DNA from: Gammaproteobacteria bacterium | GTDB taxonomy: Bacteria; Pseudomonadota; Gammaproteobacteria; JAADJB01 | Length of the DNA stretch: 64,000 nucleotides | Direction of reading: 5' to 3' | NCBI GenBank assembly: GCA_013151035.1 | Contig: JAADJB010000008.1 | Span: 11,466-75,465, forward strand | In this document: in pieces, positions 1-64,000 of the stretch | How positions within the stretch are numbered: position 1 is the first letter of the stretch | How the letters are laid out: the number at the start of each line of letters is the position of its first letter | Notes under the pieces: model-generated | The model's database searches: none | The model's input: the letters and a program-made list of their open reading frames with translations, nothing else | What the model was told of the DNA's origin: nothing | Made by a program: the position numbers and the translations under genes

Positions 1-80
1 TATTTATGTTAACCGCAGAGCAACTGGACCAATATCAGGATCAGTTTGATAAGAAAGTAAGTGAGGTTGAGTAAGATAAT

Positions 81-401
81 ATGATGTTAAAACGACCTAA
101 AACAGCCAAAGAATATGTTTATCTGGTGGATCAGGCGATTGATGAGGTGAATGATCTCAAGATGTCGGCAGAATATGACATGGACTCCCTTGGTGAGTCA
201 CTGAAGTTCATCCCTGATCTGGAAGAGCAGTTGCGTGAGTTACGGGAGTCTATGACCGATGGTAGTTATACCTTTGCCAATGAGGATCTACAGTTTATGC
301 GTATTGTTGAGCATGAGGATGACCGGTTGCTACCTTTCAAGTATCTGTTTCTGGTGATTAATGAGACCCATAAAAAGGGTCTTGATGTTGATGATGAATA
401 A
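81..401 (+). CDS. hypothetical protein (106 aa, acidic), upstream of hemN
   Basis: Intact ORF with coding-like codon usage. No recognisable motif. The tail of another + strand ORF ends at about nt 75. Confidence 0.45.
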   Translation: MMLKRPKTAKEYVYLVDQAIDEVNDLKMSAEYDMDSLGESLKFIPDLEEQLRELRESMTDGSYTFANEDLQFMRIVEHEDDRLLPFKYLFLVINETHKKGLDVDDE

Positions 402-410
402 CAAGAGTTA

Positions 411-1805
411 TTGAATATGGATCAAACACTGGTTTTTGATAGTGAGTTAATCAAGCGTTACGATGTCAGCGGGCCACGTTACACCTCGTATCCTACCGCT
501 GTGCAGTTCCATGAGGGCTTTGGTACACAGCAGTATCGTGAGATTGCATTAGCAAGTAATAATGCAGAAGAAGGTGTTACACCGTTATCGTTGTATTTTC
601 ATCTGCCGTTTTGCGACACGGTATGTTTTTTCTGTGGTTGTAACAAAGTGGTGACCAAGGATAGAAACCGTGCTGCACCTTATCTTGAACGTCTGCACCG
701 TGAGATTGAGATGCAGGCTCAATTATTCGATAATAATCGACCAGTGAATCAGTTGCATTGGGGAGGTGGTACGCCGACCTTTATCAGTCATGATCAGATG
801 ATTGAGTTGATGCGGGTAACCGGTGAGCATTTTCAATTACTGGATAATGATGAAGGTGAATACTCGCTGGAGGTTGATCCACGTGAGATCCGAACTGAGA
901 CCATAGCCTGTTTGCGTAGTATTGGTTTTAATCGAATCAGTATGGGGGTGCAGGATTTTGATCCTGCGGTGCAAAAGGCGGTTAATCGTATTCAGTCAGA
1001 GAAGGAGACTGAGGCCGTTATTGTGACTGCGCGTGAGGAAGGCTTTAAATCAGTCAGTATGGATCTGATGTATGGTCTGCCGATGCAGACGGTGCAGACC
1101 TTTTCACAGACATTGGAACGGGTGATTGATCTATCACCAGACCGACTTTCGGTGTTTAATTATGCCCATCTGCCTGAGTTATTTAAACCTCAGCGCAGGA
1201 TCAACGAGGTTGATCTTCCGGTTCCAGGCGAGAAGCTTGAGATATTGCAGTTAACGATAGAACGTCTATTAGCTGCCGGTTATGTTTATATCGGCATGGA
1301 TCATTTTGCCCGCCCGGATGATGAAATGGCGATTGCCCAGCGGGAAGGAACCTTATATCGTAATTTCCAGGGTTATTCGACTCATGCAGATTGTGACATG
1401 GTGTCGATGGGGGTTACGGCTATTAGCAAGGTCGGTTCCAGCTATTCACAAAATCAGCGTGTGATGGATCAATATATTGCTGATATCGATGCCGATCAAT
1501 TGGCAATATTTCGTGGTGTGGAGTTAGATAGTGATGATCTGCTGCGACGTGAGGTGATTAATCAGCTGATTTGTCATTTTGAACTGGATATCAAGGTGAT
1601 TGAACAGCAATATCAAATTGTCTTTGCGCAATACTTTGCAACTGCATTAAAGGCATTGGTTGATATGGAGCGAGATGGATTATTACAACTAAGTGAGACA
1701 CGCATTGTAGTACAGCCTGCAGGCAGGTTGCTGATTCGGAATATCTGTATGGTGTTTGATCGTTACATGGAGAATAGTGGTAAACGTTTCTCCAAAGTGA
1801 TTTAA
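411..1805 (+). CDS. hemN: oxygen-independent coproporphyrinogen III oxidase (radical SAM)
   Basis: 464 aa. Radical-SAM CxxxCxxC cluster (CDTVCFFCGC). HemN-like length and C-terminal HemN_C region. Conserved GGGTPT motif. Confidence 0.9.
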   Translation: MNMDQTLVFDSELIKRYDVSGPRYTSYPTAVQFHEGFGTQQYREIALASNNAEEGVTPLSLYFHLPFCDTVCFFCGCNKVVTKDRNRAAPYLERLHREIEMQAQLFDNNRPVNQLHWGGGTPTFISHDQMIELMRVTGEHFQLLDNDEGEYSLEVDPREIRTETIACLRSIGFNRISMGVQDFDPAVQKAVNRIQSEKETEAVIVTAREEGFKSVSMDLMYGLPMQTVQTFSQTLERVIDLSPDRLSVFNYAHLPELFKPQRRINEVDLPVPGEKLEILQLTIERLLAAGYVYIGMDHFARPDDEMAIAQREGTLYRNFQGYSTHADCDMVSMGVTAISKVGSSYSQNQRVMDQYIADIDADQLAIFRGVELDSDDLLRREVINQLICHFELDIKVIEQQYQIVFAQYFATALKALVDMERDGLLQLSETRIVVQPAGRLLIRNICMVFDRYMENSGKRFSKVI

Positions 1806-1888
1806 ATTTGGTGACCTAAGAAGCCCCAATGTATCTGCATAGCGACTTGTTCTGCAGATGCATCAAGGGCCTCCTTGATCATTGATCG

Positions 1889-2101
1889 TTAAATAGCGCG
1901 GTGATAAATAAGTCCGGGCTCAAGTAGTATTTCAGATTTGCCCAGTTGTGATAGCGGGTAACCGTCATCAATGTACTCGGCGATACGGTCAAATTCATAC
2001 GTTGCCTGGGCCTTTTTTACTTTAGCAAAAATAGGTTTTCCCATATAATTTCCCAGGGTCTTGGCGTGTTGTGTGTTATGTTGTCCCATGTCGTGTCTCA
2101 T
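1889..2101 (-). CDS. small hypothetical protein (70 aa)
   Basis: Only open frame in the hemN-aroC intergenic region. Weak ribosome-binding site. No motif. Confidence 0.3.
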   Translation of the reverse strand: MRHDMGQHNTQHAKTLGNYMGKPIFAKVKKAQATYEFDRIAEYIDDGYPLSQLGKSEILLEPGLIYHRAI

Positions 2102-2189
2102 TCCAGTTTAAGTATCGTAAGAGTGCTTCAGTGAAAAAGGTAACGGCTTTTGCCTAGCGAACTTTAGTTTTTTAGATAGAGAATTCAAG

Positions 2190-3287
2190 ATGTCAGGAAA
2201 TTCATTTGGAAAGTTATTTACCGTAACCGGCTTTGGTGAAAGTCATGGTCCGGCTTTAGGGTGTATTGTGGATGGTTGTCCACCCGGTTTACCTTTGATT
2301 GAGGCTGACCTGCAAAGTGATCTGGATAGGCGTAAACCAGGGCAGAGTCGTCATACGACTCAGCGTCGTGAGGGTGATGAGGTTAAGATCCTGTCCGGTG
2401 TTTTTGAAGGTGTTACTACAGGCACACCCATTGCTTTGCTGATTGAGAATACGGATCAGCGTTCAAAAGATTACGGCAATATTATGGATCGTTTTCGTCC
2501 CGGTCATGCTGATTACACCTATCAGCAAAAATATGGCATTCGTGATTATCGGGGTGGTGGTCGATCCTCGGCGCGTGAGACGGCGATGCGTGTAGCCGCC
2601 GGTGCCATTGCCAAAAAATATTTGTATCGGCAACAGGGTATACAGATACGGGGTTATCTGGCTCAGTTGGGGCCATTGAAGCCACAGGTATTTGACTGGG
2701 ATGTGGTTGAGAAAAACCCGTTCTTTTTCCCGGACGAGGCGATGGTGCCTGAGCTTGAAACCTATATGGATGCCTTGCGTAAAGAAGGCGATTCCATTGG
2801 TGCGCGGGTGAACGTGGTTGCCAGTGGTATGCCTGTGGGTCTGGGTGAACCCATCTTTGACCGACTAGATGCTGATGTGGCACATGCCATGATGAGTATT
2901 AATGCCGTTAAGGGTGTTGAGATCGGTGCTGGTTTTGATTGTGTCGAGCAGAAGGGTACGCTGCATCGGGATGAGATTACGCCGGATGGTTTTTTAACCA
3001 ATCATGCGGGTGGTGTGTTGGGGGGTATCTCGTCGGGTCAGGATTTGTTGGCAAGTATTGCGCTCAAGCCAACCTCCAGCTTGCGTATCCCTGGGCGTAG
3101 TATTAATCGTGCAGGTGAGGCTGTTGAGGTCATTACCGAGGGTCGCCATGATCCCTGTGTCGGGATTCGTGCCACACCGATTGCCGAGGCGATGTTGGCG
3201 ATTGTGTTGATGGATCATTATCTGCGGCATCGGGCGCAGAATGCGGGGGTTGAGTCGGGTGTGCCTGTGGTGCCGGCTCAGGCTTAG
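2190..3287 (+). CDS. aroC: chorismate synthase
   Basis: 365 aa. N-terminus [33 protein letters not shown] is canonical AroC. Full-length similarity pattern. Confidence 0.93.
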
Positions 3288-3311
3288 TTGTTTTTTTGAG
3301 TTCGAGGTATG

Positions 3312-3434
3312 AGCTGTTGGTCTCTATTCGAGACACGCCGTGAATACATCCATGTAGGCTCGATGCCCGCGTCCATGCGGGCAACGGTCTCGAATAGAGA
3401 TCAACAACTCGTACCTCTTGTGGCTAACTGAAAG
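3312..3434. repeat. structured palindromic repeat (REP-2 family), copy 1
   Basis: Outer inverted repeat tctctattcgagac / gtctcgaatagaga encloses an inner hairpin gcccgcgtccatgcgggc. A second copy lies at 25222-25325. Confidence 0.7.
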
Positions 3435-3453
3435 CTTATGATTTGGCGAGATA

Positions 3454-4623
3454 GTGGTAAGAATGAGTAAGTCCTCCCCCGTAGCTATTCCTTATTGGCG
3501 TCTATCCGGTTTCTACTTTGTCTATTTTGCGACCATTGGTGCGCTGATACCCTATTGGAGCATCTATCTCAAGGATCTGGGTTTTAATGCCGCCGAGATT
3601 GGTGAGCTGGTCGCGATTATTATGGCGACCAAACTGGTGGCGCCGAATCTGTGGGGGTGGATTGCGGATCATACCAATCAGGGTATGCGTATTATTCGCC
3701 TGACCTCGTTACTGGCTGCGATTAGTTTTGCGGGTGTCTTTTTTACTGAAAGCTATCTTTGGTTAGCCGTTGTTATGGTGACTTTCAGCTTCTTCTGGAA
3801 TGCCGCACTGCCTCAGTTTGAAGTGACGACGATGAATCACCTGGGTGAATCCACCCATCGTTACAGTTCGATCCGTTTGTGGGGATCGATTGGTTTTGTC
3901 GTTACCGTAGCAATGATTGGCCCGATGTTGGATGTGTATGGTGTGCGTCTGCTACTACCGGTATCGTTATTGTTATTTTTTCTGATCTGGGTGTTTAGCC
4001 TATTAGTGCCTGAAGGACGGCAGCCACAATCCCATGCCAATAATAATGAGCGTTTCCATTGGGTGTTACGCAAACCAGAGGTATTGGCATTATTATTAAT
4101 CTGTTTCCTGATGCAGATGAGTCATGGTCCTTATTACACCTTTTTCTCTATCTATATGGAAGAGCATGGTTATTCCCATACCGCTATTGGTCAGTTGTGG
4201 GCATTAGGTGTCATTGCCGAGGTGATTGTGTTTATGGTGATGCACCGCTGGATACCCCGTTTCGGTGCGCGTTATCTGATGATTGCCAGCCTGTTATTAA
4301 CCACCTTGCGCTGGTTGTTGACCGCCTTTTTCCCTGATTATGTCGCCGTAATTATCTTTTCCCAGACACTCCATGCTGCTAGCTTTGGTATCTATCATGC
4401 CGTAGCGATTGATCTTATCCATAAGATGTTTGTGGGTCGACTACAAGGTCGTGGTCAGGCCTTGTATAGCAGTGTCAGTTTTGGTGCTGGTGGTGCTATC
4501 GGTAGTCTATTGAGTGGTTATCTCTGGTCAGGCATAGGCGCACAATGGATGTATGTATTGGCAGCATTGACCAGTGGCATTGCCGTGATGGTAGCTATGT
4601 GGGGTTTGAAGCCATCCCAATAA
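3454..4623 (+). CDS. MFS transporter (12 TM), HcaT/YhhS-like
   Basis: 389 aa with about 12 hydrophobic segments. The N-terminal motif resembles the 3-phenylpropionate-type MFS_1 family. Confidence 0.7.
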   Translation: MVRMSKSSPVAIPYWRLSGFYFVYFATIGALIPYWSIYLKDLGFNAAEIGELVAIIMATKLVAPNLWGWIADHTNQGMRIIRLTSLLAAISFAGVFFTESYLWLAVVMVTFSFFWNAALPQFEVTTMNHLGESTHRYSSIRLWGSIGFVVTVAMIGPMLDVYGVRLLLPVSLLLFFLIWVFSLLVPEGRQPQSHANNNERFHWVLRKPEVLALLLICFLMQMSHGPYYTFFSIYMEEHGYSHTAIGQLWALGVIAEVIVFMVMHRWIPRFGARYLMIASLLLTTLRWLLTAFFPDYVAVIIFSQTLHAASFGIYHAVAIDLIHKMFVGRLQGRGQALYSSVSFGAGGAIGSLLSGYLWSGIGAQWMYVLAALTSGIAVMVAMWGLKPSQ

Positions 4624-4741
4624 CCATTTGTTTATAAGGGCTTATTGTACTATTCTAACCTTGATATTGTAGTGCTACATCTTATCTATGTTTTTACGGG
4701 TATAATTTATCGCTATTCACTCCCTTTGAGTTGACATTAGT

Positions 4742-5188
4742 ATGAGCAATGAGATCAATTACAAGAACAACCCCTTACACGGTGTTAGTTTAAAAAGCTT
4801 GTTGATTGAAATAGTAGATCAGTATGATTTTGAGATACTCTTTGCCTATTTAAATATCAATTGTTTTAAGACCAATCCAAGCATTGATTCCAGTGTTAAG
4901 TTTTTAAAAAAAACGGATTGGGCGCGTGAAAAAGTTGAAGTCTTCTATTTGTATGAGTTTAAAAACTTACCTGGAGCATCTTCTGAACAGTTTTCATTGC
5001 CTCCAAGGGGGAGGGTTATTCCAGAAGACCAAGCGCCGGGTGATCCTAAAGAACTGAGTTTAGAAGATGCTGAACGGTTGCGCGAAAAGCGTGCAAATAA
5101 GTCAACTGCACGAGAGCAGTCGGCTGGGCAGCGCTCGGGAATGAATGTCGATCTATGGGCGAATCGAAAAAATAAATATAAGCGATGA
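4742..5188 (+). CDS. DUF2132 (VF530-like) domain protein with a long basic C-terminal tail
   Basis: N-terminal [33 protein letters not shown]...[14 protein letters not shown] recalled as DUF2132. AT-rich gene. Confidence 0.45.
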
Positions 5189-5594
5189 CGGAACGAATAG
5201 ATGCCTAACAAATAAAGAATACGATAGGTAGCCCAATCTGTGACGGGCTAACCTACCTTAAAAACGCATCAGCCTATAGTGATTACAGGGAAAAGAGGTA
5301 ATGCTGTTTTGGTTTATGAAGAAGAAAAGGTTATAAAGATCATCCGGCTATGGACTCATTATGCATAATAGTAGAAAAGCAGGCTATTGGTTAGAACGTA
5401 CTATTATGTAGAGTGTGCCAGCTATCCAGCACCCGATCAATAGTTGTCAGACTTTAAGGTTAGGAAGTAATATGGAATATTTTCATGAGAGTGAATGCTC
5501 ACCTTTATCAGTGACTTATGCTATATTTTGCATTGATTTTGAACTCTGAAAATTGAGTTGAAATATGAATCCTGGAATTTGAGTTATAGAGAGA

Positions 5595-6340
5595 TTGATT
5601 ATGCCCTGGTATCACCTTGAACGGCACCGTCACGGCCTTGCTTCCATTGCAGTCTTGTCACTAATTGCCACTAATAGTTACTCGGCAGAAGAAGTTTTTC
5701 GTCTGGATAATCGAACTGATTTTGTTAACTATGATCTTAGTGGGCCAGGTAAGGGAAAAAGTTTCTACGATGAGGGTGCGCATTATCTACAAGAGAGTGA
5801 TTTGACTTATAAGACCACCTTATTCTACAACGGCTAAGGGTATTGCTAAAACCCACAAATCGGGGCAGGCTAATCGCATAACGCTACGTACTTATTTCAA
5901 AGGCACCCGGATTAATGCCAAACTGGAACGTGTTAGTACTGATTTTAAAGCCTTGGCAGGGAGCGCAACACCGGATCGTCAAATGGGTCTATATCAAAGT
6001 CAGCAAAAAAATTGCCAGGCGTTGGAAGTTGACGGGTAGCTATGATTATTACTCGAATAATCTGGATGGCAGGAATGCCAGTGGCACGACAAAGAATCAG
6101 CTCGGTTCATTCGGCCTTAAACGCACTCGTCTATTTGATCGCAAGAGCCTCGTTGTGTCGACCTCGTTACGTCAAAAACGAACACGTAACAATACCTATC
6201 GTGCTTCCATGTTACTGAATCGCGGTAAGGCACATCGATTCAACTTTCTGCTTGAGAAAAATCTATCGGATACTTATGCATCTGGTGGCAATGACTCTCT
6301 GAGATTATTGAGGTGGTTGGTTTGGAAAATGGTGAATTGA
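5595..6340 (+). pseudogene. frameshifted outer-membrane beta-barrel-like gene remnant
   Basis: A signal-peptide ORF (5595-5837) is followed by at least two frame changes, one near an A7 tract at 6003-6009. The continuing frames show the alternating polar/hydrophobic pattern typical of OMP strands. Confidence 0.35.
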
Positions 6341-6396
6341 AGATACTAGAAACCAGGACTGGTAGGTTTTGGCAGTAGCATCAGCAGAATAATATA

Positions 6397-6750
6397 ATGC
6401 AAATAAATACAACAAGAAGATTGGTGGATGTGGTTATCCTGTTTATCGCGGGAAATTACCTGTATAACTTTATGGGTGATTTATCATCCTCGATTATTGG
6501 GTTCTTTGCTTCGTTGGCCTATATATTCTTTTATCGCTTGGCGAGAAAGGCATTAGGTAGTCCGCCATTTTCATATTACTTTTTTATGTGGGTTCCTACG
6601 GTGGTATTTGTGTTTGCCCCTGTCGGGTATGATTTTTATCAGGCGGATTCTGCCGGGCTCATTTCCTGGGCTGTTGGGGGGCTTCCGTGGTTCCAACTGA
6701 TACTGCCGATTGTATTGCTTTACATTGTTCGCGAAGAGTTAAAAAAGTAA
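6397..6750 (+). CDS. small integral membrane protein (3-4 TM)
   Basis: 117 aa with hydrophobic segments. Lies directly upstream of the giant lipoprotein gene. Confidence 0.4.
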   Translation: MQINTTRRLVDVVILFIAGNYLYNFMGDLSSSIIGFFASLAYIFFYRLARKALGSPPFSYYFFMWVPTVVFVFAPVGYDFYQADSAGLISWAVGGLPWFQLILPIVLLYIVREELKK

Positions 6751-6836
6751 CGGGTTGGAACTGTGGTATTATGAAATTTCGTGCAATGTTGACTATAAAA
6801 CCGTGAGAAAATTTTAATCAATCAGGTGGATAAAGG

Positions 6837-9800
6837 ATGTCTCGTTTTTTATTACAGAAAGCAACACCGAAAGCTTTTATAGCGCTGCTCCTTGTCTTTT
6901 TATTATCTCTGCTATCGGGTTGTGGTGGCGGTTCAGCGTCATCTAATGGCAACAATGCCAGTGTAACGATCAATATTGGCAGCTCTCAAAATGTTGTGTC
7001 GGTTAATTCGGGGCAATGGCTTCTTAATCAAATCATCACTCAGGCTTATGCCGCCTCATTGTTGACGGAATATAGTTATCTATCACGGATCACTCTGGAA
7101 ATATGGGAGGGTGACAATAATATAACGGGTCAAATTAACGAGAGATATAATAAGGGCACTTTTGGTGCGCTTGTCGCTGCTGAGGGCAATGATGCCTTGT
7201 TGTTGCTGGATACGAGTACCCGTATTAGTGTGCCGGCAGATGTGGCGTTGAGATATGTCGTTAAGGCCTTCCAGACGGTGGATGGTGAGTTAGTCCGGTT
7301 TTTTCAGACTGAGGCGAGCTACACGGCAGGGCTTGATAGTGCCGATTTTTCGGGTAATCTCAATATGTCACTTCGTGTGAATATAAACGACTCGATGATC
7401 CAGCAAATGGATACGCCTTCATTGCCCTGTGTTGATGAAGATATTGACCCGATCACTAATGCTGTTGTGGGCGATGGTATTTGTGATACCTATGAAAACC
7501 TGTTTGTGGTTATTGATACTCGAACGGGTTCAGTCACTGAAGGTCAGTATATCCCTGATGTTGATCTGGACGGTATACCTAACGGTATTGATACAGACTC
7601 GGATGGTGATGGTGTTGATGATGCGAATGAGGATGCATCGCAGAATTCAAATAATGGCTATCCAAATTTTGTACATACTAACAATAACCCGACATCGACC
7701 CGTGCCGAGATTACGCTTGCTCAAGGGGCCACGCAAACATTTAGTCCTGATGTCGATGATGATGATGAGGGTGATACCTTTACGGTTATTTCGGTAATAC
7801 AGCCATTACTAGGCGCGGTGTCTATCGTGGGTGGTGCATTGCACTATGAGGCACCACGAGACCAGTCAGGTGATACTCAGTTTAGTTATACGGTGGTAGA
7901 TTATGCTGCACAGACACCGATTAGCGGGATAGCACTCATACACATTACAGCCGCTACGCCACCGAATAGTGCCCCGGACGTTTATTCGCTAGCAAGTCTT
8001 GAAACCAATGAAGATACAGCAATAAGTAATATCGATGTTGTCAGCGAGACTGATGCTCAAGACCCTGATGGTGATAACATCAGTGTCACTGCCTTTGATA
8101 CTGTTTCAAACTGGGGTGGAGTTGTTACCCAAAATCTGGATGGTACGCTGAATTACACACCCGCTGCAAATTACAACGGTAGTGATAGTTTTGCGTTTAC
8201 TATTAGTGATGACTTTGGTGGATCTATAGCAGGGGTGTTCGGCTTCGATGTGTTGGCCGTCAATGATGCGCCTGTTATTAGTGGTGCTCCGGTTATCACT
8301 GTGGAGGAGAATAGTACCTACAGTTTTATGCCAACAGCTAATGACGTTGATGCGGGTGATATCCTGGTCTTTAGTCTCACTAATCAACCTGCCTGGGCAA
8401 GTTTTAACACAATAACAGGTGAGTTGAGTGGTATACCGGCGAGAGATGATGCTGGGGTTACTCTGAATATTGTAATCACTGTAACCGATAATGAGGGTTT
8501 AACCGATTCTCTACCTGCTTTTGATCTAACGGTGACAACAAATAATGTGCCGCCTGTTTATCAATCACAGATCTATGAGCACTTTTCTGGCGGTGAAAAT
8601 CATACGCTGGCACTGAGGAGTGATGGTACGGTTTGGGCGTGGGGGGGCAATAATTATGGTCAACTGGGTAATGGTGATTTTGGTGGCGGCTCCACGCCTG
8701 TTCAGGCACTGGGGCTGAGTAATATTATCGATCTGGCTGCGGGTGACTTTCACTCTGTGGCCTTACGGAGTGATCGAACAGTCTGGCTTTGGGGGCATAA
8801 TAATAATGGTCAACTGGGAAAGGACTCTGCTGAACATGAATCGAGCATACCTTCGCAGCTTGTCGGACTAACAGCGGTTGATGCGGTTGCTGCTGGTCGT
8901 CAGTACACGGTCGCATTGAAAACGGATGGTACCGTCTGGAGTTGGGGTAGAAACAGTTATGGTCAGTTGGGGAACGATTCAACCACTAGCACAGAGATAC
9001 CTCAGCAAGCTGTTGGCTTAAGCAATATTATTGCGATTAGTGCGGGTCGTTACCACGCCCTTGCACTCAAGGGTGATGGCACCGTCTGGGCGTGGGGTAG
9101 AAATAATTATGGCCAACTGGGTGATGGTAGTGATACTCAGAGGACTATACCGGTTCAGGTGAGTGGTTTGACGGGTGTTGTTAGTATTGCGTCGGGTGGC
9201 AGTCATAATATTGCGATGAAATCCGATGGTACGCTGTGGCTGTGGGGCTGGAATCTTTATGGCCAATTGGGTGATGGCACGATGACTGATTCCGCCATAC
9301 CAGTTCAAATTGCAGGTCTAACAGGGGTCGATAGTATGGCTGCCGGTCGTTACCACACCCTTGTTTCCCGATCTGATGGTACGGTCTGGAGTTGGGGCAG
9401 GAACCTTGAAGGTCAGTTAGGGGGTAACACAACGAGTGGTTCAACAAGCCCTGTTTTGATGACATCTCTATCGGATATTACCGCGGTTTCTGCCGGTTAT
9501 AAACATTCGTTGGCACGTGCTTCTGATAACACGCTATGGGCATGGGGACGTAATGGTTATGGTCAATTGGGCGATGGTGCCGACCTGGTTCTGACGACCC
9601 CTCGAACAATGAGTGAGATAAGGTCTGTGTTGGCTATTACCGCTGGACGTAAGCATTCTGCGGCTATTTTAGACGATGGTCGTGTGTGGTCGTGGGGTGA
9701 TGGCGATGATGGCGAGTTGGGTAATGCTGCAACTGTTGATGTCAGTGTGCCAGTGCCGGTGGCAGGGCTTAAATCTGTACGTCAAGTTACATTGGGTATT

Positions 9801-12212
9801 GGGTTTAGTGTGGCCTTGAAGGAAGACGGCACGGTGTGGTCATGGGGCAGTAATGGCTATGGTCGATTAGGGGATGGCACAACCAATGATTCCTCAGTGC
9901 CGGTACAAGTGTCGTCATTGAGTGATGTGTCCGATATATCCGCTGGTCGTTATCACGTGCTTGCCTTGATGTCTGATGGCAGCGTCCAGTCCTGGGGCAG
10001 AAACAGTGATGGTCAGCTGGGTGATGGGTCGAATACACATCGACATACACCGGTACAGGTGGGTGGTTTAAGTGGTGTTATTGCTATTGCAGCGGGTGGT
10101 TATCATTCATTTGCGCTGCGGAATGATGGTACCGTCTGGGCCTGGGGTCGAAACACTAATGGCCAACTGGGTGATAATAGTTTTGTGGATAGCGCTGTGC
10201 CAGTGCAAGTATCCGGGCTCAGTGCTATCACTGCTATTGCGGGTGGTGGTTATCATGGTTTTGCCCTGAAGGATGATGATAGTCTCTGGGTGTGGGGTCG
10301 AAATGATAGGGGGCAGGTGGGTAATGGTTCTCTATCGGATTTGGCTACACCCGTTTCTATCTTGACGAATGTGGCTGATTTTTCTGCTGGGGATTATCAT
10401 TCACTGGCAATCAGGAATGATGGCACGTTATGGTCCTGGGGTTGGAATGATAATGGACAGCTGGGTAATGGTGATACGTTCAATTCTTCCACACCGGTTC
10501 AGATGCAAAACGCGGGTAATGTCATTGCTATTGCCGCGGGTTATTATCATTCCATGATGTTGCGTACTGATGGAACAGTCGCTACATGGGGTTATGATAA
10601 TAATGGGCAATTGGGTACTGGTCGCTCATTGATCTCCACAGTGCCTTTGCGTGTGGCTGATGGTGTGTCGTTGCATGCCTGGGAAGATGTCAGCGCGACC
10701 ACTATTGATGTATTGGGTTATTTTACCGATGCCGATGGTGATCTACCTTCTGTTATTTCAGTCGATGCTAATAGTGCAGAGGGTGGCAGCGTTATTGATA
10801 ATAACGATGGTAGCTTTAACTATACACCTGCGCCTGGTTTTAACGGGATTGATTTCTTTGCTTATACGGTGTCGGATGGGGTTGAATCAGTATCGGTAAC
10901 AGTGACGGTTAATGTGGGTTCGGTTAATGACAGGCCGTTAGCTGTTGATGACAGTTATACCTTTTCCATTGGTGATACAGCGCTTATGGTGGTCGCCAAT
11001 AGCGGTGTCCTGTCGAATGATAGTGATAGTGATTTCGATGCCATGACAGTAATGGTTGATACCTTGCCTGCCAATGGCACACTGGTGCTTAACATTGATG
11101 GTAGCTTTGTTTATACCCCTACCGGCGCACTGACGACCGATAGCTTTACCTATATGGTCAGTGATGGTCAGGGTGGCGTTGATACAGGGCTAGTTAGTAT
11201 TTCGGCAGACTGGATTACCTCTATCCAGTATTTCAATTTCTCGGACCTGTCGGCCTTTACTCTTAATGGTCAGGCATCCACCTTGAATCCGGTTGCGGGT
11301 GAGTCGGTTCTACGTTTGACAGCAACGGGTATTGGAGGCGGGGGCAGTGTATTCCTTAACCAGACTATTCCGCTACAGGATAATAGTGGCTTTAATGCCT
11401 CATTCAGTAGTTTCTTCAAATTCCGTATCAGTAATCCGGCAGGTATCTCTGACAGTGATGGACAGGGTGCCGATGGTCTGGTATTTGTCGTGCAGACGGC
11501 GGCAGATAGTGTCGGTGGTTTAGGCGGAGGTATAGGCTATTCGGGTATTAATAATAGTGTTGGTGTTGAGATTGATACCTACAATAATGGCGGTGGGGAT
11601 GGCAATAGTGGTAACCACGTTGGTATTAACACCAATGGTAATCTGTCCTCCATTGCATTGGCACCGTATCCTGATCGTTTCAATGACGGTGATACGTTCT
11701 TTGCCTGGGTGGATTATCAGGGCTCCAGCCAGAATCTGGAGGTGCGTATTTCAGCCGATGGGGTGCGTCCTGCGCTGGCGATGGTTTCAGCAACGATTGA
11801 TCTGGTAACAACCCTCGGTGTCTCTGATGCCTATATTGGTTTTACCTCAGGCAGTGCAGCGGCTACTAATAATCATGACATTCTGGCTTGGGAGTTTGTT
11901 AATGCCTACGCACCGATACAGGCTATGGGTACGGCACCGGTTGCCGTTGATGATGCCGAGGTAACGGGTCAAGATATTATTCTCGTTACCGGGAATGTCT
12001 TGTTGAATGACACGGATGTTGATGATGATGTGCTTAGTGTCAGTAATTACCAGACGACAAGTGCGCAGGGTGGGACTGTTGTTGATAATGGTGATGGAAC
12101 CTTTGCTTATATGCCTCCACCAGGCTTTTTGGGTGTTGATAATTTCGAATATACCGTGACAGATGACTTTGGTGGTTTTGATGTGGGTGTCGTTGGTATC
12201 AATGTGATGTAG
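6837..12212 (+). CDS. giant surface lipoprotein: TSP3-like Ca-binding repeats, VNDAP cadherin-like modules, 14 RCC1 blades, C-terminal L-type (legume-like) lectin domain
   Basis: Lipobox LLSGC. DxDxDGxxDxxD TSP3-like motifs at aa 240-265. VNDAPV / VNDRPL cadherin-like signatures. Fourteen W(S/A)WGxNxxGQLGxG RCC1 repeats, enough for two 7-blade propellers. The C-terminus (GADGLVFVVQ..VGVEIDTYNN..GNHVGINTNG..AWVDYQ) is a ConA-like lectin fold. Confidence 0.8.
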   Translation: MSRFLLQKATPKAFIALLLVFLLSLLSGCGGGSASSNGNNASVTINIGSSQNVVSVNSGQWLLNQIITQAYAASLLTEYSYLSRITLEIWEGDNNITGQINERYNKGTFGALVAAEGNDALLLLDTSTRISVPADVALRYVVKAFQTVDGELVRFFQTEASYTAGLDSADFSGNLNMSLRVNINDSMIQQMDTPSLPCVDEDIDPITNAVVGDGICDTYENLFVVIDTRTGSVTEGQYIPDVDLDGIPNGIDTDSDGDGVDDANEDASQNSNNGYPNFVHTNNNPTSTRAEITLAQGATQTFSPDVDDDDEGDTFTVISVIQPLLGAVSIVGGALHYEAPRDQSGDTQFSYTVVDYAAQTPISGIALIHITAATPPNSAPDVYSLASLETNEDTAISNIDVVSETDAQDPDGDNISVTAFDTVSNWGGVVTQNLDGTLNYTPAANYNGSDSFAFTISDDFGGSIAGVFGFDVLAVNDAPVISGAPVITVEENSTYSFMPTANDVDAGDILVFSLTNQPAWASFNTITGELSGIPARDDAGVTLNIVITVTDNEGLTDSLPAFDLTVTTNNVPPVYQSQIYEHFSGGENHTLALRSDGTVWAWGGNNYGQLGNGDFGGGSTPVQALGLSNIIDLAAGDFHSVALRSDRTVWLWGHNNNGQLGKDSAEHESSIPSQLVGLTAVDAVAAGRQYTVALKTDGTVWSWGRNSYGQLGNDSTTSTEIPQQAVGLSNIIAISAGRYHALALKGDGTVWAWGRNNYGQLGDGSDTQRTIPVQVSGLTGVVSIASGGSHNIAMKSDGTLWLWGWNLYGQLGDGTMTDSAIPVQIAGLTGVDSMAAGRYHTLVSRSDGTVWSWGRNLEGQLGGNTTSGSTSPVLMTSLSDITAVSAGYKHSLARASDNTLWAWGRNGYGQLGDGADLVLTTPRTMSEIRSVLAITAGRKHSAAILDDGRVWSWGDGDDGELGNAATVDVSVPVPVAGLKSVRQVTLGIGFSVALKEDGTVWSWGSNGYGRLGDGTTNDSSVPVQVSSLSDVSDISAGRYHVLALMSDGSVQSWGRNSDGQLGDGSNTHRHTPVQVGGLSGVIAIAAGGYHSFALRNDGTVWAWGRNTNGQLGDNSFVDSAVPVQVSGLSAITAIAGGGYHGFALKDDDSLWVWGRNDRGQVGNGSLSDLATPVSILTNVADFSAGDYHSLAIRNDGTLWSWGWNDNGQLGNGDTFNSSTPVQMQNAGNVIAIAAGYYHSMMLRTDGTVATWGYDNNGQLGTGRSLISTVPLRVADGVSLHAWEDVSATTIDVLGYFTDADGDLPSVISVDANSAEGGSVIDNNDGSFNYTPAPGFNGIDFFAYTVSDGVESVSVTVTVNVGSVNDRPLAVDDSYTFSIGDTALMVVANSGVLSNDSDSDFDAMTVMVDTLPANGTLVLNIDGSFVYTPTGALTTDSFTYMVSDGQGGVDTGLVSISADWITSIQYFNFSDLSAFTLNGQASTLNPVAGESVLRLTATGIGGGGSVFLNQTIPLQDNSGFNASFSSFFKFRISNPAGISDSDGQGADGLVFVVQTAADSVGGLGGGIGYSGINNSVGVEIDTYNNGGGDGNSGNHVGINTNGNLSSIALAPYPDRFNDGDTFFAWVDYQGSSQNLEVRISADGVRPALAMVSATIDLVTTLGVSDAYIGFTSGSAAATNNHDILAWEFVNAYAPIQAMGTAPVAVDDAEVTGQDIILVTGNVLLNDTDVDDDVLSVSNYQTTSAQGGTVVDNGDGTFAYMPPPGFLGVDNFEYTVTDDFGGFDVGVVGINVM

Positions 12213-12362
12213 TGAACCTTAATGTCGATAAGGGTGGTCAGCTCTCGATTTCATTGTATTCAGTCTGTTGTATCCGTATTTAAGTCTTATTTTCTCGTGT
12301 CTTTCTGGTATGATAAGGGGGTTGTGCAGGGGCTCCGATAAATAACGAGAAAAACATTCTAA

Positions 12363-14906
12363 ATGACTGAATTAGCAAAAGAATTACAATCCGTTAATCT
12401 CGAAGATGAGATGAAGCAATCCTATCTCGATTACGCCATGAGTGTGATCGTCGGGCGCGCCTTGCCGGATGTGCGCGATGGTCTTAAACCTGTTCACCGG
12501 CGCGTACTCTATGCGATGAATGTACTGGGTAATGACTGGAATAAGTCGTATAAGAAATCAGCCCGTGTCGTTGGTGACGTGATTGGTAAATATCATCCAC
12601 ATGGTGATACTGCGGTCTATGACACTATTGTGCGTATGGCACAGCCCTTCTCTTTACGTTATATGCTGGTGGATGGTCAGGGTAACTTTGGTTCCGTCGA
12701 TGGGGATGCCCCGGCTGCGATGCGTTATACCGAAGTGCGTATGGCGAAGATTGCCCATGAATTGATGGCGGATCTGGATAAAGAGACCGTTGATTTTATC
12801 CCTAACTACGATGAGTCCGAGAGTGAACCCTCAGTCTTTCCCACTCGTTTACCTAATCTATTGATTAATGGATCGACCGGTATTGCGGTTGGTATGGCAA
12901 CCAATATTCCACCGCATAATCTGGGTGAGGTTATTGATGCCTGCCTGGCACTGATTGATGATGAAGCGTTAGATATTAAGGGGCTGATGGAATATCTGCC
13001 GGGTCCTGACTTCCCAACGGCCGGTATCATTAACGGGGTCAGTGGTATCCATGAGGCCTATCATACCGGCCGTGGACGGGTGCATATTCGTGCGCGTAGT
13101 CACTTTGAGGAGAGCAGTACCGGGCGTATTAGTATTATTGTCGATGAACTACCTTATCAGGTGAACAAGGCGCGTCTACTGGAGAAGATTGCCGAGCTGG
13201 TGCGTGACAAGAGGCTGGAAGGTATCAGTAACCTGCGTGATGAATCCGATAAGGATGGTATGCGTATGGTGGTTGAGCTGAAACGCGGTGAGGTGGGTGA
13301 GGTGGTATTGAACAACCTCTACAAGCATACTCAGATGCAGGTGGTGTTTGGTATCAATATGGTGGCTCTATCCGATGGGCAGCCACAGTTGATGAATCTC
13401 AAGCAGATCATACAGGCCTTTGTTCGTCATCGCCGTGAAGTAGTAACACGGCGCACGGTGTTTGATCTGCGTAAGGCGCGTGAGCGCGCCCATATCCTGG
13501 AAGGTCTGGCGATTGCGCTGGCCAATATTGATGAAGTTATTGCCTTGATCAAGGCCTCCAAGACACGTCCCGAGGCACGTGAACAATTAATGACGAGGGT
13601 CTGGGAACCGGGCATGGTGAGTGGCATGCTGGAACGTGCCGATGTCGCGCGGCCAGAAGGCGTTGATCCTGCCCTGGGTTTGTCGGAACAGGGTTATCGT
13701 CTGACTGAGGCGCAAACCAAGGCGATTCTGGAGCTGCGTTTGCATCAGTTGACGGGGCTTGAGCAGGACAAGATTGTTAATGAATTCAAGGAATTGCTAG
13801 TTGTTATTAATGATTTACTTGACATTCTATGTTCCATGGATCGTCTGATGCAGGTGATCCGTGAGGAACTGGTTGAAATCCGTGATGAATACAATGATGA
13901 ACGTCGCACCGAGCTGTTGACCGATCATCTGGATCTGACCCTGGAAGATCTGATTACCGAAGAAGATATGGTCGTCACCTTGTCGCATACCGGTTATGCC
14001 AAGTCACAGCCGCTAACCGAATATACCGCTCAGCGTCGTGGAGGCAAGGGCAAGAGTGCGACTAATGTTAAAGATGAAGACTTTATCGACAAGCTGTTTG
14101 TAGCAAGCACGCATGATACCATTCTGTGCTTTTCCAGTCGGGGTAAGGTTTACTGGCTCAAGGTCTATCAATTACCGCAGGCCAGTCGCGCCGCGCGTGG
14201 CAAGCCGATTGTAAACCTGTTGCCAATGGAAGACGGTGAACGTATTAATGCTGTATTGCCAGTACGTGAATATACCGATAATCATTATATCTTTATGGCC
14301 ACAGCACAAGGTACGGTTAAAAAGACCCCATTAACGGCCTTCTCGCGTCCGCGTGCTTCGGGGATTATTGCGCTGGATCTGCGTGAGGATGATCAACTAG
14401 TCGGTGTCGAGATTACGGATGGTAGTAATGATGTCATGTTGTTCTCGGATGCCGGACGCGCGATTCGCTTTAAGGAAGCCGATGTGCGTGAGATGGGACG
14501 AACAGCTTGTGGTGTGCGTGGTATTCGTCTACAACCTGGGCAAAAGGTGATCTCTCTGGTGATTGCTGATGCCGGCTGTGTGCTGACAGCAACCATTAAT
14601 GGCTATGGTAAGCGGACGGCACTGGAAAACTATCCAACCTATGGACGTGGTGGTCAGGGTGTGATCTCGATACAGGTCTCTGAGCGCAATGGTGAAGTTG
14701 TCGGTGCGGTGCTGACCGATGACAATGATGAAATTATGTTAATAACGGATGCGGGTACGCTGGTGCGTACGCGTGTTAATGAGGTCTCGGTGGTGGGGCG
14801 TAATACGCAGGGGGTTCGTTTGATCTCTTTGTCCAGTAATGAGGCGTTGGTTGGTTTGGAGCGTATTGTTGAGCCGGAAGATGAGATGGATGAGGGTGAT
14901 GAATAA
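12363..14906 (+). CDS. gyrA: DNA gyrase subunit A
   Basis: 847 aa. N-terminus [39 protein letters not shown] with the active-site Tyr region. Acidic C-terminal tail. Confidence 0.95.
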
Positions 14907-14912
14907 AATGAT

Positions 14913-15022
14913 GGTGCGTAGTACGCACCCTACCTGGGATGTATATCTGCATTGTGAACCAATGAATATATGGTAGGGTGCGCACTGCGCACCAAATGTT
15001 TTTTTTGATAATGAGAGTGAAT
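14913..15022. repeat. inverted pair of REP elements plus T-tract (likely gyrA terminator)
   Basis: ggtgcgtagtacgcaccctacc (14913-14934) and ggtagggtgcgcactgcgcacc (14972-14993) lie in opposite orientation and are followed by T8. The 3' 50 nt are nearly identical to 47857-47905. Confidence 0.75.
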
Positions 15023-15024
15023 TA

Positions 15025-16107
15025 ATGTCGAAGATTTATAATTTTAGTGCGGGGCCTGCGATGTTGCCGCAGGAAGTTCTGGAGCAGGCACAGAAGGAGT
15101 TGGTTGACTGGAAAGACAGTCATATGTCGGTGATGGAAATGAGCCATCGTGGTAAGGATTTCATGTCGATTGCGGGCCAGGCGGAGAAAGATCTGTGTGA
15201 GCTGATGGCGATCCCTGATAACTATAAGGTGTTATTCCTGCAAGGTGGTGCTAGCAGTCAGTTTGCCATGATTCCACTCAACCTGTTGCGTGGTAAGACT
15301 ACCGCAGATTACTTTAATACCGGTGCGTGGTCGAAGAAGGCGATTGCTGAGGCAAAGCGTTTCTGTGATGTGAATATTGTCGCAAGTGGTGAGGCGGGCA
15401 ATTTCTCCAGTGTGCCGGCACGCGCTGAATGGCAGTTAAACCCGGATGCGGCCTATGTGCATTACACCCCGAATGAAACCATTGGTGGTGTTGAATTTGC
15501 TGATATCCCTGATGTGGGCGATGTGCCGCTGATTGCGGATATGTCTTCGACTATACTTTCTCGCCCAATTGATGTGTCTCGTTTTGGTGTGATCTATGCG
15601 GGTGCGCAGAAGAATGTGGGGCCTGCTGGACTGACTATTGTCATTATCAGGGAAGACCTGATCGGTGGTGCAGCGGAATCGACTCCGGCGATGTTTGATT
15701 ATGCGATTCATGCCAAAAATGATTCGATGTATAACACGCCGCCCACTTATTCCTGGTATCTTTCCGGGCTGGTTTTTCAGTGGTTATTGCGTAATGGTGG
15801 TTTGCAGGCGATGGGTGAGCAGAATCAACGTAAGGCGGATAAATTGTATGCGGCGATTGATGGTTCGGACTTTTACCAGAACCCTGTGGCGATAGAAAAT
15901 CGTTCATGGATGAATGTGCCTTTTACTCTGCCGGATGCTGAGTTGGATAAGGTCTTTCTTGAACAAGCTGCGGCTAAAGGTCTGGTGACATTAAAGGGGC
16001 ATCGTTCGGTGGGTGGTATGCGTGCCAGTATTTATAATGCGATGCCGGAAGAAGGTGTTGATGCCTTGATTTCACTGATGGCTGATTTTAAGTCTCAACA
16101 TAAATAA
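15025..16107 (+). CDS. serC: phosphoserine aminotransferase
   Basis: 360 aa. [15 protein letters not shown] start and full-length SerC pattern. Confidence 0.93.
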
Positions 16108-16123
16108 TTTCTGGAAATAAACT

Positions 16124-17287
16124 ATGTATAAGATATTAACCTTGAATAACATCTCGGTCGCGGGTCTTGAGAAATTGCCGCGTGAGAGCTATGAAGTTGC
16201 CTCTGAGATACAGCACCCTGATGGCATTTTATTACGTTCCTTCAAGATGCACGATATGGAGCTTCCTCCCTCTGTAAAGGCCATTGGTCGTGCGGGTGCT
16301 GGGGTAAATAATATCCCGGTTGAAGCAATGACAGGAAAGGGTGTTGCTGTTTTTAACGCACCAGGTGCCAATGCCAATGCAGTGAAGGAACTGGTTTTAG
16401 CGGGGATGTTAATGGCGGCAAGAAATATCTGTCAGTCGCGTGATTTTGCCCGTTCACTGCAAGGTGAAGATGCCGAGATCAACAAGAATGTTGAGGCAGG
16501 CAAGAAAAACTTTGTTGGCTTTGAATTGCCAGGACGCACCCTGGGTGTGATTGGTCTGGGTGCGATTGGTGTCAAGGTGGCGAATGCAGCGTTGGCACTG
16601 GGTATGAATGTTATTGGTTATGACCCCGATATTACAGTGGAACGTGCCTGGCAGTTATCATCGGATGTGCAACAGGCAACAAGTGTTGATGATCTGTTGA
16701 CGCGTATTGATTTTGTTACTTTCCATGTGCCGTTAATTGATGCCACTAAAAATCTGATTAATGAAGAACGTCTTAAAAGTATGCGTGATAATGTGGTGCT
16801 GTTGAACTTTTCACGCAATGGTATTCTGGATGATGATGCGGTTTGTGCAGCGATTGAATCGGGTAAGGTCTATGCCTATGTGTGTGACTTCCCGAGTAAC
16901 CTGTTAAAGGATAATCCACGGGTTATTACCTTGCCACATCTGGGCGCATCAACGCGTGAGGCGGAAGAGAACTGCGCTATTATGGTGGCTGACCAGATAA
17001 AGGATTTCCTGGAAAACGGGAATGTGAAAAATTCGGTTAATTTCCCCGCTATGAAGATGACGCGTAATGAGGGTTATCGTTTGGCCGTTGCGAATGCGAA
17101 TGTGCCGAATATGCTGGGGCAGATATCGACGGCATTGGCCAATGCCGGTTTGAACATTATTGATATGTTGAATAAGTCGCGTGGTGATCTGGCGTATACA
17201 TTGGTCGATGTAGATGCTCCCATATCGGATGGCTGTGTTGCAGAGTTAAGTGCTATTGAAGGCGTGTTAAACGTAAGAATTTTGTGA
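16124..17287 (+). CDS. serA: D-3-phosphoglycerate dehydrogenase (short form with C-terminal ACT)
   Basis: 387 aa. NAD-binding GxGxxG motif (GVIGLGAIG). 2-hydroxyacid dehydrogenase catalytic region. C-terminal ACT-like domain. Position next to serC. Confidence 0.7.
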   Translation: MYKILTLNNISVAGLEKLPRESYEVASEIQHPDGILLRSFKMHDMELPPSVKAIGRAGAGVNNIPVEAMTGKGVAVFNAPGANANAVKELVLAGMLMAARNICQSRDFARSLQGEDAEINKNVEAGKKNFVGFELPGRTLGVIGLGAIGVKVANAALALGMNVIGYDPDITVERAWQLSSDVQQATSVDDLLTRIDFVTFHVPLIDATKNLINEERLKSMRDNVVLLNFSRNGILDDDAVCAAIESGKVYAYVCDFPSNLLKDNPRVITLPHLGASTREAEENCAIMVADQIKDFLENGNVKNSVNFPAMKMTRNEGYRLAVANANVPNMLGQISTALANAGLNIIDMLNKSRGDLAYTLVDVDAPISDGCVAELSAIEGVLNVRIL

Positions 17288-17306
17288 TCTGGAGAAGTTA
17301 ATCGGC

Positions 17307-18389
17307 ATGTCTGGTGAAGAAAAACTTTCAGGGATACGTGTTCGTATCGATTCGATTGATCAGCAGATTCAACAGCTGATCAATGATCGTGCCCGTTGTG
17401 CCCAGGAGGTTGCCGCGGTCAAGATGGCAGCGGGTGAGAGTGAGGATTTTTATCGCCCGGAACGTGAGGCTCAGGTGTTGCGCCAGGTCTATGAACGTAA
17501 TAGTGGTCCCTTATCCAGTACCGAGATAACGCGTTTATTCAGGGAGATTATGTCGACCTGTCTGGCGCTGGAATATCCGTTGAAGACGGCTTATCTTGGC
17601 CCGGAAGGAACCTATACCCAGCAGGCTTTACTGAAGCACTTTGGTTCCTCGGTCGAGACGCAGGCACTGGCATCAATCCCTGATATCTTTCATGCTGTTG
17701 AGTGTGGTGATGTGCAATACGGTGTGGTTCCGGTTGAGAATTCAACCGCGGGAACCATTAACCATACCCTCGATATGTTTATGCAGTCGACACTCAGGAT
17801 TTGTGGTGAAGTTGATCTTAGAGTGCAACATAGTCTGTTATCCAATGGTGATATGGTCGGCTTAAAGCAGGTCTATGCGCATCCTCAGGCACTGGCGCAA
17901 TGTCAACAATGGCTGGATCGGAATTTACCGGATGTCAAGAGGGTGCCTATGTCGAGTAATGCAGAGGCGGCTCGATGTGTGATTAATAAGAGGGATTCAG
18001 CGGCTATTGCAGCCGAATCAGCCAGTTTAATCTATGACCTTGATGTCTTGTCGCGAAGTATTGAAGATGAACAGAGTAATACCACGCGTTTTCTTATTTT
18101 GGGTAACAAGGATATTGCGGCCAGTGGCAAGGATAAGACATCGATACTGGTGTCTTTGAAGAATGAACCCGGCGCCTTGAATAATCTGCTGGAGCCTATT
18201 GCCAGAAATAACCTGAGTATGACACGCATTGAATCCCGACCATCCGGTCAGGGAATGTGGGACTACGTGTTTTTTATTGATATTGAAGGTCATCGCAATG
18301 ATGAACGGGTCGCATCGGCATTAAAGGATCTGAAAGCCAGGGCGAGCTTGCTCAAAATTTTGGGCTCCTACCCGCTGGCAGTGATTTAA
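17307..18389 (+). CDS. pheA: bifunctional chorismate mutase / prephenate dehydratase (P-protein)
   Basis: 360 aa. N-terminal chorismate-mutase helix region, PDT domain and C-terminal ACT domain. Confidence 0.9.
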   Translation: MSGEEKLSGIRVRIDSIDQQIQQLINDRARCAQEVAAVKMAAGESEDFYRPEREAQVLRQVYERNSGPLSSTEITRLFREIMSTCLALEYPLKTAYLGPEGTYTQQALLKHFGSSVETQALASIPDIFHAVECGDVQYGVVPVENSTAGTINHTLDMFMQSTLRICGEVDLRVQHSLLSNGDMVGLKQVYAHPQALAQCQQWLDRNLPDVKRVPMSSNAEAARCVINKRDSAAIAAESASLIYDLDVLSRSIEDEQSNTTRFLILGNKDIAASGKDKTSILVSLKNEPGALNNLLEPIARNNLSMTRIESRPSGQGMWDYVFFIDIEGHRNDERVASALKDLKARASLLKILGSYPLAVI

Positions 18390-18402
18390 GGACGTATTGA
18401 TC

Positions 18403-19494
18403 ATGACAGTTTCATCGCGAGTTGCGCCAGGTATTGCTGGTTTAAAACCTTATCAGCCCGGCAAGCCCTTGTCTGAACTAGAGCGCGAGTATCATATTCA
18501 GGATGCCGTTAAACTGGCATCGAATGAAAACCCTCTGGGGCCTGGTCTGCTGGTTCAGGATGCAATGAAGTCAGCAATCTCACAACAAGCGCGTTATCCC
18601 GATGGTAACAGCTTTGAGTTAAAGCAGGCACTGGCGCAACGTCATGCCGTGGAGATGAATCAGATTACCCTGGGTAACGGTTCTAATGATGTGCTGGAAT
18701 TGGTTGCGCGAGTCTTCTTGTTTCCTGGTACCGAGGCGATTTTTTCAGAGCATGCCTTTGCCGTCTACCCGATTGCAACCCAGGCGGTGGGAGCTGATGC
18801 AGTGGTGACCCCGGCGAAGGATTATGGCTATGACCTGGATGCGATTCTTGCCGCTATTACGGATAAGACTGCTGTCATCTTTATTGCCAACCCCAATAAT
18901 CCAACAGGAACATGGCTGAATGAATCCAGTCTAAAGGCCTTTATGGACAAGGTGCCTGAGCGGATTATGGTGGTTGTGGATGAAGCCTATTTTGAATATG
19001 TGCAAAAAGAGGATTACCCTGATACCACGCAATGGTTGAGTGAGTATAACAACCTGATTGTTACCCGTACCTTTTCCAAGGCCTATGGTCTGGCAGGTCT
19101 GCGTATTGGCTATTCTGTATCACATACAGATATTGCTGATCTACTTAATCGGGTTCGGCAACCCTTTAATGTGAATGCTATGGCACAGGTGGCTGCACTG
19201 ACGGCATTACAAGATAATGCGCATATACAACAAAGTCTGCAGATGAATATTAATGGTATGCAACAGTTAACGCGTGCCTTTTCTGATATGGGTTTTGGCT
19301 GGATCCCATCGGTGGGTAATTTTGTTTGTCTGGATGTGAATACTGATGGCACTGAGGTTTATGAGCGACTATTGCATGAAGGCATTATTGTTCGGCCAGT
19401 GGCGAACTACGCCTTACCCAGGCACTTGCGTATTACCATTGGCAATCACTTTGAGAATGATCGTTTGATTGCATCCCTGAATCGAGTGTTATAG
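18403..19494 (+). CDS. hisC: histidinol-phosphate aminotransferase
   Basis: Class-II aminotransferase with the PLP-binding lysine region (SKAYGLAGLRIGY). ATG at 18403 is preferred over the TTG at 18397 in the ORF track. Confidence 0.88.
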   Translation: MTVSSRVAPGIAGLKPYQPGKPLSELEREYHIQDAVKLASNENPLGPGLLVQDAMKSAISQQARYPDGNSFELKQALAQRHAVEMNQITLGNGSNDVLELVARVFLFPGTEAIFSEHAFAVYPIATQAVGADAVVTPAKDYGYDLDAILAAITDKTAVIFIANPNNPTGTWLNESSLKAFMDKVPERIMVVVDEAYFEYVQKEDYPDTTQWLSEYNNLIVTRTFSKAYGLAGLRIGYSVSHTDIADLLNRVRQPFNVNAMAQVAALTALQDNAHIQQSLQMNINGMQQLTRAFSDMGFGWIPSVGNFVCLDVNTDGTEVYERLLHEGIIVRPVANYALPRHLRITIGNHFENDRLIASLNRVL

Positions 19495-20385
19495 ATGACA
19501 CCCTTGCGCGTATGTGTCATTGGTGTCGGCTTGATTGGCGGCTCGTTTGCCCGTGCCCTGCGTTTGTCGGTGCCTGATCTGGAAATTATTGGTTGTGGTC
19601 GTAGTGAAGACAATCTACAGCGTGCGCTGGATCTGGGTGTGATTGATCGCTATCACACCGATGTTGGTAAAGCGGTATCCGCTGTTGATGTCATCCTGGT
19701 TGCTGTGCCTTTGGGTGCGATGAAAACAGTGTTTCTGGATATTGCACAATATGCCAGTGAGCAGGTGGTTATAACAGATGTGGGTAGCTCGAAGCAGAGT
19801 GTGTTGGCTGATGCGGTTACAGCATTGGGGGCATTGACCTGTCGTTTTGTTGCCGGGCATCCTATCGCTGGAACAGAACATAGTGGTGTTGATGCCTCAT
19901 TCCCGGAATTGTTTCGTGACCGGCAGGTGGTGTTAACTCCGCTACCGGATACGGATAAAGATGCCGTGAATATAGTGCGTGAGTTATGGCAAAAAACCGG
20001 GGCTGAGGTCAATATTATGGATGCCGAGCATCATGATACGATCTTGGCGGCAACCAGTCATATGCCGCATATACTGGCCTTTAATTTGGTGAATACCTTA
20101 TCCGATATTGATACATCCGGTGAGGTGTTTCGTTATGCTGCAGGGGGCTTTCAGGACTTTTCACGGATAGCCTCAAGTGATCCAGTGGTATGGCGTGATA
20201 TCTGCCTATCTAATGGTGCAGCAATGCTGGATGTATTGAATCACTTTTCACAGGATCTTGAGCAGTTGCAAGGACATATTGCCAATGCAGACGGAGATGC
20301 GCTGCTGGCATTATTTACACGGGCAAAGCAGACCCGTGATGATTATCTGAAAAAGCAGAAACAGAATAAAAGAGGTGTTGATTAA
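19495..20385 (+). CDS. tyrA: prephenate / cyclohexadienyl dehydrogenase
   Basis: 296 aa. N-terminal Rossmann GxGxxG (IGVGLIGGS). TyrA-like fold. Start overlaps the hisC stop (TAGATG). Confidence 0.85.
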   Translation: MTPLRVCVIGVGLIGGSFARALRLSVPDLEIIGCGRSEDNLQRALDLGVIDRYHTDVGKAVSAVDVILVAVPLGAMKTVFLDIAQYASEQVVITDVGSSKQSVLADAVTALGALTCRFVAGHPIAGTEHSGVDASFPELFRDRQVVLTPLPDTDKDAVNIVRELWQKTGAEVNIMDAEHHDTILAATSHMPHILAFNLVNTLSDIDTSGEVFRYAAGGFQDFSRIASSDPVVWRDICLSNGAAMLDVLNHFSQDLEQLQGHIANADGDALLALFTRAKQTRDDYLKKQKQNKRGVD

Positions 20386-21698
20386 TGAGCAAGGTGAAAT
20401 TTTTGCTACAACCTGGAGGCGTGCTGCAAGGTGAGTTGCGGGTGCCGGGTGATAAATCAATATCCCATCGCTCCATCATGTTGGGTGCGCTGGCGCAGGG
20501 TACAACGCAGGTGAAGGGTTTTTTACAAGGTGAGGATAGCCTGGCAACGCTGGCAGCCTTTCGGGCTATGGGTGTTACTATTAGCGGGCCGGATGAACAA
20601 GGTGATGTCATTATTGAAGGTGTAGGACTGAATGGTTTAACTGCGCCGAAGGATGATCTCTATCTGGGTAATTCAGGAACCTCTATGCGTTTGTTAAGTG
20701 GTCTGCTAGCAGGGCAGTCCTTTGATGTGACGTTGACTGGTGATGCCTCCCTGTCAGGCCGTCCAATGATGCGGGTGATTAATCCCTTGCAACAGATGGG
20801 CGCATCCATTGAAAGTGATGATGGCAAGGCACCGCTGAAAATACATGGTGGACAAACCCTGCGTGGGATTGACTATGAGTTACCTGTCGCCAGTGCGCAG
20901 GTAAAATCCTGTGTTTTATTGGCAGGTCTGTATGCCCGTGGTCAAACCTGTACTACCGAACCGGCACCCACGCGTGATCATACCGAACGCATGTTGAATG
21001 GTATGGGTTATGAGGTCAGGGTCGAAGGCGCTCGTGCTTGTTTGCAGTCAGGTGGTGAACTGACAGCAGGCGAGATTGATGTGCCAGCGGATATCTCATC
21101 AGCGGCGTTTTTTATGGTTGGGGCAAGCATTGCAGAGGGTTCCGATGTCACCTTGCGGCATGTGGGTATGAATCCTACGCGCACGGGTGTCATTGATATC
21201 CTGCGCTTGATGGGGGCGGATATTAGCGTGTTGAATGAACGTGTGGTGGGTGGGGAACCGGTTGCTGACCTGCGTATCTGTTCGGCAGTTCTGCATGGTA
21301 TTGATATCCCGGTAGCATTGGTGCCATTGGCGATTGATGAATTCCCAGCAATCTTTGTTGCTGCTGCCTGCGCCACTGGTAAGACCGTGTTGACGGGTGC
21401 CGAGGAGTTGCGGGTTAAAGAGAGTGACCGGATTCAGGTGATGGCCGATGGTCTGGTAGCGCTGGGTATTGATGCTATGGCGACAGCGGATGGTATAGAA
21501 ATAACCGGTGGCAAGCTGGGTTCTGCTACGGTGGATAGTCATGGCGATCACCGTATCGCGATGTCTTTTTCGATGGCAGCATTACGTGCCAGTGGTCCGA
21601 TACAAATTACTGATTGTAGTAATGTGGATACCTCTTTTCCTGGTTTTGTGGGGCATGCTGCTGCGATGGGTTTGAAAATTAGTTTGGGCGATGCCTGA
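20385..21698 (+). CDS. aroA: 3-phosphoshikimate 1-carboxyvinyltransferase (EPSP synthase)
   Basis: 437 aa. LPGDKSISHR and LGNSGTSMRLL motifs. Start overlaps the tyrA stop (TAATG). Confidence 0.93.
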   Translation: MSKVKFLLQPGGVLQGELRVPGDKSISHRSIMLGALAQGTTQVKGFLQGEDSLATLAAFRAMGVTISGPDEQGDVIIEGVGLNGLTAPKDDLYLGNSGTSMRLLSGLLAGQSFDVTLTGDASLSGRPMMRVINPLQQMGASIESDDGKAPLKIHGGQTLRGIDYELPVASAQVKSCVLLAGLYARGQTCTTEPAPTRDHTERMLNGMGYEVRVEGARACLQSGGELTAGEIDVPADISSAAFFMVGASIAEGSDVTLRHVGMNPTRTGVIDILRLMGADISVLNERVVGGEPVADLRICSAVLHGIDIPVALVPLAIDEFPAIFVAAACATGKTVLTGAEELRVKESDRIQVMADGLVALGIDAMATADGIEITGGKLGSATVDSHGDHRIAMSFSMAALRASGPIQITDCSNVDTSFPGFVGHAAAMGLKISLGDA

Positions 21699-21710
21699 TA
21701 GAATTGTTGT

Positions 21711-21880
21711 GGTGCGCAATGCGCACCCTACGGGATAGGTGTATGCCTCTTGGGTAGGGTGCGTACCACGCACCAGTGTATGCATTCCCACGCAGAGCGT
21801 GGGAACGAGAAAAACAATAATAGTATGCATTCCCACGCAGAGCATGGGAACGAGAAAAGGTAGGGTGCGTACTACGCACC
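21711..21880. repeat. composite repeat block: REP, REP, a 45-bp hairpin unit twice in tandem, REP
   Basis: REPs at 21711-21731, 21753-21774 and 21859-21880. Two near-identical units gtatgcattcccacgcagagc(g/a)tgggaacgagaaaa at 21778-21814 and 21823-21858, each with an internal 6-bp stem cccacg/cgtggg. Confidence 0.8.
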
Positions 21881-21892
21881 AGGTAACTGTAT

Positions 21893-22567
21893 ATGAGTGA
21901 AGATATGATAATTCCGGTAATTACAATCGATGGCCCGAGCGGGTCTGGCAAGGGTGCAATCAGTGCCCGTATTGCAGCGACTATGGGTTACCACATGTTG
22001 GATAGTGGTGCGCTGTATCGTTTGTTGGGTCTGGCTGCCAGACAGGCGGCATTGGCACTGGATGATGAGCCCGCCTTGGCAGAACTGGCCTTGCATCTGG
22101 ATGTGACATTTAAAGGTGGCGATCATATCCTGCTCAACGGGGTTGATGTGGGTGTGGAAATTCGTACCGAAGAGAGCGGCATGGCGGCATCAAAAGTGGC
22201 GGTTTTCCCCCAGGTACGCGCGGCTCTATTACAACGTCAGCGTGATTTTCGGGTCAGCCCCGGCCTGATCGCGGATGGACGTGACATGGGGACGGTGGTG
22301 TTTCCTGATGCTGTCGCCAAGATTTTTCTCACCGCAAGTGCGGAAGAACGTGCTAAAAGACGTTATAAGCAGTTGAAAGAGAAAGGATTGGATGCTAAAC
22401 TCTCGCGCCTTATCAAGGATATTTCCGAACGGGATCAACGTGATTCGGAACGTTCTGTTGCACCCTTGTTGGCTGCACAGGATGCCATCACTATTGATAC
22501 CAGTGATATTGACCTTGAGGCGAGTATAGATCAGGTACAGGCTGCCATTAATAAGTGCCTCTCCTGA
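21893..22567 (+). CDS. cmk: cytidylate kinase
   Basis: P-loop ITIDGPSGSGKG and full-length Cmk pattern. The true start may be the ATG at 21905. Confidence 0.9.
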   Translation: MSEDMIIPVITIDGPSGSGKGAISARIAATMGYHMLDSGALYRLLGLAARQAALALDDEPALAELALHLDVTFKGGDHILLNGVDVGVEIRTEESGMAASKVAVFPQVRAALLQRQRDFRVSPGLIADGRDMGTVVFPDAVAKIFLTASAEERAKRRYKQLKEKGLDAKLSRLIKDISERDQRDSERSVAPLLAAQDAITIDTSDIDLEASIDQVQAAINKCLS

Positions 22568-22736
22568 TCGGGCCGTTAGAGTGAAATAAATTGATAAGTG
22601 ACGTATAATGTTGTTTTTTATAAGGTCTCTGGAATCTTTATTGGGTTTTCAGGGTTTTTTTAACAAGCCATGAATTGATCTGGCTTATAACAAGTGAACC
22701 TTTCAAGTTGTTTCGGGTTCAAGGAAAGTGGTTAAC

Positions 22737-24413
22737 ATGAGCGAAAGCTTTGCAGAATTATTTGAAGAGAGTCTTGCCAAACAGGAGATGCGTCCTGGTT
22801 CCATCATGACCGGTATTGTGATGGATATACGTGGCGATGTTGTTATCGTTAATGCAGGACTGAAATCGGAAGGTGTGATTCCGGTTGAGGAATTTTACAA
22901 TGATCAAGGGCAACTGGAACTGGCGATTGGTGACAGTGTTGAAGTTGCTCTGGATTCCGTCGAGGATGGCTATGGTGAAACCAAGTTGTCTCGTGAAAAG
23001 GCGAAACGTGCGCGTGCATGGATCGTATTACAGGAAGCCTTTGATAAGGAAGAAATCGTTAAGGGTGTTATCAGTGGCAAGGTTAAGGGTGGCTTCACGG
23101 TTGATGTGAGTGATATTCGTGCCTTCCTGCCGGGTTCACTGGTTGATGTGCGTCCTGTTCGTGATACTTCTTATCTTGAAGGCAAGGAACTTGAATTTAA
23201 AGTTATTAAGCTGGATCAGAAACGTAATAACGTGGTTGTTTCCCGTCGTGCCGTTGTTGAGTCAGAATACAGTGCTGATCGTGAAGAGCTGCTGAATAGT
23301 CTGCAAGAAGGTATTGTTGTTAAGGGTATCGTCAAGAACCTGACCGAATACGGTGTATTCGTTGATCTGGGTGGTATTGATGGTCTGTTACATATTACCG
23401 ATATGGCATGGAAGCGCGTTAAACATCCTTCCGAGATTGTTAATGTCGGCGATGAGATTGACGTTAAGGTGCTCAAGTTTGATCGTGAGAAGGTTCGCGT
23501 ATCACTGGGTCTGAAACAGCTGGGTCAGGATCCATGGTCTGATCTGATGCGTCGTTATCCTGAGAATACACGTCTGTTCGGTAAGGTAACCAATATTGCT
23601 GATTATGGTTGCTTTGTTGAAATCGAAGAGGGTGTTGAAGGCCTGGTTCACGTCTCAGAAATGGATTGGACAAACAAGAATATCAACCCGGCTAAACTGG
23701 TTCATATTAGCCAGGAAGTCGAAGTTATGGTGTTGGATATCGACGAAGAACGTCGTCGTATCTCTCTGGGTATGAAGCAATGTTATGCTAACCCATGGGA
23801 AGAATTCTCAGCAACTCATAATAAGGGTGACGCGGTATCCGGTGTTATTAAGTCAATCACCGATTTTGGTATCTTTGTTGGTCTGAATGGTGGCATTGAT
23901 GGTCTGGTTCATCTGTCTGACATCTCCTGGGATGTGGAAGGTGAAGATGCGGTAAGAGATTACAAGAAGGGTGACACGGTTGAAGCCGTTGTGCTGGCAG
24001 TTGATCCAGAACGTGAACGTATCTCCCTGGGTGTTAAACAGTTGGGTAAAGATCCATTCTCTGATTTTGTTGCCGCGAATGCTAAGGGTGCCATTGTTAA
24101 GGGTACCGTTAAAGAGGTTGATGCCAAGGCCGCTATTATTGATCTGGGTGATGGTATCGACGGTATATTACGTGCCTCGGAACTTGCCCGTGATCGTGTT
24201 GAAGATGCACGCACTGTACTGACCGTGGGTGATGAGATTGAGGCTCGCTTTATGGGTGTTGATCGCAAGAATCGTTCAATCAGTCTCTCGGTTAAGGCTA
24301 AAGAGAATGCTGAGGAAGCGAAGGCTGTTGAAGATTATGGCCGTGCAGCGAGCAATGCGACCGCAACTTTGGGTGATATCTTTAAAGAACAGATGGAAGG
24401 TAACGATAAGTAA
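22737..24413 (+). CDS. rpsA: 30S ribosomal protein S1
   Basis: N-terminus [13 protein letters not shown] and six S1 domains. RBS aaggaaag upstream. Confidence 0.95.
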
Positions 24414-24464
24414 CCGTTATTTGTTTTTTTAATTAAGATTGATTATATATTCAGGATGTAAGGA

Positions 24465-24767
24465 ATGACAAAGTCAGAACTGATTGAAATGCTTGCAAGC
24501 AAGAATACACATCTTAATTGCAAGGATGTTGAATTGGCTGTTAAAGGTTTGTTAGAGCAGATGAGTCAGGCTTTAGCAACGGGTGACCGGATAGAGATAC
24601 GAGGGTTTGGTAGCTTTTCATTACACTACCGTCCTCCTCGGATAGGACGTAATCCGAAGTCCGGTGATTCGGTTTCATTGCCTGCCAAGTATGTCCCTCA
24701 CTTTAAGCCAGGTAAGGAATTGCGTGAACGTGTCAATGCAGGCATGCATGAAAAACCTGTTTCCTGA
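24465..24767 (+). CDS. ihfB: integration host factor beta subunit
   Basis: 100 aa. [28 protein letters not shown] is the canonical IHF-beta arm. Confidence 0.93.
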
Positions 24768-24783
24768 ATATAATAATGTGAAT

Positions 24784-24813
24784 ACTCCGAACCCTGGTTC
24801 GGAGTATTTTTTT
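24784..24813 (+). terminator. rho-independent terminator after ihfB
   Basis: Hairpin tactccgaacc-ctg-ggttcggagta followed by T7. Confidence 0.75.
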
Positions 24814-24824
24814 GTGCGTGAATT

Positions 24825-25118
24825 ATGATGCGTATTATTGGTAATATAATCCTCTTTGTTTTAATGATTGTGGCCGCTGCCTTTGCAATTATTAATGCCG
24901 ATTTAATTCAATTAAATTATTTTATTGGTCATATCAAGGTGCCACTGGCGCTGGTTTTAATTATCACTTTTATTGCCGGTGCGCTAATGGCGGTATTATT
25001 TAACCTGTCTGGCATGATTAGGCTGAAACGTGAAAACAAGCGTCTACAGAAAAAGACCGTCAAGCACCAGCAGGAACAACAGCATCTGTTGACTTCACAA
25101 GACCCAAAGTTGCCTTAG
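24825..25118 (+). CDS. lapA: lipopolysaccharide assembly protein A (DUF1049, YciS-like)
   Basis: 97 aa with two TM helices and a basic tail. Conserved position before lapB. Confidence 0.8.
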   Translation: MMRIIGNIILFVLMIVAAAFAIINADLIQLNYFIGHIKVPLALVLIITFIAGALMAVLFNLSGMIRLKRENKRLQKKTVKHQQEQQHLLTSQDPKLP

Positions 25119-25221
25119 GTAATGAATCACTGCTGTTCCGTTAAGGGTTTATTTGCTTGCTGTAATCACATGATATTCATCGAAAAAAACATGCCTGGAA
25201 AGTTTGAGCCATGAATCACGT

Positions 25222-25325
25222 TTCTCTACCAGAGACACGCCGTGAAACCATCCATGGTGGCTCCACGCCCGCGTTCATGCGGGCAAGGGTCTCTGATAGA
25301 GAAGCGCAATCCCTGTCTCTTGAGT
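25222..25325. repeat. structured palindromic repeat (REP-2 family), copy 2
   Basis: tctctaccagagac ... gcccgcgttcatgcgggc ... gtctctgatagaga. Same architecture as 3333-3417, with compensatory changes in the outer stem. The tail cctgtctcttgagtt is shared with 34386-34400. Confidence 0.7.
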
Positions 25326-25337
25326 TGACGGGCAGTA

Positions 25338-26498
25338 ATGGTAATGAATGATCTGTTATGGTTGCTCTTGCCCCTGGCAGCCGCTTCGGGTTGGCTTGCT
25401 GCACGACGTTCTGCCAAGCTTAAAATTAAAACAGAAAAACTGGGAAGCGATTATTTTCAGGGTCTGAATTTCCTGTTAAATGAGCAAGCCGATAAGGCAA
25501 TTGATGCCTTTGTGAATATGATGGCGGTGGACGAAGATACCTTTGAAACCCATCTGGCTCTGGGGAGTATTTATCGTCGTAGAGGTGAAGTCGACCGGGC
25601 AATCCGGATTCATCAGAATCTGATTGCCAGAATATCACTTAGTGCTGAACAGCGCAGTGCAGCAATACTTGAGTTGGGACGTGATTATATGCGTGCCGGG
25701 TTGCTTGATCGTGCCGAGGTGCTGTTTCAGGAACTGGTTGAAAATGATTTTCATGTGTTAGCGGCATTACAATATTTACTGGATATTTATCAGCAGGAGA
25801 AGGATTGGAATAGGGCGATTGATGTTGCCAGAGGTGTTGATCTGGCAGCCGGCCCGGATATGCGAAAGGTTATTGCTCAATTGTATTGTGAGCAGGCAGA
25901 ACAGGCCTTGCAGCAGGGGCAACTTGAAAAGGCACACTATCTTCTGGATAAGGCCTTGCTCAAGGATAAGTCCTGTGTTCGCGCTAGTTTACTTGAGGCG
26001 AAAATTGCAGTGCGAGAGGGTGATCACAAGATGGCTATTGTTGCCTGGCAACGTATTGAGTCACAGGATATTGATTTTATCCCTGAGGTCTTGCCTGGTT
26101 TACGAAGCAGTTATCAGGCAATGGGTGATGAGATGGCTGTTTACCCTTTTCTGGAAAGGGTGATGCAGAACTATCAGGGTGTATCTCCTGTTATTCTTAT
26201 GGCCGAGCTGATTGAAAAGAAAGAGGGTATTGATGCTGCGATTGACTTTATTACCCAGCGATTACAACAACGCGCCTCCGTTCGAGGTCTGGAACATCTG
26301 CTAAAATTAGGTCAGCAACGTCAACAGGATTCAGGTCAGTTGCTGATACTACAACAATTGGTAGAAAAGATATTGCTGGATAAACCAACCTTCAGGTGTA
26401 ATCAGTGTGGCTTTAGCGGCAAGACATTACATTGGCAGTGTCCGGGTTGCAGAGAATGGAATACGGTTAAGCCGATTTATGGTGTTGAGGGTGAATAA
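25338..26498 (+). CDS. lapB: lipopolysaccharide assembly protein B (TPR plus C-terminal rubredoxin-like metal site)
   Basis: N-terminal TM helix, TPR repeats, and C-terminal [17 protein letters not shown]. Confidence 0.88.
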
Positions 26499-26499
26499 A

Positions 26500-27204
26500 A
26501 TGGTAGAGATTGAGGGTTCGAAAATAATTGTTGCATTGGATTATGCGGATCCAGTCAGGGCGCAGACTCTGGTTCAACAATTAACACCAGCGATGTGTCG
26601 ATTGAAGATCGGTAAGGAATTGTTTACCCGGGGTGGCCCTGATTTTGTCAGGGATCTGGTGGCACAGGGCTATGATGTATTTCTGGATCTCAAGTTTCAT
26701 GATATCCCGAATACAGTTGCCAGGGCTTGTGAGGCAGCGGCAGAGCTCGGTGTGTGGATGATGAACGTCCATGCCCTGGGAGGTAGAAAAATGATGCAGG
26801 CGGCTCAGGAGGCATTGCGTAATACATCAGGCAAGCGTCCTCGCTTGATTGCGGTGACGATATTGACCAGTATGTCTGATGATGATCTGGGTCTGATAGG
26901 TCTTTCTGGTAGTGCCTCGGATAATGTCTCCCGTCTGGCAGCTCTGGCACAACAAGCAGATCTTGATGGCGTTGTTTGTTCGCCTCGGGAAGCGGCCATG
27001 TTACGTCAGCAGACCGGGGATGATTTTCTTCTGGTGACCCCCGGTGTACGCCCTGTGGGAGCAAGTATGGACGATCAACATCGAGTGTTGACCCCGGAAC
27101 AGGCGATTGCCCAGGGTTCCAGTTATCTGGTGATGGGTCGACCCATCACCCAGGCGGATGACCCCCTGGCTCGTTTGCAGGAGATTAACCATAGTCTAGA
27201 ATAA
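26500..27204 (+). CDS. pyrF: orotidine 5'-phosphate decarboxylase
   Basis: [17 protein letters not shown] motifs. ATG at 26500 follows directly after the lapB stop. Confidence 0.9.
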
Positions 27205-27206
27205 AG

Positions 27207-27223
27207 GTGCGCAATGCGCACCA
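27207..27223. repeat. REP core (ggtgcgcaatgcgcacc), solo copy after pyrF
   Basis: Perfect 6-bp palindrome arms around caatg. Lacks the CTACC tail. Confidence 0.6.
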
Positions 27224-27337
27224 ATAAATCGAATGGACGCAACTTGACATAATTATATTAACTGTTAGTCTGACCTTGAGTCTTTCACTAAAGAACAGGC
27301 TCAATATCAAATCGCAAACACTGACAAGGAGGTCATT

Positions 27338-27622
27338 ATGCGTACATTTAAGCTGGTTTTATTCTCTATTTTTCTTTTTGTTTCTTCATGGGCCCATGCA
27401 CTGGAACCACTGGACATTAATGTCGCCAGTGTTAAACAGATGATGAATGTACTGAATGGTATTGGTCCTTACCGGGCAGCTGCCATTGTTGCTTACCGCG
27501 ATAGTAATGGTCCATTTGAATCAATAGAGGATCTGAGTAAAGTAAAGGGTGTGGGTTCTGCTATTATGGAACGAAATCGGGCGCGTATTATCGTTAAAGA
27601 AAAGAGAATATCATCCGATTAA
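27338..27622 (+). CDS. ComEA-like helix-hairpin-helix DNA-binding protein (secreted)
   Basis: Signal peptide, then LDINVASVKQ..NGIGPYRAAAIVAYR..DLSKVKGVGSAIMERN, the HhH motif of ComEA. Confidence 0.8.
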   Translation: MRTFKLVLFSIFLFVSSWAHALEPLDINVASVKQMMNVLNGIGPYRAAAIVAYRDSNGPFESIEDLSKVKGVGSAIMERNRARIIVKEKRISSD

Positions 27623-27712
27623 TAGCAATGCTTATATGACCCTCAGGTGGTTTTGACTGCCTGGGGGCTCAATGAAAAAATTAATGTTATCTCCATTCTC
27701 AAGAGAAATGAA

Positions 27713-28585
27713 ATGATAAAAAAAGTAAGAACAGCGGTTTTTCCTGTTGCCGGTTTAGGCACTCGTTTTTTGCCTGCGACTAAGGCGAATCCAAAAGAGA
27801 TGTTGCCAGTTGTTGATAAGCCTCTTATTCAATATGCTGCTGAGGAAGCTGTTGCCGCAGGGATTGAACAACTGGTGTTTGTTACCAGTAGTAGCAAACG
27901 TGCGATTGAGGATCATTTTGATAAGAACTACGAGATGGAGATGGAACTTGAGAAACGAGGCAAGGATAAGCTTCTTGCGGTTGTGCGTGATATTGTGCCA
28001 GCAGGTGTATCTTGTATTTATGTGCGGCAGGCTGAGGCGTTAGGGCTAGGTCATGCTGTTTTATGTGCAAAACCTGTGGTGGGGGATGAACCCTTTGCGG
28101 TTATTCTGGCCGATGACCTGATTGATAACCAGGGCCCCTCCTGTATGAGTCAAATGGTTGAGGTCTTTGAAGAACGAGGTTGTAGTGTCCTGGGTGTTGA
28201 AGAAGTTCCGGCAGATGAAACCGATCGTTATGGTATTGTTGCCGCTGATTCATTGTCCGCACGTCTGGAGCATGTTAAAGAAATAGTAGAAAAGCCCGCC
28301 CCTGATGTGGCACCGTCTAATCTTGCTGTGGTGGGGCGTTATATTCTGACCCCCAGGATATTTGATTTGCTGGAAAACACACAAAGAGGTGCTGGCAATG
28401 AAATACAGCTGACCGATGCCATTGCTGCCCTGTTGGAATATGAGAAGGTAATGGCCTATCGCTTTGAAGGGGATCGTTATGATTGTGGTAGTAAATTGGG
28501 CTATTTAATGGCAACGGTTGAATATGCGATCAAGCATCATGAGCTAGGGGCTGATTTCAAGGCTTACCTGGAGAGTCGTTGCTGA
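27713..28585 (+). CDS. galU: UTP--glucose-1-phosphate uridylyltransferase
   Basis: [41 protein letters not shown] is the canonical GalU N-terminus. The ORF-track start at 27647 is an upstream in-frame extension. Confidence 0.92.
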
Positions 28586-28860
28586 TTACGACCAATATCC
28601 ACTAATAAAATAGCAAGCTCTCAATTAAGAAACCTACATTCAATAAAGTTTTACACATTCATAGGGTGGTTTTTATATAAAAAGCATAACTGTTCTGGTC
28701 AAGTCATACCGGACACTTTCATTCACCAACATCATGATCTGGACAAGGTTGAAAATATTGCTGCATAGGGCAGGACATTGATGAGATCCAATGCTTCTTA
28801 TCCCTTGATTTCTGATGAATCTTCAAGCTATACTTGTTTTGGTGTTACTGAGGTATTACC

Positions 28861-29094
28861 ATGAAGACAATCACTATAAAGGCTGATAATGAATTTGATG
28901 CCATATTGAATCAGTTATCATCGCGTTTGCATACTACTCGTAGCGGTGTTATTCGAGATGCGGTAAGGAATTATTCAAAATTTCTTGATAGAGAAGCACT
29001 TCGACAACAGATTAGGGCGGCTTCACTTAAAACAAGAGAGCAGGCCGATCAGTCCATTGTGGATTTTGAAGCGGCAAATGGCGATGCTCTTTAA
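28861..29094 (+). CDS. type II antitoxin (ribbon-helix-helix, CopG/MazE-like)
   Basis: 77 aa. Overlaps the downstream MazF/PemK toxin by 17 nt. RHH-like N-terminus. Confidence 0.6.
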   Translation: MKTITIKADNEFDAILNQLSSRLHTTRSGVIRDAVRNYSKFLDREALRQQIRAASLKTREQADQSIVDFEAANGDAL

Positions 29095-29431
29095 ACGGGG
29101 CGCAATATATCTGGCCAACTTTAATCCTTCAAAGGGTACTGAAGCTGGGAAGATTCGTCCCTGTATTGTTATGCAAAGTGACTTGCTTAATGAAGCGAAT
29201 CACCCTAGTACCACCGTGCTTCCCTTAACGACACAATTAATTGATGATGCGGCACCCTTGCGGTATCGAATCAAATCGCGTGATAATCTGAAAATGGATT
29301 CGGATATTATGCTGGATCAGACAAGAACGATTGATAATCGTCGAATGACAAATGATGTCCTAACGACCCTCAGCAAGGTTGAGATGATGGAGGTTGATGT
29401 ATTGTGGCAAACTGTGTTGGGGCTTGATTAA
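29078..29431 (+). CDS. type II toxin, MazF/PemK family endoribonuclease
   Basis: MAMLFKRGAIYLANFNPSKGTEAGKIRPCIVMQSDLLN is the MazF/PemK signature. ATG at 29078 preferred. Confidence 0.75.
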   Translation: MAMLFKRGAIYLANFNPSKGTEAGKIRPCIVMQSDLLNEANHPSTTVLPLTTQLIDDAAPLRYRIKSRDNLKMDSDIMLDQTRTIDNRRMTNDVLTTLSKVEMMEVDVLWQTVLGLD

Positions 29432-29441
29432 GTGAGAATGA

Positions 29442-29511
29442 GGTGCGTCCCCGCCTGATATCACTCCGAAGCGGGGACAGACTTAAGTCTGTCCCCAAGG
29501 CAGTACGCACC
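29442..29511. repeat. REP-like arms (ggtgcgt ... acgcacc) enclosing nested hairpins
   Basis: Inner hairpins tccccgc/gcgggga and gacagactt-aagtctgtc between the REP half-sites. Confidence 0.5.
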
Positions 29512-29789
29512 ACAGACCTTAGAATACATCTCTTGTTAATCTGTCAGATTTATCGACAAGTACATAAATCTCGATTGAAGATATAACTCATTGATAATAA
29601 AGTAAAATACCAGGGTATCAGATTCCTTTACGGTAATTCATTACATTGCTATATTACACTCTTGTTTTCAATTCACCCTATTTTATTTATAACTATTTGT
29701 TTTTTAACATGTATTGTTTAATGGCACGGTTGTTGCCCTTATTTTATTGTGAGTTGATAAAAAATAATAGTCCATAGGAGGATACGGAA

Positions 29790-30461
29790 ATGAAGATATT
29801 CAAGACACTGGCAGGTCCTGCCTTATTAATGACCACCATGGTTATTTCATCGATGGCGAATGCCTCATCACTCTCAGGTCGTCTACCTGCTACGTCAGGT
29901 GGAACTGATTATCAGGCTTATTACGATGATAATGCCGATCTGACCTGGTTGGCGGATGCCAATGCGGCTGTGAATTCTACTTATGATACTTATACTCCTG
30001 GTTCAGGCCTGATGACCTGGTTTAATGCTACCGATTGGGTCGCGAGCCTGGATGTGGCGGGTGTAACCGGTTGGCGACTACCGGTTACTGTGCAACCTGA
30101 TGCAAGCTGTAGTGTTCAAAATAGTACTTTTGGTGATTATGGCCAGGGTTGTATTGGTGGTGAGCTGGGCAATATTTTTTATAATGTATTAGGGGATACA
30201 GCTGGCTCCTTGAGTAATGTGGGTCCATTCAGCAATATTCAGTCTGGCTCCCCCTATTGGTCGACGGAGTCCGTGTCTATCCCAAGCTATGCGTGGTACT
30301 TTAGTATGGACAATGGTAGCCAGGATGCTACCGGTAAGTACGCCAAGTACTCTGGATGGGCTGTGCAGTCGGGTGATGTTAGTGCAGTGCCTGTACCTGC
30401 AGCAGTATGGTTGTTTGGCTCGGGTCTGTTGGGTCTGATGGGTGTAGCGAGACGTAAGTAG
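29790..30461 (+). CDS. PEP-CTERM sorting-domain protein with DUF1566 (Lcl C-terminal-like) domain
   Basis: Signal peptide. DUF1566-like block (TWLADANAA..WRLPVT..YWSTE..AWYFSMDNG). C-terminal VPVPAAVWLFGSGLLGLMGVARRK is a PEP-CTERM motif with TM and basic tail. Confidence 0.8.
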   Translation: MKIFKTLAGPALLMTTMVISSMANASSLSGRLPATSGGTDYQAYYDDNADLTWLADANAAVNSTYDTYTPGSGLMTWFNATDWVASLDVAGVTGWRLPVTVQPDASCSVQNSTFGDYGQGCIGGELGNIFYNVLGDTAGSLSNVGPFSNIQSGSPYWSTESVSIPSYAWYFSMDNGSQDATGKYAKYSGWAVQSGDVSAVPVPAAVWLFGSGLLGLMGVARRK

Positions 30462-30504
30462 GGTTTTCTTTTTCAAGCCTCGAGCACGTACCCCAAGCCT
30501 TATT

Positions 30505-30619
30505 GGTAGGGTGCGTACTACGCACTAAAGCTATCGGTGCTACCGTGTAAATAAAAGTCCCCCTTATCGGTAGTGCGTACTACGCACCAAAACCGTTGGT
30601 GCGTACTACGCACCCTACC
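30505..30619. repeat. cluster of three REP elements
   Basis: REPs at 30505-30525, 30569-30588 and 30598-30619. Same family as elsewhere in the window. Confidence 0.8.
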
Positions 30620-30697
30620 GATGTCGTTTTGACCCCATCGAGCACGAAATAGTGTAAAATACCCGCCTGTTTTTGAGTTATCTAAAGGTATAACACC

Positions 30698-31546
30698 ATG
30701 TCAGCAATTATTCTTGATGGGAAGGCGCTTGCCGTTTCCTATGAGCAGGATCTTTCTCAGCGGGTTGAGCTTATTAAATCGAAGATGGGTGGCAAGACGC
30801 CGGTACTGGCGACCATCCTGGTCGGTGATGATCCTTCCTCGGCAACCTATGTGAAGATGAAGGGCAATGCCTGTCAACGTATTGGTATGGAGTCGATCAA
30901 GGTGTTGCTGGGTAAGGATACAACAACCGAGCAGTTGATGGTGCAGATTCAGACGTTGAATAATAACCCGGATGTGCATGGCATCCTGTTGCAACACCCG
31001 GTACCGGAACAGATCAATGAGCGTCTGTGTTTTGATGCCATTAGTGCCACCAAGGATGTGGATGGTGTGACATCATTAGGCTTCGGTCGTATGGTGATGC
31101 AGGAATTTGCCTATGGTTCGGCAACACCCGCTGGGATTATGAGTCTGTTACAACACCACGATATTCCGCTGGAAGGCCAACATGCTGTGGTAGTCGGACG
31201 TAGTGCGATTCTTGGCAAGCCGATGGCAATGATGTTGTTGAATGCCGATGCCACGGTAACGATCTGTCATTCCCGCACTCAGGGTCTGGCGGATATTATT
31301 CGTCAGGCGGATATTGTCGTTGGTGCTGTGGGACGACCTGAATTTATCAAGGGTAGCTGGATCAAGCTGGGTGCCGTTGTCGTGGATGCAGGATATCACC
31401 CAGGGGGTGTTGGTGATGTCGAGTTGTCTGCGGTGATGGATCATTGTTCAGCCTATACACCGGTACCCGGTGGTGTCGGGCCGATGACGATTGCGACCTT
31501 GATTCGACAGACAGTTGAGTCAGCAGAAAATACCTTATCAATATAA
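30698..31546 (+). CDS. folD: bifunctional methylenetetrahydrofolate dehydrogenase / methenyl-THF cyclohydrolase
   Basis: 282 aa. [13 protein letters not shown].. and [15 protein letters not shown] motifs. Confidence 0.93.
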
Positions 31547-31561
31547 ATTCAGGAGTATACG

Positions 31562-32257
31562 GTGAATAGAATAGTTATCGCCTTGTTGGCGTTGGCCCCG
31601 GTGTGTGTGTCTGCAGCGGAATGGAAGGGTGAAGGTGAGCTGGGTTACACCTCGACGGCAGGTAACTCGGATGCTGAAACATTGAATGCAAAATTGGCTG
31701 TAACAGTTGAGTATGATCAGTGGAAGCATGTGCTGGGTTTGAGTGCATTGCAGGCATCTTCGAATAAGGTGAGGAGTGCCGAACGTTATGAGTTTACCCA
31801 TAAATCCAATTATGCCTATTCGGACAAGAGCTATGTCTTTGCTAGTCTGCGTTATGATAATGATCAGTTTAGTGGCTATGACTACCAGTCCTCGCTGGCA
31901 GCGGGTATTGGTTCACAACTGATAAAGACGGCTGTTCATAGTCTGGATGTGGCGGTTGGTCCTGGTTATCGCTCCATGCAGGATAGCGTTACCGGTCAGG
32001 TGGATAATCGGGTTATTCTAAAACTTGATGCCCAGTATGCTTATCAAATTAGTGAATATGCCTCTCTGAGTGAAGTTTTGACGGTGGAGTCGGGTAGTGA
32101 TAATACCTATACTGAATCAATTACCTCATTGAAGATGAAGATTAATGGCAATCTATCCTCAAAGATCAGTTATACCATTAAACAGAACTCAGTCGTGCCG
32201 GTCGGTACGGAGAGAACCGATACCCTGACCTCAGTTTCCCTGGTGTATGGTTTCTAG
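31562..32257 (+). CDS. DUF481 (YdiY-like) outer membrane beta-barrel protein
   Basis: Signal peptide, then AEWKGEGELGYTSTAGNSDAETLNAKL, which is the DUF481 signature. Ends in an aromatic residue. Confidence 0.75.
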   Translation: MNRIVIALLALAPVCVSAAEWKGEGELGYTSTAGNSDAETLNAKLAVTVEYDQWKHVLGLSALQASSNKVRSAERYEFTHKSNYAYSDKSYVFASLRYDNDQFSGYDYQSSLAAGIGSQLIKTAVHSLDVAVGPGYRSMQDSVTGQVDNRVILKLDAQYAYQISEYASLSEVLTVESGSDNTYTESITSLKMKINGNLSSKISYTIKQNSVVPVGTERTDTLTSVSLVYGF

Positions 32258-32315
32258 CTCTGTTATTCGATATAATCTCTCGTTTCCATATTTTTGATTG
32301 ATTGAGACTGGTTTT

Positions 32316-33710
32316 ATGATGGGCAAGACGCTTTATGACAAACTTTGGGATGCGCATATCGTTCGTGAGGATGAGGGTGCTACCTTGTTATATATAGATC
32401 GCCATTTGGTGCATGAGGTGACTTCACCACAGGCCTTTGAGGGGCTGCGCCTGGCAAAGCGTGACCTGTGGCGTAAGCAGAGTGTATTGGCGGTACCGGA
32501 TCATAATGTTCCTACGGATGATCGTTCAGCGGGTATTACCGATCCTGTGGCGCGGTTACAGGTTGAGACCCTGGATCAGAACTGCCAGGAGTTTGGTCTG
32601 ACCGAGTTTGATATGTCGGATCCAAGGCAGGGTATTGTGCATGTGGTAGGTCCTGAACAAGGAGCTACTCTGCCGGGTATGACGGTGGTCTGTGGTGATT
32701 CACATACCGCGACACACGGTGCCTTTGGTGCGCTGGCGTTTGGTATTGGCACCTCTGAGGTAGAGCATGTGCTGGCAACACAATGTCTGATCCAGAAAAA
32801 GTCCGCTAATTTGTTGGTGCAGGTCGATGGGCGGCTTCAGTCCGGGGTGAGTGCCAAGGATATTGTATTGGCAATTATTGGCGAACTGGGGACCGCAGGG
32901 GGTACTGGTTATACTATTGAGTTTGCCGGTGAAGCGATTCGTGATCTATCGATGGAAGGACGTATGACGGTCTGTAATATGGCGATTGAGGCAGGGGCTC
33001 GCGCGGGTTTAATTGCAGTGGATGAGGTGACCACAGACTACCTGAAAGGCAGACCTTATGCACCGGATGAAACCTTATGGGAGCAGGCGGTTGCTGCCTG
33101 GCAGGATTTGCATACGGATGAGGGTGCGGTATTCGATAAGGTGGTCACAATTGACGTAAGCACCTTGCAGCCACAGGTGACCTGGGGTACATCACCGGAG
33201 ATGGTGGTAGCTGTAACTGCTGAGGTTCCTGATCCACAACAAGAGACGGATGCGGTACGACGTAGTGCGATGCAACATGCGCTTGATTATATGGGCTTAA
33301 CGTCTGGTACTATGATCACTGATATCAATCTGGATCGAGTGTTTATTGGTTCTTGTACTAATGCCCGTATTGAGGATTTGAGGGCGGCTGCCGAGGTTGC
33401 AAAGGGCAACAAGGTCGCCAGCTCAATTACCCAGGCACTGGTGGTTCCCGGTTCAGGACTGGTGAAGCAACAGGCGGAGGCCGAGGGTCTGGATAAAATC
33501 TTTATGGATGCCGGTTTTGAGTGGCGCGAGCCGGGTTGTTCGATGTGTCTGGCGATGAATGCGGATCGTTTATTACCGCAAGAGCGTTGCGCCTCAACCT
33601 CGAATAGAAATTTTGAGGGTCGTCAGGGTACGGGTAGTCGAACCCATCTGGTGAGCCCTGCGATGGCGGCGGCGGCTGCGATTGCTGGTCATTTTGTGGA
33701 TATACGATGA
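32316..33710 (+). CDS. leuC: 3-isopropylmalate dehydratase large subunit
   Basis: [16 protein letters not shown], compared with E. coli MAKTLYEKLFDAHVV. Aconitase-family Cys ligands (GSCTN..CSMCL). The ORF-track start at 32298 is a TTG extension. Confidence 0.93.
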
Positions 33711-34351
33711 TGGAAAAATTTACTCAATTTAAGGCGGTAGTGGTACCATTGGATCGAGCTAATGTTGATACTGATGCGATTATCCCTAAACAATTTCTGA
33801 AATCAATTAAGCGCACTGGTTTTGGTCCTAACCTGTTTGATGCATGGCGTTATCGGGATCACGGTGAGCCGGGTATTGATCCACTAACGCGTGAGAAGAA
33901 CCCTGATTTTGTGTTAAATCAACCGGCTTATGAGCAGGCTGGCATCTTGTTGGGGCGTGATAATTTTGGTTGTGGCTCTTCGCGTGAACATGCCGTCTGG
34001 GCACTGGAGGATTTTGGTATTCGGGTGGTGATTGCCCCGAGTTTTGCCGATATATTCTTTAATAATTGTTTTAAAAATGGTGTCTTGCCTATTGCGCTGT
34101 CAACAACGGAGGTTGATGCGTTGTTTGTTGAGGTTGATGTGGATACCGGGTGTTGTTTTGCGGTGGATCTGGAACAACAAATTATTGTGACGGCCAGTGG
34201 ACGGGAAATTTCATTTACGGTGGATGGGTTCAGAAAACATTGTCTGTTGAATGGGCTGGATGATATTGCGTTGACGTTGCAACATCAGGATGATATTCGG
34301 GCGTATGAAGAGAAGCGTGGTGGGCAGGTGCCTTGGTTGTTTGTTGATTAA
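33707..34351 (+). CDS. leuD: 3-isopropylmalate dehydratase small subunit
   Basis: 214 aa. ATGA overlap with leuC. LeuD swivel-domain pattern. Confidence 0.9.
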
Positions 34352-34385
34352 GAATATAACTTGGTGAGTTCGAAGCAGAGTAACG

Positions 34386-34439
34386 CCTGTCTCTTGAGTT
34401 AGCGAGGCAAGTGTCGCGGTAGGGTGCGTATTACGCACC
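34386..34439. repeat. REP-2 tail motif (cctgtctcttgagtt) plus REP (ggtagggtgcgtattacgcacc)
   Basis: Shares the cctgtctcttgagtt motif with 25311-25325. REP at 34418-34439. Confidence 0.6.
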
Positions 34440-34471
34440 ATGGTTTGATTATTTAAGTTTTAGGAACTGGA

Positions 34472-35560
34472 ATGACGAAAAAGATTGCGATATTAGCGGG
34501 TGATGGTATTGGCCCGGAGATTGTCAATGAGGCGATCAAGGTATTGGGTTGTCTGCGAACAGATTTTGGTTTGCAGGTGGAGATGAGTGAAGGCCTGATT
34601 GGTGGCTGTGCCTATGATGCCAAGGGGACTCCGTTGCCGGATGAGACACTGGATCTGGTACGGGATGCTGATGCTATTTTGCTGGGTGCAGTGGGTGGTG
34701 TGCAGTGGGAGTCACTGGATATTGCGGTGCGTCCGGAAAAGGGCTTGTTGGGTTTGCGCTCTGAGTTGGAGCTATTTGCCAATCTGCGTCCGGCTATTCT
34801 CTATCCACAACTGGCGGATGCCTCAACTCTGAAACCGGAGCTGGTGGCGGGTCTGGATATTATGATCGTGCGTGAGCTGACCGGGGGTATCTACTTTGGT
34901 CAGCCAAGGGGTATACGACAACTGGACAATGGTGAGCGTGAGGGTTACAACACCCTGGTCTATTCGGAATCCGAGATTCGTCGCATTGCCCATGTCGCCT
35001 TTGAGACGGCACGTAAACGGGATTCTCGCCTCTGTTCGGTGGATAAGGCAAATGTGCTCGAGTGCACAGAATTGTGGCGTGAGATCATGGAAGATGTCGC
35101 TAAAGAATATAGTGATGTCAGTCTGTCTCATCTGTATGTGGATAATGCGGCAATGCAGTTAATTCGGGAACCGAAGCAGTTTGATGTGATGGTAACAACC
35201 AATATGTTCGGCGATATCCTGTCCGATGCGGCAGCGATGCTAACCGGTTCTATTGGTATGCTGCCTTCTGCCTCACTGGACAAGAATGGTAAGGGTATGT
35301 ATGAGCCTATTCATGGTTCAGCCCCGGATATTGCCGGGCAGGGTGTGGCGAACCCATTGGCAACGATACTATCGGTGTCGATGATGCTCAAACATAGCCT
35401 GGGTGAACTTGAGATGGCAGCACATATTGATGCTGCTGTGGGTGCGGTACTGGATCGTGGTCTGCGTACGGCTGATATTTATAGTGAAGGCATGCAGCAG
35501 GTGGGTACCACCGAGATGGGTGATGCTGTCGTTAATGAATTGCAGGAATTAAAAGGTTAA
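34472..35560 (+). CDS. leuB: 3-isopropylmalate dehydrogenase
   Basis: 362 aa. [17 protein letters not shown] start and the NLFGDILSD motif. Confidence 0.93.
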
Positions 35561-35561
35561 G

Positions 35562-36590
35562 GTGAACATGAGTAAGCAAGTCGATGTGGCAGTAGTTGGG
35601 GCAACGGGTGCAGTGGGTGAAACCATGTTGGAGATCCTGGCGCAAAGAAATTTTCCGATAGGCAAGGTCTATCCTCTGGCGAGTAGTCGTTCTGCGGGTA
35701 AGCGGGTTGCCTTTGGTGACAAGATGCTGGTGGTGGAAGATCTGGATACCTTTGATTTTAGCAAAGTGCAGATAGGTCTGTTTTCAGCGGGCGGCTCAAT
35801 TTCAGAAAAATATGCCCCCAGAGCCGCTGAGGCGGGTTGTGTGGTTATTGATAATACCGCGCATTATCGTTATGACGATGATATTCCGCTGGTGATCCCT
35901 GAGGTAAACCCTGAGGCTATTGCCGGTTATAAAAATCGTGGCATTATTGCCAACCCGAATTGCTCAACCATACAAATGCTGGTGGCATTAAAGCCTATCT
36001 ATGATGCCGTGGGGATTGAGCGCATTAATGTTTGTACCTATCAGGCGGTTTCCGGTACCGGTAAAGATGCCATTGAAGAATTAGCGGGGCAGACGGCACA
36101 ACTATTAAATGGAAAGGATGCCGAGGCTAAGGTCTATCCAAAACAGATCGCTTTTAATGTGTTACCGCATATTGATGTCTTTCAGGATAACGGCTACACC
36201 AAGGAAGAAATGAAGATGTTCTGGGAGACGCGCAAGATCTTTGCCGATGACAAGATCCTGGTGAATCCGACGGCTGTGCGGGTGCCGGTATTCTTTGGTC
36301 ATTCAGAGGCCTTGCATATCGAAACGGCTGAGAAGATCAGTGTGGCCGATGCCCAAGCTTTGCTGGCCAAGGCCGATGGTGTGGTGTTGATGGATGAGCA
36401 TGAAGATGGCGGTTATCCCACAGCGGTAACCGAAGGCACGGGCCATGATCCCGTTTATGTTGGGCGAGTGCGTGAGGATATCAGCCATCCTCGTGGACTC
36501 AATATGTGGGTGGTGGCGGATAATGTGCGCAAGGGCGCGGCTCTTAATAGCGTACAGATTGCCGAAGTCTTGCTGAGAGATTACTTGTAA
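35562..36590 (+). CDS. asd: aspartate-semialdehyde dehydrogenase
   Basis: VAVVGATGAVG NAD(P) motif, the active-site Cys region (NPNCSTIQM), and a length of about 340 aa. Confidence 0.9.
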   Translation: MNMSKQVDVAVVGATGAVGETMLEILAQRNFPIGKVYPLASSRSAGKRVAFGDKMLVVEDLDTFDFSKVQIGLFSAGGSISEKYAPRAAEAGCVVIDNTAHYRYDDDIPLVIPEVNPEAIAGYKNRGIIANPNCSTIQMLVALKPIYDAVGIERINVCTYQAVSGTGKDAIEELAGQTAQLLNGKDAEAKVYPKQIAFNVLPHIDVFQDNGYTKEEMKMFWETRKIFADDKILVNPTAVRVPVFFGHSEALHIETAEKISVADAQALLAKADGVVLMDEHEDGGYPTAVTEGTGHDPVYVGRVREDISHPRGLNMWVVADNVRKGAALNSVQIAEVLLRDYL

Positions 36591-36655
36591 ATTGTGTCTG
36601 TTTGTCTTAACTTAGCGTTAAATCATGCTAACTAGCATTAAGAGGATCAATCTGG

Positions 36656-38944
36656 ATGAGGAGATCTATGTATAGTCAGGTGGCATTGTGTTCATTTCTG
36701 CTGATGTTGGTTACATCACCGCTTTATGCCCTGGGTTTGGGGCAGATCAAGCTGAATTCATATTTGAATCAACCTCTTGATGCAGAGATCCCTCTGATAT
36801 CGGTGCGTGCGAATGAATTGGATACAGTCAGGGTGGAACTCGCCAGTGATGAACAGTTCAAGCGTGCAGGGATTGAAGTCAACGCTTTTCTTCGCTCTAT
36901 TGAATTCAAGCTGGATCGTAGTAATCAAGTCTCTCCCCGTGTCTACATTAGTAGTCATCGTCCGGTACGCGATCCCTTTCTTGATTTTCTGGTTAAATTA
37001 AGCTGGTCTGACGGTCAATTGGTACGTGAGTACACTGTATTGTTGGATCCCCCTATCCTGATGCCAGTAACCTCTAAACCAATGGCCAAGGCACTTGCTG
37101 TCGCTGCGCCGACTCGTAATGAACGTGTGGTTAATACTCCTGTTAAGCAACAAAAGACAGTTCCTGTGCGTAAGCAATCAAGGCTTGTTGCGAGAATAGA
37201 GAATGGTCGTTATGGCCCGACCAGTCGTGTGGATACCCTGTGGGATTTAAGTAAGTCGTTACGCCCTGATGATAGTATCAGTATGGAACAGATGATGGTT
37301 GCCATGTGGCGGGAAAATCCGCGTGCTTTTTCCAGAAAAAACATGAATGGGTTGATGGCAGGCTATACCCTGCGCATACCGACAAAAAAAAACATCCTGT
37401 CATTGAACCGAGGTGAGGCCTCGCAAGAAATTGCCTTGCAGAATAAGGAATGGCGTGAAGATCGCTCAATGACAGCAAAGCGTCTGCGTGCTATGTCGCG
37501 ACCTGTTGCTCAATTGAAGTTATTAACTCCAACCCCTGAACCTGAAGTGAAAGTAGAATCTCTGGTGAAGGATGAGGAAGCGACACCTCAGGTCGATGTG
37601 GGCAGTGAGACAACTGATGCCCATTTTAGTAAAGATTTACAACAGGTCAAGGAAGATATTGCTATTGCTGTTGAAGAGACCGAGACACAAAAACAGCAGA
37701 CTGAAGATCTGCAAATGCGATTTGCGGCAATGGAAGAACAAATTGCCTCTCTACATCGACTCATTCGTTTAAAAGATACCGAATTGGCTCAACTGCAGGA
37801 ACAGGCCAGTCGTCCTCCTGTTGTTGATTCTGTGTTACCACAAACACCTCCGCGTGAGGAGTCTTCCTGGTTGGATGATCCCATGATACAGGCACTGATC
37901 CTGGCATTACTGGTCGTGTTGGTGGTTATTTCTATTGTGATGAAACGTAAGGCCACAGTGGTTGATCGTGTTGCAGAGGGTACTGCGAGCAAGGATCATT
38001 CGGATGATGAAGATTCTGTCACCGCTGGTGAGTCGGGTGATCAGCCTGAGACACTTGTTGCAGGCGAAGATGTTGCGTCAAAAGAGACTTTGAACGAAGC
38101 GGGTGTTACCCCTGTGGTAGGTGCTACTGTTACAGAAGAAGCTGCACCAATGGTTGAACAGGATACACTTGATGATGCTCTATTGGCCGAGATTGATGTC
38201 TATATGGCCTATGGTCATTATCAACAGGTGGAACAGTTGCTTGAGAAGGCCTTGTCTGAAGATGTCGGGAATAATGCATTAAGGATGAAATTATTAGAGG
38301 TTTACTCGACAAAGCAGGATAAGGTTGCATTTGTGCGTCAGGCACGAGAGATACTGGCACAATTGAAGCAACAAAAAGATCATCCATTGTGGCAGAAGGT
38401 AAGCGAGATGGGACAGGCGTTGGCACTGAATGATGCCGCGTATGAAGGGGATCAGGATCTGGATGAGTTGGCTGCTGATATGGATGCTAGCCCTGAAGAA
38501 ATCTTAGCCGAACCTGATGCGCAAGAAACACCTGTTGTGCAGCCTGATGTTGATGTTAAGCCTGATCCTGTTGTTAATGATATAGCGCGTTTTAATGTTG
38601 ATGATGGTGTTGATCAGTCACAGAATGAATATCTTGAAGCAGGACTTGAACCTCCTCGAGTGGTTGAAGAGGAAGCGGTTCTGGAATTTAAGCTGGACAG
38701 CTCGGTCGAGAAGGTTGGGTCAGAGGATTTATCAACAAGCCCGCTGGAGGTCGAACAGGAAGCTTCTGAGGAGCCCTTGTTGTCTTCTGCTGAGGATGAA
38801 TCAGCAACAAAGCTGGATCTGGCTCGCGCCTATCTTGATATGGAAGATTTTCAGGGCGCCATAACATTGTTGAAAGAGGTACTGGAAAAAGGCAATGATA
38901 CCCAGCAACAAGAAGCAAAAAATATGCTGGATGAGGTGAAGTAA
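36656..38944 (+). CDS. fimV: FimV-like motility / pilus assembly protein (LysM, TM, acidic linker, C-terminal TPR-like FimV domain)
   Basis: Signal peptide. LysM-like segment (RYGPTSRVDTLWDL..MAGYTLRIP). Single TM at about aa 415-435. Long acidic region. C-terminal LDLARAYLDMEDFQGAITLLKEVL. Position after asd as in Pseudomonas. Confidence 0.8.
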   Translation: MRRSMYSQVALCSFLLMLVTSPLYALGLGQIKLNSYLNQPLDAEIPLISVRANELDTVRVELASDEQFKRAGIEVNAFLRSIEFKLDRSNQVSPRVYISSHRPVRDPFLDFLVKLSWSDGQLVREYTVLLDPPILMPVTSKPMAKALAVAAPTRNERVVNTPVKQQKTVPVRKQSRLVARIENGRYGPTSRVDTLWDLSKSLRPDDSISMEQMMVAMWRENPRAFSRKNMNGLMAGYTLRIPTKKNILSLNRGEASQEIALQNKEWREDRSMTAKRLRAMSRPVAQLKLLTPTPEPEVKVESLVKDEEATPQVDVGSETTDAHFSKDLQQVKEDIAIAVEETETQKQQTEDLQMRFAAMEEQIASLHRLIRLKDTELAQLQEQASRPPVVDSVLPQTPPREESSWLDDPMIQALILALLVVLVVISIVMKRKATVVDRVAEGTASKDHSDDEDSVTAGESGDQPETLVAGEDVASKETLNEAGVTPVVGATVTEEAAPMVEQDTLDDALLAEIDVYMAYGHYQQVEQLLEKALSEDVGNNALRMKLLEVYSTKQDKVAFVRQAREILAQLKQQKDHPLWQKVSEMGQALALNDAAYEGDQDLDELAADMDASPEEILAEPDAQETPVVQPDVDVKPDPVVNDIARFNVDDGVDQSQNEYLEAGLEPPRVVEEEAVLEFKLDSSVEKVGSEDLSTSPLEVEQEASEEPLLSSAEDESATKLDLARAYLDMEDFQGAITLLKEVLEKGNDTQQQEAKNMLDEVK

Positions 38945-38954
38945 GCATAGCATC

Positions 38955-39635
38955 ATGCATGCGGTTATTCGTATACTCTGTTTATTGGTGTTTGCGGTTT
39001 CTGTGGTTTACGGCAATGTTGCCAGTTTATTATTGGCTTTTTTAATCTTATTATCTTTATATCGACCCAATAAAAATTTGAGCTGGAAAACAGCCTGGCA
39101 TTATCTACGCCAGATTCGTTGGCTGTTGTTAACTATTATATTACTGTATTCCTGGGCCACACCGGGTCAGCCCCTGTTTCTTCAGTATGCCAGTTATTCA
39201 CCTTCACAAGAGGGTGTCCTGTTGGGGGTTGAACGAGGTATCAGTCTGATATTTCTATTGGCTGCTGTTTATTGGGTGTTGAATAGTATGTCTCGTCAGG
39301 AGCTTCTGGCAGCACTTCTTTTTTTATTGCGTGTTCTGCCCTTGTCGGTAGAGACAAGAACCCGAATTGCTGTCAGGGTCATGTTGAGCCTTGAATTATT
39401 ACCGCAGGTTCGAGATTATGTGAGTGACGCAATGCAAAAAATATCCGCTGCTAAAAAAAGTCGCTGGTATCAGGCTTCCTGGTTAGCGGATGTTTTTGAA
39501 AAATTATTACTGGAAATGGAACAAAAAGAACCAACATGGATTGAATTACCGGGGCAACAGGCAATTCCTTTGATACAATGGGGTTATCCTCTGCTACTGG
39601 GCGTTCTGTTCTGGATGTTGAGGTCTTATTTATAG
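38955..39635 (+). CDS. integral membrane protein (5-6 TM), possibly CbiQ/EcfT-like
   Basis: 226 aa and hydrophobic throughout. Weak resemblance to ECF-transporter T components. Otherwise uncharacterised. Confidence 0.35.
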   Translation: MHAVIRILCLLVFAVSVVYGNVASLLLAFLILLSLYRPNKNLSWKTAWHYLRQIRWLLLTIILLYSWATPGQPLFLQYASYSPSQEGVLLGVERGISLIFLLAAVYWVLNSMSRQELLAALLFLLRVLPLSVETRTRIAVRVMLSLELLPQVRDYVSDAMQKISAAKKSRWYQASWLADVFEKLLLEMEQKEPTWIELPGQQAIPLIQWGYPLLLGVLFWMLRSYL

Positions 39636-39646
39636 AGGATATTGAT

Positions 39647-41290
39647 ATGTCTTTATTGACACAGTCCGGTTCGTGGCAGGCCCTTGCGGATCATTACTAT
39701 GAAGTTCGCAATATTCATATGCGGGATCTTTTTGCGCAGGATAGTTCTCGTTTTGATCAATTCTCCCTTACTGTTAATGATATTCTTCTGGATTATTCCA
39801 AAAACCTGATTACTGCAGAAACGTTGGCATTACTGATGGATCTGGCGCACGAACAAGGCATTTTAGAGTCCGTGAAAGAGTTGTTTGAGGGAGGTGAGGT
39901 CAATAAAACAGAACATCGTCCTGCGCTTCATACCGCCTTGCGTAACCGTTCTAATTACCCTGTTAAGGTGAATGGCAAGGATGTAATGCCTGATGTTAAT
40001 CGGGTTCTTGAACAAATGCGGGGTTTTACCGAACAACTGCGTAACGGTCAGTGGTGTGGTTATACGGGCAAGCCAATCAGGGATGTGGTTAATATTGGTA
40101 TCGGTGGCTCTGATCTTGGGCCATTAATGGCAACGGAGGCACTGCGTGCCTATGGTCATAAGAATTTGAATGTACACTTTGTTTCCAGTGTGGATAGTGA
40201 AGATATTGCTCAGGTATTTCAGTATCTGAATCCAGAGACGACACTCTTTATTGTCTCATCCAAGACCTTTACTACGATGGAAACCATGACCAATGCCCGA
40301 ACAGCACGCGCCTGGATGCTTGAACAGTCGGGTGGCAAGGAGTTTTATCGTCGGCATTTTGTGGCGGTGACTACCGAAGCTGAGGCGGCAATGGCATTTG
40401 GTATTCATGAAGAAAATATTTTTGAATTCTGGGATTGGGTCGGGGGACGTTATTCACTTTGTTCAGCTATTGGTCTGTCGTTGGCTATCTTTATAGGGAT
40501 GGATCAGTTTGAAGAGATGTTGATGGGGGCGCATGAGATGGATGAGCATTTTCGTAATGCCCCATTGGCTGAGAATATCCCCGTTATTCTGGCAATGATC
40601 GGGGTCTGGTATACCAACTTTTTGGGGATGCAGACTCATGTCGTGTTACCTTATGACCAATGCCTGCACCGTTTCCCCGCTTTTCTGCAACAGGGTGATA
40701 TGGAGAGTAATGGTAAGCGGGTGAGTGCCGATGGAAAAGTACTGGATTATGATACCGGTCCGATTATCTGGGGTGAATTAGGTACCAGTGGTCAGCATGC
40801 CTTTTATCAATTGATTCATCAGGGTACGCGCCTGATTTCTGCTGATCTTATGGCAGCCTGTCATAGTCATAATGACCTGGGAGAGCACCACAAGGTTCTT
40901 TTATCTAATTTCTTTGCTCAGGGTGAGGCCTTGATGCGAGGTAAGACAGAAGCAGAGGCACGCAGCGAGATGGAACAGGCAGGGTTGGATGAGGTGCGTA
41001 TTGAGGAGTTGTTGCCACATAAAGTTTTTCCCGGTAATCGACCGTGTAATATGTTTATGTATGATCGCCTGACACCGCGTATCCTGGGTAATCTTGTTGC
41101 CCTGTACGAACACAAGGTATTTGTTCAGGGCAGGATATGGGGTGTGGATTCGTTTGATCAGTGGGGTGTTGAGTTAGGCAAGCAATTAGCAACCACCATC
41201 CTCGGTGAACTGGATCAAAATGTGGCGGATAATGTTCATGATAGTTCGACTAATGGACTCATGCAGTTTTATCGTTCACAATTAAGCTAA
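39647..41290 (+). CDS. pgi: glucose-6-phosphate isomerase
   Basis: 547 aa from the ATG at 39647. Conserved IGIGGSDLGP, SKTFTT.ET and GxWGELGTSGQHAF motifs. Confidence 0.93.
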   Translation: MSLLTQSGSWQALADHYYEVRNIHMRDLFAQDSSRFDQFSLTVNDILLDYSKNLITAETLALLMDLAHEQGILESVKELFEGGEVNKTEHRPALHTALRNRSNYPVKVNGKDVMPDVNRVLEQMRGFTEQLRNGQWCGYTGKPIRDVVNIGIGGSDLGPLMATEALRAYGHKNLNVHFVSSVDSEDIAQVFQYLNPETTLFIVSSKTFTTMETMTNARTARAWMLEQSGGKEFYRRHFVAVTTEAEAAMAFGIHEENIFEFWDWVGGRYSLCSAIGLSLAIFIGMDQFEEMLMGAHEMDEHFRNAPLAENIPVILAMIGVWYTNFLGMQTHVVLPYDQCLHRFPAFLQQGDMESNGKRVSADGKVLDYDTGPIIWGELGTSGQHAFYQLIHQGTRLISADLMAACHSHNDLGEHHKVLLSNFFAQGEALMRGKTEAEARSEMEQAGLDEVRIEELLPHKVFPGNRPCNMFMYDRLTPRILGNLVALYEHKVFVQGRIWGVDSFDQWGVELGKQLATTILGELDQNVADNVHDSSTNGLMQFYRSQLS

Positions 41291-41333
41291 AGGACGGGCA
41301 GGATGCCCGTTTGATATTAACAAGGAGGTATCG

Positions 41334-41816
41334 ATGAAACCCTGGCCTATCGTTGATCAAAGTCAGTTGCTGCAAGAAGATTTCTTTCAGGGACTTAAAT
41401 ATTTTCATAGTCAGGACTGGCTCACAGCCCTGTCCTATTTTCGTTCTATCTACCACCTGGTATCAAAGGATGACACTTTTCGTTGTCGTTATATGTCGTA
41501 TTATGGTCTGGTGCAAATCTATCTGGGTAATATCGAGGGGATACAGCTCTGTCGTCGTGCAGCCTGCGGGGAAATGATGGATGCTGGGGTATTTTGTAAT
41601 CTTGTTATGGCCGAGCTCGAGTTAGACCATCGACATAATGCCTATAAGGCCTTATGCCAAGGGCTGGATATTGATCAACGCCATCCTGGGTTGAATCGTA
41701 TGCAGTTAAAGATGGGAATGCGCAGGTCAGTTGTTGTTCCCTTTTTGAAGAGGCGGCACTGGATTAACCGTTTACTGGGGCGGTTAATGTACAGGTTATT
41801 TAATAATCGCTTTTGA
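41334..41816 (+). CDS. hypothetical protein (160 aa, TPR-like helical)
   Basis: Intact ORF with RBS aaggagg upstream. No recognisable catalytic motif. Confidence 0.4.
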   Translation: MKPWPIVDQSQLLQEDFFQGLKYFHSQDWLTALSYFRSIYHLVSKDDTFRCRYMSYYGLVQIYLGNIEGIQLCRRAACGEMMDAGVFCNLVMAELELDHRHNAYKALCQGLDIDQRHPGLNRMQLKMGMRRSVVVPFLKRRHWINRLLGRLMYRLFNNRF

Positions 41817-44474
41817 TTACTCTTTGTTGAGTAATTCACTGATTGTTTGTAATAAAATATCTGAGTTATAAGGTTTGGATAATAAACTGTTTTTAAGTGT
41901 TTCATCTACTGTAGATGGATGATGATTATCTGCAAAGCCACTGGCTAACTGAATTATAATATCCGGGTATTTTTCTTTAACTATAGCGGCGAGTTGATAG
42001 CCATCTTTTTCAGGCATGATAATGTCGCTTAATAATAAATCAACTTTATTATGTTCAAGGATATGGAGTGCATTTTTAACGCTATTAGCTGATAAGACAT
42101 TAAAGCCATGCTTGTTCAATAGGGTGCTACAAAACTCAAGTAAGTCGGGTTCATCGTCTACCACGAGAATTGTTTCACTACCGATAATTTCTGAGGCGGT
42201 GTCTCTTTTGATTGATACGGGGGGTTTATTGCCTTCATGATGGCGTGGAAAATATAGCATCTGTCGTGTACCGTGCCCTAATTCGGAATAGAGTTTGATT
42301 ACGCCATGGCTGCGCCGCACAAAACCATAAACCTGACTTAATCCTAAGCCCGTTCCTTTTTCCCCTTTAGTTGAAAAAAACGGGTCATATATTTTATTTT
42401 TTATTTGTGGGTCGATGCCGCAGCCCGTATCGCTAATGCTCAGTGAAACATAGTCACCAGCTGTCATTTTCAGGGTGTTTGCATCTATGGTATCAATTTT
42501 TTCATTACGGGTACGAATAATTAGATGACCGCTCTCTTTCATTGCATGCATTGCATTTATGCTGATATTTAGAATGGCATCTATTGTGTCGCCTTCATTC
42601 AGACGAACTGACCATAAGTCTTCTCCCAGATCAAATTCCAGATTAATACGTGCAGTTAACGTTTTTTGTAACATTAGCTGTTGATTAAGTAAAATATTAT
42701 TGAGGTTTAACAGGGTGATGTCAGACTTTTTGTGACGTGAGAAATCCAGTAATTTTTTAGTTAGTGCTGCTCCACGTTCGGCAGAGTGTTTTATTGTATC
42801 GACAAATTTTAAAAGTTTAGGTTGATCCTTTAATTCATCTTTTAATAAGTCGCTATATCCAATAATAACGCCGAGCATATTGTTATAATCATGTGCAACA
42901 CCACCTGTAAGTTTGCCTAAAGCATCCATTTTCATTGCCTGGCGATATTGTTCTTCTGCTAATTTGCGTTTGGTGACATCGCTAAAAATGAGTATCATGC
43001 CAAGGATAATATCGTCTTCATTGAGTATTGCTGCTGCCGAATCTTCTATCTTGTATTCAATGCCATCTTTGGATATTAGCGTGGTGAGGTTATTGAGATA
43101 AATGGTTTGGCCTGTTGCCAGCACCTTGTCTACCGGATTTTCAATGAGTTTTCGGCTCAATTCATCAATAATAATAAATATATTTCTTATCGGTTGACCA
43201 TGGGCTTCTTTAAAGTTCCAACCGGTTAATTTTTGTGCGGCTGGATTCATGCGTGTGATATTGCCTTTCTCATCTGTTGCAATAACCCCATCACCAATAC
43301 TGTTGAGCGTAATATCTAACCTTTTCTCGCGATCTTTTAATTCATCTGTTATCCGCTTAATATTGGTTTTCATTTGATTGAATGCAATAACAAGTGTGTT
43401 GAACGCACCTTGCCTTTTGCTTTCTGCTAATGGTGGCCCCGAATAAATGCCTTGTGATATTGCATCAGCCTGAGTTGCTATTTTTGATAAGTTTCGGGTA
43501 AAGATGATAACAATCCGGTAAGCGATGAATGTAGATAGTGCCGCAATAATGGTACCAATAACTAATAATAGTTGTTTTAGATCGGTTACAGGGGCTGTTA
43601 TTTTATCTACGGGTGCGATGGCAATAATACCCCAATCGAGTGCTTGATTTATACCAAATTCAGGCATGTCTGAATAACCGGCGATAATCTTTGTACCTGT
43701 TATATCGGTATAAGTGATATTTTCTCTATACTCCTGAGTGGCAAAGGTGTCGAGTAATTCGGGTCGCACTGTTAAATCAGGTAAGTTGTCAAGAAATTCT
43801 ACTGAGGGGTCATCGGATATAATGACCTTGCCATTATTATTAACGATATAGATATATTTTTTACCGGCAATGCTATTGTTAAATGAGGAAAGCATCCGAG
43901 CTATATTTTTCAGATTTATTTCCAGTGTTAGTAGACCGATTAATTGAGTATTCGAGTCATCAGTAATAGGTGTGATAACGAGGATGCCGGGGCCAGCATC
44001 TAAAATAGTTGCCTCTGAAATATAAACGTCTCCTTGAGAACCTTTACTCGATAAAGTGTATAGGGTTTCAAATATATGGTGTGTTTTCCAGAATAACTGC
44101 CCCTGTTCATTTTGCATCCCTGAACTGGCAATGATTTTCCCGTCTGGATTTAATATATCTATATCATTAATCCATTTATTTGCTGCTACTATTTCAGTTG
44201 CATACTGAATTTTAGCAGTGATGTCACCACTTTCCAGGACATCTGCTTGAGAAATTATTTTTGCATCAGTTATTCGTTCAATAATGAAAGTATTAATATC
44301 GTAAGCAATAAGGGCTGATTTCTCCTCTAATTGATTTCTAATAATTTCTGTTAATGCGTGAGATGAACTGTATAGACTTATTGTTGCAAATATAGCAAGA
44401 GGAATAATTACTGCTAGTACCGCCGTAATAGCGATTATTGACTCCTGTGATAGGGTTTTGACTTTATTTTCCAT
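41817..44474 (-). CDS. hybrid sensor histidine kinase / response regulator (TM, periplasmic Cache-like, HAMP, PAS, HisKA, HATPase_c, REC)
   Basis: 885 aa. N-terminal TM and a second TM around aa 300. PAS (GDGVIATDEKGNITRMNPAAQKLTGW). H-box (GGVAHDYNNMLGVIIGYSDLL). G-boxes (DTGCGID, GTGLGL). C-terminal receiver with the D of LLSDIIMP. AT-rich relative to neighbours. Confidence 0.88.
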   Translation of the reverse strand: MENKVKTLSQESIIAITAVLAVIIPLAIFATISLYSSSHALTEIIRNQLEEKSALIAYDINTFIIERITDAKIISQADVLESGDITAKIQYATEIVAANKWINDIDILNPDGKIIASSGMQNEQGQLFWKTHHIFETLYTLSSKGSQGDVYISEATILDAGPGILVITPITDDSNTQLIGLLTLEINLKNIARMLSSFNNSIAGKKYIYIVNNNGKVIISDDPSVEFLDNLPDLTVRPELLDTFATQEYRENITYTDITGTKIIAGYSDMPEFGINQALDWGIIAIAPVDKITAPVTDLKQLLLVIGTIIAALSTFIAYRIVIIFTRNLSKIATQADAISQGIYSGPPLAESKRQGAFNTLVIAFNQMKTNIKRITDELKDREKRLDITLNSIGDGVIATDEKGNITRMNPAAQKLTGWNFKEAHGQPIRNIFIIIDELSRKLIENPVDKVLATGQTIYLNNLTTLISKDGIEYKIEDSAAAILNEDDIILGMILIFSDVTKRKLAEEQYRQAMKMDALGKLTGGVAHDYNNMLGVIIGYSDLLKDELKDQPKLLKFVDTIKHSAERGAALTKKLLDFSRHKKSDITLLNLNNILLNQQLMLQKTLTARINLEFDLGEDLWSVRLNEGDTIDAILNISINAMHAMKESGHLIIRTRNEKIDTIDANTLKMTAGDYVSLSISDTGCGIDPQIKNKIYDPFFSTKGEKGTGLGLSQVYGFVRRSHGVIKLYSELGHGTRQMLYFPRHHEGNKPPVSIKRDTASEIIGSETILVVDDEPDLLEFCSTLLNKHGFNVLSANSVKNALHILEHNKVDLLLSDIIMPEKDGYQLAAIVKEKYPDIIIQLASGFADNHHPSTVDETLKNSLLSKPYNSDILLQTISELLNKE

Positions 44475-44640
44475 GACAGAGTTGCTCCATGATAGGCGTT
44501 ACTGACAGTAACATGATTTTTAAGGTAATTAAACCATCGTGCTGTGCTTATACCGGGTAATGTTTTTCATTATGTTTTTTATGAGCTTACATTGGTTCGA
44601 ATACACTTCATGTAATGTTATTCATGTTACAATGGCACCC

Positions 44641-45016
44641 GAAGAGTTAGCTGGACAATCGCGCTGTGACTATGATTTAGTGGCAGGGAGGAAAGTCCGG
44701 GCTCCAATGGGCAGGGTGCCAGGTAACGCCTGGGAGGCGAAAGTCTACGGAAAGTGCAGCAGAAAATAAACCGCCAGCCTGTTTTACAGGCGGGTAAGGG
44801 TGAAATGGTGCGGTAAGAGCGCACCGCATGGGTGGTAACATTCCATGGTATGGTAAACCCCACCTGGAGCAAGACCAAATAGGGGGGCAGAGATACCTCG
44901 GTATTTCAGATATGGCCCGTATCGTCCCCGGGTAGGTCGCTTGAGGAATACGGTGACGTATATCCCAGATGAATGATTGTCCTCGACAAAACCCGGCTTA
45001 CAGGCTGGCTCTTCAC
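44641..45016 (+). ncRNA. rnpB: RNase P RNA, bacterial type A (M1 RNA)
   Basis: Near-identity to the E. coli M1 RNA conserved cores (GGAGGAAAGUCCGGGCUCCA, GGGCAGGGUGCCAGGUAACGCCUGGG, AGGGUGAAA, GGUGCGGUAAGAGCGCACC, GGUAAACCCCACCUGGAGCAAG.CCAAAUAGG, ACAAAACCCGGCUUA). The P1 stem is closed by gaagagttagctgg / caggctggctcttc. Confidence 0.92.
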
Positions 45017-45045
45017 TTAATTTTTATTGAGAGATTGATTGTTAT

Positions 45046-46410
45046 ATGAGCGGAAAGTTATTTATTAAGACCTTTGGTTGTCAGATGAATGAGTATGATT
45101 CAGCCAAAATCTCTGATGTATTGCTGGAATCACATGGACTACAGTTGACCCGGGATGAAATGGATGCGGATGTATTGTTGTTAAATACCTGTTCCATTCG
45201 GGAAAAGGCTCAGGAAAAGGTGTTCTCTCAATTGGGTCAGTGGCGTGAACTTAAAGAAAAACGTCCTGAACTGGTGCTCGGTGTCGGTGGTTGTGTCGCC
45301 AGTCAGGAAGGTGATGCCTTGCGCCTGCGTGCCCCCTATGTTGATATCATTTTTGGCCCACAGACTCTGCATCGCCTGCCGGAGATGCTCAAGCAGGTCT
45401 ATGCACAGAAAAAGCCGGTAACGGATGTCTCCTTTCCCGAGATTGAGAAGTTTGATTCTTTGCCTGCCCCGAAGGCCGATGGCCCCAGTGCCTTTTTGTC
45501 GATCATGGAGGGTTGCAGTAAATACTGTAGTTTCTGTGTCGTTCCTTACACTCGTGGTGAAGAAGTTAGTCGTCCTTTTGATGATATTATTGCCGAGGCC
45601 GTTGCCTTGTCAGAACAGGGGGTGCGTGAAATTAACCTGCTGGGACAGAATGTAAATGCCTATCGTGGCATTATGCATGATGATGAAGAGGCTGATCTGG
45701 CATTACTGATTCGTTATGTTGCCGCTATTGATGGCATTGATCGTGTGCGTTATACCACCTCACATCCAATGGAAATGACGGATAGTTTGATTCAAGCCTA
45801 TGAGGATGTGCCGGAGCTGGTGAGTCATCTGCATCTTCCAGTACAGAGTGGTTCTGATCGTATCCTCGCTGCCATGAAGCGTAATCATACCTGTCTGGAA
45901 TATAAGTCCTTAATTCGTCGCCTGCGTGCAGCAAGACCGGGTATTAGTCTATCGAGTGATTTTATTATTGGTTTTCCAGGCGAGACGGAACAAGACTTTA
46001 ATGACACCATGAAATTGATCGATGAGATGGGTTTTGATCACTCCTTTAGTTTTATCTATAGTGCTCGTCCGGGTACACCGGCTGCGGCATTGGATGATGA
46101 TATATCGTTGCCGACCAAGAAGGCACGTCTGGCACAGCTACAAACCCGTATTAGTGAATCGTCCGCAGCAATTAGTAAGGCGATGATTGGTTCGGTGCAA
46201 CGTGTATTAGTGGAAAGGCTGTCACGCAAGAATATTGCTGAAATGGCGGGTCGAACCGAGAATAACCGGGTGGTCAATTTTGCCGCAGAGCAGGGTATCA
46301 AGGGCTTGTTTGCCGAGGTGCGTATCACTGAAGCACTACCTAATTCTTTGCGTGGTGAGTTGATCTCGGTTGAACAGGCAACGACAAACAAGACGGTTCA
46401 TTATGCCTGA
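45046..46410 (+). CDS. miaB: tRNA-i6A37 methylthiotransferase
   Basis: 454 aa. N-terminal MTTase Cys cluster ([17 protein letters not shown]). Radical-SAM CSKYCSFC. C-terminal TRAM domain. Confidence 0.93.
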
Positions 46411-47377
46411 ACAGGTATCGGTTGATTTTGTACTGGAACCAAACGACACCCGTCGTTTAGCGAGTCTTTGTGGCCATCTGGATGATCACATTCGGCAGAT
46501 CGAGACCCGCCTGGGTATCGAGATCAATAATCGGGGTAATCAGTTCCGGGTGATTGGTGATGAAGGTATTATCCATGAGGCAGTGAGTCTGTTGAAGTCG
46601 CTTTATAATGAGACTGCTTCTCATGAATTGAATGCGGAAAAGATCCATCTGTCATTACAGCAGTCCAGTTTTGAGGCATTGACGGATGAGGATGATGACA
46701 AGGATGCGGCACAATGGACGGTGACTACCCGTCGAGGCAAGGTACAGGGACGTGGCCCGAATCAAAAGGCCTATGTGCGTAAGATACTCACCCATGATAT
46801 TAATTTTGGTGTTGGCCCTGCCGGAACGGGCAAGACCTATCTTGCCGTTGCTTGTGCTGTGCAAGCTTTGGAAAGGGAAGAAGTCGGACGCATTATGTTG
46901 GTACGGCCTGCGGTTGAGGCGGGTGAACGACTGGGCTTTTTACCGGGTGATCTGAGCCAAAAGGTTGATCCCTATCTACGACCTTTATACGATGCGCTGT
47001 ATGAGATGATGGGCTTTGAACGGGTTGAGCGGTTACTGGAAAAACAGGTGATCGAAATCGCGCCATTAGCTTTTATGCGTGGTCGAACACTGAATGATTC
47101 GTTTATCATCCTGGATGAAGCGCAAAATACTACGCACGAACAGATGAAAATGTTTTTAACCCGTATTGGCTTTGGTTCTACTGCGGTTATTACCGGTGAT
47201 ATTACCCAGATTGATCTTCCTCGTGCCTCGGATTCGGGGCTTGAACAGGCGACACATATCCTGAGTGGTGTAGAGGGTATCAGCTTTACCTTTTTTAATA
47301 GTCGGGATGTGGTGCGGCACCCTCTGGTTCAGCGTATTGTGCGCGCGTATGCCAGCTATGATCTACCGGCTAAATAG
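46403..47377 (+). CDS. ybeZ: PhoH-family ATPase (YbeZ)
   Basis: Walker [13 protein letters not shown]. PhoH pattern. The ATG at 46403 overlaps the miaB stop. Conserved miaB-ybeZ-ybeY-corC order. Confidence 0.9.
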
Positions 47378-47380
47378 CTT

Positions 47381-47833
47381 ATGTCATCTGATATTGTGGT
47401 TGAGGTTCAGCGTGTGCTGGACGCTATTGATCTGCCATCGGATGAACAGTTAAAGGTTTGGGTGGATGCGGGAGTTGATCAAAAATATTCTGGTTATGAG
47501 ATGGTGATTCGTATTGTCGATGAAACAGAGAGCGCCTCACTGAATGATCGTTATCGTCATAAGTCAGGTGCAACCAATGTATTGAGCTTTACGGCTGATA
47601 TACCCGAAGGAGTTGATCTACCCTTGTTAGGTGATCTGGTAATCTGTGCGCCGGTGGTTGCTCAGGAAGCAAAGGAACAGATGAAAGGTTTATCGGCACA
47701 CTGGGCGCACATGGTGGTTCATGGTGCCTTACATTTACAGGGTTATGATCATCAGGATGAGGAAGAGGCTCAAGTCATGGAATTGATTGAACGAGAGGTT
47801 TTGGAGGGTTTGGGTTTTGCTGATCCTTATTGA
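47381..47833 (+). CDS. ybeY: rRNA maturation endoribonuclease YbeY
   Basis: 150 aa with the HGALHLQGYDH zinc-binding motif. Confidence 0.93.
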   Translation: MSSDIVVEVQRVLDAIDLPSDEQLKVWVDAGVDQKYSGYEMVIRIVDETESASLNDRYRHKSGATNVLSFTADIPEGVDLPLLGDLVICAPVVAQEAKEQMKGLSAHWAHMVVHGALHLQGYDHQDEEEAQVMELIEREVLEGLGFADPY

Positions 47834-47855
47834 TGCAGAATATGGATGCATCCAT

Positions 47856-47905
47856 GTAGGGTGCGCACTGCGCACCAGATGTTTTTTTGATAATGAGAGT
47901 GAAGT
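47856..47905. repeat. REP plus T7 plus conserved 25-nt leader; duplicate of 14972-15022
   Basis: gtagggtgcgcactgcgcaccagatgtttttttgataatgagagtgaa differs from the gyrA-serC copy by only two positions. Preceded by the palindrome atggatgcatccat. Confidence 0.75.
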
Positions 47906-47955
47906 CTGGTCATGGGTAGAACAGTAATGATTACAGGTCAACCGTTAGAGGGGTT

Positions 47956-48798
47956 ATGAAGAAACATCGAAGTAGGCAGGCAGTATCAAAAATCAGATTG
48001 TGGATTGAACGCTTGATCCAGGTGTTGCTGGGAGGCCCCGGCAGTCGTGAAAGTCTGTTATCGATACTGCGTAGCGCACACCATAAAGATTTGTTTGATG
48101 CCGATGCATTAGCCATGATCGAAGGCGTATTGCAGGTATCCGAGATGCAGGTGCGGGATATTATGATTCCCCGATCACAGATGATTGTGGTTTTGCGTGA
48201 TGATGACATCAAGGAGTCTTTGCCACAGATTATTGAATCAGGTCATTCACGTTTTCCAGTGATAGGGGATAGTCGTGACAAGGTGGTGGGAATTTTACTG
48301 GCGAAAGATCTGTTACATGAATATGCAGAGAACGAGACCCGTTTTGATATGCATGATGTTTTGCGTCCTGCTGTTTTTGTACCCGAGAGTAAACGCCTGA
48401 ATGTGTTGTTGAAAGAATTCAGGGTGAGTCGGAACCATATCGCTATTGTGGTGGATGAGTATGGTGGTGTTGCTGGCATGGTGACGATTGAAGATGTGCT
48501 GGAGCAGATTGTTGGTGAGATCGAGGATGAGCATGATGTTGAAGATGTGAACTCAATCTTCAAACATAGTGATAGCAATTACACGCTGAAGGCATTAACC
48601 ACGATTGAAGATTTTAATGCCTATTTCGAGACCGATTTTGTCGATGATGAGTACGACACCATTGCCGGTATGATGATGCGAGAGCTGGGTTGCCTACCTA
48701 AGCGTGGGGATACCGTGACTAAAGGCAAGTATAGCTTTAAGGTGTTACGTGCTGATAATCGTAGAGTGCATGTGGTGCGGTTGACGTTGGGGGTTTGA
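47956..48798 (+). CDS. corC: CBS-domain Mg/Co efflux-associated protein CorC (YbeX)
   Basis: Two CBS domains plus a C-terminal CorC_HlyC domain. Conserved operon position after ybeY. Confidence 0.88.
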   Translation: MKKHRSRQAVSKIRLWIERLIQVLLGGPGSRESLLSILRSAHHKDLFDADALAMIEGVLQVSEMQVRDIMIPRSQMIVVLRDDDIKESLPQIIESGHSRFPVIGDSRDKVVGILLAKDLLHEYAENETRFDMHDVLRPAVFVPESKRLNVLLKEFRVSRNHIAIVVDEYGGVAGMVTIEDVLEQIVGEIEDEHDVEDVNSIFKHSDSNYTLKALTTIEDFNAYFETDFVDDEYDTIAGMMMRELGCLPKRGDTVTKGKYSFKVLRADNRRVHVVRLTLGV

Positions 48799-48987
48799 GT
48801 ATGCGACTGGAAAGACAAGAGATAACGATGACGAGCTCTCAAAATACTTGCTCTATCTGTGGTGAAGGATCTTTGTGCCTACCAAGGGTGGGTATATGAT
48901 GTAGCATGTTTGAATAGCAGATATAAATGCAGGATGAATTAGAGGAAGTATGATATTTGGTTATGTGACTGTTAGTATTAAAAAATT

Positions 48988-49410
48988 ATGATGAAAAATT
49001 GTTTAAACTGTCATTTCTTATGCGATTCATACCGTGAAGAAAATTCAGGGTGTGAATTAAAATTTTCTTTGAAGCAAGAATTGCGTGAATCACTAAAAAA
49101 CAATCCAGTAGGTTATGATAGAGGATGGCATACATTACAATGTCACATGGGAGTATGGGACGAAGGAGTCTCTCCTGTAGCTAAAGGTGAAGATACGATA
49201 CTTTTTTCCCAAGATCGAGGCTATAGTTGTTTTTTTATTCCATATCGTAAATCTATGCTTTTTCCGGCTGCAATTGAAATTCAAAAACGAGAAGAAGAAA
49301 ATAGGTGGCTCAAAAGAACCAGTACTTATACAGTAATAGGTTTATGGTTAGCGGGTATAGGGTTGATACTCAATGCTCTCGTCGCAATATACCAGGCAAT
49401 AAAATGCTAA
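48988..49410 (+). CDS. hypothetical Cys-rich protein with C-terminal TM anchor (140 aa)
   Basis: N-terminal CLNCHFLCD...GCE..LQCH possible metal-binding Cys/His cluster. C-terminal hydrophobic helix. AT-rich. Confidence 0.4.
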   Translation: MMKNCLNCHFLCDSYREENSGCELKFSLKQELRESLKNNPVGYDRGWHTLQCHMGVWDEGVSPVAKGEDTILFSQDRGYSCFFIPYRKSMLFPAAIEIQKREEENRWLKRTSTYTVIGLWLAGIGLILNALVAIYQAIKC

Positions 49411-49519
49411 CAAGAAGTTCCAGGCGGACAATTGACATCGAGGTTCGTTTGGCTACGCCAAGCCTCCCTCTCTGTCAATTCCCGCTGAGCTAGTCGTTAG
49501 GCTACAAAAGGAAAATGAA

Positions 49520-49771
49520 ATGGGTGAAAAAATAGATTATCAAAATATATCTGAAGTCGCTTATACAGATAGCAAGGAAAAAGCAAATGCCTACTTACAA
49601 TTAAGTTGGGTAATGCTTAATATAGAAAGTACGCAATATTCCGAGCATGGCTGGAACACTTCATTTGTTTTTGGTTGGTTAAAAAATAATGGTGAAATAA
49701 AATATCCAGAAAAAAGTAAATGGGAAAAAAATATGGAAGAAGAAAAAGAAGATGAGTCCATACCATTTTAA
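49520..49771 (+). CDS. hypothetical small protein (83 aa)
   Basis: Intact ORF with RBS aaaggaaaatgaaatg. Lys/Glu-rich. No motif. Confidence 0.35.
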   Translation: MGEKIDYQNISEVAYTDSKEKANAYLQLSWVMLNIESTQYSEHGWNTSFVFGWLKNNGEIKYPEKSKWEKNMEEEKEDESIPF

Positions 49772-49893
49772 AATAATTCAAAGATTTAACAAGAAAAATC
49801 AACTTCGCTTGTTCCACACGCCAGTCGTGCAAAAAGTCACGTGCTGCCTATTAAAAATATTATGTTTCTAGTGGGTTTTGACGTAGGTAAATA

Positions 49894-50502
49894 ATGAATA
49901 ACGTAACTTCTGATTTTCAAATAGGTATTAGTTACACAACGGATATACCTGAAGAAATGGTCGCTGGTTTTGAATCAGCAATTGCGATCACAGGTTTAGA
50001 TATAAAATCAGAAGCTAGAGAAGTAGATTCATATGCAGGAGTTGAATGGCTGGTGCCTACAGCAGTAATTGTTTTTATCGGGAAATCATATTTCGACGGG
50101 TTTCTAAAGGAGATGGGGAAGGAACATTACCACCTTTTTAAAAAATATATAGTTACACTGTGGGAACACTTTTTTGGTCAAGATAGAGCCGTTAAATATA
50201 ATCGGGTAAGCACCAAAGGAAAAATATTGTCACTAGATAAATATTCTCCAATATTCTCAATAATGACGGACTTGCTGCCGGGTTACCGAATTAAATATTT
50301 ATTACAAGATGATATATCACAAGCAGAATACCAAAATGCGATCGAGGAATTCTTCTCATTTCTTGAAGAGCTTGATTTTGGGGTGCTAAATAAAAATATA
50401 AAAGGGCAACTTGAAAACGCAAGATCACTTGGTGGTATTATTCTTCTTACATATGAAGAAGGTGCGTTAAAAGTGCTAAATCCAGTATCAAGAAATGAGT
50501 AA
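49894..50502 (+). CDS. hypothetical protein (202 aa)
   Basis: Intact ORF in the AT-rich island. No recognisable motif. Confidence 0.4.
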   Translation: MNNVTSDFQIGISYTTDIPEEMVAGFESAIAITGLDIKSEAREVDSYAGVEWLVPTAVIVFIGKSYFDGFLKEMGKEHYHLFKKYIVTLWEHFFGQDRAVKYNRVSTKGKILSLDKYSPIFSIMTDLLPGYRIKYLLQDDISQAEYQNAIEEFFSFLEELDFGVLNKNIKGQLENARSLGGIILLTYEEGALKVLNPVSRNE

Positions 50503-50616
50503 GATAAAGAAGCATCAAAAATACGTGGATGCGATTGTTTTAGTAATCTTGAAAAGACAATGTCCAGGATGCCATGAAAAATATAACAGCCTGATAATAA
50601 TCTATAAAGGAATACA

Positions 50617-52803
50617 ATGAAGCTGACTGATAACGAGATCAGGGATATCAATCGTCATCTTGAGACGGGTAAGCCGTTGCCGGAGAAGTATCGGTTTTTG
50701 CTGTTCGAGGACAAGAAAGAAGTCGAGCTGGTGTGGAATGGCAAGAGTGGTGATGTCTGTAATGTGGTGTTACCGTTCCAGGTGATTGAGCAGGTGGATG
50801 AGCCTCGGGCGGAAGCGGTTGTTGAATTGCAATCGGATTTGTTTGATATACAGACAGGTCGGCAGGTTACTGGCTGGAACAACAAGTTAATCTGGGGTGA
50901 TAACAAGTTGATCTTGTCGTCCCTGAAAAATGGGCCGTTGCGAGAGGAGATTGAGGCGCAGGGTGGTATTAAGCTGATCTACATTGACCCACCGTTTGAT
51001 GTGGGGGCGGATTTCAGTATGGATATTGAGATCGGTGGTGAGACGCTGACCAAAAAACCCAATGTACTGGAGGAGATTGCCTATCGGGATACCTGGGGCA
51101 AGGGGGCGGATTCATTTATTAGTATGATCTATGAACGGCTAGTGTTGATGCGCGATCTATTGGCAGAGGATGGCAGTATCTATGTGCATTGTGATTGGCG
51201 GGTGAATAGTTATATTCGATTGGTCTTGGATGAGGTGTTTGGGAAGAAATATTTTAGGAATGAGGTTGTTTGGAAAAGGCAATCACCTAGTAGCAGTAAA
51301 GCAAGAGCAAAAAAATTCAGTGCGGATCACGATACAATTTTGGTTTTTTCTAAAAATGAAAGCCCATTATTTCATCCAATATATGGGGAATATCCAAAAG
51401 AAGAAATAGAAAAAAGATTTCGTCAATCTGATCAACGAGGAAGATACAAGGATGCCGAGTTAGCCACATATTCAAAAGAAACATTTGAAAGATTAAAGAA
51501 AGAAGGTAGATTGATTGTTACAAAAGGGGGGAAATATCGATATAAAATTTATCTTCGTGATATCAAAGGTGTATTGATTGATACTTTATGGATAAATATA
51601 CCACCAGTCAATTCTCAGGCAATAGAGTCTACTGGTTATGCAACCCAAAAACCCGAAGCTCTGTTAGAACGCATCATCAAAGCCTCCTCTAATGAAGGCG
51701 ACATCATTGCTGATTTCTTTTGTGGCTCTGGTACCACTGCCGCCGTTGCCGAAAAGCTGGGTCGCAAATGGATCGTCTCCGATCTCGGAAAATTCGCCAT
51801 CCATACCACCCGTAAGCGTATGATCGGCGTACAGCGTCAACTAAAGGCTGAGGACAAAAGCTGGCGCGCTTTCGAGATTCTTAATCTGGGTAAATATGAA
51901 CGCCAGCACTATATTGGCATTAATCCTGATCTGCGCGAAGAGGAAAAGCAACAACAACTGGAGGCCAAAGAGAAGGATTTCCTGAATCTTATCCTCCATG
52001 CCTATCGTGCTGAGGCAGTAAATCAGTTTAATAGCTTTCAGGGTAAGAAGGCAGGCAGACTGGTGGCAGTGGGGCCGGTTAATCTGCCGGTGACGCGTTT
52101 GTTTGTCGAAGAGGTTATTCTGGAGTGTCGACAGAAGCATATTACCAAGGTGGATATCCTGGGTTTTGAGTTTGAGATGGGGCTGTTTCCCAATATTCAG
52201 GAAGAGGCGAAGGGTAAGGGAATCGATCTTGCGATGAAATACATCCCACGTGATGTATTTGATAAGCGGGCAATCGAGAAGAACCAGGTGGTATTCCATG
52301 ATGTGTCGTTTATTGAGGTGAAGCCGCACCTGGGTAAGGGCAAGAATAAGCACCAGATTGCCATTGAACTAACTGATTTCTCAGTATTTTATTCCCAGGA
52401 TGCAGCAAGTGCCGATACCAGCCTGAAAAACAGGAAATCGAAGGTGATTGTGGATCAGGGTCTGGTGGTCAAGATCAGCAAGGATAAGGATGGTATTATC
52501 ACTCGTGAGGTCTTGACCAAGGTATGGACGGACTGGATTGATTACTGGTCGGTGGATTTTGATTTTGAATCCAAGCAAGAGATTCTTCGGGTCAGGAATG
52601 AGGAGAGTGGTGAGACCGAGGCAGTCTGGACGGGTGATTATGTGTTTGAGAATGAGTGGCAATCCTTCCGTACCAAAAAAGACCGCTCGCTGGAACTGAA
52701 AAGTGCGTTTATGGAGTGTATGCCGGGTCGTCGGAAGGTGGCTGTGAAGGTGGTGGATATCTTTGGTAATGATACGATGAAGATTATTGAGGTGACAATA
52801 TGA
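50617..52803 (+). CDS. mod: Type III restriction-modification Mod subunit (beta-class N6-adenine DNA methyltransferase)
   Basis: Characteristic Type III Mod N-terminus (..[32 protein letters not shown]). Motif IV DPPF (LIYIDPPFD) precedes motif I FCGSGTT, the beta-class order. The region between them is the expected target-recognition domain. Confidence 0.8.
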
Positions 52804-53696
52804 CAGCGCTAAAGACTCCTAAATTCTATCGACAGCGTTTTTTGTTGTTATTGTTGGAAATGGCAGGAGGTTGCTTGTCGAAAATGGATTTTCAGAAATT
52901 ACTATTTTTGTCACAAAAAGAAGCAGGGTTTTCGTATTACGATTTTGTTCCCTACCACTATGGCTGTTATTCTTTTCAGGCACAGTCTGATATTGAGTTG
53001 CTGGGATCATTGGGTTGGTTGGAGGAGAATTCAAAGAGTATTAATTTACTTGCGAAACCAGGTGATTGTTTAAAAAGTGGTGAGCTGGATGTGATTAATC
53101 AATTTACAAAACAATTTAAAGAATACCGTGGTCGAAAACTGGTTACTTATGTATATGAACGCTATCCTTATTATGCTACGCGTAGCAAGATTGCTACTGA
53201 GATACTGGATGAAATATCATACAGGAAGGTTAGTGCAGAAAGAAATAAGTTAATTGGTAAAGATAAAGTCATTTATACCATTGGTTATGAGGGGCTTTCG
53301 TTTGAGTCTTATGTTAATCAATTGCTTAAAAGTGATGTGCGCTTATTATGTGATGTTCGTAAAAATCCGTTAAGTCGGAAGTTTGGTTTTTCCAAGGGTG
53401 TCCTTAGCCGGCTACTGCCAAAATTGGGTGTTAATTATTTACACATACCTGATCTTGGAATACGGTCGGATATGCGTCAGGAATTAAATTCGGAAGAGGA
53501 TTACAAAAAACTTTTCAGGGCTTATGTGCGGACATTGCCTCAAAAGATGGGGAGTTTGCAATTACTGAAAAGTTTACTCAATGAGCATCAAAGAATTGCA
53601 CTGACCTGTTATGAAAAGGAACATCATTCTTGTCACCGTCACTGTGTTACTGACTATTTGGAGAATAAGAGTAATATCAGGGTGCGTCATATATGA
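52800..53696 (+). CDS. two-domain protein: N-terminal Panacea-like (DUF4065/SocA-like) domain fused to C-terminal DUF488
   Basis: ATGA overlap with mod. N-terminal [40 protein letters not shown] resembles the Panacea consensus (KLqKLlY...GPy). C-terminal [36 protein letters not shown] matches the DUF488 signature (TIGhs..DVR..P.S...GI.Y.h...LG). Confidence 0.5.
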
Positions 53697-54523
53697 GCAG
53701 GATGCGAAAAGTATTTATAACTGTTAAAACATACCCAACACTTTCAAAAAAATATGCCGAACTGGTTTGTACAGCAGGTATCCTTGATGATGGAAGTTGG
53801 GTTCGTATTTATCCATTGCCATTTAGAAAGCTGGATTATGAAAAAAGATACAAAAAATATCAATGGATGGAATTGCCGCTTATTAAAAATGAGAGTGATC
53901 CTCGTCCAGAAAGTTACAGGGTAATTGATATTGATCAAGTAAAAATAGTCGGTGATCCTGTAGATACAAAACAGGGATGGCTCGAACGAAAAAATATAGT
54001 CTTTGGCAAGAATAAGACTTATTTAGATTTGGATGATCTTATTGAGAAGGCTAGTAATAATGAGCTTTCAATGGCTGTTTTCAAGCCAACTAAAATACTG
54101 GATTTGGTGATAGAAGAAGTTGACCGTGAATGGAGTAGTGAAAGTTTGGATCTTCTTAAAGCCAAAGCTAAGCAATTATCCTTGTTTCAGACAGAAGAGG
54201 AGTTAAAAAAAGAATTTTTAATTGTTGATAAATTGCCGTACAAGTTTTCATATCGATTTGAGGATTGCAAGGGAAAGCAAAGTAAATTGATGATTGAAGA
54301 CTGGGAAATAGGCATGTTGTACTGGAATTGTTTGAAACAGACAGGAAATAATGAAAGTGAAGCACTAGAACTGGTGCGAAAAAAATATATCGATGAGTTT
54401 TCTAATAAGGATTTGTTTTTATTTTTGGGTACAACCAGGCAATTCCATGGTTGGGCTAAAAATCCGTTTGTAATTATCGGGGTATTTTACCCTCCGATTG
54501 ATAATCAGATTTCTTTTTTATAG
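53693..54523 (+). CDS. hypothetical protein (276 aa) translationally coupled between the DUF488 fusion gene and res
   Basis: ATGA overlap upstream. Ends 11 nt before the res RBS. No recognisable domain. Confidence 0.45.
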   Translation: MSRMRKVFITVKTYPTLSKKYAELVCTAGILDDGSWVRIYPLPFRKLDYEKRYKKYQWMELPLIKNESDPRPESYRVIDIDQVKIVGDPVDTKQGWLERKNIVFGKNKTYLDLDDLIEKASNNELSMAVFKPTKILDLVIEEVDREWSSESLDLLKAKAKQLSLFQTEEELKKEFLIVDKLPYKFSYRFEDCKGKQSKLMIEDWEIGMLYWNCLKQTGNNESEALELVRKKYIDEFSNKDLFLFLGTTRQFHGWAKNPFVIIGVFYPPIDNQISFL

Positions 54524-54534
54524 GGAGGTCAATA

Positions 54535-57219
54535 ATGGCTCTGCATCCTGATTTTCCGGATTCGCCCCATGTTATTCTTGAACCGGATATTCGCTGGTTT
54601 CCTGCTGATGAAGCCCTGCGTGAATCCTCTTATGAGAAATTATTACCACCACTGGTACATAAGTTACGCAGGAAGGTTCAGTTATGGCGTGAGACAGGTT
54701 ATGAGGGTGCGTCCCCTACTAGCATTCATCTTTTGAACTGGTGGTTTGAGCGTGAGCATCTAATGCCAAAGTCCGATGGTTCTATGTCCACGTTTCAGTA
54801 TTACTTTGCCCAACGCGAGGCAGTGGAAACGGTGGTTTATCTTTATGATGTGGTCAAGGTAAAGGATAAATATGATCTGATCCGGTTTGATTCATCCGGT
54901 GCGGTATCAGCGGGTATGTTTGATGAGGCATGGCGGCGCTTTGTAATCAAGATGGCTACAGGTTCGGGTAAGACCAAGGTAATGAGTTTGATCCTCGCAT
55001 GGAGTTATTTTCATAAGATGTATGAAGATGATTCTGAACTGGCGCGTAACTTTCTGTTGATTACTCCGAATATCATTGTGCTGGATCGTATTCGTACGGA
55101 TTTTGATGGCCTGCGTATCTTCTTCGAAGACCCTGTGCTGCCCGATAATGGTTATGAAGGTTACAACTGGCGTGATGATTTTCAACTGACCCTGCATATT
55201 CAGGATGAGGTCAATATTACCCGAAAGATTGGCAATATCTTCCTAACCAATATTCATCGGGTTTATTCAGGTAATGATATCGAACCATCGGCGGATGATG
55301 ACGATACCATGGATTACTTTTTAGGTAAGAGGCCGGTTGGAAAGACCACTGATTCAAAGGTTGATCTGGGGGATATTGTCAGGGATATTGATGAGCTGGT
55401 CGTGCTGAATGATGAGGCACATCATATCCATGACAGTCGTTTAGCCTGGTTTAAGTCAATTGAGGATATTCATCATCGTTTGCAGCATAAAGATCGTTCT
55501 CTTTCACTGCAAATTGATGTGACTGCAACACCCAAGCACAATAATGGGGCTATCTTTGTGCAGACAGTATCTGATTATCCCTTGGTTGAGGCCATTGCGC
55601 AGAATGTGGTGAAACACCCTGTGTTGCCTGATTCTGCCAGCCGTACTAAATTGTCTGAGCGACAAAGCTCGCGTTATACCGAGAAATACGCAGATTATTT
55701 GCATCTGGGGGTTGAGGAATGGCGTAAGGCATACGGTGAGCATAAAAAACTGGAGAAGAAGGCTATCCTCTTTGTGATGACAGATGACACCAAAAATTGT
55801 GATGATGTTGCTGAGTATCTTGAGACTACCTATCCTGAGCTAAAAGATGCAGTGCTGGTCATTCATACCAGGAATAATGGTGAGGTCAGCGAGGCTGCTA
55901 GTGGCAAGAAAAAAGAGGAGCTGGAACTATTACGCAAACAGTCCAATGCGATTGATAGCTGGGAGAGTCCCTACAAGGCTATCGTTTCCGTGCTGATGTT
56001 GAAAGAGGGTTGGGATGTCAGGAATGTCACCACCATTGTGGGTCTGCGTGCTTATGGAGCCAAAAGCAATATTCTGCCAGAGCAGACCTTGGGACGCGGG
56101 CTGCGCAGAATGTATCCCGGCAATGAGGTGGAAGAATATGTCAGTGTCGTCGGTACCGATGCCTTTATGGACTTTGTTGAGTCTATTCAGTCTGAAGGTG
56201 TGGAACTTGAGCATAAGGCTATGGGTGAGGGCACTAAACCAAAAACACCGATTATTGTTGAGGTGGATAATGAAAATACCAGTAAGGATATTGAACTGCT
56301 TGATATTGAGATTCCGGTATTAACAGCAAGAATCTATCGAGAGTACAAAAACCTTGAGGATCTGGATGTCAGTTGCTTTGACTACAAGAAGGTGAAATAT
56401 AGATCCTTTAGTGAAGAAGATATGCGAGAGATTGTGTTCAAGTATGTGACCAGTAATGAGATCAGTCATACGACCTTGCTGGATTCCTGTGTGGTGACGG
56501 ATTATCGCTCTGTTATTGGTTATTTTGCTCAAATTATCATGAAGGATTTACGCCTGGTCAGTGGTTATGATGCGTTATATGGAAGGGTGAAATCCTTTAT
56601 TCAGAATGACTTGTTCGAAACAGAGATTGATCTTGATAGTATGAACACCCTGCGTAATCTATCGGAGTTAGAGGCGAGCAAAACACTGGTTGAGACCTTT
56701 AAGAAGCAGATTAATGCGCTTACGGTTCGAGATAAAGGTGATGCGGAGATCAAGGATTATATCAAGTTAAGGAAGACCCGCCCATTTGTGGTTAAGGAAC
56801 AGGGCTACCTTATTCCTAACAAAAGTATCTTTAACAAGATTATCGGTGATAGTCATCTGGAGCTGCAATTTGCCGCCTTTCTTGAAGGTTGTGAAGATAT
56901 TATTTCTTACGTAAAAAACTATCTGGCTGTACATTTTCAGATTGATTACGTTAATGCCGATGGCAATATTTCAAATTATTATCCTGACTTTATTGTTAAG
57001 TGCTCTTCAAGCTCAGTAATTATTGTAGAAACCAAGGGGCTTGAGGATCTTGATGTACCCCTTAAGATGGAGCGATTACGCGAGTGGTGTGTCGATGTTA
57101 ACAAAGCACAATCGGTTATTCATTATGATTATGTATTTGTTGATGAGGAAGGTTTTAATCAATATCAGCCTAAAACCTTTCAGACATTGATGTCAGGTTT
57201 CAGGGGATATAAGGCTTAA
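54535..57219 (+). CDS. res: Type III restriction enzyme Res subunit (SF2 helicase plus C-terminal PD-(D/E)xK nuclease)
   Basis: RBS gggagg. Helicase motif I MATGSGKTKV, motif II LNDEAHHI, motif VI QTLGRGLRR. C-terminal nuclease motif YYPDF...IIVETKG. Confidence 0.8.
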   Translation: MALHPDFPDSPHVILEPDIRWFPADEALRESSYEKLLPPLVHKLRRKVQLWRETGYEGASPTSIHLLNWWFEREHLMPKSDGSMSTFQYYFAQREAVETVVYLYDVVKVKDKYDLIRFDSSGAVSAGMFDEAWRRFVIKMATGSGKTKVMSLILAWSYFHKMYEDDSELARNFLLITPNIIVLDRIRTDFDGLRIFFEDPVLPDNGYEGYNWRDDFQLTLHIQDEVNITRKIGNIFLTNIHRVYSGNDIEPSADDDDTMDYFLGKRPVGKTTDSKVDLGDIVRDIDELVVLNDEAHHIHDSRLAWFKSIEDIHHRLQHKDRSLSLQIDVTATPKHNNGAIFVQTVSDYPLVEAIAQNVVKHPVLPDSASRTKLSERQSSRYTEKYADYLHLGVEEWRKAYGEHKKLEKKAILFVMTDDTKNCDDVAEYLETTYPELKDAVLVIHTRNNGEVSEAASGKKKEELELLRKQSNAIDSWESPYKAIVSVLMLKEGWDVRNVTTIVGLRAYGAKSNILPEQTLGRGLRRMYPGNEVEEYVSVVGTDAFMDFVESIQSEGVELEHKAMGEGTKPKTPIIVEVDNENTSKDIELLDIEIPVLTARIYREYKNLEDLDVSCFDYKKVKYRSFSEEDMREIVFKYVTSNEISHTTLLDSCVVTDYRSVIGYFAQIIMKDLRLVSGYDALYGRVKSFIQNDLFETEIDLDSMNTLRNLSELEASKTLVETFKKQINALTVRDKGDAEIKDYIKLRKTRPFVVKEQGYLIPNKSIFNKIIGDSHLELQFAAFLEGCEDIISYVKNYLAVHFQIDYVNADGNISNYYPDFIVKCSSSSVIIVETKGLEDLDVPLKMERLREWCVDVNKAQSVIHYDYVFVDEEGFNQYQPKTFQTLMSGFRGYKA

Positions 57220-57285
57220 TATCGGTATTTTGTATTTATGTAGCAATATGCTACAATATAGGTCGTATTGTAGCGAGGTGTACTG

Positions 57286-57678
57286 ATGTCGACTCCACTC
57301 AGGGTAAATGACCGTCTTTTTAAGGATGCCGAGGCGGAGGGTTCTTTAATGAATCGCTCAACAGCCAAGCAGGTTGAGTTTTGGGCCGAGCTAGGCAGAC
57401 GTGTAGCTCCTTCGGTATCACCCGCAAATATGCTGGCATTGATGCAGGGGATTGCACAGGTGCATATTGAGATACCTGACTTACAGCCGGTAAATCCTGA
57501 TCATGTTTTCGATGTGGTTGATAAAGCCAGTGCATCGGGTTTACTGGGTCAGCAGATTACACAGGGTGGCTTGTATTATGAGGTGAGTAAAACCCAACCA
57601 GGGTTGCTGGATCAGGTTATGCCCGATGGGCAACGCCTTGCGGGACGTTTCAATAGTGGTTTATTTATCCCTGAATGA
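57286..57678 (+). CDS. ParD-like (PF11903-type) RHH antitoxin
   Basis: MSTPLRVNDRLFKDAEAEGSLMNRSTAKQVEFWAELGR N-terminus. ATGA overlap with the downstream zeta-like toxin. Confidence 0.6.
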   Translation: MSTPLRVNDRLFKDAEAEGSLMNRSTAKQVEFWAELGRRVAPSVSPANMLALMQGIAQVHIEIPDLQPVNPDHVFDVVDKASASGLLGQQITQGGLYYEVSKTQPGLLDQVMPDGQRLAGRFNSGLFIPE

Positions 57679-58259
57679 ATGTGGATAAACAGCTTTGGTT
57701 ATTAGCGGGTGGTAACGGAGCAGGTAAATCAACCTTCTACCAACAGTTTTTGGCAACAACGGAATTACCCTTTATCAATGCCGATATACTTGCCCGGCAA
57801 CTTGATGCTGAGAATAGCGAAGCGATTAGTTATAAGGCAGCAAGGCTAGCTGAAAAACTACGAACGGATTTATTACAATCAGGTGTCAGTTTTTGTTTTG
57901 AAACGGTTTTCTCTCATCCATCAAAGATTGATTTTTTAGCACAAGCAAAATCATTGGGCTATGAGATTATTTTGGTTTATATCCATCTACAAACAGATGA
58001 ATTGAACCAGGCGCGTGTTATGCAACGTGTGAAACAGGGTGGGCATAATGTGCCTATGGATAAGATTATTAGTCGTATCCCAAGAACAATGTCCTATGTT
58101 AGTGATGCATTGCCTCTGGTTAACCGGGCGGTATTTTATGATAATTCATTACACAGCCAGCCATTTTTATCCGTGGCATCGCTGTTTGCAGGGCAGTTGC
58201 AGAAGCATGTGAAGCCATTACCTGATTGGGCGGAGAAGATGTTGGTGAATTACATTTGA
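57675..58259 (+). CDS. zeta-toxin-like P-loop kinase (AAA/zeta family) toxin
   Basis: Walker A LLAGGNGAGKST and zeta/PezT-like fold length (194 aa). Paired with the upstream ParD-like gene. Confidence 0.7.
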   Translation: MNVDKQLWLLAGGNGAGKSTFYQQFLATTELPFINADILARQLDAENSEAISYKAARLAEKLRTDLLQSGVSFCFETVFSHPSKIDFLAQAKSLGYEIILVYIHLQTDELNQARVMQRVKQGGHNVPMDKIISRIPRTMSYVSDALPLVNRAVFYDNSLHSQPFLSVASLFAGQLQKHVKPLPDWAEKMLVNYI

Positions 58260-58933
58260 TTGCGGTTTTTTCTGATTCCAAACAGCCCGATTAAACCCGA
58301 GATCAAAAGCCAGGCGCTTGCGGGCAGGGGTACAATTGCTAAACCATATTGTATGTGATCAACTTCTATGTTGTTGACGCTCCCTCTATCCGAAATGAAT
58401 ATCTTTGATATACCGCCTGCATTGCTTACGCCGAGAAAGCGATCCTCAGCTGTCGTTCCATTAAAACTGTAATCACCTAAAGTAGCTGTCAAGACACCCA
58501 GAGAGGCTCCATTTTGATCAAATGCCTCAAAATCAACCAGGCTATTCGGTGTGCCATCGGTCCATACCAGGCCGGCTCGGGTTGGAAAACCACCAAGAAT
58601 ATTGGTGTCAAATGTAAAGGTCATACTCGTTGGGTCGTAAATACTGGTGGCATTGCCACCGTTACCGTTAATGACGCCATTGTCTATATCGACTGAATCA
58701 CCGGAAGGCCCTTTATAAATGATACCTTGATTAACGCTGAGCCCAGGGGTGTTCAGTTGCTGGTCTTCGAAGTCTTCCAGATAAAACCAGGAGAAAGTCT
58801 CTCCGGAAAAGGGGCTGTCACCTGAACTCAGATAGGGCGATGGCCCGAGTAATGCCGCTGATGTGACTGTGGACAAGATAAAAAGACAGAAACCTGTAAC
58901 GGTATTTATTAGGTGATGATATTTGCGTGTCAT
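58250..58933 (-). CDS. PEP-CTERM sorting-domain secreted protein
   Basis: Signal peptide. Gly/Asn-rich body. C-terminal VPLPASAWLLISGLIGLFGIRKNRNQM PEP-CTERM motif. Confidence 0.8.
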   Translation of the reverse strand: MTRKYHHLINTVTGFCLFILSTVTSAALLGPSPYLSSGDSPFSGETFSWFYLEDFEDQQLNTPGLSVNQGIIYKGPSGDSVDIDNGVINGNGGNATSIYDPTSMTFTFDTNILGGFPTRAGLVWTDGTPNSLVDFEAFDQNGASLGVLTATLGDYSFNGTTAEDRFLGVSNAGGISKIFISDRGSVNNIEVDHIQYGLAIVPLPASAWLLISGLIGLFGIRKNRNQM

Positions 58934-59020
58934 TGGGATATCCCCTTGATTATTCGTTTTTTATATGAGATCCATCTTCCAGTAAAAGTCTAGCTGATAT
59001 CGATTGTTTGTCAATTTCGC

Positions 59021-60568
59021 GTGGGTCTGTCATATAATTGTGTGATGGATATCCTTTTGTCTCAGCGTGAACCTGTAAAAAACCTGTTGGCACTGTTTAG
59101 CGGCCTGCTAATCCCATTGGCCTTTGCGCCTTATTCATACGGTCTGCTGGTGTTGCCTGCGCTGGCACTGTTTTTCTATCTGTTGGAGTCATGCTCGGCT
59201 CGGCAGGCTTTTGTGCGCGGTTGGTGTTTTGGTCTGGGTCTGTTTGGTGCCGGTCTGTACTGGGTTTATATCAGTATCCATTTTTATGGACATGTCGGTA
59301 TCTTTCTCAGTGTGGCAGTGACCTTTGCCATGGCGGCTCTGTTGGCATTATATCCGGCTATCTTTGCCTGGTTGGTGGTACGTTTCAAGCCGGTTATGCC
59401 CGGCCTTCGACTGGTACTGTTGATGCCGGCTGTCTGGTTATTAATGGAGTGGACTAAGGGCTGGTTGTTTACTGGTTTCCCCTGGTTGACCCTGGGTTAT
59501 ACGCAGATTGATACCGCGCTAGCGATGTATGCACCGATTGTCGGGGTCTATGGTCTGTCTCTTTTATTGGTGATGCAGGCAGGGGTGTTGACCTGGGTGC
59601 TGGTGGTGGGTCGTCGTGCTGTGTTAATGGGCGGGCTGATTTTCGCCTTGATTTGGCTGCCTGCCTTATTGTTCGATGAAGTGCAATGGACGCAGGCCTT
59701 GGGTGAACCGATAGCGGTGAGTCTGGTGCAGGGCAATGTTGATCAGAATGATAAATGGAATCCATCATTACGTGGGGAATTTATCAATCAATATCTTGAG
59801 ATGAGTCTGGGACATCTGGATAGTGACATTATCGTATGGCCAGAGACTGCCATCCCGGCCTTTTATCATCAGCTTGAATCTTCAGTGATTGCTGAACTGG
59901 ATCGTCTCGGCAAGAACTCTGGTACCAGTTTTCTAGTGGGTGTCCCGGTGCTGGATCAACAACGATGGGACTATTTTAATGCCGTTGTGGCACTGGGTCA
60001 GGGGCAAGGCACTTACTACAAAAATCATCTAGTGCCCTTTGGTGAATATCTACCTCTGCGGCAATGGCTTGGCACCTTATTACATTTTATGGATATCGAG
60101 ATGGGAGACTTCAGTCGGGGCGGGGTCTCACAACCATTGATTCAGGCCGCAGGTTTACCGGTGAGTGTGTCGATTTGTTACGAAGCGATCTTTGAAACGG
60201 AACGTCTGAGCGATCTGCCCGAGGCGGCCTTGTTAGTGAATGTGAGTAATGATGCCTGGTTTGCAGATTCATCTGCCCCGCATCAACATCTGGAGATGGT
60301 GCGTATGCGTGCGCTGGAGGCGGGACGTTGGGTGTTGCGTGCAACCAATACCGGGATTACGGCGATTATTGATGAACGGGGCAGGGTTGTAGCGCGTGCG
60401 CCACAGTTTGAGGTCTATGTGTTGGATGGACAGTTACAGCCGCGCAGTGGGGCAACCCCCTTTGTTATCTGGGGGAATATCCCTGTGTTGGTGTTGGTGG
60501 GGCTGATTTTGTTGGGTTGCGCGACAAGCCCACTGTTCAGGCTTTTCGGCATGAAGAAGGTTAGGTGA
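59021..60568 (+). CDS. lnt: apolipoprotein N-acyltransferase
   Basis: 515 aa. N-terminal multi-TM region plus a C-N hydrolase domain (E..K..C triad region ICYEAIF). Follows corC in gene order. Confidence 0.9.
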   Translation: MGLSYNCVMDILLSQREPVKNLLALFSGLLIPLAFAPYSYGLLVLPALALFFYLLESCSARQAFVRGWCFGLGLFGAGLYWVYISIHFYGHVGIFLSVAVTFAMAALLALYPAIFAWLVVRFKPVMPGLRLVLLMPAVWLLMEWTKGWLFTGFPWLTLGYTQIDTALAMYAPIVGVYGLSLLLVMQAGVLTWVLVVGRRAVLMGGLIFALIWLPALLFDEVQWTQALGEPIAVSLVQGNVDQNDKWNPSLRGEFINQYLEMSLGHLDSDIIVWPETAIPAFYHQLESSVIAELDRLGKNSGTSFLVGVPVLDQQRWDYFNAVVALGQGQGTYYKNHLVPFGEYLPLRQWLGTLLHFMDIEMGDFSRGGVSQPLIQAAGLPVSVSICYEAIFETERLSDLPEAALLVNVSNDAWFADSSAPHQHLEMVRMRALEAGRWVLRATNTGITAIIDERGRVVARAPQFEVYVLDGQLQPRSGATPFVIWGNIPVLVLVGLILLGCATSPLFRLFGMKKVR

Positions 60569-60574
60569 CAGACG

Positions 60575-60596
60575 GTAGGGTGTGTACCACGCACCA
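60575..60596. repeat. REP element (ggtagggtgtgtaccacgcacc)
   Basis: Same family. Lies between the convergent lnt and the YbeL-like gene. Confidence 0.7.
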
Positions 60597-60607
60597 TTGA
60601 GGAGACC

Positions 60608-61135
60608 TTACCCCGTTTGTTTACGCACAAACTCGGTGTGGTGACAAGCTGGGCAAGGTGGGATATGTCCGGCCTTATGAAAGTGCATCTCTTTACCACA
60701 GGAGTGACAGATCAGCACGCCGGGACCAGTGATCTCACCCGTGTGATAAGGGGTGCCCATCTTGATATCCTGTTTGAACTGCATCAGTTCCAGGCGGCTC
60801 TTGTCGGCGACAGACAGGAACAGGTCGAGCAGGTGTTGTTCGATCAGGGCGACATCCAGGCTGAACCAGTCATCAATCTCCTTGCCGGTCTCGACCAGAA
60901 AGCTCCCAACTTCCTGAAAATCACGCTTTAGATAGCCGGCAATCTTGTCCGCCTCTTCTTGAGTTAATTCGCCCAGCTCAACCATTTTTTCCCGTGCCTG
61001 GTCGATATGCTCCTCAATCCGGGGCAGGGTGTGTTCTTCGGTCTCGTTGATCAGCTTATGAACGCGCTTCATCATTTGCTCATAGGCGTGGATCAGTTTA
61101 TTACTATGGCTGGATTCGGTGTTTTTATCATTCAT
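60608..61135 (-). CDS. DUF1451 zinc-ribbon protein (YbeL-like)
   Basis: 175 aa. C-terminal CHSCGKEMHF...CPACHH zinc ribbon. E. coli ybeL lies in the same neighbourhood. Confidence 0.5.
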   Translation of the reverse strand: MNDKNTESSHSNKLIHAYEQMMKRVHKLINETEEHTLPRIEEHIDQAREKMVELGELTQEEADKIAGYLKRDFQEVGSFLVETGKEIDDWFSLDVALIEQHLLDLFLSVADKSRLELMQFKQDIKMGTPYHTGEITGPGVLICHSCGKEMHFHKAGHIPPCPACHHTEFVRKQTG

Positions 61136-61279
61136 GGCGATCCTCCTTGTTTAATATGTCTATGTGTTCAGTTTGGTCTATTTTTTGTCACTTGTGAAGT
61201 GCTATTTTGCTGTTATAGAGGGTCGCAGTACGGTATCCTTGCCTTTCCTTTTTTCTTTGACTAGATACGAGTACGAATT

Positions 61280-63745
61280 TTGATGGATGAGCAATACCTG
61301 CCTGCTGAAATTGAACAGGCGGCACAAAAATACTGGCTGGACAATGCGACCTTTAGTAGTGTTGAGGATGATCGCGAGAAGTTTTATTGTCTCTCCATGT
61401 TTCCTTATCCCAGTGGTCGCTTGCACATGGGGCATGTGCGTAATTATACCATTGGTGATGTGATCTCCCGTTATCAACGTATGCTGGGTAAGAACGTGAT
61501 GCAGCCGATGGGCTGGGATGCCTTTGGGCTACCCGCTGAGAATGCGGCGATCAAGAATAATGTGCCCCCTGCCAAATGGACCTACGAGAATATTGATTAT
61601 ATGCGTGGGCAGTTACAACGGCTGGGTTTTGGTTATGACTGGAGCCGTGAGATTGCGACCTGTAATCCACAATATTATCGTTGGGAACAGTGGCTATTCA
61701 CACGTTTATTTAAAAAGGGTCTGGTTTATAAAAAAACGGCACCGGTAAACTGGTGTGCACATGATATGACAGTGCTGGCGAATGAGCAGGTTATTGATGG
61801 TTGTTGCTGGCGTTGTGATAACAAGGTGGAGCGTCGTGAGATCCCGCAGTGGTTTATGAAGATCACGGATTATGCCGAGGAGTTGTTGGCCGGGCTGGAT
61901 CATCTACCCGACTGGCCCGAGCGTGTGCGGACTATGCAGAAGAACTGGATCGGGCGTTCTGAGGGCATGGAAGTGCATTTCTCTATTGCGGGCAGTGATG
62001 TGCCACTGAAGGTCTTTACCACACGTCCGGATACCTTGATGGGTGTGAGCTATGTGGCGGTGGCTCCGCAACATCCTCTGGCCATAGAAGCAGCAACGAC
62101 AAGACCTGTATTAAAGACGTTTGTTGAGGAATGCCGATGTATGGATACGACTGAGGCGGCGATGGAAAAGGCGGAGAAAAAAGGCGTGGATACCGGTCTG
62201 CTGGCAATACATCCGGTGACGGGTAATCGCGTGCCAATCTATGCCGCTAATTTTGTTCTGATGGGTTATGGTGAGGGTGCGGTGATGGCTGTGCCCGCAC
62301 ACGATCAACGTGACTGGGAATTTGCCAAAGAATACAAAATTCCTGTGCAGCAGGTGATCCAGGCTGAGAACGACGATGAGGTTGACCTTAAAAAGGCCGC
62401 CTATACGGGTAAGGGTATTCTGATCAACTCGGGTGAGTTTAATGGTCTGGGGTTTGATCAGGCTTTTGCCGCACTGGATAGCTATTTACAGGAGCAGGGC
62501 AAGGGTGGTAAGACGGTCAATTATCGTCTGCGTGACTGGGGGGTATCGAGGCAGCGTTACTGGGGCGCACCGATCCCGATTATTAATTGCCCGGATTGTG
62601 GTTCGGTTCCTGTACCGGAGGCGGATCTGCCTGTGATTCTACCGGAACAGGTTGAGCTTAACGGTATTAGCTCTCCACTCAATGGACACTCTGATTTTAT
62701 CCATGTCGCCTGTCCCTCCTGTGGTGCTGATGCGGCACGCGAGACTGATACCTTCGATACCTTTATGGAGTCTTCCTGGTATTACGCGCGTTATGCCTGT
62801 AAGGATAATGCCGATGCGATGCTGGATGAACGGGCGAACCACTGGTTGCCAGTAGATCAATATGTTGGTGGGATTGAACATGCCATCCTGCACCTGCTAT
62901 ACGCGCGTTTTTATCACAAATTATTGCGTGATGAAGGTTTGCTCGATAGTGATGAGCCGTTCAAAAGCCTGTTGACCCAAGGTATGGTATTGAAGGATGG
63001 TGTCAAGATGTCCAAGTCCAAGGGCAATACGGTTGATCCTCAGGACTTGATCAAACAGTATGGTGCCGATACGGTGCGTCTGTTTACCATGTTTGCAGCA
63101 CCACCAGAACAGTCACTGGAATGGCATGATGCGGGCGTAGAAGGGGCCTCTCGTTTTTTGAAAAAAGTTTGGGCCTTTGCACATCAGTACCAGTCCGGGA
63201 TTGTTGCACAGAATAAAGCGGGTAGTCATCCTGACTGGAATGAGCTGGATACACAGCAGACGGATTTACGCCGTGATATTCATGTTACTTTGCAACAGGC
63301 GCGATTTGATTTTGATAAGTATCATTTCAATACCGTAGTCTCTGCCTGTATGAAGATGATGAATGCGCTGGCGAAGATCAAAACTGATTCATCGGCCGCG
63401 GATGTTGCGCTTGCCAAAGAAGGTTTGGGTATATTGATTACCTTGTTGTCCCCGATCACCCCGCATCTGGCACACCAGCTATGGGGGCAACTAGCCTATG
63501 GTGATGATGTACTTGCCGCTGTCTGGCCTGAGGTGGATGAGTCGGCATTGGTGCAAGATACGATAGAGATGGTGGTACAAGTGAATGGTAAAGTGCGTGC
63601 CAGGGTCTCGGTGGCGGCGGATGCATCAAAACAGGTAGTCGAGGAGATTGCCCTGGCGGATGTTAATGTGCAACGCTTTGTTGAGGATAAAACGATTCGT
63701 AAGTTGATTGTGGTGCCGGGTCGTCTGGTTAATATTGTAGTGTAA
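61280..63745 (+). CDS. leuS: leucine--tRNA ligase
   Basis: 821 aa. HMGH and KMSKS class I motifs. [19 protein letters not shown], compared with E. coli MQEQYRPEEIES. Confidence 0.95.
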
Positions 63746-63762
63746 AGATGGGTGGGTAGATA

Positions 63763-64000
63763 ATGAAGCCAACTATAAATACGATATCTCACTGGTTGCT
63801 ATGGGGACTGGTGATGAGTCTGATCACAGCCTGTAGTTATCACCTGCGCGGTAAGGTTGATCTCTCTGAACGTATTAATGATATCTATATTCAGGCCGCT
63901 GATCAGCGTGCTCCGATGGTGCTGGGTCTGCGTTCCATATTACAGCGGAATGGTGTGCGCGTGGTCACCGACAGGGCGCAGGCGCGAGTGATATTTAATC
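63763..64000 (+). CDS. lptE: LPS-assembly lipoprotein LptE (5' partial, runs off the window)
   Basis: Lipobox LITAC. Conserved position after leuS. Confidence 0.7.
   Translation, partial: MKPTINTISHWLLWGLVMSLITACSYHLRGKVDLSERINDIYIQAADQRAPMVLGLRSILQRNGVRVVTDRAQARVIFN

Follow-up and report, generated by a model that had tools for sequence, protein, structure and literature searches.

Two intergenic repeats in the window

The 64,000-nt (64-kb) stretch of gammaproteobacterial DNA analyzed here (the window) carries a repeat of ~114 nt at two intergenic sites, between aroC and an MFS gene and between lapA and lapB. R1, a covariance model of 96 positions that retrieves copies at 60–108 bits, located the repeat at 3304–3417 (copy 1, 95.3 bits, E = 1.4e-21) and at 25206–25319 (copy 2, 86.5 bits, E = 2.2e-19), on the minus strand in both cases; no third locus of the 64-kb window scored with R1. 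The initial annotation had rightly seen two structured copies here; as written, both lie on the plus strand and are 78–81% identical to each other (repeat family D7 of the window). The coordinates it gave, 3312–3434 and 25222–25325, point to the right loci but not to the true extents. Copies 1 and 2 are both RUCCRU-sense relative to aroC-MFS and lapA-lapB, respectively.

In each copy a 31-bp outer helix (P1) closes a three-way junction with two hairpins. An outer stem of 14 bp or more around a single conserved inner hairpin had been proposed. The stem is real, with a length of 31 bp rather than about 14, while the single hairpin has to be replaced by the two that form the junction. The inner hairpin sequence GCCCGCGYYCATGCGGGC occurs exactly twice in the window, compared to a chance expectation of 0.06 matches, and the exact 15-mer GAGACACGCCGTGAA also has exactly two occurrences. 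The parts of the two copies are as follows.

3304..3417, minus strand: copy 1, whole element, 31-bp outer helix P1 and 52-nt core
3304..3334, minus strand: copy 1, P1 arm (3' arm of the folded minus strand), GAC/GTC at the junction end
3337..3359, minus strand: copy 1, hairpin B, GCC-UAC-AUGGAU-GUA-UUCAC-GGC, with the loop AUGGAU as complement of 3348–3353
3361..3386, minus strand: copy 1, hairpin A, variable stem gcccgcg..cgcgggc, with the loop AUGGAC as complement of 3371–3376
3387..3417, minus strand: copy 1, P1 arm (5' arm of the folded minus strand)
3298..3303, unstranded: copy 1, left tail GAGTTC; GAGTT is repeated directly at the other element end in the window lineage
3418..3424, unstranded: copy 1, right tail TTGTGGC, a diverged TTGAGTT by alignment with the copy of the close relative L123
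25206..25319, minus strand: copy 2, whole element between lapA and lapB, P1 of 31 bp with 3 G·U pairs on the minus strand
25206..25236, minus strand: copy 2, P1 arm
25239..25261, minus strand: copy 2, hairpin B, with the loop AUGGAU as complement of 25250–25255
25263..25288, minus strand: copy 2, hairpin A, with the degenerate loop AUGAAC (GGA lost) as complement of 25273–25278
25289..25319, minus strand: copy 2, P1 arm, whose final 8 nt, CCTGTCTC, make up the first half of the 15-mer of the initial annotation
25320..25326, unstranded: copy 2, right tail TTGAGTT

A true REP family is present in the window as well (repeat families D4–D6).

A gutted third copy and the element ends

The 15-mer cctgtctcttgagtt had been described as a motif that adjoins copy 2 and recurs alone at 34386–34400. 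We found that at copy 2 it is a part of the element itself, namely the final 8 bp of the outer helix followed by the 7-nt tail. The recurrence is real (an exact second occurrence in the window), but it is not a lone one. Only 10 nt separate it from a left-end sequence, TGAGTTCGAAG at 34365–34375, that matches copy 1 (3297–3307) in 10 of 11 positions; therefore, the locus is a gutted third copy.

34365..34400, minus strand: relic of the third copy, made of the left end TGAGTTCGAAG, 10 nt and the right end CCTGTCTCTTGAGTT; the core is gone

The R1 search of the window gave no match at this relic. An end of the cctgtctcttgagtt type is also carried by the element at the aroC-MFS site of L123.

As for the tttgagtt noted beside copy 1, a related sequence is indeed there and corresponds to the matching left tail, GAGTT. 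In the window lineage GAGTT stands at both element ends and is the same at every locus, which would suit a conserved tail as well as a specific target. In other taxa, neither direct repeats nor target-site duplications were seen beside the copies. The TTGAGTT that follows the aroC stop is also kept in another relative, L122. As a general motif, TTGAGTT showed mild enrichment (18 versus 10.2 ± 3), which mostly tracks gene-strand bias.

Conservation of the fold and the folded strand

Copies 1 and 2 fold far better than shuffled sequence by minimum free energy: the z-scores are −9.2 (copy 1) and −5.5 (copy 2) for the plus strand, −8.3 and −5.2 for the minus strand. The minus-strand fold of copy 1 has an energy of −66.4 kcal/mol; the plus-strand folds are also strong (−70.6 kcal/mol for copy 1 and −57.5 kcal/mol for copy 2).

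A set of 71 copies from other Gammaproteobacteria allowed assessment of the pairing itself. We observed that 94.1% of the pair cells were paired and that covariation reached 0.84; shuffling brought it to 0.17, and sliding the partners to 0.16 or less. In the outer helix, where 97% of the cells were paired, all four Watson-Crick pair types occurred at nearly every position. RNAalifold run on the same copies independently recovered P1, hairpin A, and hairpin B. Covariation in additional copies was the check named beforehand for the claim of a selected RNA or DNA structure, as opposed to random repeats, and the values above support that claim. With the structure taken from these 71 copies, the two window copies have 23 pairs in common; 8 pairs have changed on both sides with compensation, 5 have changed on one side only, with a wobble, and in 2 one of the copies has lost the pairing. 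The compensatory changes reported earlier are thus confirmed.

Isolated mismatches in P1 are distributed very unevenly. Read in the minus-strand polarity, 74 of them were G·U or U·G, compared to 11 A·C or C·A (p ~ 1e-12). Such an asymmetry indicates that pairing is maintained on the minus strand of the window, i.e., in the AYGGAY polarity, and the selected form is a single strand of that polarity. Orthologous copies in four Xanthomonas species follow a path from C-G through U·G to U-A, with at least 7 wobbles versus 1 C·A on that strand. The "G-U-compatible mismatch" reported between the window copies is a wobble on the minus strand only; on the plus strand it is C·A.

The length of the outer helix varied across copies from 27 to 32 bp, and its ends and flanks are conserved as well (GG...CC, flanked by A and G). 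On the folded strand both hairpins present the loop C-ANGGAY-G. In hairpin A, the loop of which was excluded from the pattern used for retrieval of the copies, the composition was C 93%, A 86%, N, G 100%, G 99%, A 99%, Y 99%, and G 93%. Conservation of GGA is 99–100% family-wide, while the second loop position is variable (U 56%, G 30%, A 10%); strictly, therefore, the loop is ANGGAY rather than AYGGAY. Each unit has two GGA loops, 26 nt apart, of which copy 2 retains only one. The UUCAC loop and the junction residues are invariant across the family.

Relation to the Rfam families TwoAYGGAY and Ysr224

The window repeat is the gammaproteobacterial form of the Rfam family TwoAYGGAY (RF01731), and Ysr224 (RF02770), judging from the alignment of its consensus, represents such an element read on the other strand. 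Matches to both families appeared in permissive Rfam scans only. At curated thresholds, the scan of the window returned nothing except RNase P, and none of 18 other loci reached threshold; RF01731 and RF02770 thus miss most gammaproteobacterial copies.

TwoAYGGAY was the best Rfam family for both copies, over the full length and on the minus strand. The scores, 30.3 bits for copy 1 (E = 0.004) and 18.9 bits for copy 2 (E = 1.6), are below the curated gathering threshold of 43, which speaks against the identity with RF01731. On the other hand, TwoAYGGAY, like the window repeat, has a three-way junction closed by a long outer helix, and the order of parts equals that of the Rfam consensus: a 5' hairpin with the loop CAUGGAUG, a single A, a second hairpin with the loop AUGGAU, two junction nucleotides, and closure of the helix. 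The AYGGAY loops read AUGGAC and AUGGAU in copy 1, AUGGAU and the degenerate AUGAAC in copy 2. There are differences, too. Hairpin B has 3 + 3–4 bp with the invariant asymmetric UUCAC, compared to ~15 bp in the Rfam consensus; the window repeat has no internal loop between outer helix and junction; and repeats of the window type are massively multi-copy, often arranged as inverted pairs. The Rfam alignment requires deletions of 8, 14, and 25 positions.

The kind of element is not new: TwoAYGGAY has been known since 2010. Gammaproteobacteria are among the taxa listed for it by Weinberg et al. 2010 (PMC2864571), and tandem G-A pairs were reported in one of its stems (PMC4333381). Gardner & Eldai 2015 found two strong CsrA-motif matches in TwoAYGGAY and predicted CsrA binding (PMC4333381). 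Rfam clan CL00106 holds both TwoAYGGAY and RsmW.

Ysr224 scored 19.1 bits at copy 1 (plus strand) and 27–29 bits at other loci, with a gathering threshold of 70; copy 2 was absent from its match list. The Ysr224 consensus, ...GACGCCGUAAAUACAUCCAUGUAGGCUCGAGCCGCGCCAUCCCUGGCGCGGACG..., reads as the same core on the opposite strand. Indeed, the residue-by-residue cmscan alignment with one further locus, L075, places it on the complementary strand over the same core, and its core GAC(A)CGCCGUrAA..CAUCCAUG..GGCUC-hairpin-ACG is also found in both copies of the window. The Rfam model describes the RUCCRU strand and predicts another structure for it; the wobble test favors the complementary strand as the one kept foldable. 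Genomes carry Ysr224 in multiple copies, and it ranks among the Rfam sRNAs that are annotated most often; in Yersinia it was detected as a transcript of RUCCRU polarity, and its copies had different expression profiles (PMC9029176, PMC12112432).

Four points go beyond the initial annotation: the strand that matters (minus), the second hairpin, the class-wide range of the family, and its existing representation in Rfam. As regards annotation, a single named element type now accounts for three intergenic features of the window that had been unexplained.

Distribution, neighbors and comparison with relatives

We counted 171 copies in 120 loci, spread class-wide over Xanthomonadales, Cellvibrionales, Alteromonadales, Pseudomonadales, Methylococcales, and Enterobacterales. 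Within 8 kb of the 171 copies there was no transposase, RAYT, integrase, reverse transcriptase (RT), or recurrent gene. All-versus-all clustering of 770 neighboring ORFs produced generic families only (ABC ATPases, histidine kinases, SDRs, ribosomal protein S6). A scan of the window with a regular expression did not find csrA.

The orientation relative to neighboring genes is not fixed (RUCCRU-sense 52 versus AYGGAY-sense 39). Between adjacent copies, on the other hand, a head-to-head arrangement prevails (29 of 39 pairs), and (−,+) pairs also occur. The arms form inverted repeats within each copy and are unrelated between loci, even between the members of one pair. Two accounts of the doublets could be rejected: giant inverted duplications, since the arms of the members differ, and a reflection of convergent genes, since flanking genes occur in every orientation. 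Locus L006 has four tandem units on the same strand (eight GGA loops), followed by a hairpin and a T-run.

Comparison with relatives showed presence and absence of the element. The lapA-lapB gap is 3 nt in the closest relative, L121, compared to 219 nt in the window. At the aroC-MFS site, L122 holds a decayed copy and L123 a differently diverged one. As to a replacement of copy 1 by the L123 element, the two are 69% identical, which is compatible with neutral divergence given that the adjacent coding sequence is 86% identical. In Xanthomonas, orthologous copies stay foldable, which points to selection at the resident locus.

With the window copy as query, blastn matched neither the plasmids nor any of the complete E. 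coli genomes; the consensus core had three weak plasmid matches. Since these searches were essentially negative, the element is chromosomal and not borne by enterobacterial plasmids. A scan of 2.9 million viral contigs found 0 copies.

Scans of the minus strand for promoters and terminators at both window copies found no sigma-70-like site and no terminator. Likewise, in 119 copies, the 12 positions either side of P1 showed no conserved −10 box and no U-tract. A terminator role was rejected: of the bases that follow the helix, T is the least frequent, and a U-tract is absent on either strand.

Interpretation and rival explanations

The reading that we favor, with middling confidence, is a dispersed gammaproteobacterial intergenic repeat with a TwoAYGGAY-type fold that is spread by insertion and is predicted to bind CsrA/RsmA via its two loops. 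In the hcnA hairpin to which RsmE binds, the sequence is C-ACGGAU-G, and a CsrA dimer spans two sites. The unit would spread as a non-autonomous insertion element. A transcript of the AYGGAY strand would offer two adjacent GGA hexaloops, 26 nt apart, as a two-handed site for one CsrA/RsmA dimer, and the element could either titrate CsrA or put the host transcript under CsrA control. The long outer helix would make the module fold alike in any genomic context and may protect the RNA ends, too. In the window, such a transcript would have to come from antisense transcription. Since both copies run antisense to the genes beside them and one GGA is missing from copy 2, activity there may be weak or nil. 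Several observations sit poorly with CsrA binding: the 64-kb window holds no csrA, the orientation to genes goes either way, there is no conserved promoter or U-tract beside P1, the strong head-to-head pairing is not predicted by it, and a 2026 preprint (see below) connects TwoAYGGAY to reverse transcriptase and cDNA. Also, a CsrA site needs no 29-bp perfect helix, fixed length, or invariant UUCAC and junction, which suggests an additional or different partner.

Some of this evidence may be read at the level of DNA. A mobile element that takes a strand-specific ssDNA form, as REP/REPIN-RAYT, the ends of IS200/IS605, or integron attC do, is in our estimate unlikely. The loops and the junction would be recognized in trans by an HUH transposase or a recombinase, extrusion of the hairpin would depend on the outer helix, and RNA effects would be incidental. 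The multi-copy, intergenic occurrence with presence/absence and decay among relatives is consistent with such an element, as are the independence from the orientation of neighboring genes, the inverted pairs (prevalent in REP doublets as well), the tight constraint on helix length with conserved ends and flanks, and the GAGTT direct repeats around the window-lineage copies; G·T wobble tolerance on one strand would also be expected of folded ssDNA. However, no transposase, RAYT, integrase, or recurrent gene accompanies the 171 copies, and target-site duplication was not seen outside the window lineage. The core is almost invariant across orders, whereas REP/MITE families are normally species- or genus-specific. 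The unrelated arms of pair members preclude a REPIN-like hairpin, the (−,+) pairs speak against strict dependence on the replication strand, and the orthologous Xanthomonas copies point to selection where the element resides. The strand-specific RNA fold along with random genomic orientation would be explained by an RT-associated RNA, in which the AYGGAY transcript is copied by an RT encoded elsewhere, as a defense-type cDNA template or a SINE-like unit; we judge this improbable. TwoAYGGAY is named in the abstract of a 2026 preprint (bioRxiv 10.64898/2026.09.22.753630), which by its term counts links it with reverse transcriptase and cDNA (52 for TwoAYGGAY, 14 for reverse transcriptase, 24 for cDNA, and 18 for DRT). 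An RT would fit selection of a one-strand fold with neither orientation preference nor its own promoter, and the invariant junction nucleotides do exceed what CsrA requires. Still, by the word counts Gammaproteobacteria, Xanthomonas, and 'transposable' do not occur in the preprint, no RT or recurrent gene lies within 8 kb of any copy, poly-A and other hallmarks of retro-insertion are absent, the viral contigs hold no copies, and orthologous copies are old and stably maintained.

One may also suppose that the GGA loops are irrelevant and that a generic hairpin acts in the gene sense (plus strand, Ysr224 polarity) as a 3'-end stabilizer, an RNase III site, or an attenuator, on the model of REP, ERIC, or Correia elements. 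The strong plus-strand folds, the RUCCRU sense of both window copies, the Yersinia transcript of that polarity (PMC9029176, PMC12112432), and the slight excess of RUCCRU-sense copies downstream of genes (52 versus 39) are in line with this. We nevertheless give it a small probability: the wobble asymmetry shows that pairing is kept on the other strand, a plain stabilizer would not hold two hexaloops and the junction invariant class-wide, and a U-tract is absent after the helix on both strands. Nothing was found in favor of chance similarity, an assembly artifact, or descent from the terminal repeat of an IS, although the window has only two full copies. This explanation is negligible in view of the E-values of 1e-21 and 1e-19, the strong covariation, and the more than 120 independent genomes that carry the element. 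No transposase lies beside the 171 copies, and the plasmid and E. coli collections were essentially negative; identity with a known IS terminal repeat, which the initial annotation had named as a refutation, did not turn up.

Returning to the CsrA-binding repeat, a bolder version, which we hold to be doubtful, would see TwoAYGGAY and Ysr224 as the two strands of one class-wide, insertion-competent module that scatters two-handed CsrA/RsmA sites through gammaproteobacterial genomes as decoys. The copies, collectively or as tandem arrays like that of L006, could then serve lineages that lack a known CsrB/RsmY/Z-type RNA. Candidates would be Xanthomonadaceae, for which we know of no such RNA, and possibly the deep-branching MAG lineage of the window. 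In that case a machinery for mobilization or processing would account for the head-to-head doublets and the 29-bp helix. If the CsrA reading is true, mobile regulator-binding sites would be a way to rewire a global post-transcriptional regulon. The R1 model, the strand assignment by wobbles, the match to the Ysr224 complement, and the doublet rule make the CsrA, ssDNA, and RT ideas testable.

Comparison with known systems

The repeat resembles REP/BIME/REPIN, ERIC/IRU, and Correia elements in being intergenic, multi-copy, palindromic, often arranged in inverted doublets, and variably present between relatives. REPs, however, are simple imperfect palindromes of 20–40 nt that are specific to a species and its RAYT, whereas the unit described here has ~114 nt, a branched core, and doublets with unrelated arms; no RAYT was seen near the copies in the loci examined. 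With MITEs it shares the multi-copy state, with the lapA-lapB site empty in L121 and a decayed copy in L122. MITEs have conserved terminal inverted repeats and target-site duplications, while here the arms vary freely, the center is invariant class-wide, and no IS or transposase is associated.

In integron attC sites, too, structure is kept over sequence, and one functional folded strand tolerates wobbles and extrahelical features. Their ends (R''/R') are conserved and the center is variable, which is the reverse of the pattern found here; also, attC sites stand in cassette arrays beside intI, while the copies of the present repeat have no integrase or cassette context.

The sRNAs CsrB, RsmY, and RsmZ (CL00106) are single-locus genes with a GacA/UvrY-dependent promoter, a terminator, 5–22 GGA sites, and no enclosing 30-bp helix. 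The unit described here differs in having two sites, no promoter or terminator of its own, and either orientation. Common to both are GGA in hairpin loops of the CANGGAYG form, and the L006 array, with its four tandem units followed by a hairpin and a T-run, is similar to CsrB.

Copies of the element in the window

The feature is very probably a TwoAYGGAY-type element, a known kind; the MAG that carries it belongs to a deep-branching gammaproteobacterial lineage with little sampling. The two repeat stretches described in the initial annotation were present as reported, with 78-81% identity over ~100 nt. The hairpin GCCCGCGYYCATGCGGGC occurs exactly twice in the 64 kb, compared to 0.06 occurrences expected by chance; the 15-mer GAGACACGCCGTGAA also occurs exactly twice. 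Both copies, on both strands, fold far beyond shuffled sequence (z from -5.2 to -9.2). We searched the window, with filters off, using a covariance model built from 71 aligned copies from other genomes, and found exactly two copies of the element, both on the minus strand. The remaining matches, all weak, were REP palindromes. Each copy carries 9 bp of outer helix (P1) beyond the 22 bp of the model, which sets the extents listed below.

Features of the window
3304-3417, minus strand: copy 1 of the element (covariance model, 95.3 bits)
25206-25319, minus strand: copy 2 of the element (covariance model, 86.5 bits)
14905-14997, 21703-21778, 21856-21885, 30505-30619, 34418-34443, 47855-47880, 60574-60599: REP-like family GGTAGGGTGCGTACTACGCACC
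44643-45016, plus strand: bacterial RNase P class A RNA (Rfam, 324.9 bits)

Scanned with Rfam at curated thresholds, the whole window gave no match besides the RNase P RNA. Both copies are intergenic singletons, not doublets, located between plus-strand genes and antisense to their operons: copy 1 between aroC and an MFS/PPP-family transporter gene, copy 2 in the gap that separates lapA from lapB, downstream of rpsA-ihfB.

Several other repeats were observed. The REP-like family GGTAGGGTGCGTACTACGCACC, presumably the one reported as the first repeat family, is separate and often forms inverted doublets. A small hairpin repeat, GTATGCATTCCCACGCAGAGCGTGGGAACGAGAAAA, has two tandem copies at 21778-21858. 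A giant ORF of 1791 aa (6837-12212) contains, at 8583-10625, ~13 repeats, each 150 nt (50 aa) long; judging by the WG.N..GQLG-type signature of the translated sequence, these look like RCC1/beta-propeller repeats.

Fold and covariation

In the fold, P1 closes a three-way junction with two hairpins, A and B, instead of the stem around a single hairpin that had been proposed. The core of 51-54 nt is the same in every copy, and the flanking arms, which pair mutually, are wholly different between loci; UUCAC and the residues of the junction do not vary in the family. On the modelled structure, copies 1 and 2 have 23 pairs in common and 2 pairs broken in one copy. Between them there are 8 compensatory changes and 5 one-sided wobble changes, which bears out the central point of the initial annotation, that pairing is kept through compensatory change.

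The check on further copies gave a strong signal. In the 71 copies, aligned with MAFFT blind to structure, standard pairs made up 94.1% of 2694 pair cells; the copies had been picked by a P1 pairing score of 14 or more, which raises the percentage paired and not the covariation. Double changes were seen in 31 of the 38 pairs, and the covariation score was 0.84, compared to 0.17 ± 0.01 for shuffled data and at most 0.16 with partners slid by 1-3 columns. P1 was 97% paired in this alignment, with all four Watson-Crick types at almost every position, and RNAalifold independently predicted P1, hairpin A and the upper part of hairpin B. Taken with the compensatory changes, the covariation supports a selected structure rather than random repeats.

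P1 had at least 20 bp in 119 of 147 full-length model matches. Across loci, the length in these 119 copies was tightly confined to 27-32 bp (mode 29), with P1 beginning with GG and ending with CC, and with A favoured just 5' and G just 3' of it.

The folded strand

To compare strands, we counted only isolated P1 mismatches flanked by Watson-Crick pairs, treating G·U and A·C alike. On the strand with the AYGGAY loops there were 74 G·U/U·G compared to 11 A·C/C·A (p ~1e-12). In the window this is the minus strand; what had been read as a mismatch compatible with G-U is, on the plus strand, C·A. Four orthologous Xanthomonas copies showed C-G, U·G and U-A at a single pair; on the AYGGAY strand, they had at least 7 wobbles compared to 1 C·A. 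Pairing is therefore kept up at resident loci on the time scale of speciation.

Probable insertion, decay and element ends

Between the lapA stop and the lapB start, the window has 219 nt, which hold copy 2, compared to 3 nt in the relative that is closest here (LapB 74% identical). The next LapB relatives are at most 57% identical, so the window lineage is sparsely sampled. At the aroC-MFS site, one relative (MFS 81% identical) has only a decayed core of 20 bits without P1. Another, L123, is 95% identical to the window in amino acids and 86% in nucleotides in the neighbouring coding sequence; the 3' half of its element is 84% identical to copy 2, compared to 69% to the positional orthologue, copy 1. 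A hairpin similar to GTATGCATTCCCACGCAGAGCGTGGGAACGAGAAAA, GTTCCCGCATGCGCGGGGATGAC, adjoins this element (L123:77-99).

The L123 element ends in ...ATTCCTGTCTCTTGAGTTAAC, so the motif described as adjoining copy 2 is really the end of the element itself, made up of the final 8 bp of P1 and a TTGAGTT tail. A second occurrence of the 15-mer does lie at 34386-34400, as had been noted; 10 nt upstream of it is TGAGTTCGAAG, a match to the left end of copy 1 at 10 of 11 positions. Therefore, 34365-34400 is a third copy with its interior lost. One GGTAGGGTGCGTACTACGCACC copy is located 18 nt from this relic.

In the window lineage, GAGTT is present at both ends of the element; it could be a target duplication, a specific target or a conserved tail. 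Direct repeats at element ends were found in none of the other taxa, where the conserved tails differ. In the window, the plus strand has 16 occurrences of the heptamer TTGAGTT and the minus strand 2 (e.g., at 3296, 4726, 25320, 30673 and 34394), a total of 18 compared to 10.2 ± 3 expected; part of this excess is the element tail and part follows the gene-strand bias (44 of 48 genes). Several intergenic heptamers are 16-25 nt upstream of start codons.

Distribution and head-to-head doublets

Scanning the genome collection with ACACGCCGTGAANNCATCCATG yielded at least 120 loci, and nearly all of those listed were in Gammaproteobacteria, among them Xanthomonas, Stenotrophomonas, Lysobacterales, Microbulbifer, Cellvibrio, Haliea, Marinobacter, Rheinheimera, Pseudomonadales, one Methylococcales MAG, Sodalis and Klebsiella-labelled MAG contigs. 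The element was essentially absent from the plasmids, E. coli and viral contigs searched. A 68% GC copy on a contig labelled Bacillus subtilis SK7B5 most likely sits on a gammaproteobacterial contig that was mis-binned or is a contaminant. We also observed a cobalamin riboswitch 110 nt from a copy in a Stenotrophomonas MAG (locus L075, 3940-4160; 4272-4367), and the Xanthomonas sRNA sX9 adjoining an alternating four-copy array (locus L103, 5754-5829; 5987-6956).

Among the listed loci, 39 pairs of adjacent copies were less than 600 nt apart, and 29 of these were head-to-head, (-,+) in AYGGAY polarity (for example, L037:5062-5389, L061:4370-4712 and L103:5987-6956); the others were (+,-) in 4 cases, (+,+) in 4 and (-,-) in 2. 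Doublet spacers (33-290 nt) are unrelated to one another, as are the arms of the two members. The flanking genes have every orientation, the pattern being independent of them. With the (-,+) order, a transcript from either side meets the copy in the opposite, RUCCRU, sense first and the AYGGAY-sense copy second.

Possible mechanisms

The loop of hairpin A, which lay outside the retrieval pattern, reads C (93%), A (86%), N, G (100%), G (99%), A (99%), Y (99%), G (93%), and this CANGGAYG is the consensus of CsrA/RsmE hairpins; at hcnA, the site reads C-ACGGAU-G. A distance of 26 nt separates the two GGA motifs, a spacing within reach of one CsrA dimer. The wobble test picks the GGA strand, not the UCC strand, giving independent support for this polarity. 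In a Saccharophagus MAG, four tandem same-strand units (locus L006, 3112-3745, period ~180 nt, homologous 85-nt spacers) precede a GC hairpin with a T-run (3886-3925); the array resembles a multi-site decoy RNA, and could be a CsrB-like RNA gene built from the element module.

On the other hand, several observations count against a simple CsrA story: the near-random orientation relative to neighbouring genes (52 vs 39 among listed matches), the lack of a conserved promoter or U-tract beside P1, the P1 length and GG...CC ends, the invariant UUCAC and junction residues, the antisense position of the window copies, the hairpin A loop of copy 2 (AUGAAC, without GGA), and the lack of a csrA gene within the 64-kb window. 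Our tentative preference, held at slightly under even confidence, is that the element would be a non-autonomous insertion module whose AYGGAY-strand transcript presents a predicted bidentate CsrA site. A mobile element acting at the ssDNA level and a substrate of a reverse transcriptase are both live rivals. No transposase, reverse transcriptase or other recurrent gene was found beside the copies in the neighbourhoods of those listed. TwoAYGGAY is named in the abstract of a September 2026 bioRxiv preprint (10.64898/2026.09.22.753630), which, by word counts, mentions reverse transcriptase 14 times, cDNA 24 times and DRT 18 times, and does not mention Gammaproteobacteria.

Comparison with known families

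In a permissive Rfam scan, TwoAYGGAY (RF01731) was the top family for both copies, matching the minus strand over its full length. It scored 30.3 bits (E 0.004) for copy 1 and 18.9 bits for copy 2, short of its gathering score of 43. Ysr224 (RF02770) matched the opposite strand at 19-29 bits (gathering score 70). Its consensus is visibly the element core in reverse complement, and thus the two entries represent opposite strands of elements that are closely related. All 18 loci tested stayed below the thresholds of both families, and the window copies are a variant that neither captures at threshold.

TwoAYGGAY was described as a probable RNA, not cis-regulatory, from human gut samples, Gammaproteobacteria and Clostridiales (Weinberg et al. 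2010, PMC2864571). With two strong CsrA-motif matches, it was proposed to be a CsrA-sequestering sRNA (Gardner & Eldai 2015, PMC4333381); it belongs to Rfam clan CL00106, along with RsmW. Ysr224 is reported to respond to temperature in Y. pseudotuberculosis, to be multi-copy and to rank among the most often annotated sRNAs (PMC9029176, PMC12112432).

The order of parts is the same as in the RF01731 consensus: the outer helix comes first, followed by a hairpin whose loop is CAUGGAUG, one A, another hairpin whose loop is AUGGAU, two nucleotides and closure of the helix. The element described here differs in its short hairpin B with the invariant UUCAC asymmetric loop, in having no internal loop below the junction, and in its high copy number.

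Follow-up and report, generated by a model that had tools for sequence, protein, structure and literature searches.

The window, that is, the whole stretch of DNA analysed, spans 64 kb of a contig 148,345 nt long, from the metagenome-assembled genome of a 'Gammaproteobacteria bacterium', and every window search reported here covers these 64 kb of its genome. It carries the housekeeping genes gyrA, serC, aroA, cmk, pyrF, galU, folD, leuD, leuB, ybeY, corC and lnt, with about 47 of 50 genes on the + strand. The G+C content was 45.7%, and the GC skew was unusually strong (+0.18 overall and +0.13 to +0.24 in every 4-kb bin). A class A RNase P RNA (44643-45016, 324.9 bits) was the only Rfam family above its gathering score in the window. 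A gene at 6837-12212 encodes a 1791-aa protein with at least 13 RCC1 repeats (150-nt period in the DNA) and cadherin-like, Ig-like and legume-lectin domains. Between corC and lnt, which are adjacent in the relative L006, about 10 kb of low G+C (40-41%) at 48900-58950 encode a DNA methylase (50617-52803), a DUF488 protein, a ResIII helicase/endonuclease (54535-57219) and a ParD-like/zeta-toxin pair; the segment looks like an inserted restriction-modification and toxin-antitoxin island. A ~90-nt repeat, unrelated to the family described below, was present at 3315-3406 and 25219-25306 (78% identical, 14-nt inverted ends TCTCTATTCGAGAC / GTCTCGAATAGAGA). The fold is a long branched hairpin (-53 and -50 kcal/mol, z -6.7 and -5.5), and two of its stem pairs are changed on both sides between the copies. 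Both copies lie ~30-50 nt upstream of unrelated genes, an MFS transporter gene and lapB, and neither gave an Rfam match above threshold.

The intergenic regions of the window carry a family of short palindromes. With the pattern GGTGCG-N5-CGCACC and at most 1 mismatch, we found 12 matches against 0.06 expected from shuffles, with cores at 14913, 14977, 21711, 21758, 21864, 27206, 30510, 30572, 30598, 34423, 47860 and 60579, a density of about 1 per 5 kb. All 12 were intergenic and spread over 7 intergenic regions, in a window of which 10.5% is intergenic (P ~1e-7 even with counting per locus), and matches with 2-3 mismatches within genes were at about chance level. Ten of the 12 carry an asymmetric GTAG/CTAC head (GGTAG or its complement CTACC), by which each of these copies is oriented; the exceptions are the headless copy at 27206 and the degenerate copy at 30566. 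The consensus is GGTAG-GGTGCG-YAYYR-CGCACC, and its 17-nt palindrome forms a stem of 6-8 bp with hairpin energies of -8 to -9 kcal/mol as DNA and about -13 kcal/mol as RNA. The headed single REPs, 5 of 5, run in the gene direction on the + strand, and reverse REPs are confined to pairs or clusters (Table 1). An earlier note on this DNA had described an intergenic palindromic REP family of at least 13 copies; its list names the same copies, with coordinates that take in the GGTAG head, and both the family and its placement within the window were borne out. The thirteenth, which it had called a degenerate copy at 29442, is indeed a REP, but it is split at the loop rather than degenerate, with GGTGCG at 29442-29447 and TACGCACC at 29504-29511. 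The 56-nt insert between the halves, with its perfect palindrome, is a nested insertion of another small element, and the split REP follows directly on a MazF/PemK-like toxin gene (28985-29431).

Table 1 REP copies and shared units in the window (positions in the 64-kb stretch)
Feature	Coordinates	Strand	Description
REP	14913..14934	-	GGTGCGTAGTACGCACC+CTACC; 6 nt past gyrA stop; 5' arm of REPIN-like doublet
REP	14972..14993	+	GGTAG+GGTGCGCACTGCGCACC, CACTG loop; 3' arm of the doublet
Shared 49-nt unit, serC copy	14973..15021	+	GTAG-REP, AAATG, T8, GATAATGAGAGTGAA; probable donor
REP	21711..21731	-	CAATG loop, CTAC head; 12 nt past aroA stop; doublet arm
REP	21753..21774	+	TACCA loop; second arm of doublet 21710-21775
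Single REP	21859..21880	+	TACTA loop; 12 nt before cmk ATG; last piece of BIME-like mosaic
Headless REP palindrome	27206..27222	.	CAATG loop; 1 nt past pyrF stop codon
Split REP	29442..29511	.	Loop interrupted by 56-nt insert with own palindromes GGGGACAGACTT/AAGTCTGTCCCC
REP, 1 mismatch	30505..30526	+	Outer left arm of three-REP cluster
Degenerate REP	30566..30588	+	GGTAG-TGCG...; inside three-REP cluster
REP	30598..30619	-	Outer right arm of cluster; pairs with 30505
Single REP	34418..34439	+	TATTA loop; between leuD and leuB
Shared 48-nt unit, corC copy	47856..47903	+	Single GTAG-REP, AGATG, T7, GATAATGAGAGTGAA; probable derived copy
Single REP	60574..60595	+	GGTGTG stem variant (G-U wobble on + strand); 5 nt past lnt stop, between convergent genes

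Gammaproteobacteria commonly harbour REP families. A REP is defined as a palindrome of 20-50 nt preceded by GTAG, and group 3 REPs have short perfect palindromes (PMC8266576); a near-identical architecture, GTAGGGTGGGCTTcAGCCCACC, is listed for Haemophilus influenzae (PMC2817692). The repeats of the window show the GC-rich stem-loop palindrome, the GTAG at its 5' foot and the multicopy intergenic distribution. With the group 3 REPs and REPtrons of Stenotrophomonas maltophilia, Marinomonas MWYL1, Pseudomonas and H. influenzae they share the GTAG head, the perfect GC-rich palindrome, the extragenic position, the inverted doublets and, in other contigs, an identical REP beside a gene matching the RAYT model, but they differ in the stem GGTGCG/CGCACC, which was not found in the searchable literature. 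The window repeats are a canonical RAYT-type REP family with a new stem sequence on a known architecture, and the label of the earlier note is fully supported by the head, the short perfect palindrome, the extragenic position, the inverted doublets and the RAYT genes beside the same sequence elsewhere.

No RAYT was found in the window, either by a motif screen or by phmmer with a RAYT against all six frames (no match at E <1), as the earlier reading had it. This absence is uninformative, because RAYTs are normally single-copy (PMC8266576). In a public metagenome scan with GTAGGGTGCG-YANYR-CGCACC, the exact REP 21-mer occurred in at least 120 stretches, none of those listed overlapping the window. 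Among the matches listed, these stretches had G+C contents of 34-73%, and inverted pairs and tandem arrays were common. A 21-mer common to contigs of 34-73% G+C is a wider distribution than the usual view of REPs as species-specific. Genes were called as RAYTs with the NCBIfam model REP_Tyr_transpos, NF047646 (REP-associated tyrosine transposase), at a cut-off of 80 bits, and among the matches listed three contigs, L074, L013 and L033, had a gene passing the model near or overlapping the REP. The RAYT gene of L074 (174 aa, 199.9 bits) has REPs on both sides, one of them 43 nt upstream, and is followed by a threefold 97-nt array in which this REP is paired with a second REP type. The REP of L013 overlaps the beginning of the RAYT reading frame (188.1 bits), and that of L033 lies ~560 nt upstream of a RAYT gene scoring 95.1 bits; L030 contains a partial Y1 transposase. 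Regular tandem REP arrays were seen at L040 4556-4960, L017 9339-9685 and L074 4140-4420, with periods of ~33, 47 and 97 nt, the L074 array alternating this REP with the second type, GGTGGGCAATGCCCACC-CTAC. The second type (GGTGGG-N5-CCCACC) was absent from the window.

Several REPs of the window are arranged as inverted pairs. Folding as DNA showed three loci to be REPIN/BIME-like composite hairpins of two inverted REPs: 14912-14994 (z -7.5 as DNA; -49.7 kcal/mol and z -6.7 as RNA), 21710-21775 (z -4.1 as DNA) and 30502-30622 (-34.9 kcal/mol and z -7.0 as DNA). These correspond to the pairs 14913/14972, 21711/21753 and 30505/30598, in agreement with the inverted pairs noticed earlier. In the aroA-cmk spacer, three REPs make up a mosaic with two tandem 45-nt units that have a different hairpin; the 45-nt units (21778-21858, 97% identical) lie between REP copies, each with the hairpin TTCCCACGC-AGA-GCGTGGGAA. 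The REP cluster at 30.5 kb is flanked by a direct repeat of 9 nt, TCGAGCACG, which was considered as a target duplication and set aside, as the chance of such a repeat in the spacer is ~0.1 on a rough estimate. The three inverted pairs, each forming one long hairpin, resemble the REPINs of Pseudomonas fluorescens SBW25 (Bertels and Rainey 2011), and doublet units of 74-121 nt likewise recur in unrelated contexts in other metagenome contigs.

Two of the REPs share more than the palindrome. The stretch before serC (49 nt) and that before corC (48 nt) both read GTAG-GGTGCGCACTGCGCACC-A(A/G)ATG-T(8/7)-GATAATGAGAGTGAA, with the same CACTG loop, one A/G substitution and T8 in the former against T7 in the latter. 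Identity begins on the left at the GTAG head. Upstream of it, a match of GAATAT..ATG with a 10-nt palindromic insert allowed was examined as possible homology and dismissed as not significant (p ~0.12). On the right, the identity extends 27-28 nt beyond the hairpin into non-REP DNA, and past GTGAA the two loci are unrelated. The serC unit, whose REP forms the 3' arm of a doublet, stops 3 nt short of the serC ATG (15025) and places GAGAG 7 nt before that ATG, a good ribosome-binding distance. The corC unit, with a lone REP, runs from 22 nt past the ybeY stop to 52 nt short of the corC ATG (47956), and corC has its own AGAGGGG further downstream of the unit. The earlier note had reported about 50 nt of REP, T run and leader shared directly 5' of both start codons; the sharing is confirmed apart from one substitution and one T indel, but the placement holds for serC and not for corC, which lies 52 nt away.

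A search of the window with up to 3 mismatches allowed gave no third copy of the leader, and neither, with up to 4 allowed, did the 120 REP loci with 163 REPs among the matches listed. The CACTG loop was tried as a unique marker of the copied lineage and rejected, as it is the commonest loop elsewhere (54 of 163 among the matches listed). Against the GTDB species genomes the 21-nt leader gave only two matches, both in uncultured Rikenellaceae genomes and taken to be chance. Within the 64-kb window, the 120 listed REP loci and the GTDB species genomes, the 50-nt identity stood as the only such pair, a point that the earlier note had itself raised, and further copies of the unit could lie elsewhere in the genome. 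None of the other ten REP copies of the window shares this flank. The earlier suggestion that REPs are mobilised here as larger units thus survives in part: for this pair a REP was copied with extra DNA, but the other ten share no flank and for the REPs of the window in general the suggestion found no support.

To place the two loci in a wider context, we compared them with relatives. The closest on record are distant (83% and 78% identity for SerC, NOX08028.1; 87% and 70% for CorC, NOX08060.1), and no REP was found in their syntenic DNA at either locus. The gyrA-serC spacer is 118 nt here versus 33 nt in L005 and 60 nt in L003, and the 194-nt aroA-cmk spacer has no counterpart in L003, where the genes overlap. 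By this comparison, the REPs of the window are recent arrivals, and they explain several spacers that are 60-200 nt longer than those of the relatives in a compact co-directional gene string. In L005, the nearest relative, G-TTTTTT-GATAGTG stands right after the gyrA stop with no REP, a 12/13 match to the leader at the same place; the match is modestly significant, 150 of 5000 shuffles reaching its score (p ~0.03). One of the closest relatives has TTTTTTGATAGTG before serC, a hint at a flank that originated at serC and was then carried to corC. Neither REP nor leader was present in the ybeY-corC spacers of L006 and L007; that of L006 has a weak T-rich TTTTTAATAA after ybeY. L006 was rejected as a picture of the ancestral ybeY-corC spacer, being unreliable with the corC start apparently deleted and TTTTTAATAA present. 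In L006, the closest corC relative, about 25 codons at the beginning of corC and some of the spacer before it are apparently missing (688-810), and the gene is called from an internal ATG (227 aa).

From these observations we infer, with somewhat better than even confidence in the explanation as a whole, that the 49/48-nt identity records one recent copying event that took a REP together with 27-28 nt of its 3' DNA. As parts of the same explanation, and by analogy with known systems, the REPs would spread on single-stranded DNA by a single-copy RAYT/TnpA-REP encoded elsewhere in the genome; the flank would most likely be the native serC 5' leader, with its T run and ribosome-binding site; and the leader copied to corC would be a passenger with no selected role. 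Judged from the L005 match, the ribosome-binding position and the doublet context, serC is the likely donor and corC the recipient.

A different account of the same identity is that the REP, the T run and GATAATGAGAGTGAA together form a composite repeat subfamily with many copies in the genome, like the conserved extra-REP motifs of E. coli BIMEs. Two of the 12 window REPs carry the tail, both with a CACTG loop, and the genome was searched over ~64 kb only. There are also precedents, as BIMEs join REPs to conserved linker and flank motifs (PMC3333891) and REPINs are repeated with their flanks in tandem clusters (PMC3116915). The window resembles the E. coli BIMEs (REP y/z; motifs L, S, s, l, r) in its REP mosaics, alternating orientation and other short motifs, but the E. 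coli REPs are longer, imperfect, bulged palindromes, and the extra piece in the window is apparently host leader DNA seen just twice. The tail was found on 0 of 163 REPs of this class at 120 other loci among the matches listed, it reaches to within 3 nt of the serC ATG and provides the ribosome-binding site of that gene, and the related T6-GATAGTG occupies the same place in a relative that has no REP. On this evidence we regard a composite subfamily as unlikely.

The earlier note had also offered that the shared leader carries a regulatory function, and in its fullest form this would make the leader a selected element co-regulating serC and corC as a mobile promoter, a terminator or attenuator, or a small upstream frame. 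A lenient terminator scan flagged both hairpin-plus-T-run sites against 0.1 expected, but five bases (AAAUG/AGAUG) separate the stem from U8/U7 at the two units, and the resemblance to a terminator, as read from the sequence, appears marginal. The published working criterion for putative mobile promoters is identity at 46 or more of 50 bases upstream of unrelated genes (PMC3575422), and the pair reaches it. It resembles the cases of Matus-Garcia et al. 2012 in having ~50 near-identical nt upstream of two unrelated genes, but differs from them in that no promoter is recognisable and the identity is anchored on a REP. A sigma-70 or mobile promoter (-35/-10 with 16-18 nt spacing) was tried and rejected: GATAAT is -10-like, but there is no -35 element and no scan match at either unit. 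The ATG of the unit opens the frame MRVN (15011-15025), whose stop overlaps the serC ATG (TAATG), and downstream of the corC unit a 15-codon frame, MGRTVMITGQPLEGL (47912-47959), ends with ATGA on the corC start; these small frames are unlike between the loci and may be chance. The distance from unit to start also differs (3 versus 52 nt), the ybeY-corC spacer of the relatives lacks the leader, and Rfam gave just sub-threshold matches resembling miRNA hairpins around both units. The near-perfect identity includes the REP itself, which speaks for recency and not for conservation. With no promoter, no Rfam family, and GAGAG at ribosome-binding distance from the serC ATG only, the proposed regulatory function was not upheld, and co-regulation by a selected leader seems improbable.

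The single copying event could also have run the other way, from the corC spacer to serC, or both copies could derive from a third master copy elsewhere. The T-rich TTTTTAATAA after ybeY in L006 would fit such a course, and the L005 evidence for serC to corC reaches just p ~0.03. Under either version, however, the insert must have landed 3 nt from the serC ATG and supplied a correctly spaced ribosome-binding site by chance, and must also have fitted the distance of the existing reverse REP for a well-paired doublet, and we consider this course very improbable. It is scarcely credible that the duplication arose in assembly, through a false join at a repeat in a contig from a metagenome-assembled genome, since independent relatives likewise have gyrA next to serC and ybeY next to corC, and the two copies differ by a substitution and an indel.

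We return to the preferred explanation, a single recent copying of REP and flank from serC to corC, and to how it could have come about. TnpA-REP is able in vitro to cut at C|T sites flanking the REP on both sides and within linkers, and to join the REP to different linker pieces (diversification model of Ton-Hoang 2012; PMC3333891). The E. coli enzyme cuts within CTAC on the complementary strand, at the position of the GTAG head (PMC3333891), and cleavage at CT or CA, on the 5' or the 3' side of the REP, and at variable sites in the linker gives products with REP plus linker (PMC8266576). Such variable cutting and joining in linkers could plausibly yield a REP with its flank. The CT dinucleotide expected for RAYT cleavage was absent from the top strand at both junctions; C|T occurs only on the bottom strand of the right junction at corC, the recipient, and may be chance. 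Repair-associated copying primed from the REP is a possible route as well. The HUH transposases of IS91/ISCR elements and Helitrons carry 3' DNA along by one-ended read-through; as in the pair described here, the copied segment has one end at the recognition hairpin and the other in adjacent host DNA, and there rolling-circle replication moves kilobases. To our knowledge, nothing comparable to such flank capture has been shown for RAYTs. We put forward only tentatively, and as a doubtful proposition, that in this pair we see the natural footprint of a single REP mobilised by a RAYT, with one end fixed at GTAG, an ectopic end 27-28 nt downstream and host DNA carried along.

In the REPIN model single REPs are immobile remnants (PMC3116915), and the doublet is the unit that is copied. 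The one event visible here differs from SBW25 REPINs in this respect, as a single REP with 27-28 nt of non-REP flank was copied and no doublet. A REP-plus-flank copy agrees with the variable cutting near the hairpin seen in vitro and disagrees with the view that only doublets move.

In E. coli, REPs bring about partial termination and protect upstream mRNA (bioRxiv 10.64898/2026.03.23.713779). By analogy, the REP hairpins in the 3' UTRs of gyrA, aroA, pyrF, leuD, ybeY and lnt would probably attenuate read-through and protect the upstream mRNA, and the hairpin beside a T run would act as a weak terminator-like module at both shared sites. The REPs of this organism would probably modulate read-through between its housekeeping genes. 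The REP-plus-flank duplication is a curiosity of moderate interest to those who study the spread of REPs. As a young copy with its left edge at GTAG and its right edge in host DNA, it is a small natural experiment on the unit of mobilisation. If the RAYT-driven reading is true, the pair would offer a concrete donor and recipient for testing the choice of RAYT cleavage sites, and would show that the spread of REPs can move host regulatory sequence, here a T run and a ribosome-binding site, between genes.

Follow-up and report, generated by a model that had tools for sequence, protein, structure and literature searches.

A probably acquired mosaic defence islet with a nested PDC-M19 gene pair between corC and lnt in a gammaproteobacterial genome

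Islands of defence genes occur at chromosomal hotspots between core genes, for example in the E. coli pan-genome (integration hotspots) and in Pseudomonas aeruginosa (core defence hotspots). A gene nested in a restriction-modification (RM) operon is exemplified by PrrC, which in the classical reading is a back-up that is kept in check by the RM proteins. The phage defence candidates (PDCs) of PADLOC were predicted by 'guilt by embedding', and PrrC occurs almost only within Type I RM systems (Payne et al., bioRxiv 10.1101/2024.01.29.577857). Here we describe a locus that resembles each of these in part. Within a 64-kb stretch of gammaproteobacterial DNA, the whole of which was analysed and is referred to as the window, corC and lnt are separated by 10,222 bp (Table 1), and these are likely to represent a small, horizontally acquired defence islet of mosaic nature, put together from several independent modules and now unable to move by itself.

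Table 1. Features of the corC-lnt interval and its flanks (positions in the 64-kb window).
Feature	Position	Strand	Assignment and remarks
Another protein with a C-terminal tail of VPxPA type	29778-30461
miaB	45046-46410		Pfam
phoH/ybeZ	46370-47377		Pfam
ybeY	47381-47833		Pfam
corC (CBS-pair/CorC_HlyC), left core flank	47956-48798	+	Pfam CorC_HlyC, CBS, NMB0537_N
Left border, intergenic, 189 bp	48799-48987		Only ORF: 32 codons with a CxxC motif, 48801-48899
orfA, 140 aa	48988-49410	+	Cys-rich N-terminus, hydrophobic C-terminal helix; GC3 0.255
orfB, 83 aa (putative gene)	49520-49771	+	GC 30%, GC3 0.226
orfC, 202 aa	49894-50502	+	Conserved hypothetical family, sporadic distribution
Mod, Type III methyltransferase	50617-52803	+	Pfam N6_N4_Mtase (E 8e-47); PADLOC MTase_III (E 1.7e-111)
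Variable target-recognition segment of Mod	~51242-51636
PDC-M19A, DUF488 protein	52800-53696	+	Start overlaps mod stop by 4 nt
PDC-M19B (orfX)	53693-54523	+	Start overlaps M19A stop by 4 nt
Res, SF2 helicase with C-terminal PD-ExK nuclease	54535-57219	+	Pfam ResIII (E 8e-15), RE_endonuc (below cutoff); PADLOC REase_III
ParD-like antitoxin	57286-57678	+	Pfam ParD_like, 29.7 bits (cutoff 23)
Zeta-toxin-like P-loop kinase, 194 aa	57675-58259	+	Pfam Zeta_toxin, 48.8 bits (cutoff 22.3); AAA_33
Secreted VPLPA-CTERM protein, 227 aa	58250-58933	-	NCBIfam TIGR03370, 30.7 bits (cutoff 25.35)
Right border, divergent intergenic, 87 bp, VPLPA-CTERM gene to lnt	58934-59020
lnt (apolipoprotein N-acyltransferase), right core flank	59021-60568	+	Pfam LNT_N, CN_hydrolase; ATG at 59046 possibly the true start

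As assigned by Pfam, the genes run miaB, phoH/ybeZ, ybeY, corC and, beyond the interval, lnt, a minus-strand DUF1451 gene and leuS, the order of the last three recurring in many relatives; corC is the last gene of the miaB-phoH-ybeY-corC string. Both corC and lnt were present in 78 of 80 related gammaproteobacterial loci, where the inferred gap between them had a median of 26 bp, was no longer than 300 bp in 75 of the 78 and reached 1,150 bp at most, which bears out the claim of an earlier note that a conserved corC-lnt linkage is broken here by an insertion of about 10.2 kb. The insertion is real, but of an ordinary kind. That note had named one observation that would speak against it, the same gene content at this site in relatives together with a matching composition; what we found is the reverse, as the composition is atypical and a tblastn search (E <= 1e-5) with the ten proteins encoded in the interval gave no match in the 10-kb vicinity of corC at any of the 80 loci. 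As is expected of a genomic island, the interval is absent from the same site in relatives, although these are distant (CorC identity of only 65-67% in the closest genomes, with a best value of 67%), and a metagenome scan yielded Lnt relatives of 40% only. The empty site is deduced from synteny at the level of the order, not from a sister strain, and the timing of insertion and the number of events are likewise inferred at that distance.

The interval is also distinct in its composition. At 41.05% GC, it is the lowest-GC 10.2 kb in the window, lying about 4 SD under the mean of the other non-overlapping stretches of that size (46.7 ± 1.35%, minimum 43.65%). Composition that deviates from the host, another mark of genomic islands, is thus present, with the signal coming from some genes only. 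The lower GC reported earlier was confirmed, yet it is not uniform from gene to gene: GC3 is low in orfA-orfC (0.23-0.26), in the DUF488 gene (0.34) and orfX (0.31) and in the zeta gene (0.37), whereas mod (0.49), res (0.44), parD (0.44) and the VPLPA-CTERM gene (0.44) resemble the genes of the host (0.458 ± 0.05). Over 49-55 kb the dinucleotide signature is elevated, with similar values at two other places in the window. The host-like GC3 of these four genes may reflect either long residence with adaptation or a donor of similar composition, and one event is not separable from several by composition alone. Because composition shifts at both edges of the interval and the source is a metagenome-assembled genome (a contig of 148 kb), a chimeric contig could be suspected, in which the 10 kb came from another organism or from part of the population. 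Such an assembly or binning artefact is highly improbable in our view: the genes on both flanks have the expected order and orientation (miaB-phoH-ybeY-corC on one side; lnt, DUF1451 and leuS on the other), a chimera would require two precise joins that restore synteny, and the borders hold no repeat able to mislead an assembler.

An integrase, a tRNA and clear terminal direct repeats had been reported as missing, and ARAGORN (neither tRNA nor tmRNA genes across the 64 kb), four HMM libraries (no integrase, recombinase or transposase domain in any ORF of the interval with Pfam, NCBIfam, PADLOC or PHROGs) and a search for border repeats agreed with this; Rfam gave zero matches. No terminal direct or inverted repeats beyond shuffle expectation were found at any candidate border, and the longest exact words common to the borders, of 6-8 nt, were equalled in 93-297 of 300 shuffles. 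Three further marks of a classical genomic island, namely a neighbouring tRNA or tmRNA gene, an integrase, recombinase or transposase and flanking direct repeats (att sites), are lacking. Moreover, the intergenic gaps inside the interval do not exceed 190 bp, which leaves no space to accommodate the remains of a recombinase gene. In the right border, a single promoter-like site was seen on the minus strand, and is not evidence of function. We infer that the islet arrived by recombination without a site-specific recombinase, either through homologous exchange via the conserved flanking genes or through stepwise illegitimate insertion, and either route would separate lnt from its upstream operon.

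Four of the genes form a cassette, each with a strong family assignment and with intact catalytic motifs. This cassette had been described as a four-gene Type III RM operon, a description that stands for mod and res, which are supported by Pfam and PADLOC, and has to be corrected for the middle two genes, which are a PDC-M19A/B candidate pair. Mod has the N6/N4 motifs and the specificity domain of a Type III methyltransferase (DPPF and FCGSG in its translation), and Res has the SF2 and PD-(D/E)xK parts of a Type III nuclease (GSGKT, DEAH and PD...ETK). Among the nuclease models, Res matches RE_endonuc at E 2.5e-4 and 21.3 bits (under the 23.4-bit cutoff), the PADLOC REase_III models weakly at E 2e-18 and the NCBIfam model of the BPTD_3080-family restriction endonuclease at E 1e-79, also under its cutoff. 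The order mod, DUF488, orfX, res recurs in unrelated neighbourhoods at L081, L083, L084, L087, L088 and L092. In blastn comparisons with the closest copies, identity was about 76% at the nucleotide level, was confined to 50609-57183 and was interrupted exactly at the target-recognition segment of Mod, and no flanking gene of the interval was common to these copies.

The surroundings of the cassette elsewhere allow for a single origin, in which one integrative mobile element, such as a tyrosine-recombinase-trio element, inserted between corC and lnt and later lost its recombinase genes and ends. Upstream of the three closest copies (85-86% identity in orfX), at a distance of 0.8-2 kb, is a gene set with Phage_integrase and Integrase_2 (910 aa); PhdYeFM and AAA_13 genes are also found beside these copies, and L083 has a P22-portal remnant nearby. 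We nevertheless consider this origin unlikely, as homology ends at the start of mod and near the end of res, and the recombinases, GreA-like, PhdYeFM and AAA_13 genes of those elements have left no trace in the window. Terminal repeats are missing as well, the intergenic gaps are too short for hidden pseudogenes, and the cassette of L084 occupies a chromosomal site without a recombinase.

The same comparisons bear on the opposite view, in which nothing was acquired and the genes are native, owing to an ancestral arrangement or a local rearrangement, and are absent from other lineages. Compatible with native genes are the host-like GC3 of mod, res, parD and the VPLPA-CTERM gene, the second VPxPA-tailed protein encoded elsewhere in the window, and the fact that the junction does rearrange (the corC-lnt linkage is lost in L054, and L034 has an additional 1.15 kb at the junction). 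Native origin is nevertheless a very remote prospect: corC and lnt are tightly adjacent across many gammaproteobacterial lineages, the cassette finds its 76% nucleotide identity in unrelated contigs, and phages and plasmids carry the PDC-M19 pair. The cassette proteins are also 71-86% identical to proteins named from Thermodesulfobacteriota and Nitrospinae, far above the identity of the host CorC to that of any relative.

In the preferred reading of a mosaic islet, the single genomic island that had been proposed is retained as acquired, atypical DNA, but it is probably not single, with at least four modules that differ in composition and relatives. The first would comprise orfA-orfC, a group of low-GC small genes. 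They had been regarded as orphans, which holds for orfB (no similarity in four HMM libraries, and only a putative gene, unproven as such) and not for the other two. Although orfA has no match in Pfam, PADLOC, NCBIfam or PHROG, its homologues fall into 355 representative clusters at E <= 1e-3, 118 of them at E <= 1e-10, so that it is a member of a conserved unannotated family. For orfC, 97 homologues were found, including ones in Dechloromonas, Enterobacterales, Pseudoalteromonas and Methyloprofundus. One other genome has it beside Mrr, BrnT and HicB genes, without linkage to orfA or orfB. The self-contained four-gene Type III cassette would be the second module.

The third module would be the ParD-like/zeta-like toxin-antitoxin pair, whose earlier identification was upheld by matches to both Pfam models over cutoff. 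A gene for the antitoxin precedes that for the Zeta_toxin kinase domain with an overlap of 4 nt, and the kinase has the Walker A motif GNGAGKST; the pair probably aids retention of the islet. The fourth, possibly, is a lineage-specific gene for a VPLPA-CTERM surface protein, the 3' end of which overlaps the zeta gene by 10 nt. Previously listed as a PEP-CTERM protein of the island, its product does have such a sorting signal, as the VPLPA-CTERM variant detected by TIGR03370, with the motif, a hydrophobic helix and a basic tail (IVPLPASAWLLISGLIGLFGIRKNR). Its membership in the island is doubtful, since the composition of the gene is host-like (GC 45.8%, GC3 0.44), and it may be a gene of the lineage that lies outside the foreign DNA. 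Taken together, the Type III RM system, PDC-M19A/B and the ParD-like/zeta pair are clustered within 7.6 kb, where two systems suffice for a defence island.

The assignment of the nested pair rests on adjacent genes that match the two PADLOC models, PDC-M19A with an E of 1.3e-101 (model positions 2-292 of 294) and PDC-M19B with an E of 9.2e-114 (positions 3-268 of 269); a literature search found no mention of PDC-M19. In structure models of the pair (pLDDT 91 and 80), M19A is modelled as an N-terminal DarG-C-terminal-like (Panacea-like) winged helix followed by a C-terminal DUF488 domain of a phosphatase/rhodanese-type fold, PTP-like in the model, and M19B as a tandem OB fold that is predicted to bind single-stranded DNA. 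In 19 of 23 context loci the two genes are neighbours with a common orientation, DUF488 coming first. Of 14 viral contigs, 12 carry them alone, a Mu-like phage among these, and they also occur in plasmids and Gordonia phages, which suggests that the two form an autonomous module able to spread by itself in phages and plasmids as well.

With regard to function, Mod would methylate the host copies of a short asymmetric site, with its variable middle segment setting the specificity, and Res would cleave incoming unmethylated DNA by means of its helicase and PD-ExK nuclease. The M19A/B pair may have single-stranded DNA or DNA ends as its target: the tandem OB folds of M19B would serve to bind single-stranded DNA, and M19A would act by its DUF488 phosphatase-fold domain while its DarG-C-terminal-like domain contacts a partner. 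The pair could thus provide a second, toxin/antidote-like layer of defence behind the restriction enzyme, or a DNA-end-processing accessory. A more specific version, which we put forward as rather improbable, is that of a DarTG-like toxin/antidote on single-stranded DNA or DNA ends that guards the Type III enzyme, in which M19B binds and damages or blocks the ends, M19A uses its DarG-C-terminal-like domain to restrain M19B and, perhaps, its DUF488 domain to reverse the lesion, and the brake comes off when a phage disables Mod/Res. If this toxin/antidote reading is true, the cassette would be a two-layer unit of restriction and abortive infection, the unit would be widespread, its homologues numbering in the thousands and occurring in various phyla as well as in phages and plasmids, and a first function would be given to this DUF488 clade. 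The four-gene restriction cassette with its PDC-M19 pair is a widespread candidate and, in our opinion, the most interesting cargo of the islet.

Like the defence islands of known hotspots, the islet lies between housekeeping genes, lacks its own mobility genes and brings together restriction, candidate-defence and toxin-antitoxin genes in a variable cluster of atypical composition. It differs from them in that extra DNA at corC-lnt was found in only two of the 80 relatives, neither with defence genes there, and no sign of a recurrent hotspot was seen among the 80. Its toxin-antitoxin pair resembles epsilon/zeta modules in the succession of antitoxin and P-loop kinase toxin with a 4-nt overlap, whereas the antitoxin is ParD-like instead of epsilon, and the toxin, with 194 aa, does not reach the length of classical zeta toxins and fits the generic AAA_33 kinase model almost as well. 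Membership of the M19 pair in the DarTG family was considered and ruled out, as neither protein has a Macro or DUF4433 Pfam match: M19A has, in place of a macrodomain, a DUF488 phosphatase-fold domain as its enzymatic domain, and M19B is a tandem OB protein without the DarT (DUF4433) ADP-ribosyltransferase domain.

The restriction system itself shares with classical Type III RM of the EcoP15I/EcoP1I type a Mod in which an N6/N4 methyltransferase core is combined with a central specificity region that varies, a Res composed of an SF2 helicase and a PD-ExK nuclease, and the succession of mod and res in one operon. In contrast to that type, two extra, translationally coupled genes stand between mod and res, and Res is nearer to the BPTD_3080-family model (below cutoff) than to REase_III. 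An additional gene nested in an RM operon is also the arrangement of PrrC in the Type Ic system EcoprrI; however, PrrC is an ABC-ATPase/HEPN RNase, and here we find an unrelated two-gene module of DUF488 and tandem-OB proteins within a Type III system, with a hypothetical link to Mod/Res. As with other PDCs, the pair is nested in a known defence system, which here and at six other loci is a Type III RM system with a fixed gene order and overlapping start and stop codons.

The conserved order of corC and lnt, which an earlier note had taken to be split by an insertion, was confirmed by comparison with related genomes. A CorC scan with one genome per GTDB species yielded 80 loci, mainly from Thiogranum, Thiohalobacter, Chromatiales and Ectothiorhodospiraceae-like gammaproteobacteria (CorC identity of 67% or less), and their gene content was scored by tblastn with the proteins of the window. 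Both genes were present in 78 of these loci, with an inferred gap between them that had a median of 26 bp, was 300 bp or less in 75 loci and reached a maximum of 1,150 bp; lnt was absent from L039, where the contig ends right after corC, and from the rearranged locus L054. In the window, 10,222 bp filled by ten ORFs extend from the corC stop to the lnt start. No tblastn match to any of the ten intervening proteins lay less than 10 kb from corC in the 80 loci; thus, the same gene content in relatives, which the earlier note had named as evidence against an insertion, was not found. A scan of metagenomes for Lnt returned two loci alone, both at 40% identity. These results place the insertion in a strongly conserved adjacency, and a misassembly is unlikely, as the conserved gene order resumes on both flanks.

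Coordinates of the features discussed (positions in the window)
Feature	Position	Strand	Evidence or remark
Second VPxPA-tailed protein	29778-30461	+	227 aa
Hybrid sensor kinase	41817-44474	-	885 aa; just upstream of miaB
miaB	45046-46410	+	Pfam
phoH/ybeZ	46370-47377	+	Pfam
ybeY	47381-47833	+	Pfam
corC	47956-48798	+	Pfam; in a string with miaB, phoH and ybeY
Short ORF	48801-48899	+	32 codons; right behind the corC stop
mod	50617-52803		Type III methyltransferase
M19A (DUF488 protein)	52800-53696		PDC-M19A
M19B (orfX)	53693-54523		PDC-M19B
res	54535-57219		ResIII helicase core and endonuclease
VPLPA-CTERM gene	58250-58933	-	TIGR03370
lnt	59021-60568	+	Pfam; followed by a DUF1451 gene (minus strand) and leuS

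The possibility that corC-lnt is a recurrent hotspot was rejected on present evidence, with L034 and L054 as the sole exceptions in the 80 loci. In L034, an additional 1.15 kb with one unannotated ORF (1892-3041) separates corC from lnt. In L054, from Aquisalimonas, genes for an Ada-like methyltransferase and a porin-like protein come after corC (10849-20783), both assigned by eye on ORF translations. In the window itself, the short ORF behind corC encodes a CxxC motif (MRLERQEITMTSSQNTCSICGEGSLCLPRVGI) and could be the remnant of a zinc-ribbon gene or a chance occurrence.

The insertion carries no apparatus for self-mobility. No tRNA or tmRNA gene was detected across the 64-kb window, no Rfam match in 47.5-60 kb by an E-value-mode search, and no integrase or transposase domain in any island ORF with four HMM libraries (Pfam, PADLOC, NCBIfam and PHROGs). 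Moreover, the gaps between island genes are at most 190 bp and therefore too short to hold a decayed recombinase gene. Direct repeats were assessed in four border pairings, namely the left border against three candidate right borders together with the cassette's own edges; the longest common words measured 6-8 nt, a length reached by 93-297 of 300 shuffles, and a repeat search over 48500-59400 found chance-level pairs alone. The lack of an integrase, a tRNA and terminal direct repeats, reported earlier from inspection, is thus confirmed by HMM, tRNA, Rfam and shuffle-controlled repeat searches, which means that an adjacency kept across dozens of gammaproteobacterial lineages is breakable without any of them.

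The description of the region as AT-rich holds on average but not uniformly. Its GC content of 41.05%, compared with a mean of 46.7 ± 1.35% (minimum 43.65%) for non-overlapping 10.2-kb windows, makes it the lowest-GC stretch of its size within the 64 kb, and the low GC is confined to some modules: GC3 is 0.23-0.26 in orfA, orfB and orfC, the two genes between mod and res have values of 0.34 and 0.31, and the zeta-like gene has 0.37, whereas the host range (0.458 ± 0.05) includes mod (0.49), res (0.44), parD (0.44) and, likewise at 0.44, the minus-strand gene. The dinucleotide signature is elevated over 49-55 kb, with similar values in two other segments of the window, 9001-12000 and 37001-39000, which deviate from the window average as strongly as the island does (delta* 104-120) at normal GC; one of them falls inside a 1,791-aa ORF (6837-12212). 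In addition, the hybrid sensor kinase gene upstream of miaB (dCache, PAS, HisKA, HATPase and receiver domains) has 37% GC and a GC3 of 0.315, as low as the lowest island genes and far under the host mean, and may represent another stretch of foreign or rapidly evolving DNA.

At the center of the islet are intact Type III restriction-modification genes. Mod belongs to the Type III methyltransferases (PADLOC MTase_III, E 1.7e-111; N6_N4_Mtase, E 8e-47), HMM matches in Res cover the helicase core and the C-terminal endonuclease, and the DPPF, FCGSG, GSGKT, DEAH and PD...ETK motifs can each be read intact in the translations. Nested between the two genes is a conserved, translationally coupled pair with full-length PADLOC matches to a candidate system, PDC-M19A (E 1.3e-101) and PDC-M19B (E 9.2e-114); mod overlaps M19A by 4 nt, M19A overlaps M19B by 4 nt, and 11 nt separate M19B from the start of res. 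The four-gene Type III operon proposed earlier stands, and its middle genes are now assigned to the PDC-M19A/B candidate pair.

The order mod, DUF488, orfX, res, with the same overlaps, recurs in six loci (L081, L083, L084, L087, L088 and L092), in differing neighborhoods: adjoining tyrosine-recombinase genes together with PhdYeFM and AAA_13, near a P22-portal remnant, flanked by yebC-ruvCAB on one side and an aldehyde dehydrogenase gene on the other, and on a viral contig. The closest copies of the cassette are in L081 (966-5011), L087 (160-4205) and L088 (232-4277), where the cassette is preceded by a 438-aa Phage_integrase-like gene, a 910-aa Integrase_2/INT_rpt gene and a GreA/GreB-like gene, and res is followed by an 870-aa AAA_13 ATPase gene; this arrangement has the appearance of an integrative element with the cassette as cargo.

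When the island was compared by blastn with five of these loci (L081, L083, L084, L087 and L088), homology covered 50609-57183 alone, at approximately 76% identity to the closest copies, and no flanking island gene was common to them, indicating that the islet is a mosaic of separately derived modules. A less likely but plausible reading is that the islet is a decayed integrative element, given that the closest cassettes adjoin recombinases, although homology stops at the cassette and neither element ends nor pseudogenes are found. An ancestry of the islet genes within the lineage is contradicted both by the breadth of the corC-lnt adjacency across lineages and by the cassette being far closer to copies in unrelated genomes. 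Within the cassette, homology is broken in the middle of mod, at 51242-51636, where there is no nucleotide similarity to the otherwise 76%-identical cassettes; from the sequence, this fits a swapped or variable target-recognition domain, which would confer another methylation specificity.

The inner pair forms a module that can stand by itself. At least 7,377 homologs of orfX were found, and in 19 of the 23 loci examined for gene context the DUF488 gene immediately precedes orfX in the same orientation. The pair occurs without Mod or Res in 12 of 14 IMG/VR loci; among them are a Mu-like phage (with genes for portal, Mu-F and tail-S) and a locus with prohead protease and primase genes. Distant homologs are present on plasmids of Rhizobium, Burkholderia and Sulfolobus and, beside immunity repressor and integrase genes, in Gordonia phages. 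Nesting in Type III restriction-modification genes is limited to a subclade whose orfX is at least 71% identical to the window copy. In Gordonia phage Eviarto (L091, 3018-4822), gp43, the orfX homolog, is right behind gp44, annotated as "immunity repressor", and near an integrase, a context that assigns the family to the part of a temperate phage genome expressed in lysogeny. A different partner was observed in L082 (4783-10831), from a 5.16-Mb genome, where the pair follows a 1,416-aa protein without a Pfam domain and both Mod and Res are absent. In four of the seven cassettes (the window, L083, L084 and L092), including one from a 57%-GC locus, the pair has a GC3 10-20 points under that of mod and res; the effect is absent in L081 and L087. 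Identity ranks across loci are congruent for all four cassette proteins; the low GC3 of the pair could reflect either different codon constraints or its replacement independently of mod and res. No paper was found that mentions PDC-M19 or joins DUF488 to Type III restriction; one literature match for DUF488 proved to be DUF4886 in a review of SGNH hydrolases.

Predicted structures give concrete hypotheses for a candidate defense system that is so far just a database entry. The M19A model (AF2 pLDDT 91, pTM 0.88) has a winged helix and further helices in its N-terminal part, followed by an alpha/beta DUF488 domain at the C-terminus. With a profile of 38 homologs, the best PDB sequence match was a DarG chain, a weak hit (E 0.25) aligned at M19A positions 25-99 through a QKLxF...DFxPxxYGxYS motif, and the sole Pfam match to residues 1-155 was SocA_Panacea, below threshold (E 0.067). 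Invariant residues include C270 and the cluster C278-H-R-H-C282. Burroughs and Aravind are said to have placed DUF488, in 2023, in the rhodanese-phosphatase superfamily within a RapZ-C/DUF488/DUF4326 clade, for which they reportedly predicted DNA-end processing. Foldseek matched the M19B model (pLDDT 80, pTM 0.80), over its whole length, to Teb1 with its tandem OB folds (E 9e-4, TM 0.26-0.34). These matches are fold-level resemblances of models rather than family membership, and they suggest that M19A may combine a DarG-C-terminal-like part with a phosphatase-fold DUF488 domain and that M19B may be a telomere-protein-like tandem OB fold.

Outside the cassette, the three ORFs first described as orphans had no match in Pfam, PADLOC, NCBIfam or PHROGs; nevertheless, orfA (homologs in 355 representative clusters) and orfC (97 homologs scattered among Dechloromonas, Enterobacterales, Pseudoalteromonas and other taxa) are conserved unannotated genes, and orfB remains unsupported. 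One orfC homolog adjoins Mrr, BrnT and HicB genes, with orfA and orfB not there, and a linkage of orfA or orfB to orfC was looked for in other genome contexts and not found. The toxin-antitoxin pair alongside the cassette agrees with its earlier reading: Pfam matches identify a ParD_like antitoxin and a 194-aa Zeta_toxin/AAA_33 kinase whose genes share 4 nt. The putative PEP-CTERM protein (227 aa, hydrophobic N-terminus) does carry a C-terminal sorting signal, specifically VPLPA-CTERM (TIGR03370, above cutoff), while its membership of the island is in doubt. A second protein of the window has a VPxPA-type sorting tail, the two being alike in the tail alone (44% over 32 residues); the host therefore appears to use a VPLPA-type sorting system, suggesting an exosortase-type machinery, and the VPLPA gene may belong to the lineage rather than to the foreign DNA. 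The zeta-like and VPLPA-CTERM genes converge with 3' ends overlapping by 10 nt (58250-58259), and no spacer or terminator separates the foreign toxin-antitoxin pair from the host-like gene.

The insertion also bears on the expression of lnt, usually the tail of the miaB operon. In relatives, the corC-lnt gap of approximately 26 bp makes it probable that lnt shares a transcript with the genes before it; here it must get its transcription another way, and we infer that either the divergent region of 87 bp drives it or transcription reads through the VPLPA gene in antisense. Promoter and terminator scans equaled the shuffle expectation (31 versus 29.2; 10 versus 8.0) and were uninformative.

Overall, the insertion interpretation is supported with refinements, and the islet is of a known kind, a small defense islet at a break in conserved synteny. 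Its DNA may have been acquired through recombination that involved no dedicated recombinase, and probably not in a single step; the toxin-antitoxin pair would favor its retention. As a genomic feature it is ordinary; the lead is the mod, PDC-M19A, PDC-M19B, res cassette, which recurs in unrelated genomes, and its inner pair is a widespread candidate, with thousands of homologs, also in phages and plasmids, that is amenable to testing. Mod would methylate host recognition sites and Res would cut unmethylated invading DNA, while the nested pair might act on single-stranded DNA or DNA ends, either as a toxin/antidote-like back-up of the restriction enzyme or as a DNA-end-processing accessory. For such a back-up, PrrC in Type Ic loci offers an analogy, and the toxin/antidote-like reading follows the logic of DarTG.

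Follow-up and report, generated by a model that had tools for sequence, protein, structure and literature searches.

A probable remnant of integron cargo between corC and lnt in a gammaproteobacterial genome

How did three small AT-rich genes come to lie directly 5' of a type III restriction-modification (RM) operon, and do they have anything to do with it? In the stretch of gammaproteobacterial DNA analysed here (64 kb of a 148-kb contig from a MAG, hereafter the window), the core genes miaB, phoH, ybeY and corC, the last of which ends at 48798, are separated by about 10 kb of foreign DNA from lnt, which begins at ~59021. The island opens with three plus-strand ORFs (48988-50502; locus tags GXP22_00990, GXP22_00995 and GXP22_01000), directly 3' of which comes the type III mod gene (50617-52803). 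It also holds two genes that match the PADLOC candidates PDC-M19A (a DUF488 fusion) and PDC-M19B, the type III res gene (54535-57219), a ParD-like/zeta-toxin pair and, on the minus strand, a gene for a VPLPA-CTERM protein; a search of Rfam over 48-60 kb gave no meaningful match. Our reading is that the region between the core genes corC and lnt most probably represents an integrase-less remnant of integron cargo.

The initial annotation had described the three as orphan ORFs of 140, 83 and 202 aa, AT-rich, without recognisable motifs and just 5' of the RM operon, and had proposed anti-phage accessory genes or phage/plasmid cargo. Coordinates, lengths and strand proved correct throughout (ORF1, 48988-49410; ORF2, 49520-49771; ORF3, 49894-50502), as did the position 5' of mod and the divergent composition, with GC values of 0.30-0.36 (0.359, 0.302 and 0.350, respectively) vs. 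0.46-0.51 in the core genes miaB, phoH, ybeY, corC, lnt and leuS. GC3 is 0.23-0.26 in all three ORFs, and mod and res have a GC of 0.43-0.45 and a GC3 of 0.44-0.49. None of the three proteins has an above-threshold match in Pfam, PADLOC, NCBIfam or PHROGs, and PDB sequences gave nothing at E < 0.4 when searched with profiles of the three families. The description as horizontally acquired cargo without known domains at an island edge was right. The label "orphan" was not: ORF1, ORF2 and ORF3 each belong to a conserved family with homologs elsewhere (30, 27 and 96 others, respectively), and they are therefore real genes.

The spacer behind ORF1

The spacer between ORF1 and ORF2, on which the initial annotation was silent, is not AT-rich: its 109 nt, set within an AT-rich stretch, have a GC of 0.53 and read TGCTAAC-AAGAA-GTTCCAGGCGGAC...CCCGCTGAGC-TAGTC-GTTAGGC. 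The attC sites of integrons are imperfect palindromes with the layout R''(RYYYAAC)-spacer-L''...L'-spacer-R'(GTTRRRY), and such a layout is found behind ORF1 and not behind ORF2 or ORF3. PSSM, covariance models and predicted fold together place an attC site of 98 nt on the plus strand at 49405-49502 (hereafter attC1). Its R'' box (TGCTAAC, 49405-49411), which includes the TAA stop codon of ORF1, is followed by the spacer AAGAA, by L'' (GTTCCAGGCGG, 49417-49427) and an imperfect hairpin, and then by L' (CCGCTGAGC, 49482-49490), the spacer TAGTC and R' (GTTAGGC, 49496-49502). The first two bases of R'' do not fit RYYYAAC; its AAC triplet is intact.

Folded as single-stranded DNA, attC1 has a predicted energy of -18.4 kcal/mol (z -2.7), and the outer AAC/GTT pairs close the hairpin. 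In attC sites, the bottom strand is the recombinogenic one and is marked by extrahelical bases on the R''/L'' arm; the predicted fold of attC1 includes such bases in the form of a 2-nt bulge within L'' (top strand CA, bottom strand TG). In 12 of 22 curated attC sites, the corresponding column carries a C on the top strand.

The window was excluded from the training of every attC model that was scored on it. With a two-arm PSSM derived from 21 curated attC sites of other loci, attC1 scored 34.6 bits, the runner-up across both strands of the 64 kb reaching 16.0 bits and the maxima of 30 block-shuffled windows falling at 15.3-23.5 bits; trained on sites from ORF3 loci only, the PSSM gave attC1 25.5 bits, and on sites from ORF1 loci only, 33.0 bits. 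A first covariance model (six attC sites from other loci) had attC1 as its sole match in the window (20.1 bits, E 0.021), and so had a second (23 sites), which matched 49405-49502 at 36.4 bits (E 1.7e-6); these calibrated E-values are rough, the training sites being a narrow, GC-rich set from loci of the ORF1 and ORF3 families themselves, and AT-rich attC types may escape the models. In both conserved arms, attC1 agrees with attC sites of unrelated loci.

Other ways of finding or aligning attC sites were abandoned. A scanner that combined R-box complementarity with a bulge-tolerant alignment of the L boxes could not tell real signal from shuffled sequence, and a full-length MAFFT alignment of attC sites was discarded with its 3' arms misaligned. 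RNAalifold predicted no structure from an arms-only alignment because two spacer registers coexist, and the first covariance model was for this reason built from six same-register sites and then iterated.

On the other side of ORF1, a 5' half-site, GTTAGTA (48968-48974, plus strand), lies 13 nt before the ATG and forms the left edge of the cassette, with a probable crossover between G48968 and T48969. Read on the opposite strand, the R'' of this cassette (TGCTAAC) agrees with it at six of seven positions, not at all seven, and we counted this as the complementarity between 5' end and R'' that is expected of a circularisable unit. The two edges enclose a single promoterless ORF, which ends inside the R'' box. 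Judged by sequence, ORF1 and the 98-nt element make up an integron gene cassette that is complete.

Relatives of ORF1 and ORF3 in integrons elsewhere

When run over 86 loci with relatives of these genes, the first covariance model recovered 23 sites, all on the strand of the gene; the second, built from these 23, recovered 53 sites (E <= 0.05, 790 kb), again on the gene strand in 53 of 53 cases. The share of paired cells in the 53-site alignment is 96.3%, compared with 74% after shuffling and 20-43% after sliding, and compensatory double changes occur in eight of the nine L-box pairs, statistics that are to be read in the light of an alignment fitted to the covariance model itself. The covariance model places an attC directly next to the gene in 10/46 ORF1-family loci and 12/34 ORF3-family loci, the remaining 36 and 22 loci having no scored adjoining attC; these counts are lower bounds, since the model misses attC sites visible by eye in two loci (L003 and L043). 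Same-strand arrays of three to six attC sites are present in six loci (six sites in L045, five in L011, four in L040, and three each in L021, L030 and L056).

The flanks of the ORF1 homologs carry cassette boundaries as well, with GTTAGAC, GTTAGCC or GTTAGCA 0-15 nt before the ATG, and with stop codons that are embedded in GTCTAAC, GGCTAAC or TGCTAAC and followed by a hairpin ending CGTTAGGC or CGTTATGC. When the regions upstream of these homologs are aligned, similarity begins exactly at GTTAG. A half-site perfectly complementary to its own R'' was found in 9/23 ORF1-family and 10/18 ORF3-family loci, compared with 9-10% of mismatched pairs.

Relatives also occur in integrase-associated cassette arrays: five loci encode an integron integrase (NCBIfam TIGR02249, cut-off 265 bits) on the upstream side of the ORF1 or ORF3 homolog and in divergent orientation to it. 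The integrase is complete in an endosymbiont of Lamellibrachia (L011, 441 bits), near-complete in Limnohabitans (L028, 341 bits), where the ORF3 homolog is the first cassette, and present as fragments only in L026, L021 and L001.

The three proteins and the spacers behind ORF2 and ORF3

The cassette protein encoded by ORF1 (homologs favour the second ATG, at 48991, as the possible true start) has relatives in 30 other 90%-identity clusters, nearly all metagenomic, at 43-84% identity. A Cys/His cluster and a C-terminal membrane anchor had already been noticed in it, and both were borne out by the family: the N-terminal CxxCH and two further Cys are invariant (C5, C8, C52 and C81, CxxCH...C...C), and the conserved motifs GVWDEG and CFF are followed by a single hydrophobic C-terminal helix (Kyte-Doolittle 2.38 at residues 116-134), predicted to be transmembrane. 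The AlphaFold model is poor (pLDDT 64.7) and too weak for a structure search. From these features, the protein is probably held in the membrane by a tail anchor and has a metal site formed by the four Cys.

ORF2 (49520-49771, plus strand) encodes a small protein rich in Trp, whose conserved family is sparse, and starts in a cassette-like position 17 nt past the R' box of attC1, with an AAGGA Shine-Dalgarno. A word-indexed search recovered only ORF2 itself, and an exhaustive phmmer search of 1.84 billion representatives found 27 others at E <= 1e-3, five of them at <= 1e-10. These homologs are 65-188 aa long, with N23, L26, W30 and W53 invariant, and no member of the family has a Pfam or PDB match. 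Three distinct contexts could be seen for ORF2 homologs (four loci, two duplicates), none of them integron-like.

Behind ORF2, the plus-strand sequence at 49784-49817 can be read as a candidate decayed attC, ATTTAAC-AAGAA-AAATCAAC...CTTGTTCCAC, which has TAACAAGAA in common with attC1. We regard this remnant as possible, with low confidence; it received no score from either the PSSM or the covariance model, the sole structure in the ORF2-ORF3 spacer is a 6-bp stem, and the fold of the spacer is not better than that of shuffles (z +1.0 and -0.2).

ORF3 (49894-50502, plus strand) is a soluble alpha/beta protein with a repeated beta-alpha-beta unit and the core motif GKSYFDGFLKEMGKDHY. The closest known group considered for it was the Tautomerase/MIF superfamily; membership was rejected, as ORF3 did not combine a significant match to the beta-alpha-beta fold with an N-terminal proline in a catalytic role. 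The 96 other clusters of the family span many phyla, with members from Dechloromonas, Enterobacterales, Pseudoalteromonas, Methyloprofundus, Reyranella and a Bacteroidota MAG, and the family is often cassette-borne elsewhere (at least 12/34 loci). In the window, no attC is recognisable on either flank of ORF3: the spacer between ORF3 and mod (50503-50616, plus strand) is AT-rich and without attC, and attC arm scoring after ORF3 gave no match. The stop region itself reads GAGTAAG, where the closest relatives have ACATAAC (R'') and then an attC. On fold, PSSM and covariance model, we rejected a functional attC both in the ORF2-ORF3 spacer and behind ORF3.

Two further ORFs were considered as relatives of ORF3, one of 211 aa beside an ORF1 homolog (L001) and one of 201 aa beside an ORF2 homolog (L094), and BLASTP found no similarity for either. 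An ORF3 relative in one of these loci would have made a conserved module.

Class, arrival and possible role of the cassette genes

A complete integron was rejected, the window being without intI: tblastn with two confirmed IntI proteins found none at E <= 10 in the 64 kb, and corC ends only 189 nt from the start of ORF1, which leaves no space for an integrase gene there. A second attC was sought with filters off over 48600-59200, where the next best match (E 0.2) was 28 nt long and inside a gene, the weaker matches in the island covering 28-39 nt and falling mostly within genes. A CALIN consists of at least two clustered attC sites without intI (PMC4889954), whereas one attC is detectable here, and this class was set aside as well. 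The term SALIN covers a CDS that has one attC, with neither an integrase nor another att site in its vicinity (bioRxiv 10.1101/2022.09.11.507474). With only one attC and no intI, the ORF1 element fits this latter class, and is a SALIN by the published definition.

Like a SALIN, the element comprises one CDS and one attC without a nearby intI or other att site, and is chromosomal and 3' of a host operon able to drive its expression. It differs in being followed by two more genes, one cassette-positioned and one from a cassette-borne family, so that it may be a decayed small array instead of a single insertion. The insertion site here reads GTTAGTA. With CALINs, one attC short of their definition, it shares integrase-less cassette cargo without a recognisable intI pseudogene nearby, as is the case for 95% of CALINs (PMC4889954). 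A further likeness is to sedentary chromosomal arrays and gcu/BRiC cassettes (bioRxiv 10.1101/2024.07.02.601719), in that the ORFs are small, promoterless and on the same strand, one of them has a predicted transmembrane helix, and relatives lie in arrays with restriction and toxin-antitoxin cassettes, whereas integrase, attI and Pc are all absent here. The element belongs to a known class of system and will not surprise a specialist. At this locus, a defined mobile-element class replaces unexplained orphan genes beside an RM system, and a cassette origin would explain the jump in composition, the small promoterless same-strand ORFs and the GC-rich spacer. It also provides a natural case of an integrase-less cassette fixed 3' of a housekeeping operon, beside cassette-like genes with putatively eroded attC sites.

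The bottom strand of an attC site folds into a hairpin with extrahelical bases, which is recognised by the integron integrase. An integrase supplied in trans could exchange strands at G|TT and excise the ORF1 cassette as a circle, and the cassettes may have arrived by recombination between an attC and a genome site, or within a small array that later lost its integrase. Expression would have to come from read-through of the corC operon, since the cassettes themselves are promoterless and the stretch from corC to ORF1 has no predicted terminator.

For the arrival, we lean towards a small array with eroded downstream attC sites, because ORF2 follows R' by 17 nt, the three ORFs have a low GC3 in common and the ORF3 family is commonly cassette-borne; the common GC3 of 0.23-0.26 suggests one donor. 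With one attC detectable, it is position, family habit and weak sequence remnants that point to cassette status for ORF2 and ORF3 here. The same single attC would suit an insertion of ORF1 only, at a genomic GTT site, into an AT-rich islet already holding ORF2, ORF3 and the RM genes, as would the non-integron contexts of the ORF2 homologs and the published insertions of single cassettes at genomic attG sites, with SALINs more numerous than CALINs (bioRxiv 10.1101/2022.09.11.507474). We consider this somewhat unlikely, given that GC3 is equally low in all three ORFs, that ORF2 begins where a next cassette would, that the ORF3 family is cassette-borne in at least 12/34 loci, and that the stop region of ORF3 resembles a mutated R'' and 5' arm.

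Far harder to sustain, and in our view extremely unlikely, is that the hairpin after ORF1 is a terminator or REP-like repeat and that a phage, plasmid or ICE brought the ORFs. It is a GC-rich imperfect palindrome right after a stop codon, in a window without an integrase of any kind or a second attC, but no T-run follows the stem, the terminator scan made no call, and the hairpin has no other copy in the 64 kb; moreover, both of its arms match attC sites of unrelated loci, and its relatives lie in intI-linked arrays. As for the phage or plasmid vehicle of the initial annotation, a phage collection of 50,697 records contained no match to the three proteins, and a plasmid collection of 72,556 records contained a single one, to ORF3 at 24% identity on a 1-Mb Azospirillum replicon, so that ORF1-3 are not typical phage or plasmid cargo. 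Integron cassettes, not a phage or plasmid, were the vehicle.

Whether the genes co-occur with one another or with the RM operon, a check proposed at the outset, was addressed by tblastn in 55 ORF1-family and 37 ORF3-family loci with 3-10 kb of flanking sequence. None of these 92 loci held a homolog of Mod, Res, PDC-M19A, PDC-M19B or ORF2, and in none did relatives of ORF1 and ORF3 stand together (0/92). By this comparison of loci, each of the three genes is a unit of its own, and none is a conserved partner of the type III system. The idea that they are accessory or anti-phage genes which work with, or regulate, the adjacent type III RM/PDC-M19 operon may draw on their position (same strand, directly 5' of mod, within the 10-kb island), on the PDC-M19A/B candidates and ParD-like/zeta-toxin pair of the same island, and on the genes next to the closest ORF3 clade. 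A prior can also be taken from a published screen in which about one third of mobile-integron cassettes of unknown function gave phage resistance, transmembrane helices being present in about one third of these (bioRxiv 10.1101/2024.07.02.601719). To us, such a partnership nevertheless appears very improbable: besides the 92 loci without Mod, Res or M19A/B homologs and with the ORFs never together, no PADLOC family was found for ORF1-3 at E <= 1, their GC3 of 0.23-0.26 differs from the 0.44-0.49 of mod and res, and attC1 sets ORF1 apart from the rest.

The closest ORF3 clade (52-59% identity) adjoins an Mrr cassette, a PDC-S11 candidate, an MmeI-like RM gene, and MazF or BrnT toxin genes. An array in L004/L005 combines an Mrr gene with its own attC on the 3' side, the PDC-S11 candidate, and a gene for a BrnT toxin beside a small partner ORF. 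In L099 the neighbours are the MmeI-like RM gene and one for MazE, in L010 an RHH/MazF pair, and in L101 a GIY-YIG endonuclease. Restriction and toxin-antitoxin genes are common cargo of cassettes and hotspots, so this neighbourhood is suggestive, not specific.

It is tempting, if unlikely to hold, to see in at least one of the cassette proteins a new factor against phages or other MGEs that is encoded by a single gene (a chromosomal "BRiC") and kept as a fossil cassette in a corC-lnt defence hotspot. Possible candidates would be the tail-anchored four-Cys ORF1 and the ORF3 family, with its closest clade amid Mrr, MmeI-like RM, PDC-S11 and toxin-antitoxin cassettes. The three families (about 30, 30 and 100 clusters) join the pool of unknown-function integron cassettes that are now under screening for phage defence and other adaptive traits.

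Setting of the island between corC and lnt

Broadly speaking, corC and lnt are neighbours within one operon in Gammaproteobacteria. In the window, the entire ~10 kb foreign island (48799-59020) separates these two core genes, and all island genes except the last are transcribed in the direction of the corC/lnt operon. Downstream of ORF1, ORF2 and ORF3 (+ strand low-GC genes of 140, 83 and 202 aa at 48988-49410, 49520-49771 and 49894-50502) lies a type III restriction-modification (RM) operon (50617-57219), which carries two additional genes inserted between mod and res. The product of the first, a DUF488 fusion of 298 aa, hits PDC-M19A (E-value 1e-101), a PADLOC candidate, and that of the second, 276 aa long, hits PDC-M19B (E-value 9e-114). 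Both inserts have PHROG matches, and their GC content (0.34-0.37) is far below that of mod and res (0.43-0.45). The Res protein is similar to the BPTD_3080 family, yet scores under the family cut-off (269 vs. 800 bits).

On the island's right side (57286-58259) lies a type II toxin-antitoxin pair, made up of a ParD-like antitoxin gene (PF11903) and a zeta toxin gene (PF06414) with 4 nt shared between the two. The final island gene ahead of lnt (58250-58933, - strand) has a core-like GC content of 0.46, and its 227-aa product carries a VPLPA-CTERM sorting signal (TIGR03370). A second low-GC stretch of the window (0.38) includes an 885-aa ORF (41817-44474, - strand) just upstream of miaB.

Cassette signals and attC orientation

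The ORF1-family cassettes have no Shine-Dalgarno sequence, either in the window (48968-48991) or at the other ORF1-family loci. Their ATG is located 0-15 nt past the GTTAG half-site, after an A/T-rich leader, and their stop codon is always incorporated in the R'' box, i.e., the first heptamer of the attC site (attC1, at 49405-49502, for the ORF1 cassette). GC skew is positive over all 64 kb of the window, which indicates that the + strand is the leading strand. On that basis, the leading-strand template carries the bottom, recombinogenic strand of attC1. Stable chromosomal integron arrays are reported with their bottom attC strand on the leading-strand template, the same orientation as attC1.

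Homologous cassettes at other loci

At locus L003, an ORF1-family cassette and its attC (8010-9400) lie within a ~1.3 kb islet. The islet edges are a direct repeat of a tRNA gene 3' end, with both copies abutted by GTTAGC. This arrangement suggests that the tRNA gene was the site of a cassette insertion or hosts a small element.

The array in L005 (1957-4190; identical in L004) combines an Mrr-type restriction endonuclease gene, an attC, a PDC-S11 candidate cassette and an ORF3 homolog. The attC is directly 3' of the Mrr gene, which makes Mrr a cassette in its own right. After it comes a cassette with a 74-aa ORF and the 332-aa PDC-S11 candidate, followed by the ORF3 homolog as a further cassette.

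In L001, only the last ~100 residues at the C-terminus of the integron integrase (IntI; 6510-6827, - strand) remain, corresponding to model positions 217-313 of 315, and this remnant is still followed by two intact cassettes: this locus is an integron caught midway in the loss of intI. In L011, a second, partial IntI-like reading frame (3945-4541, - strand), ~1.2 kb beyond the complete intI, has 59% identity to the main L011 IntI.
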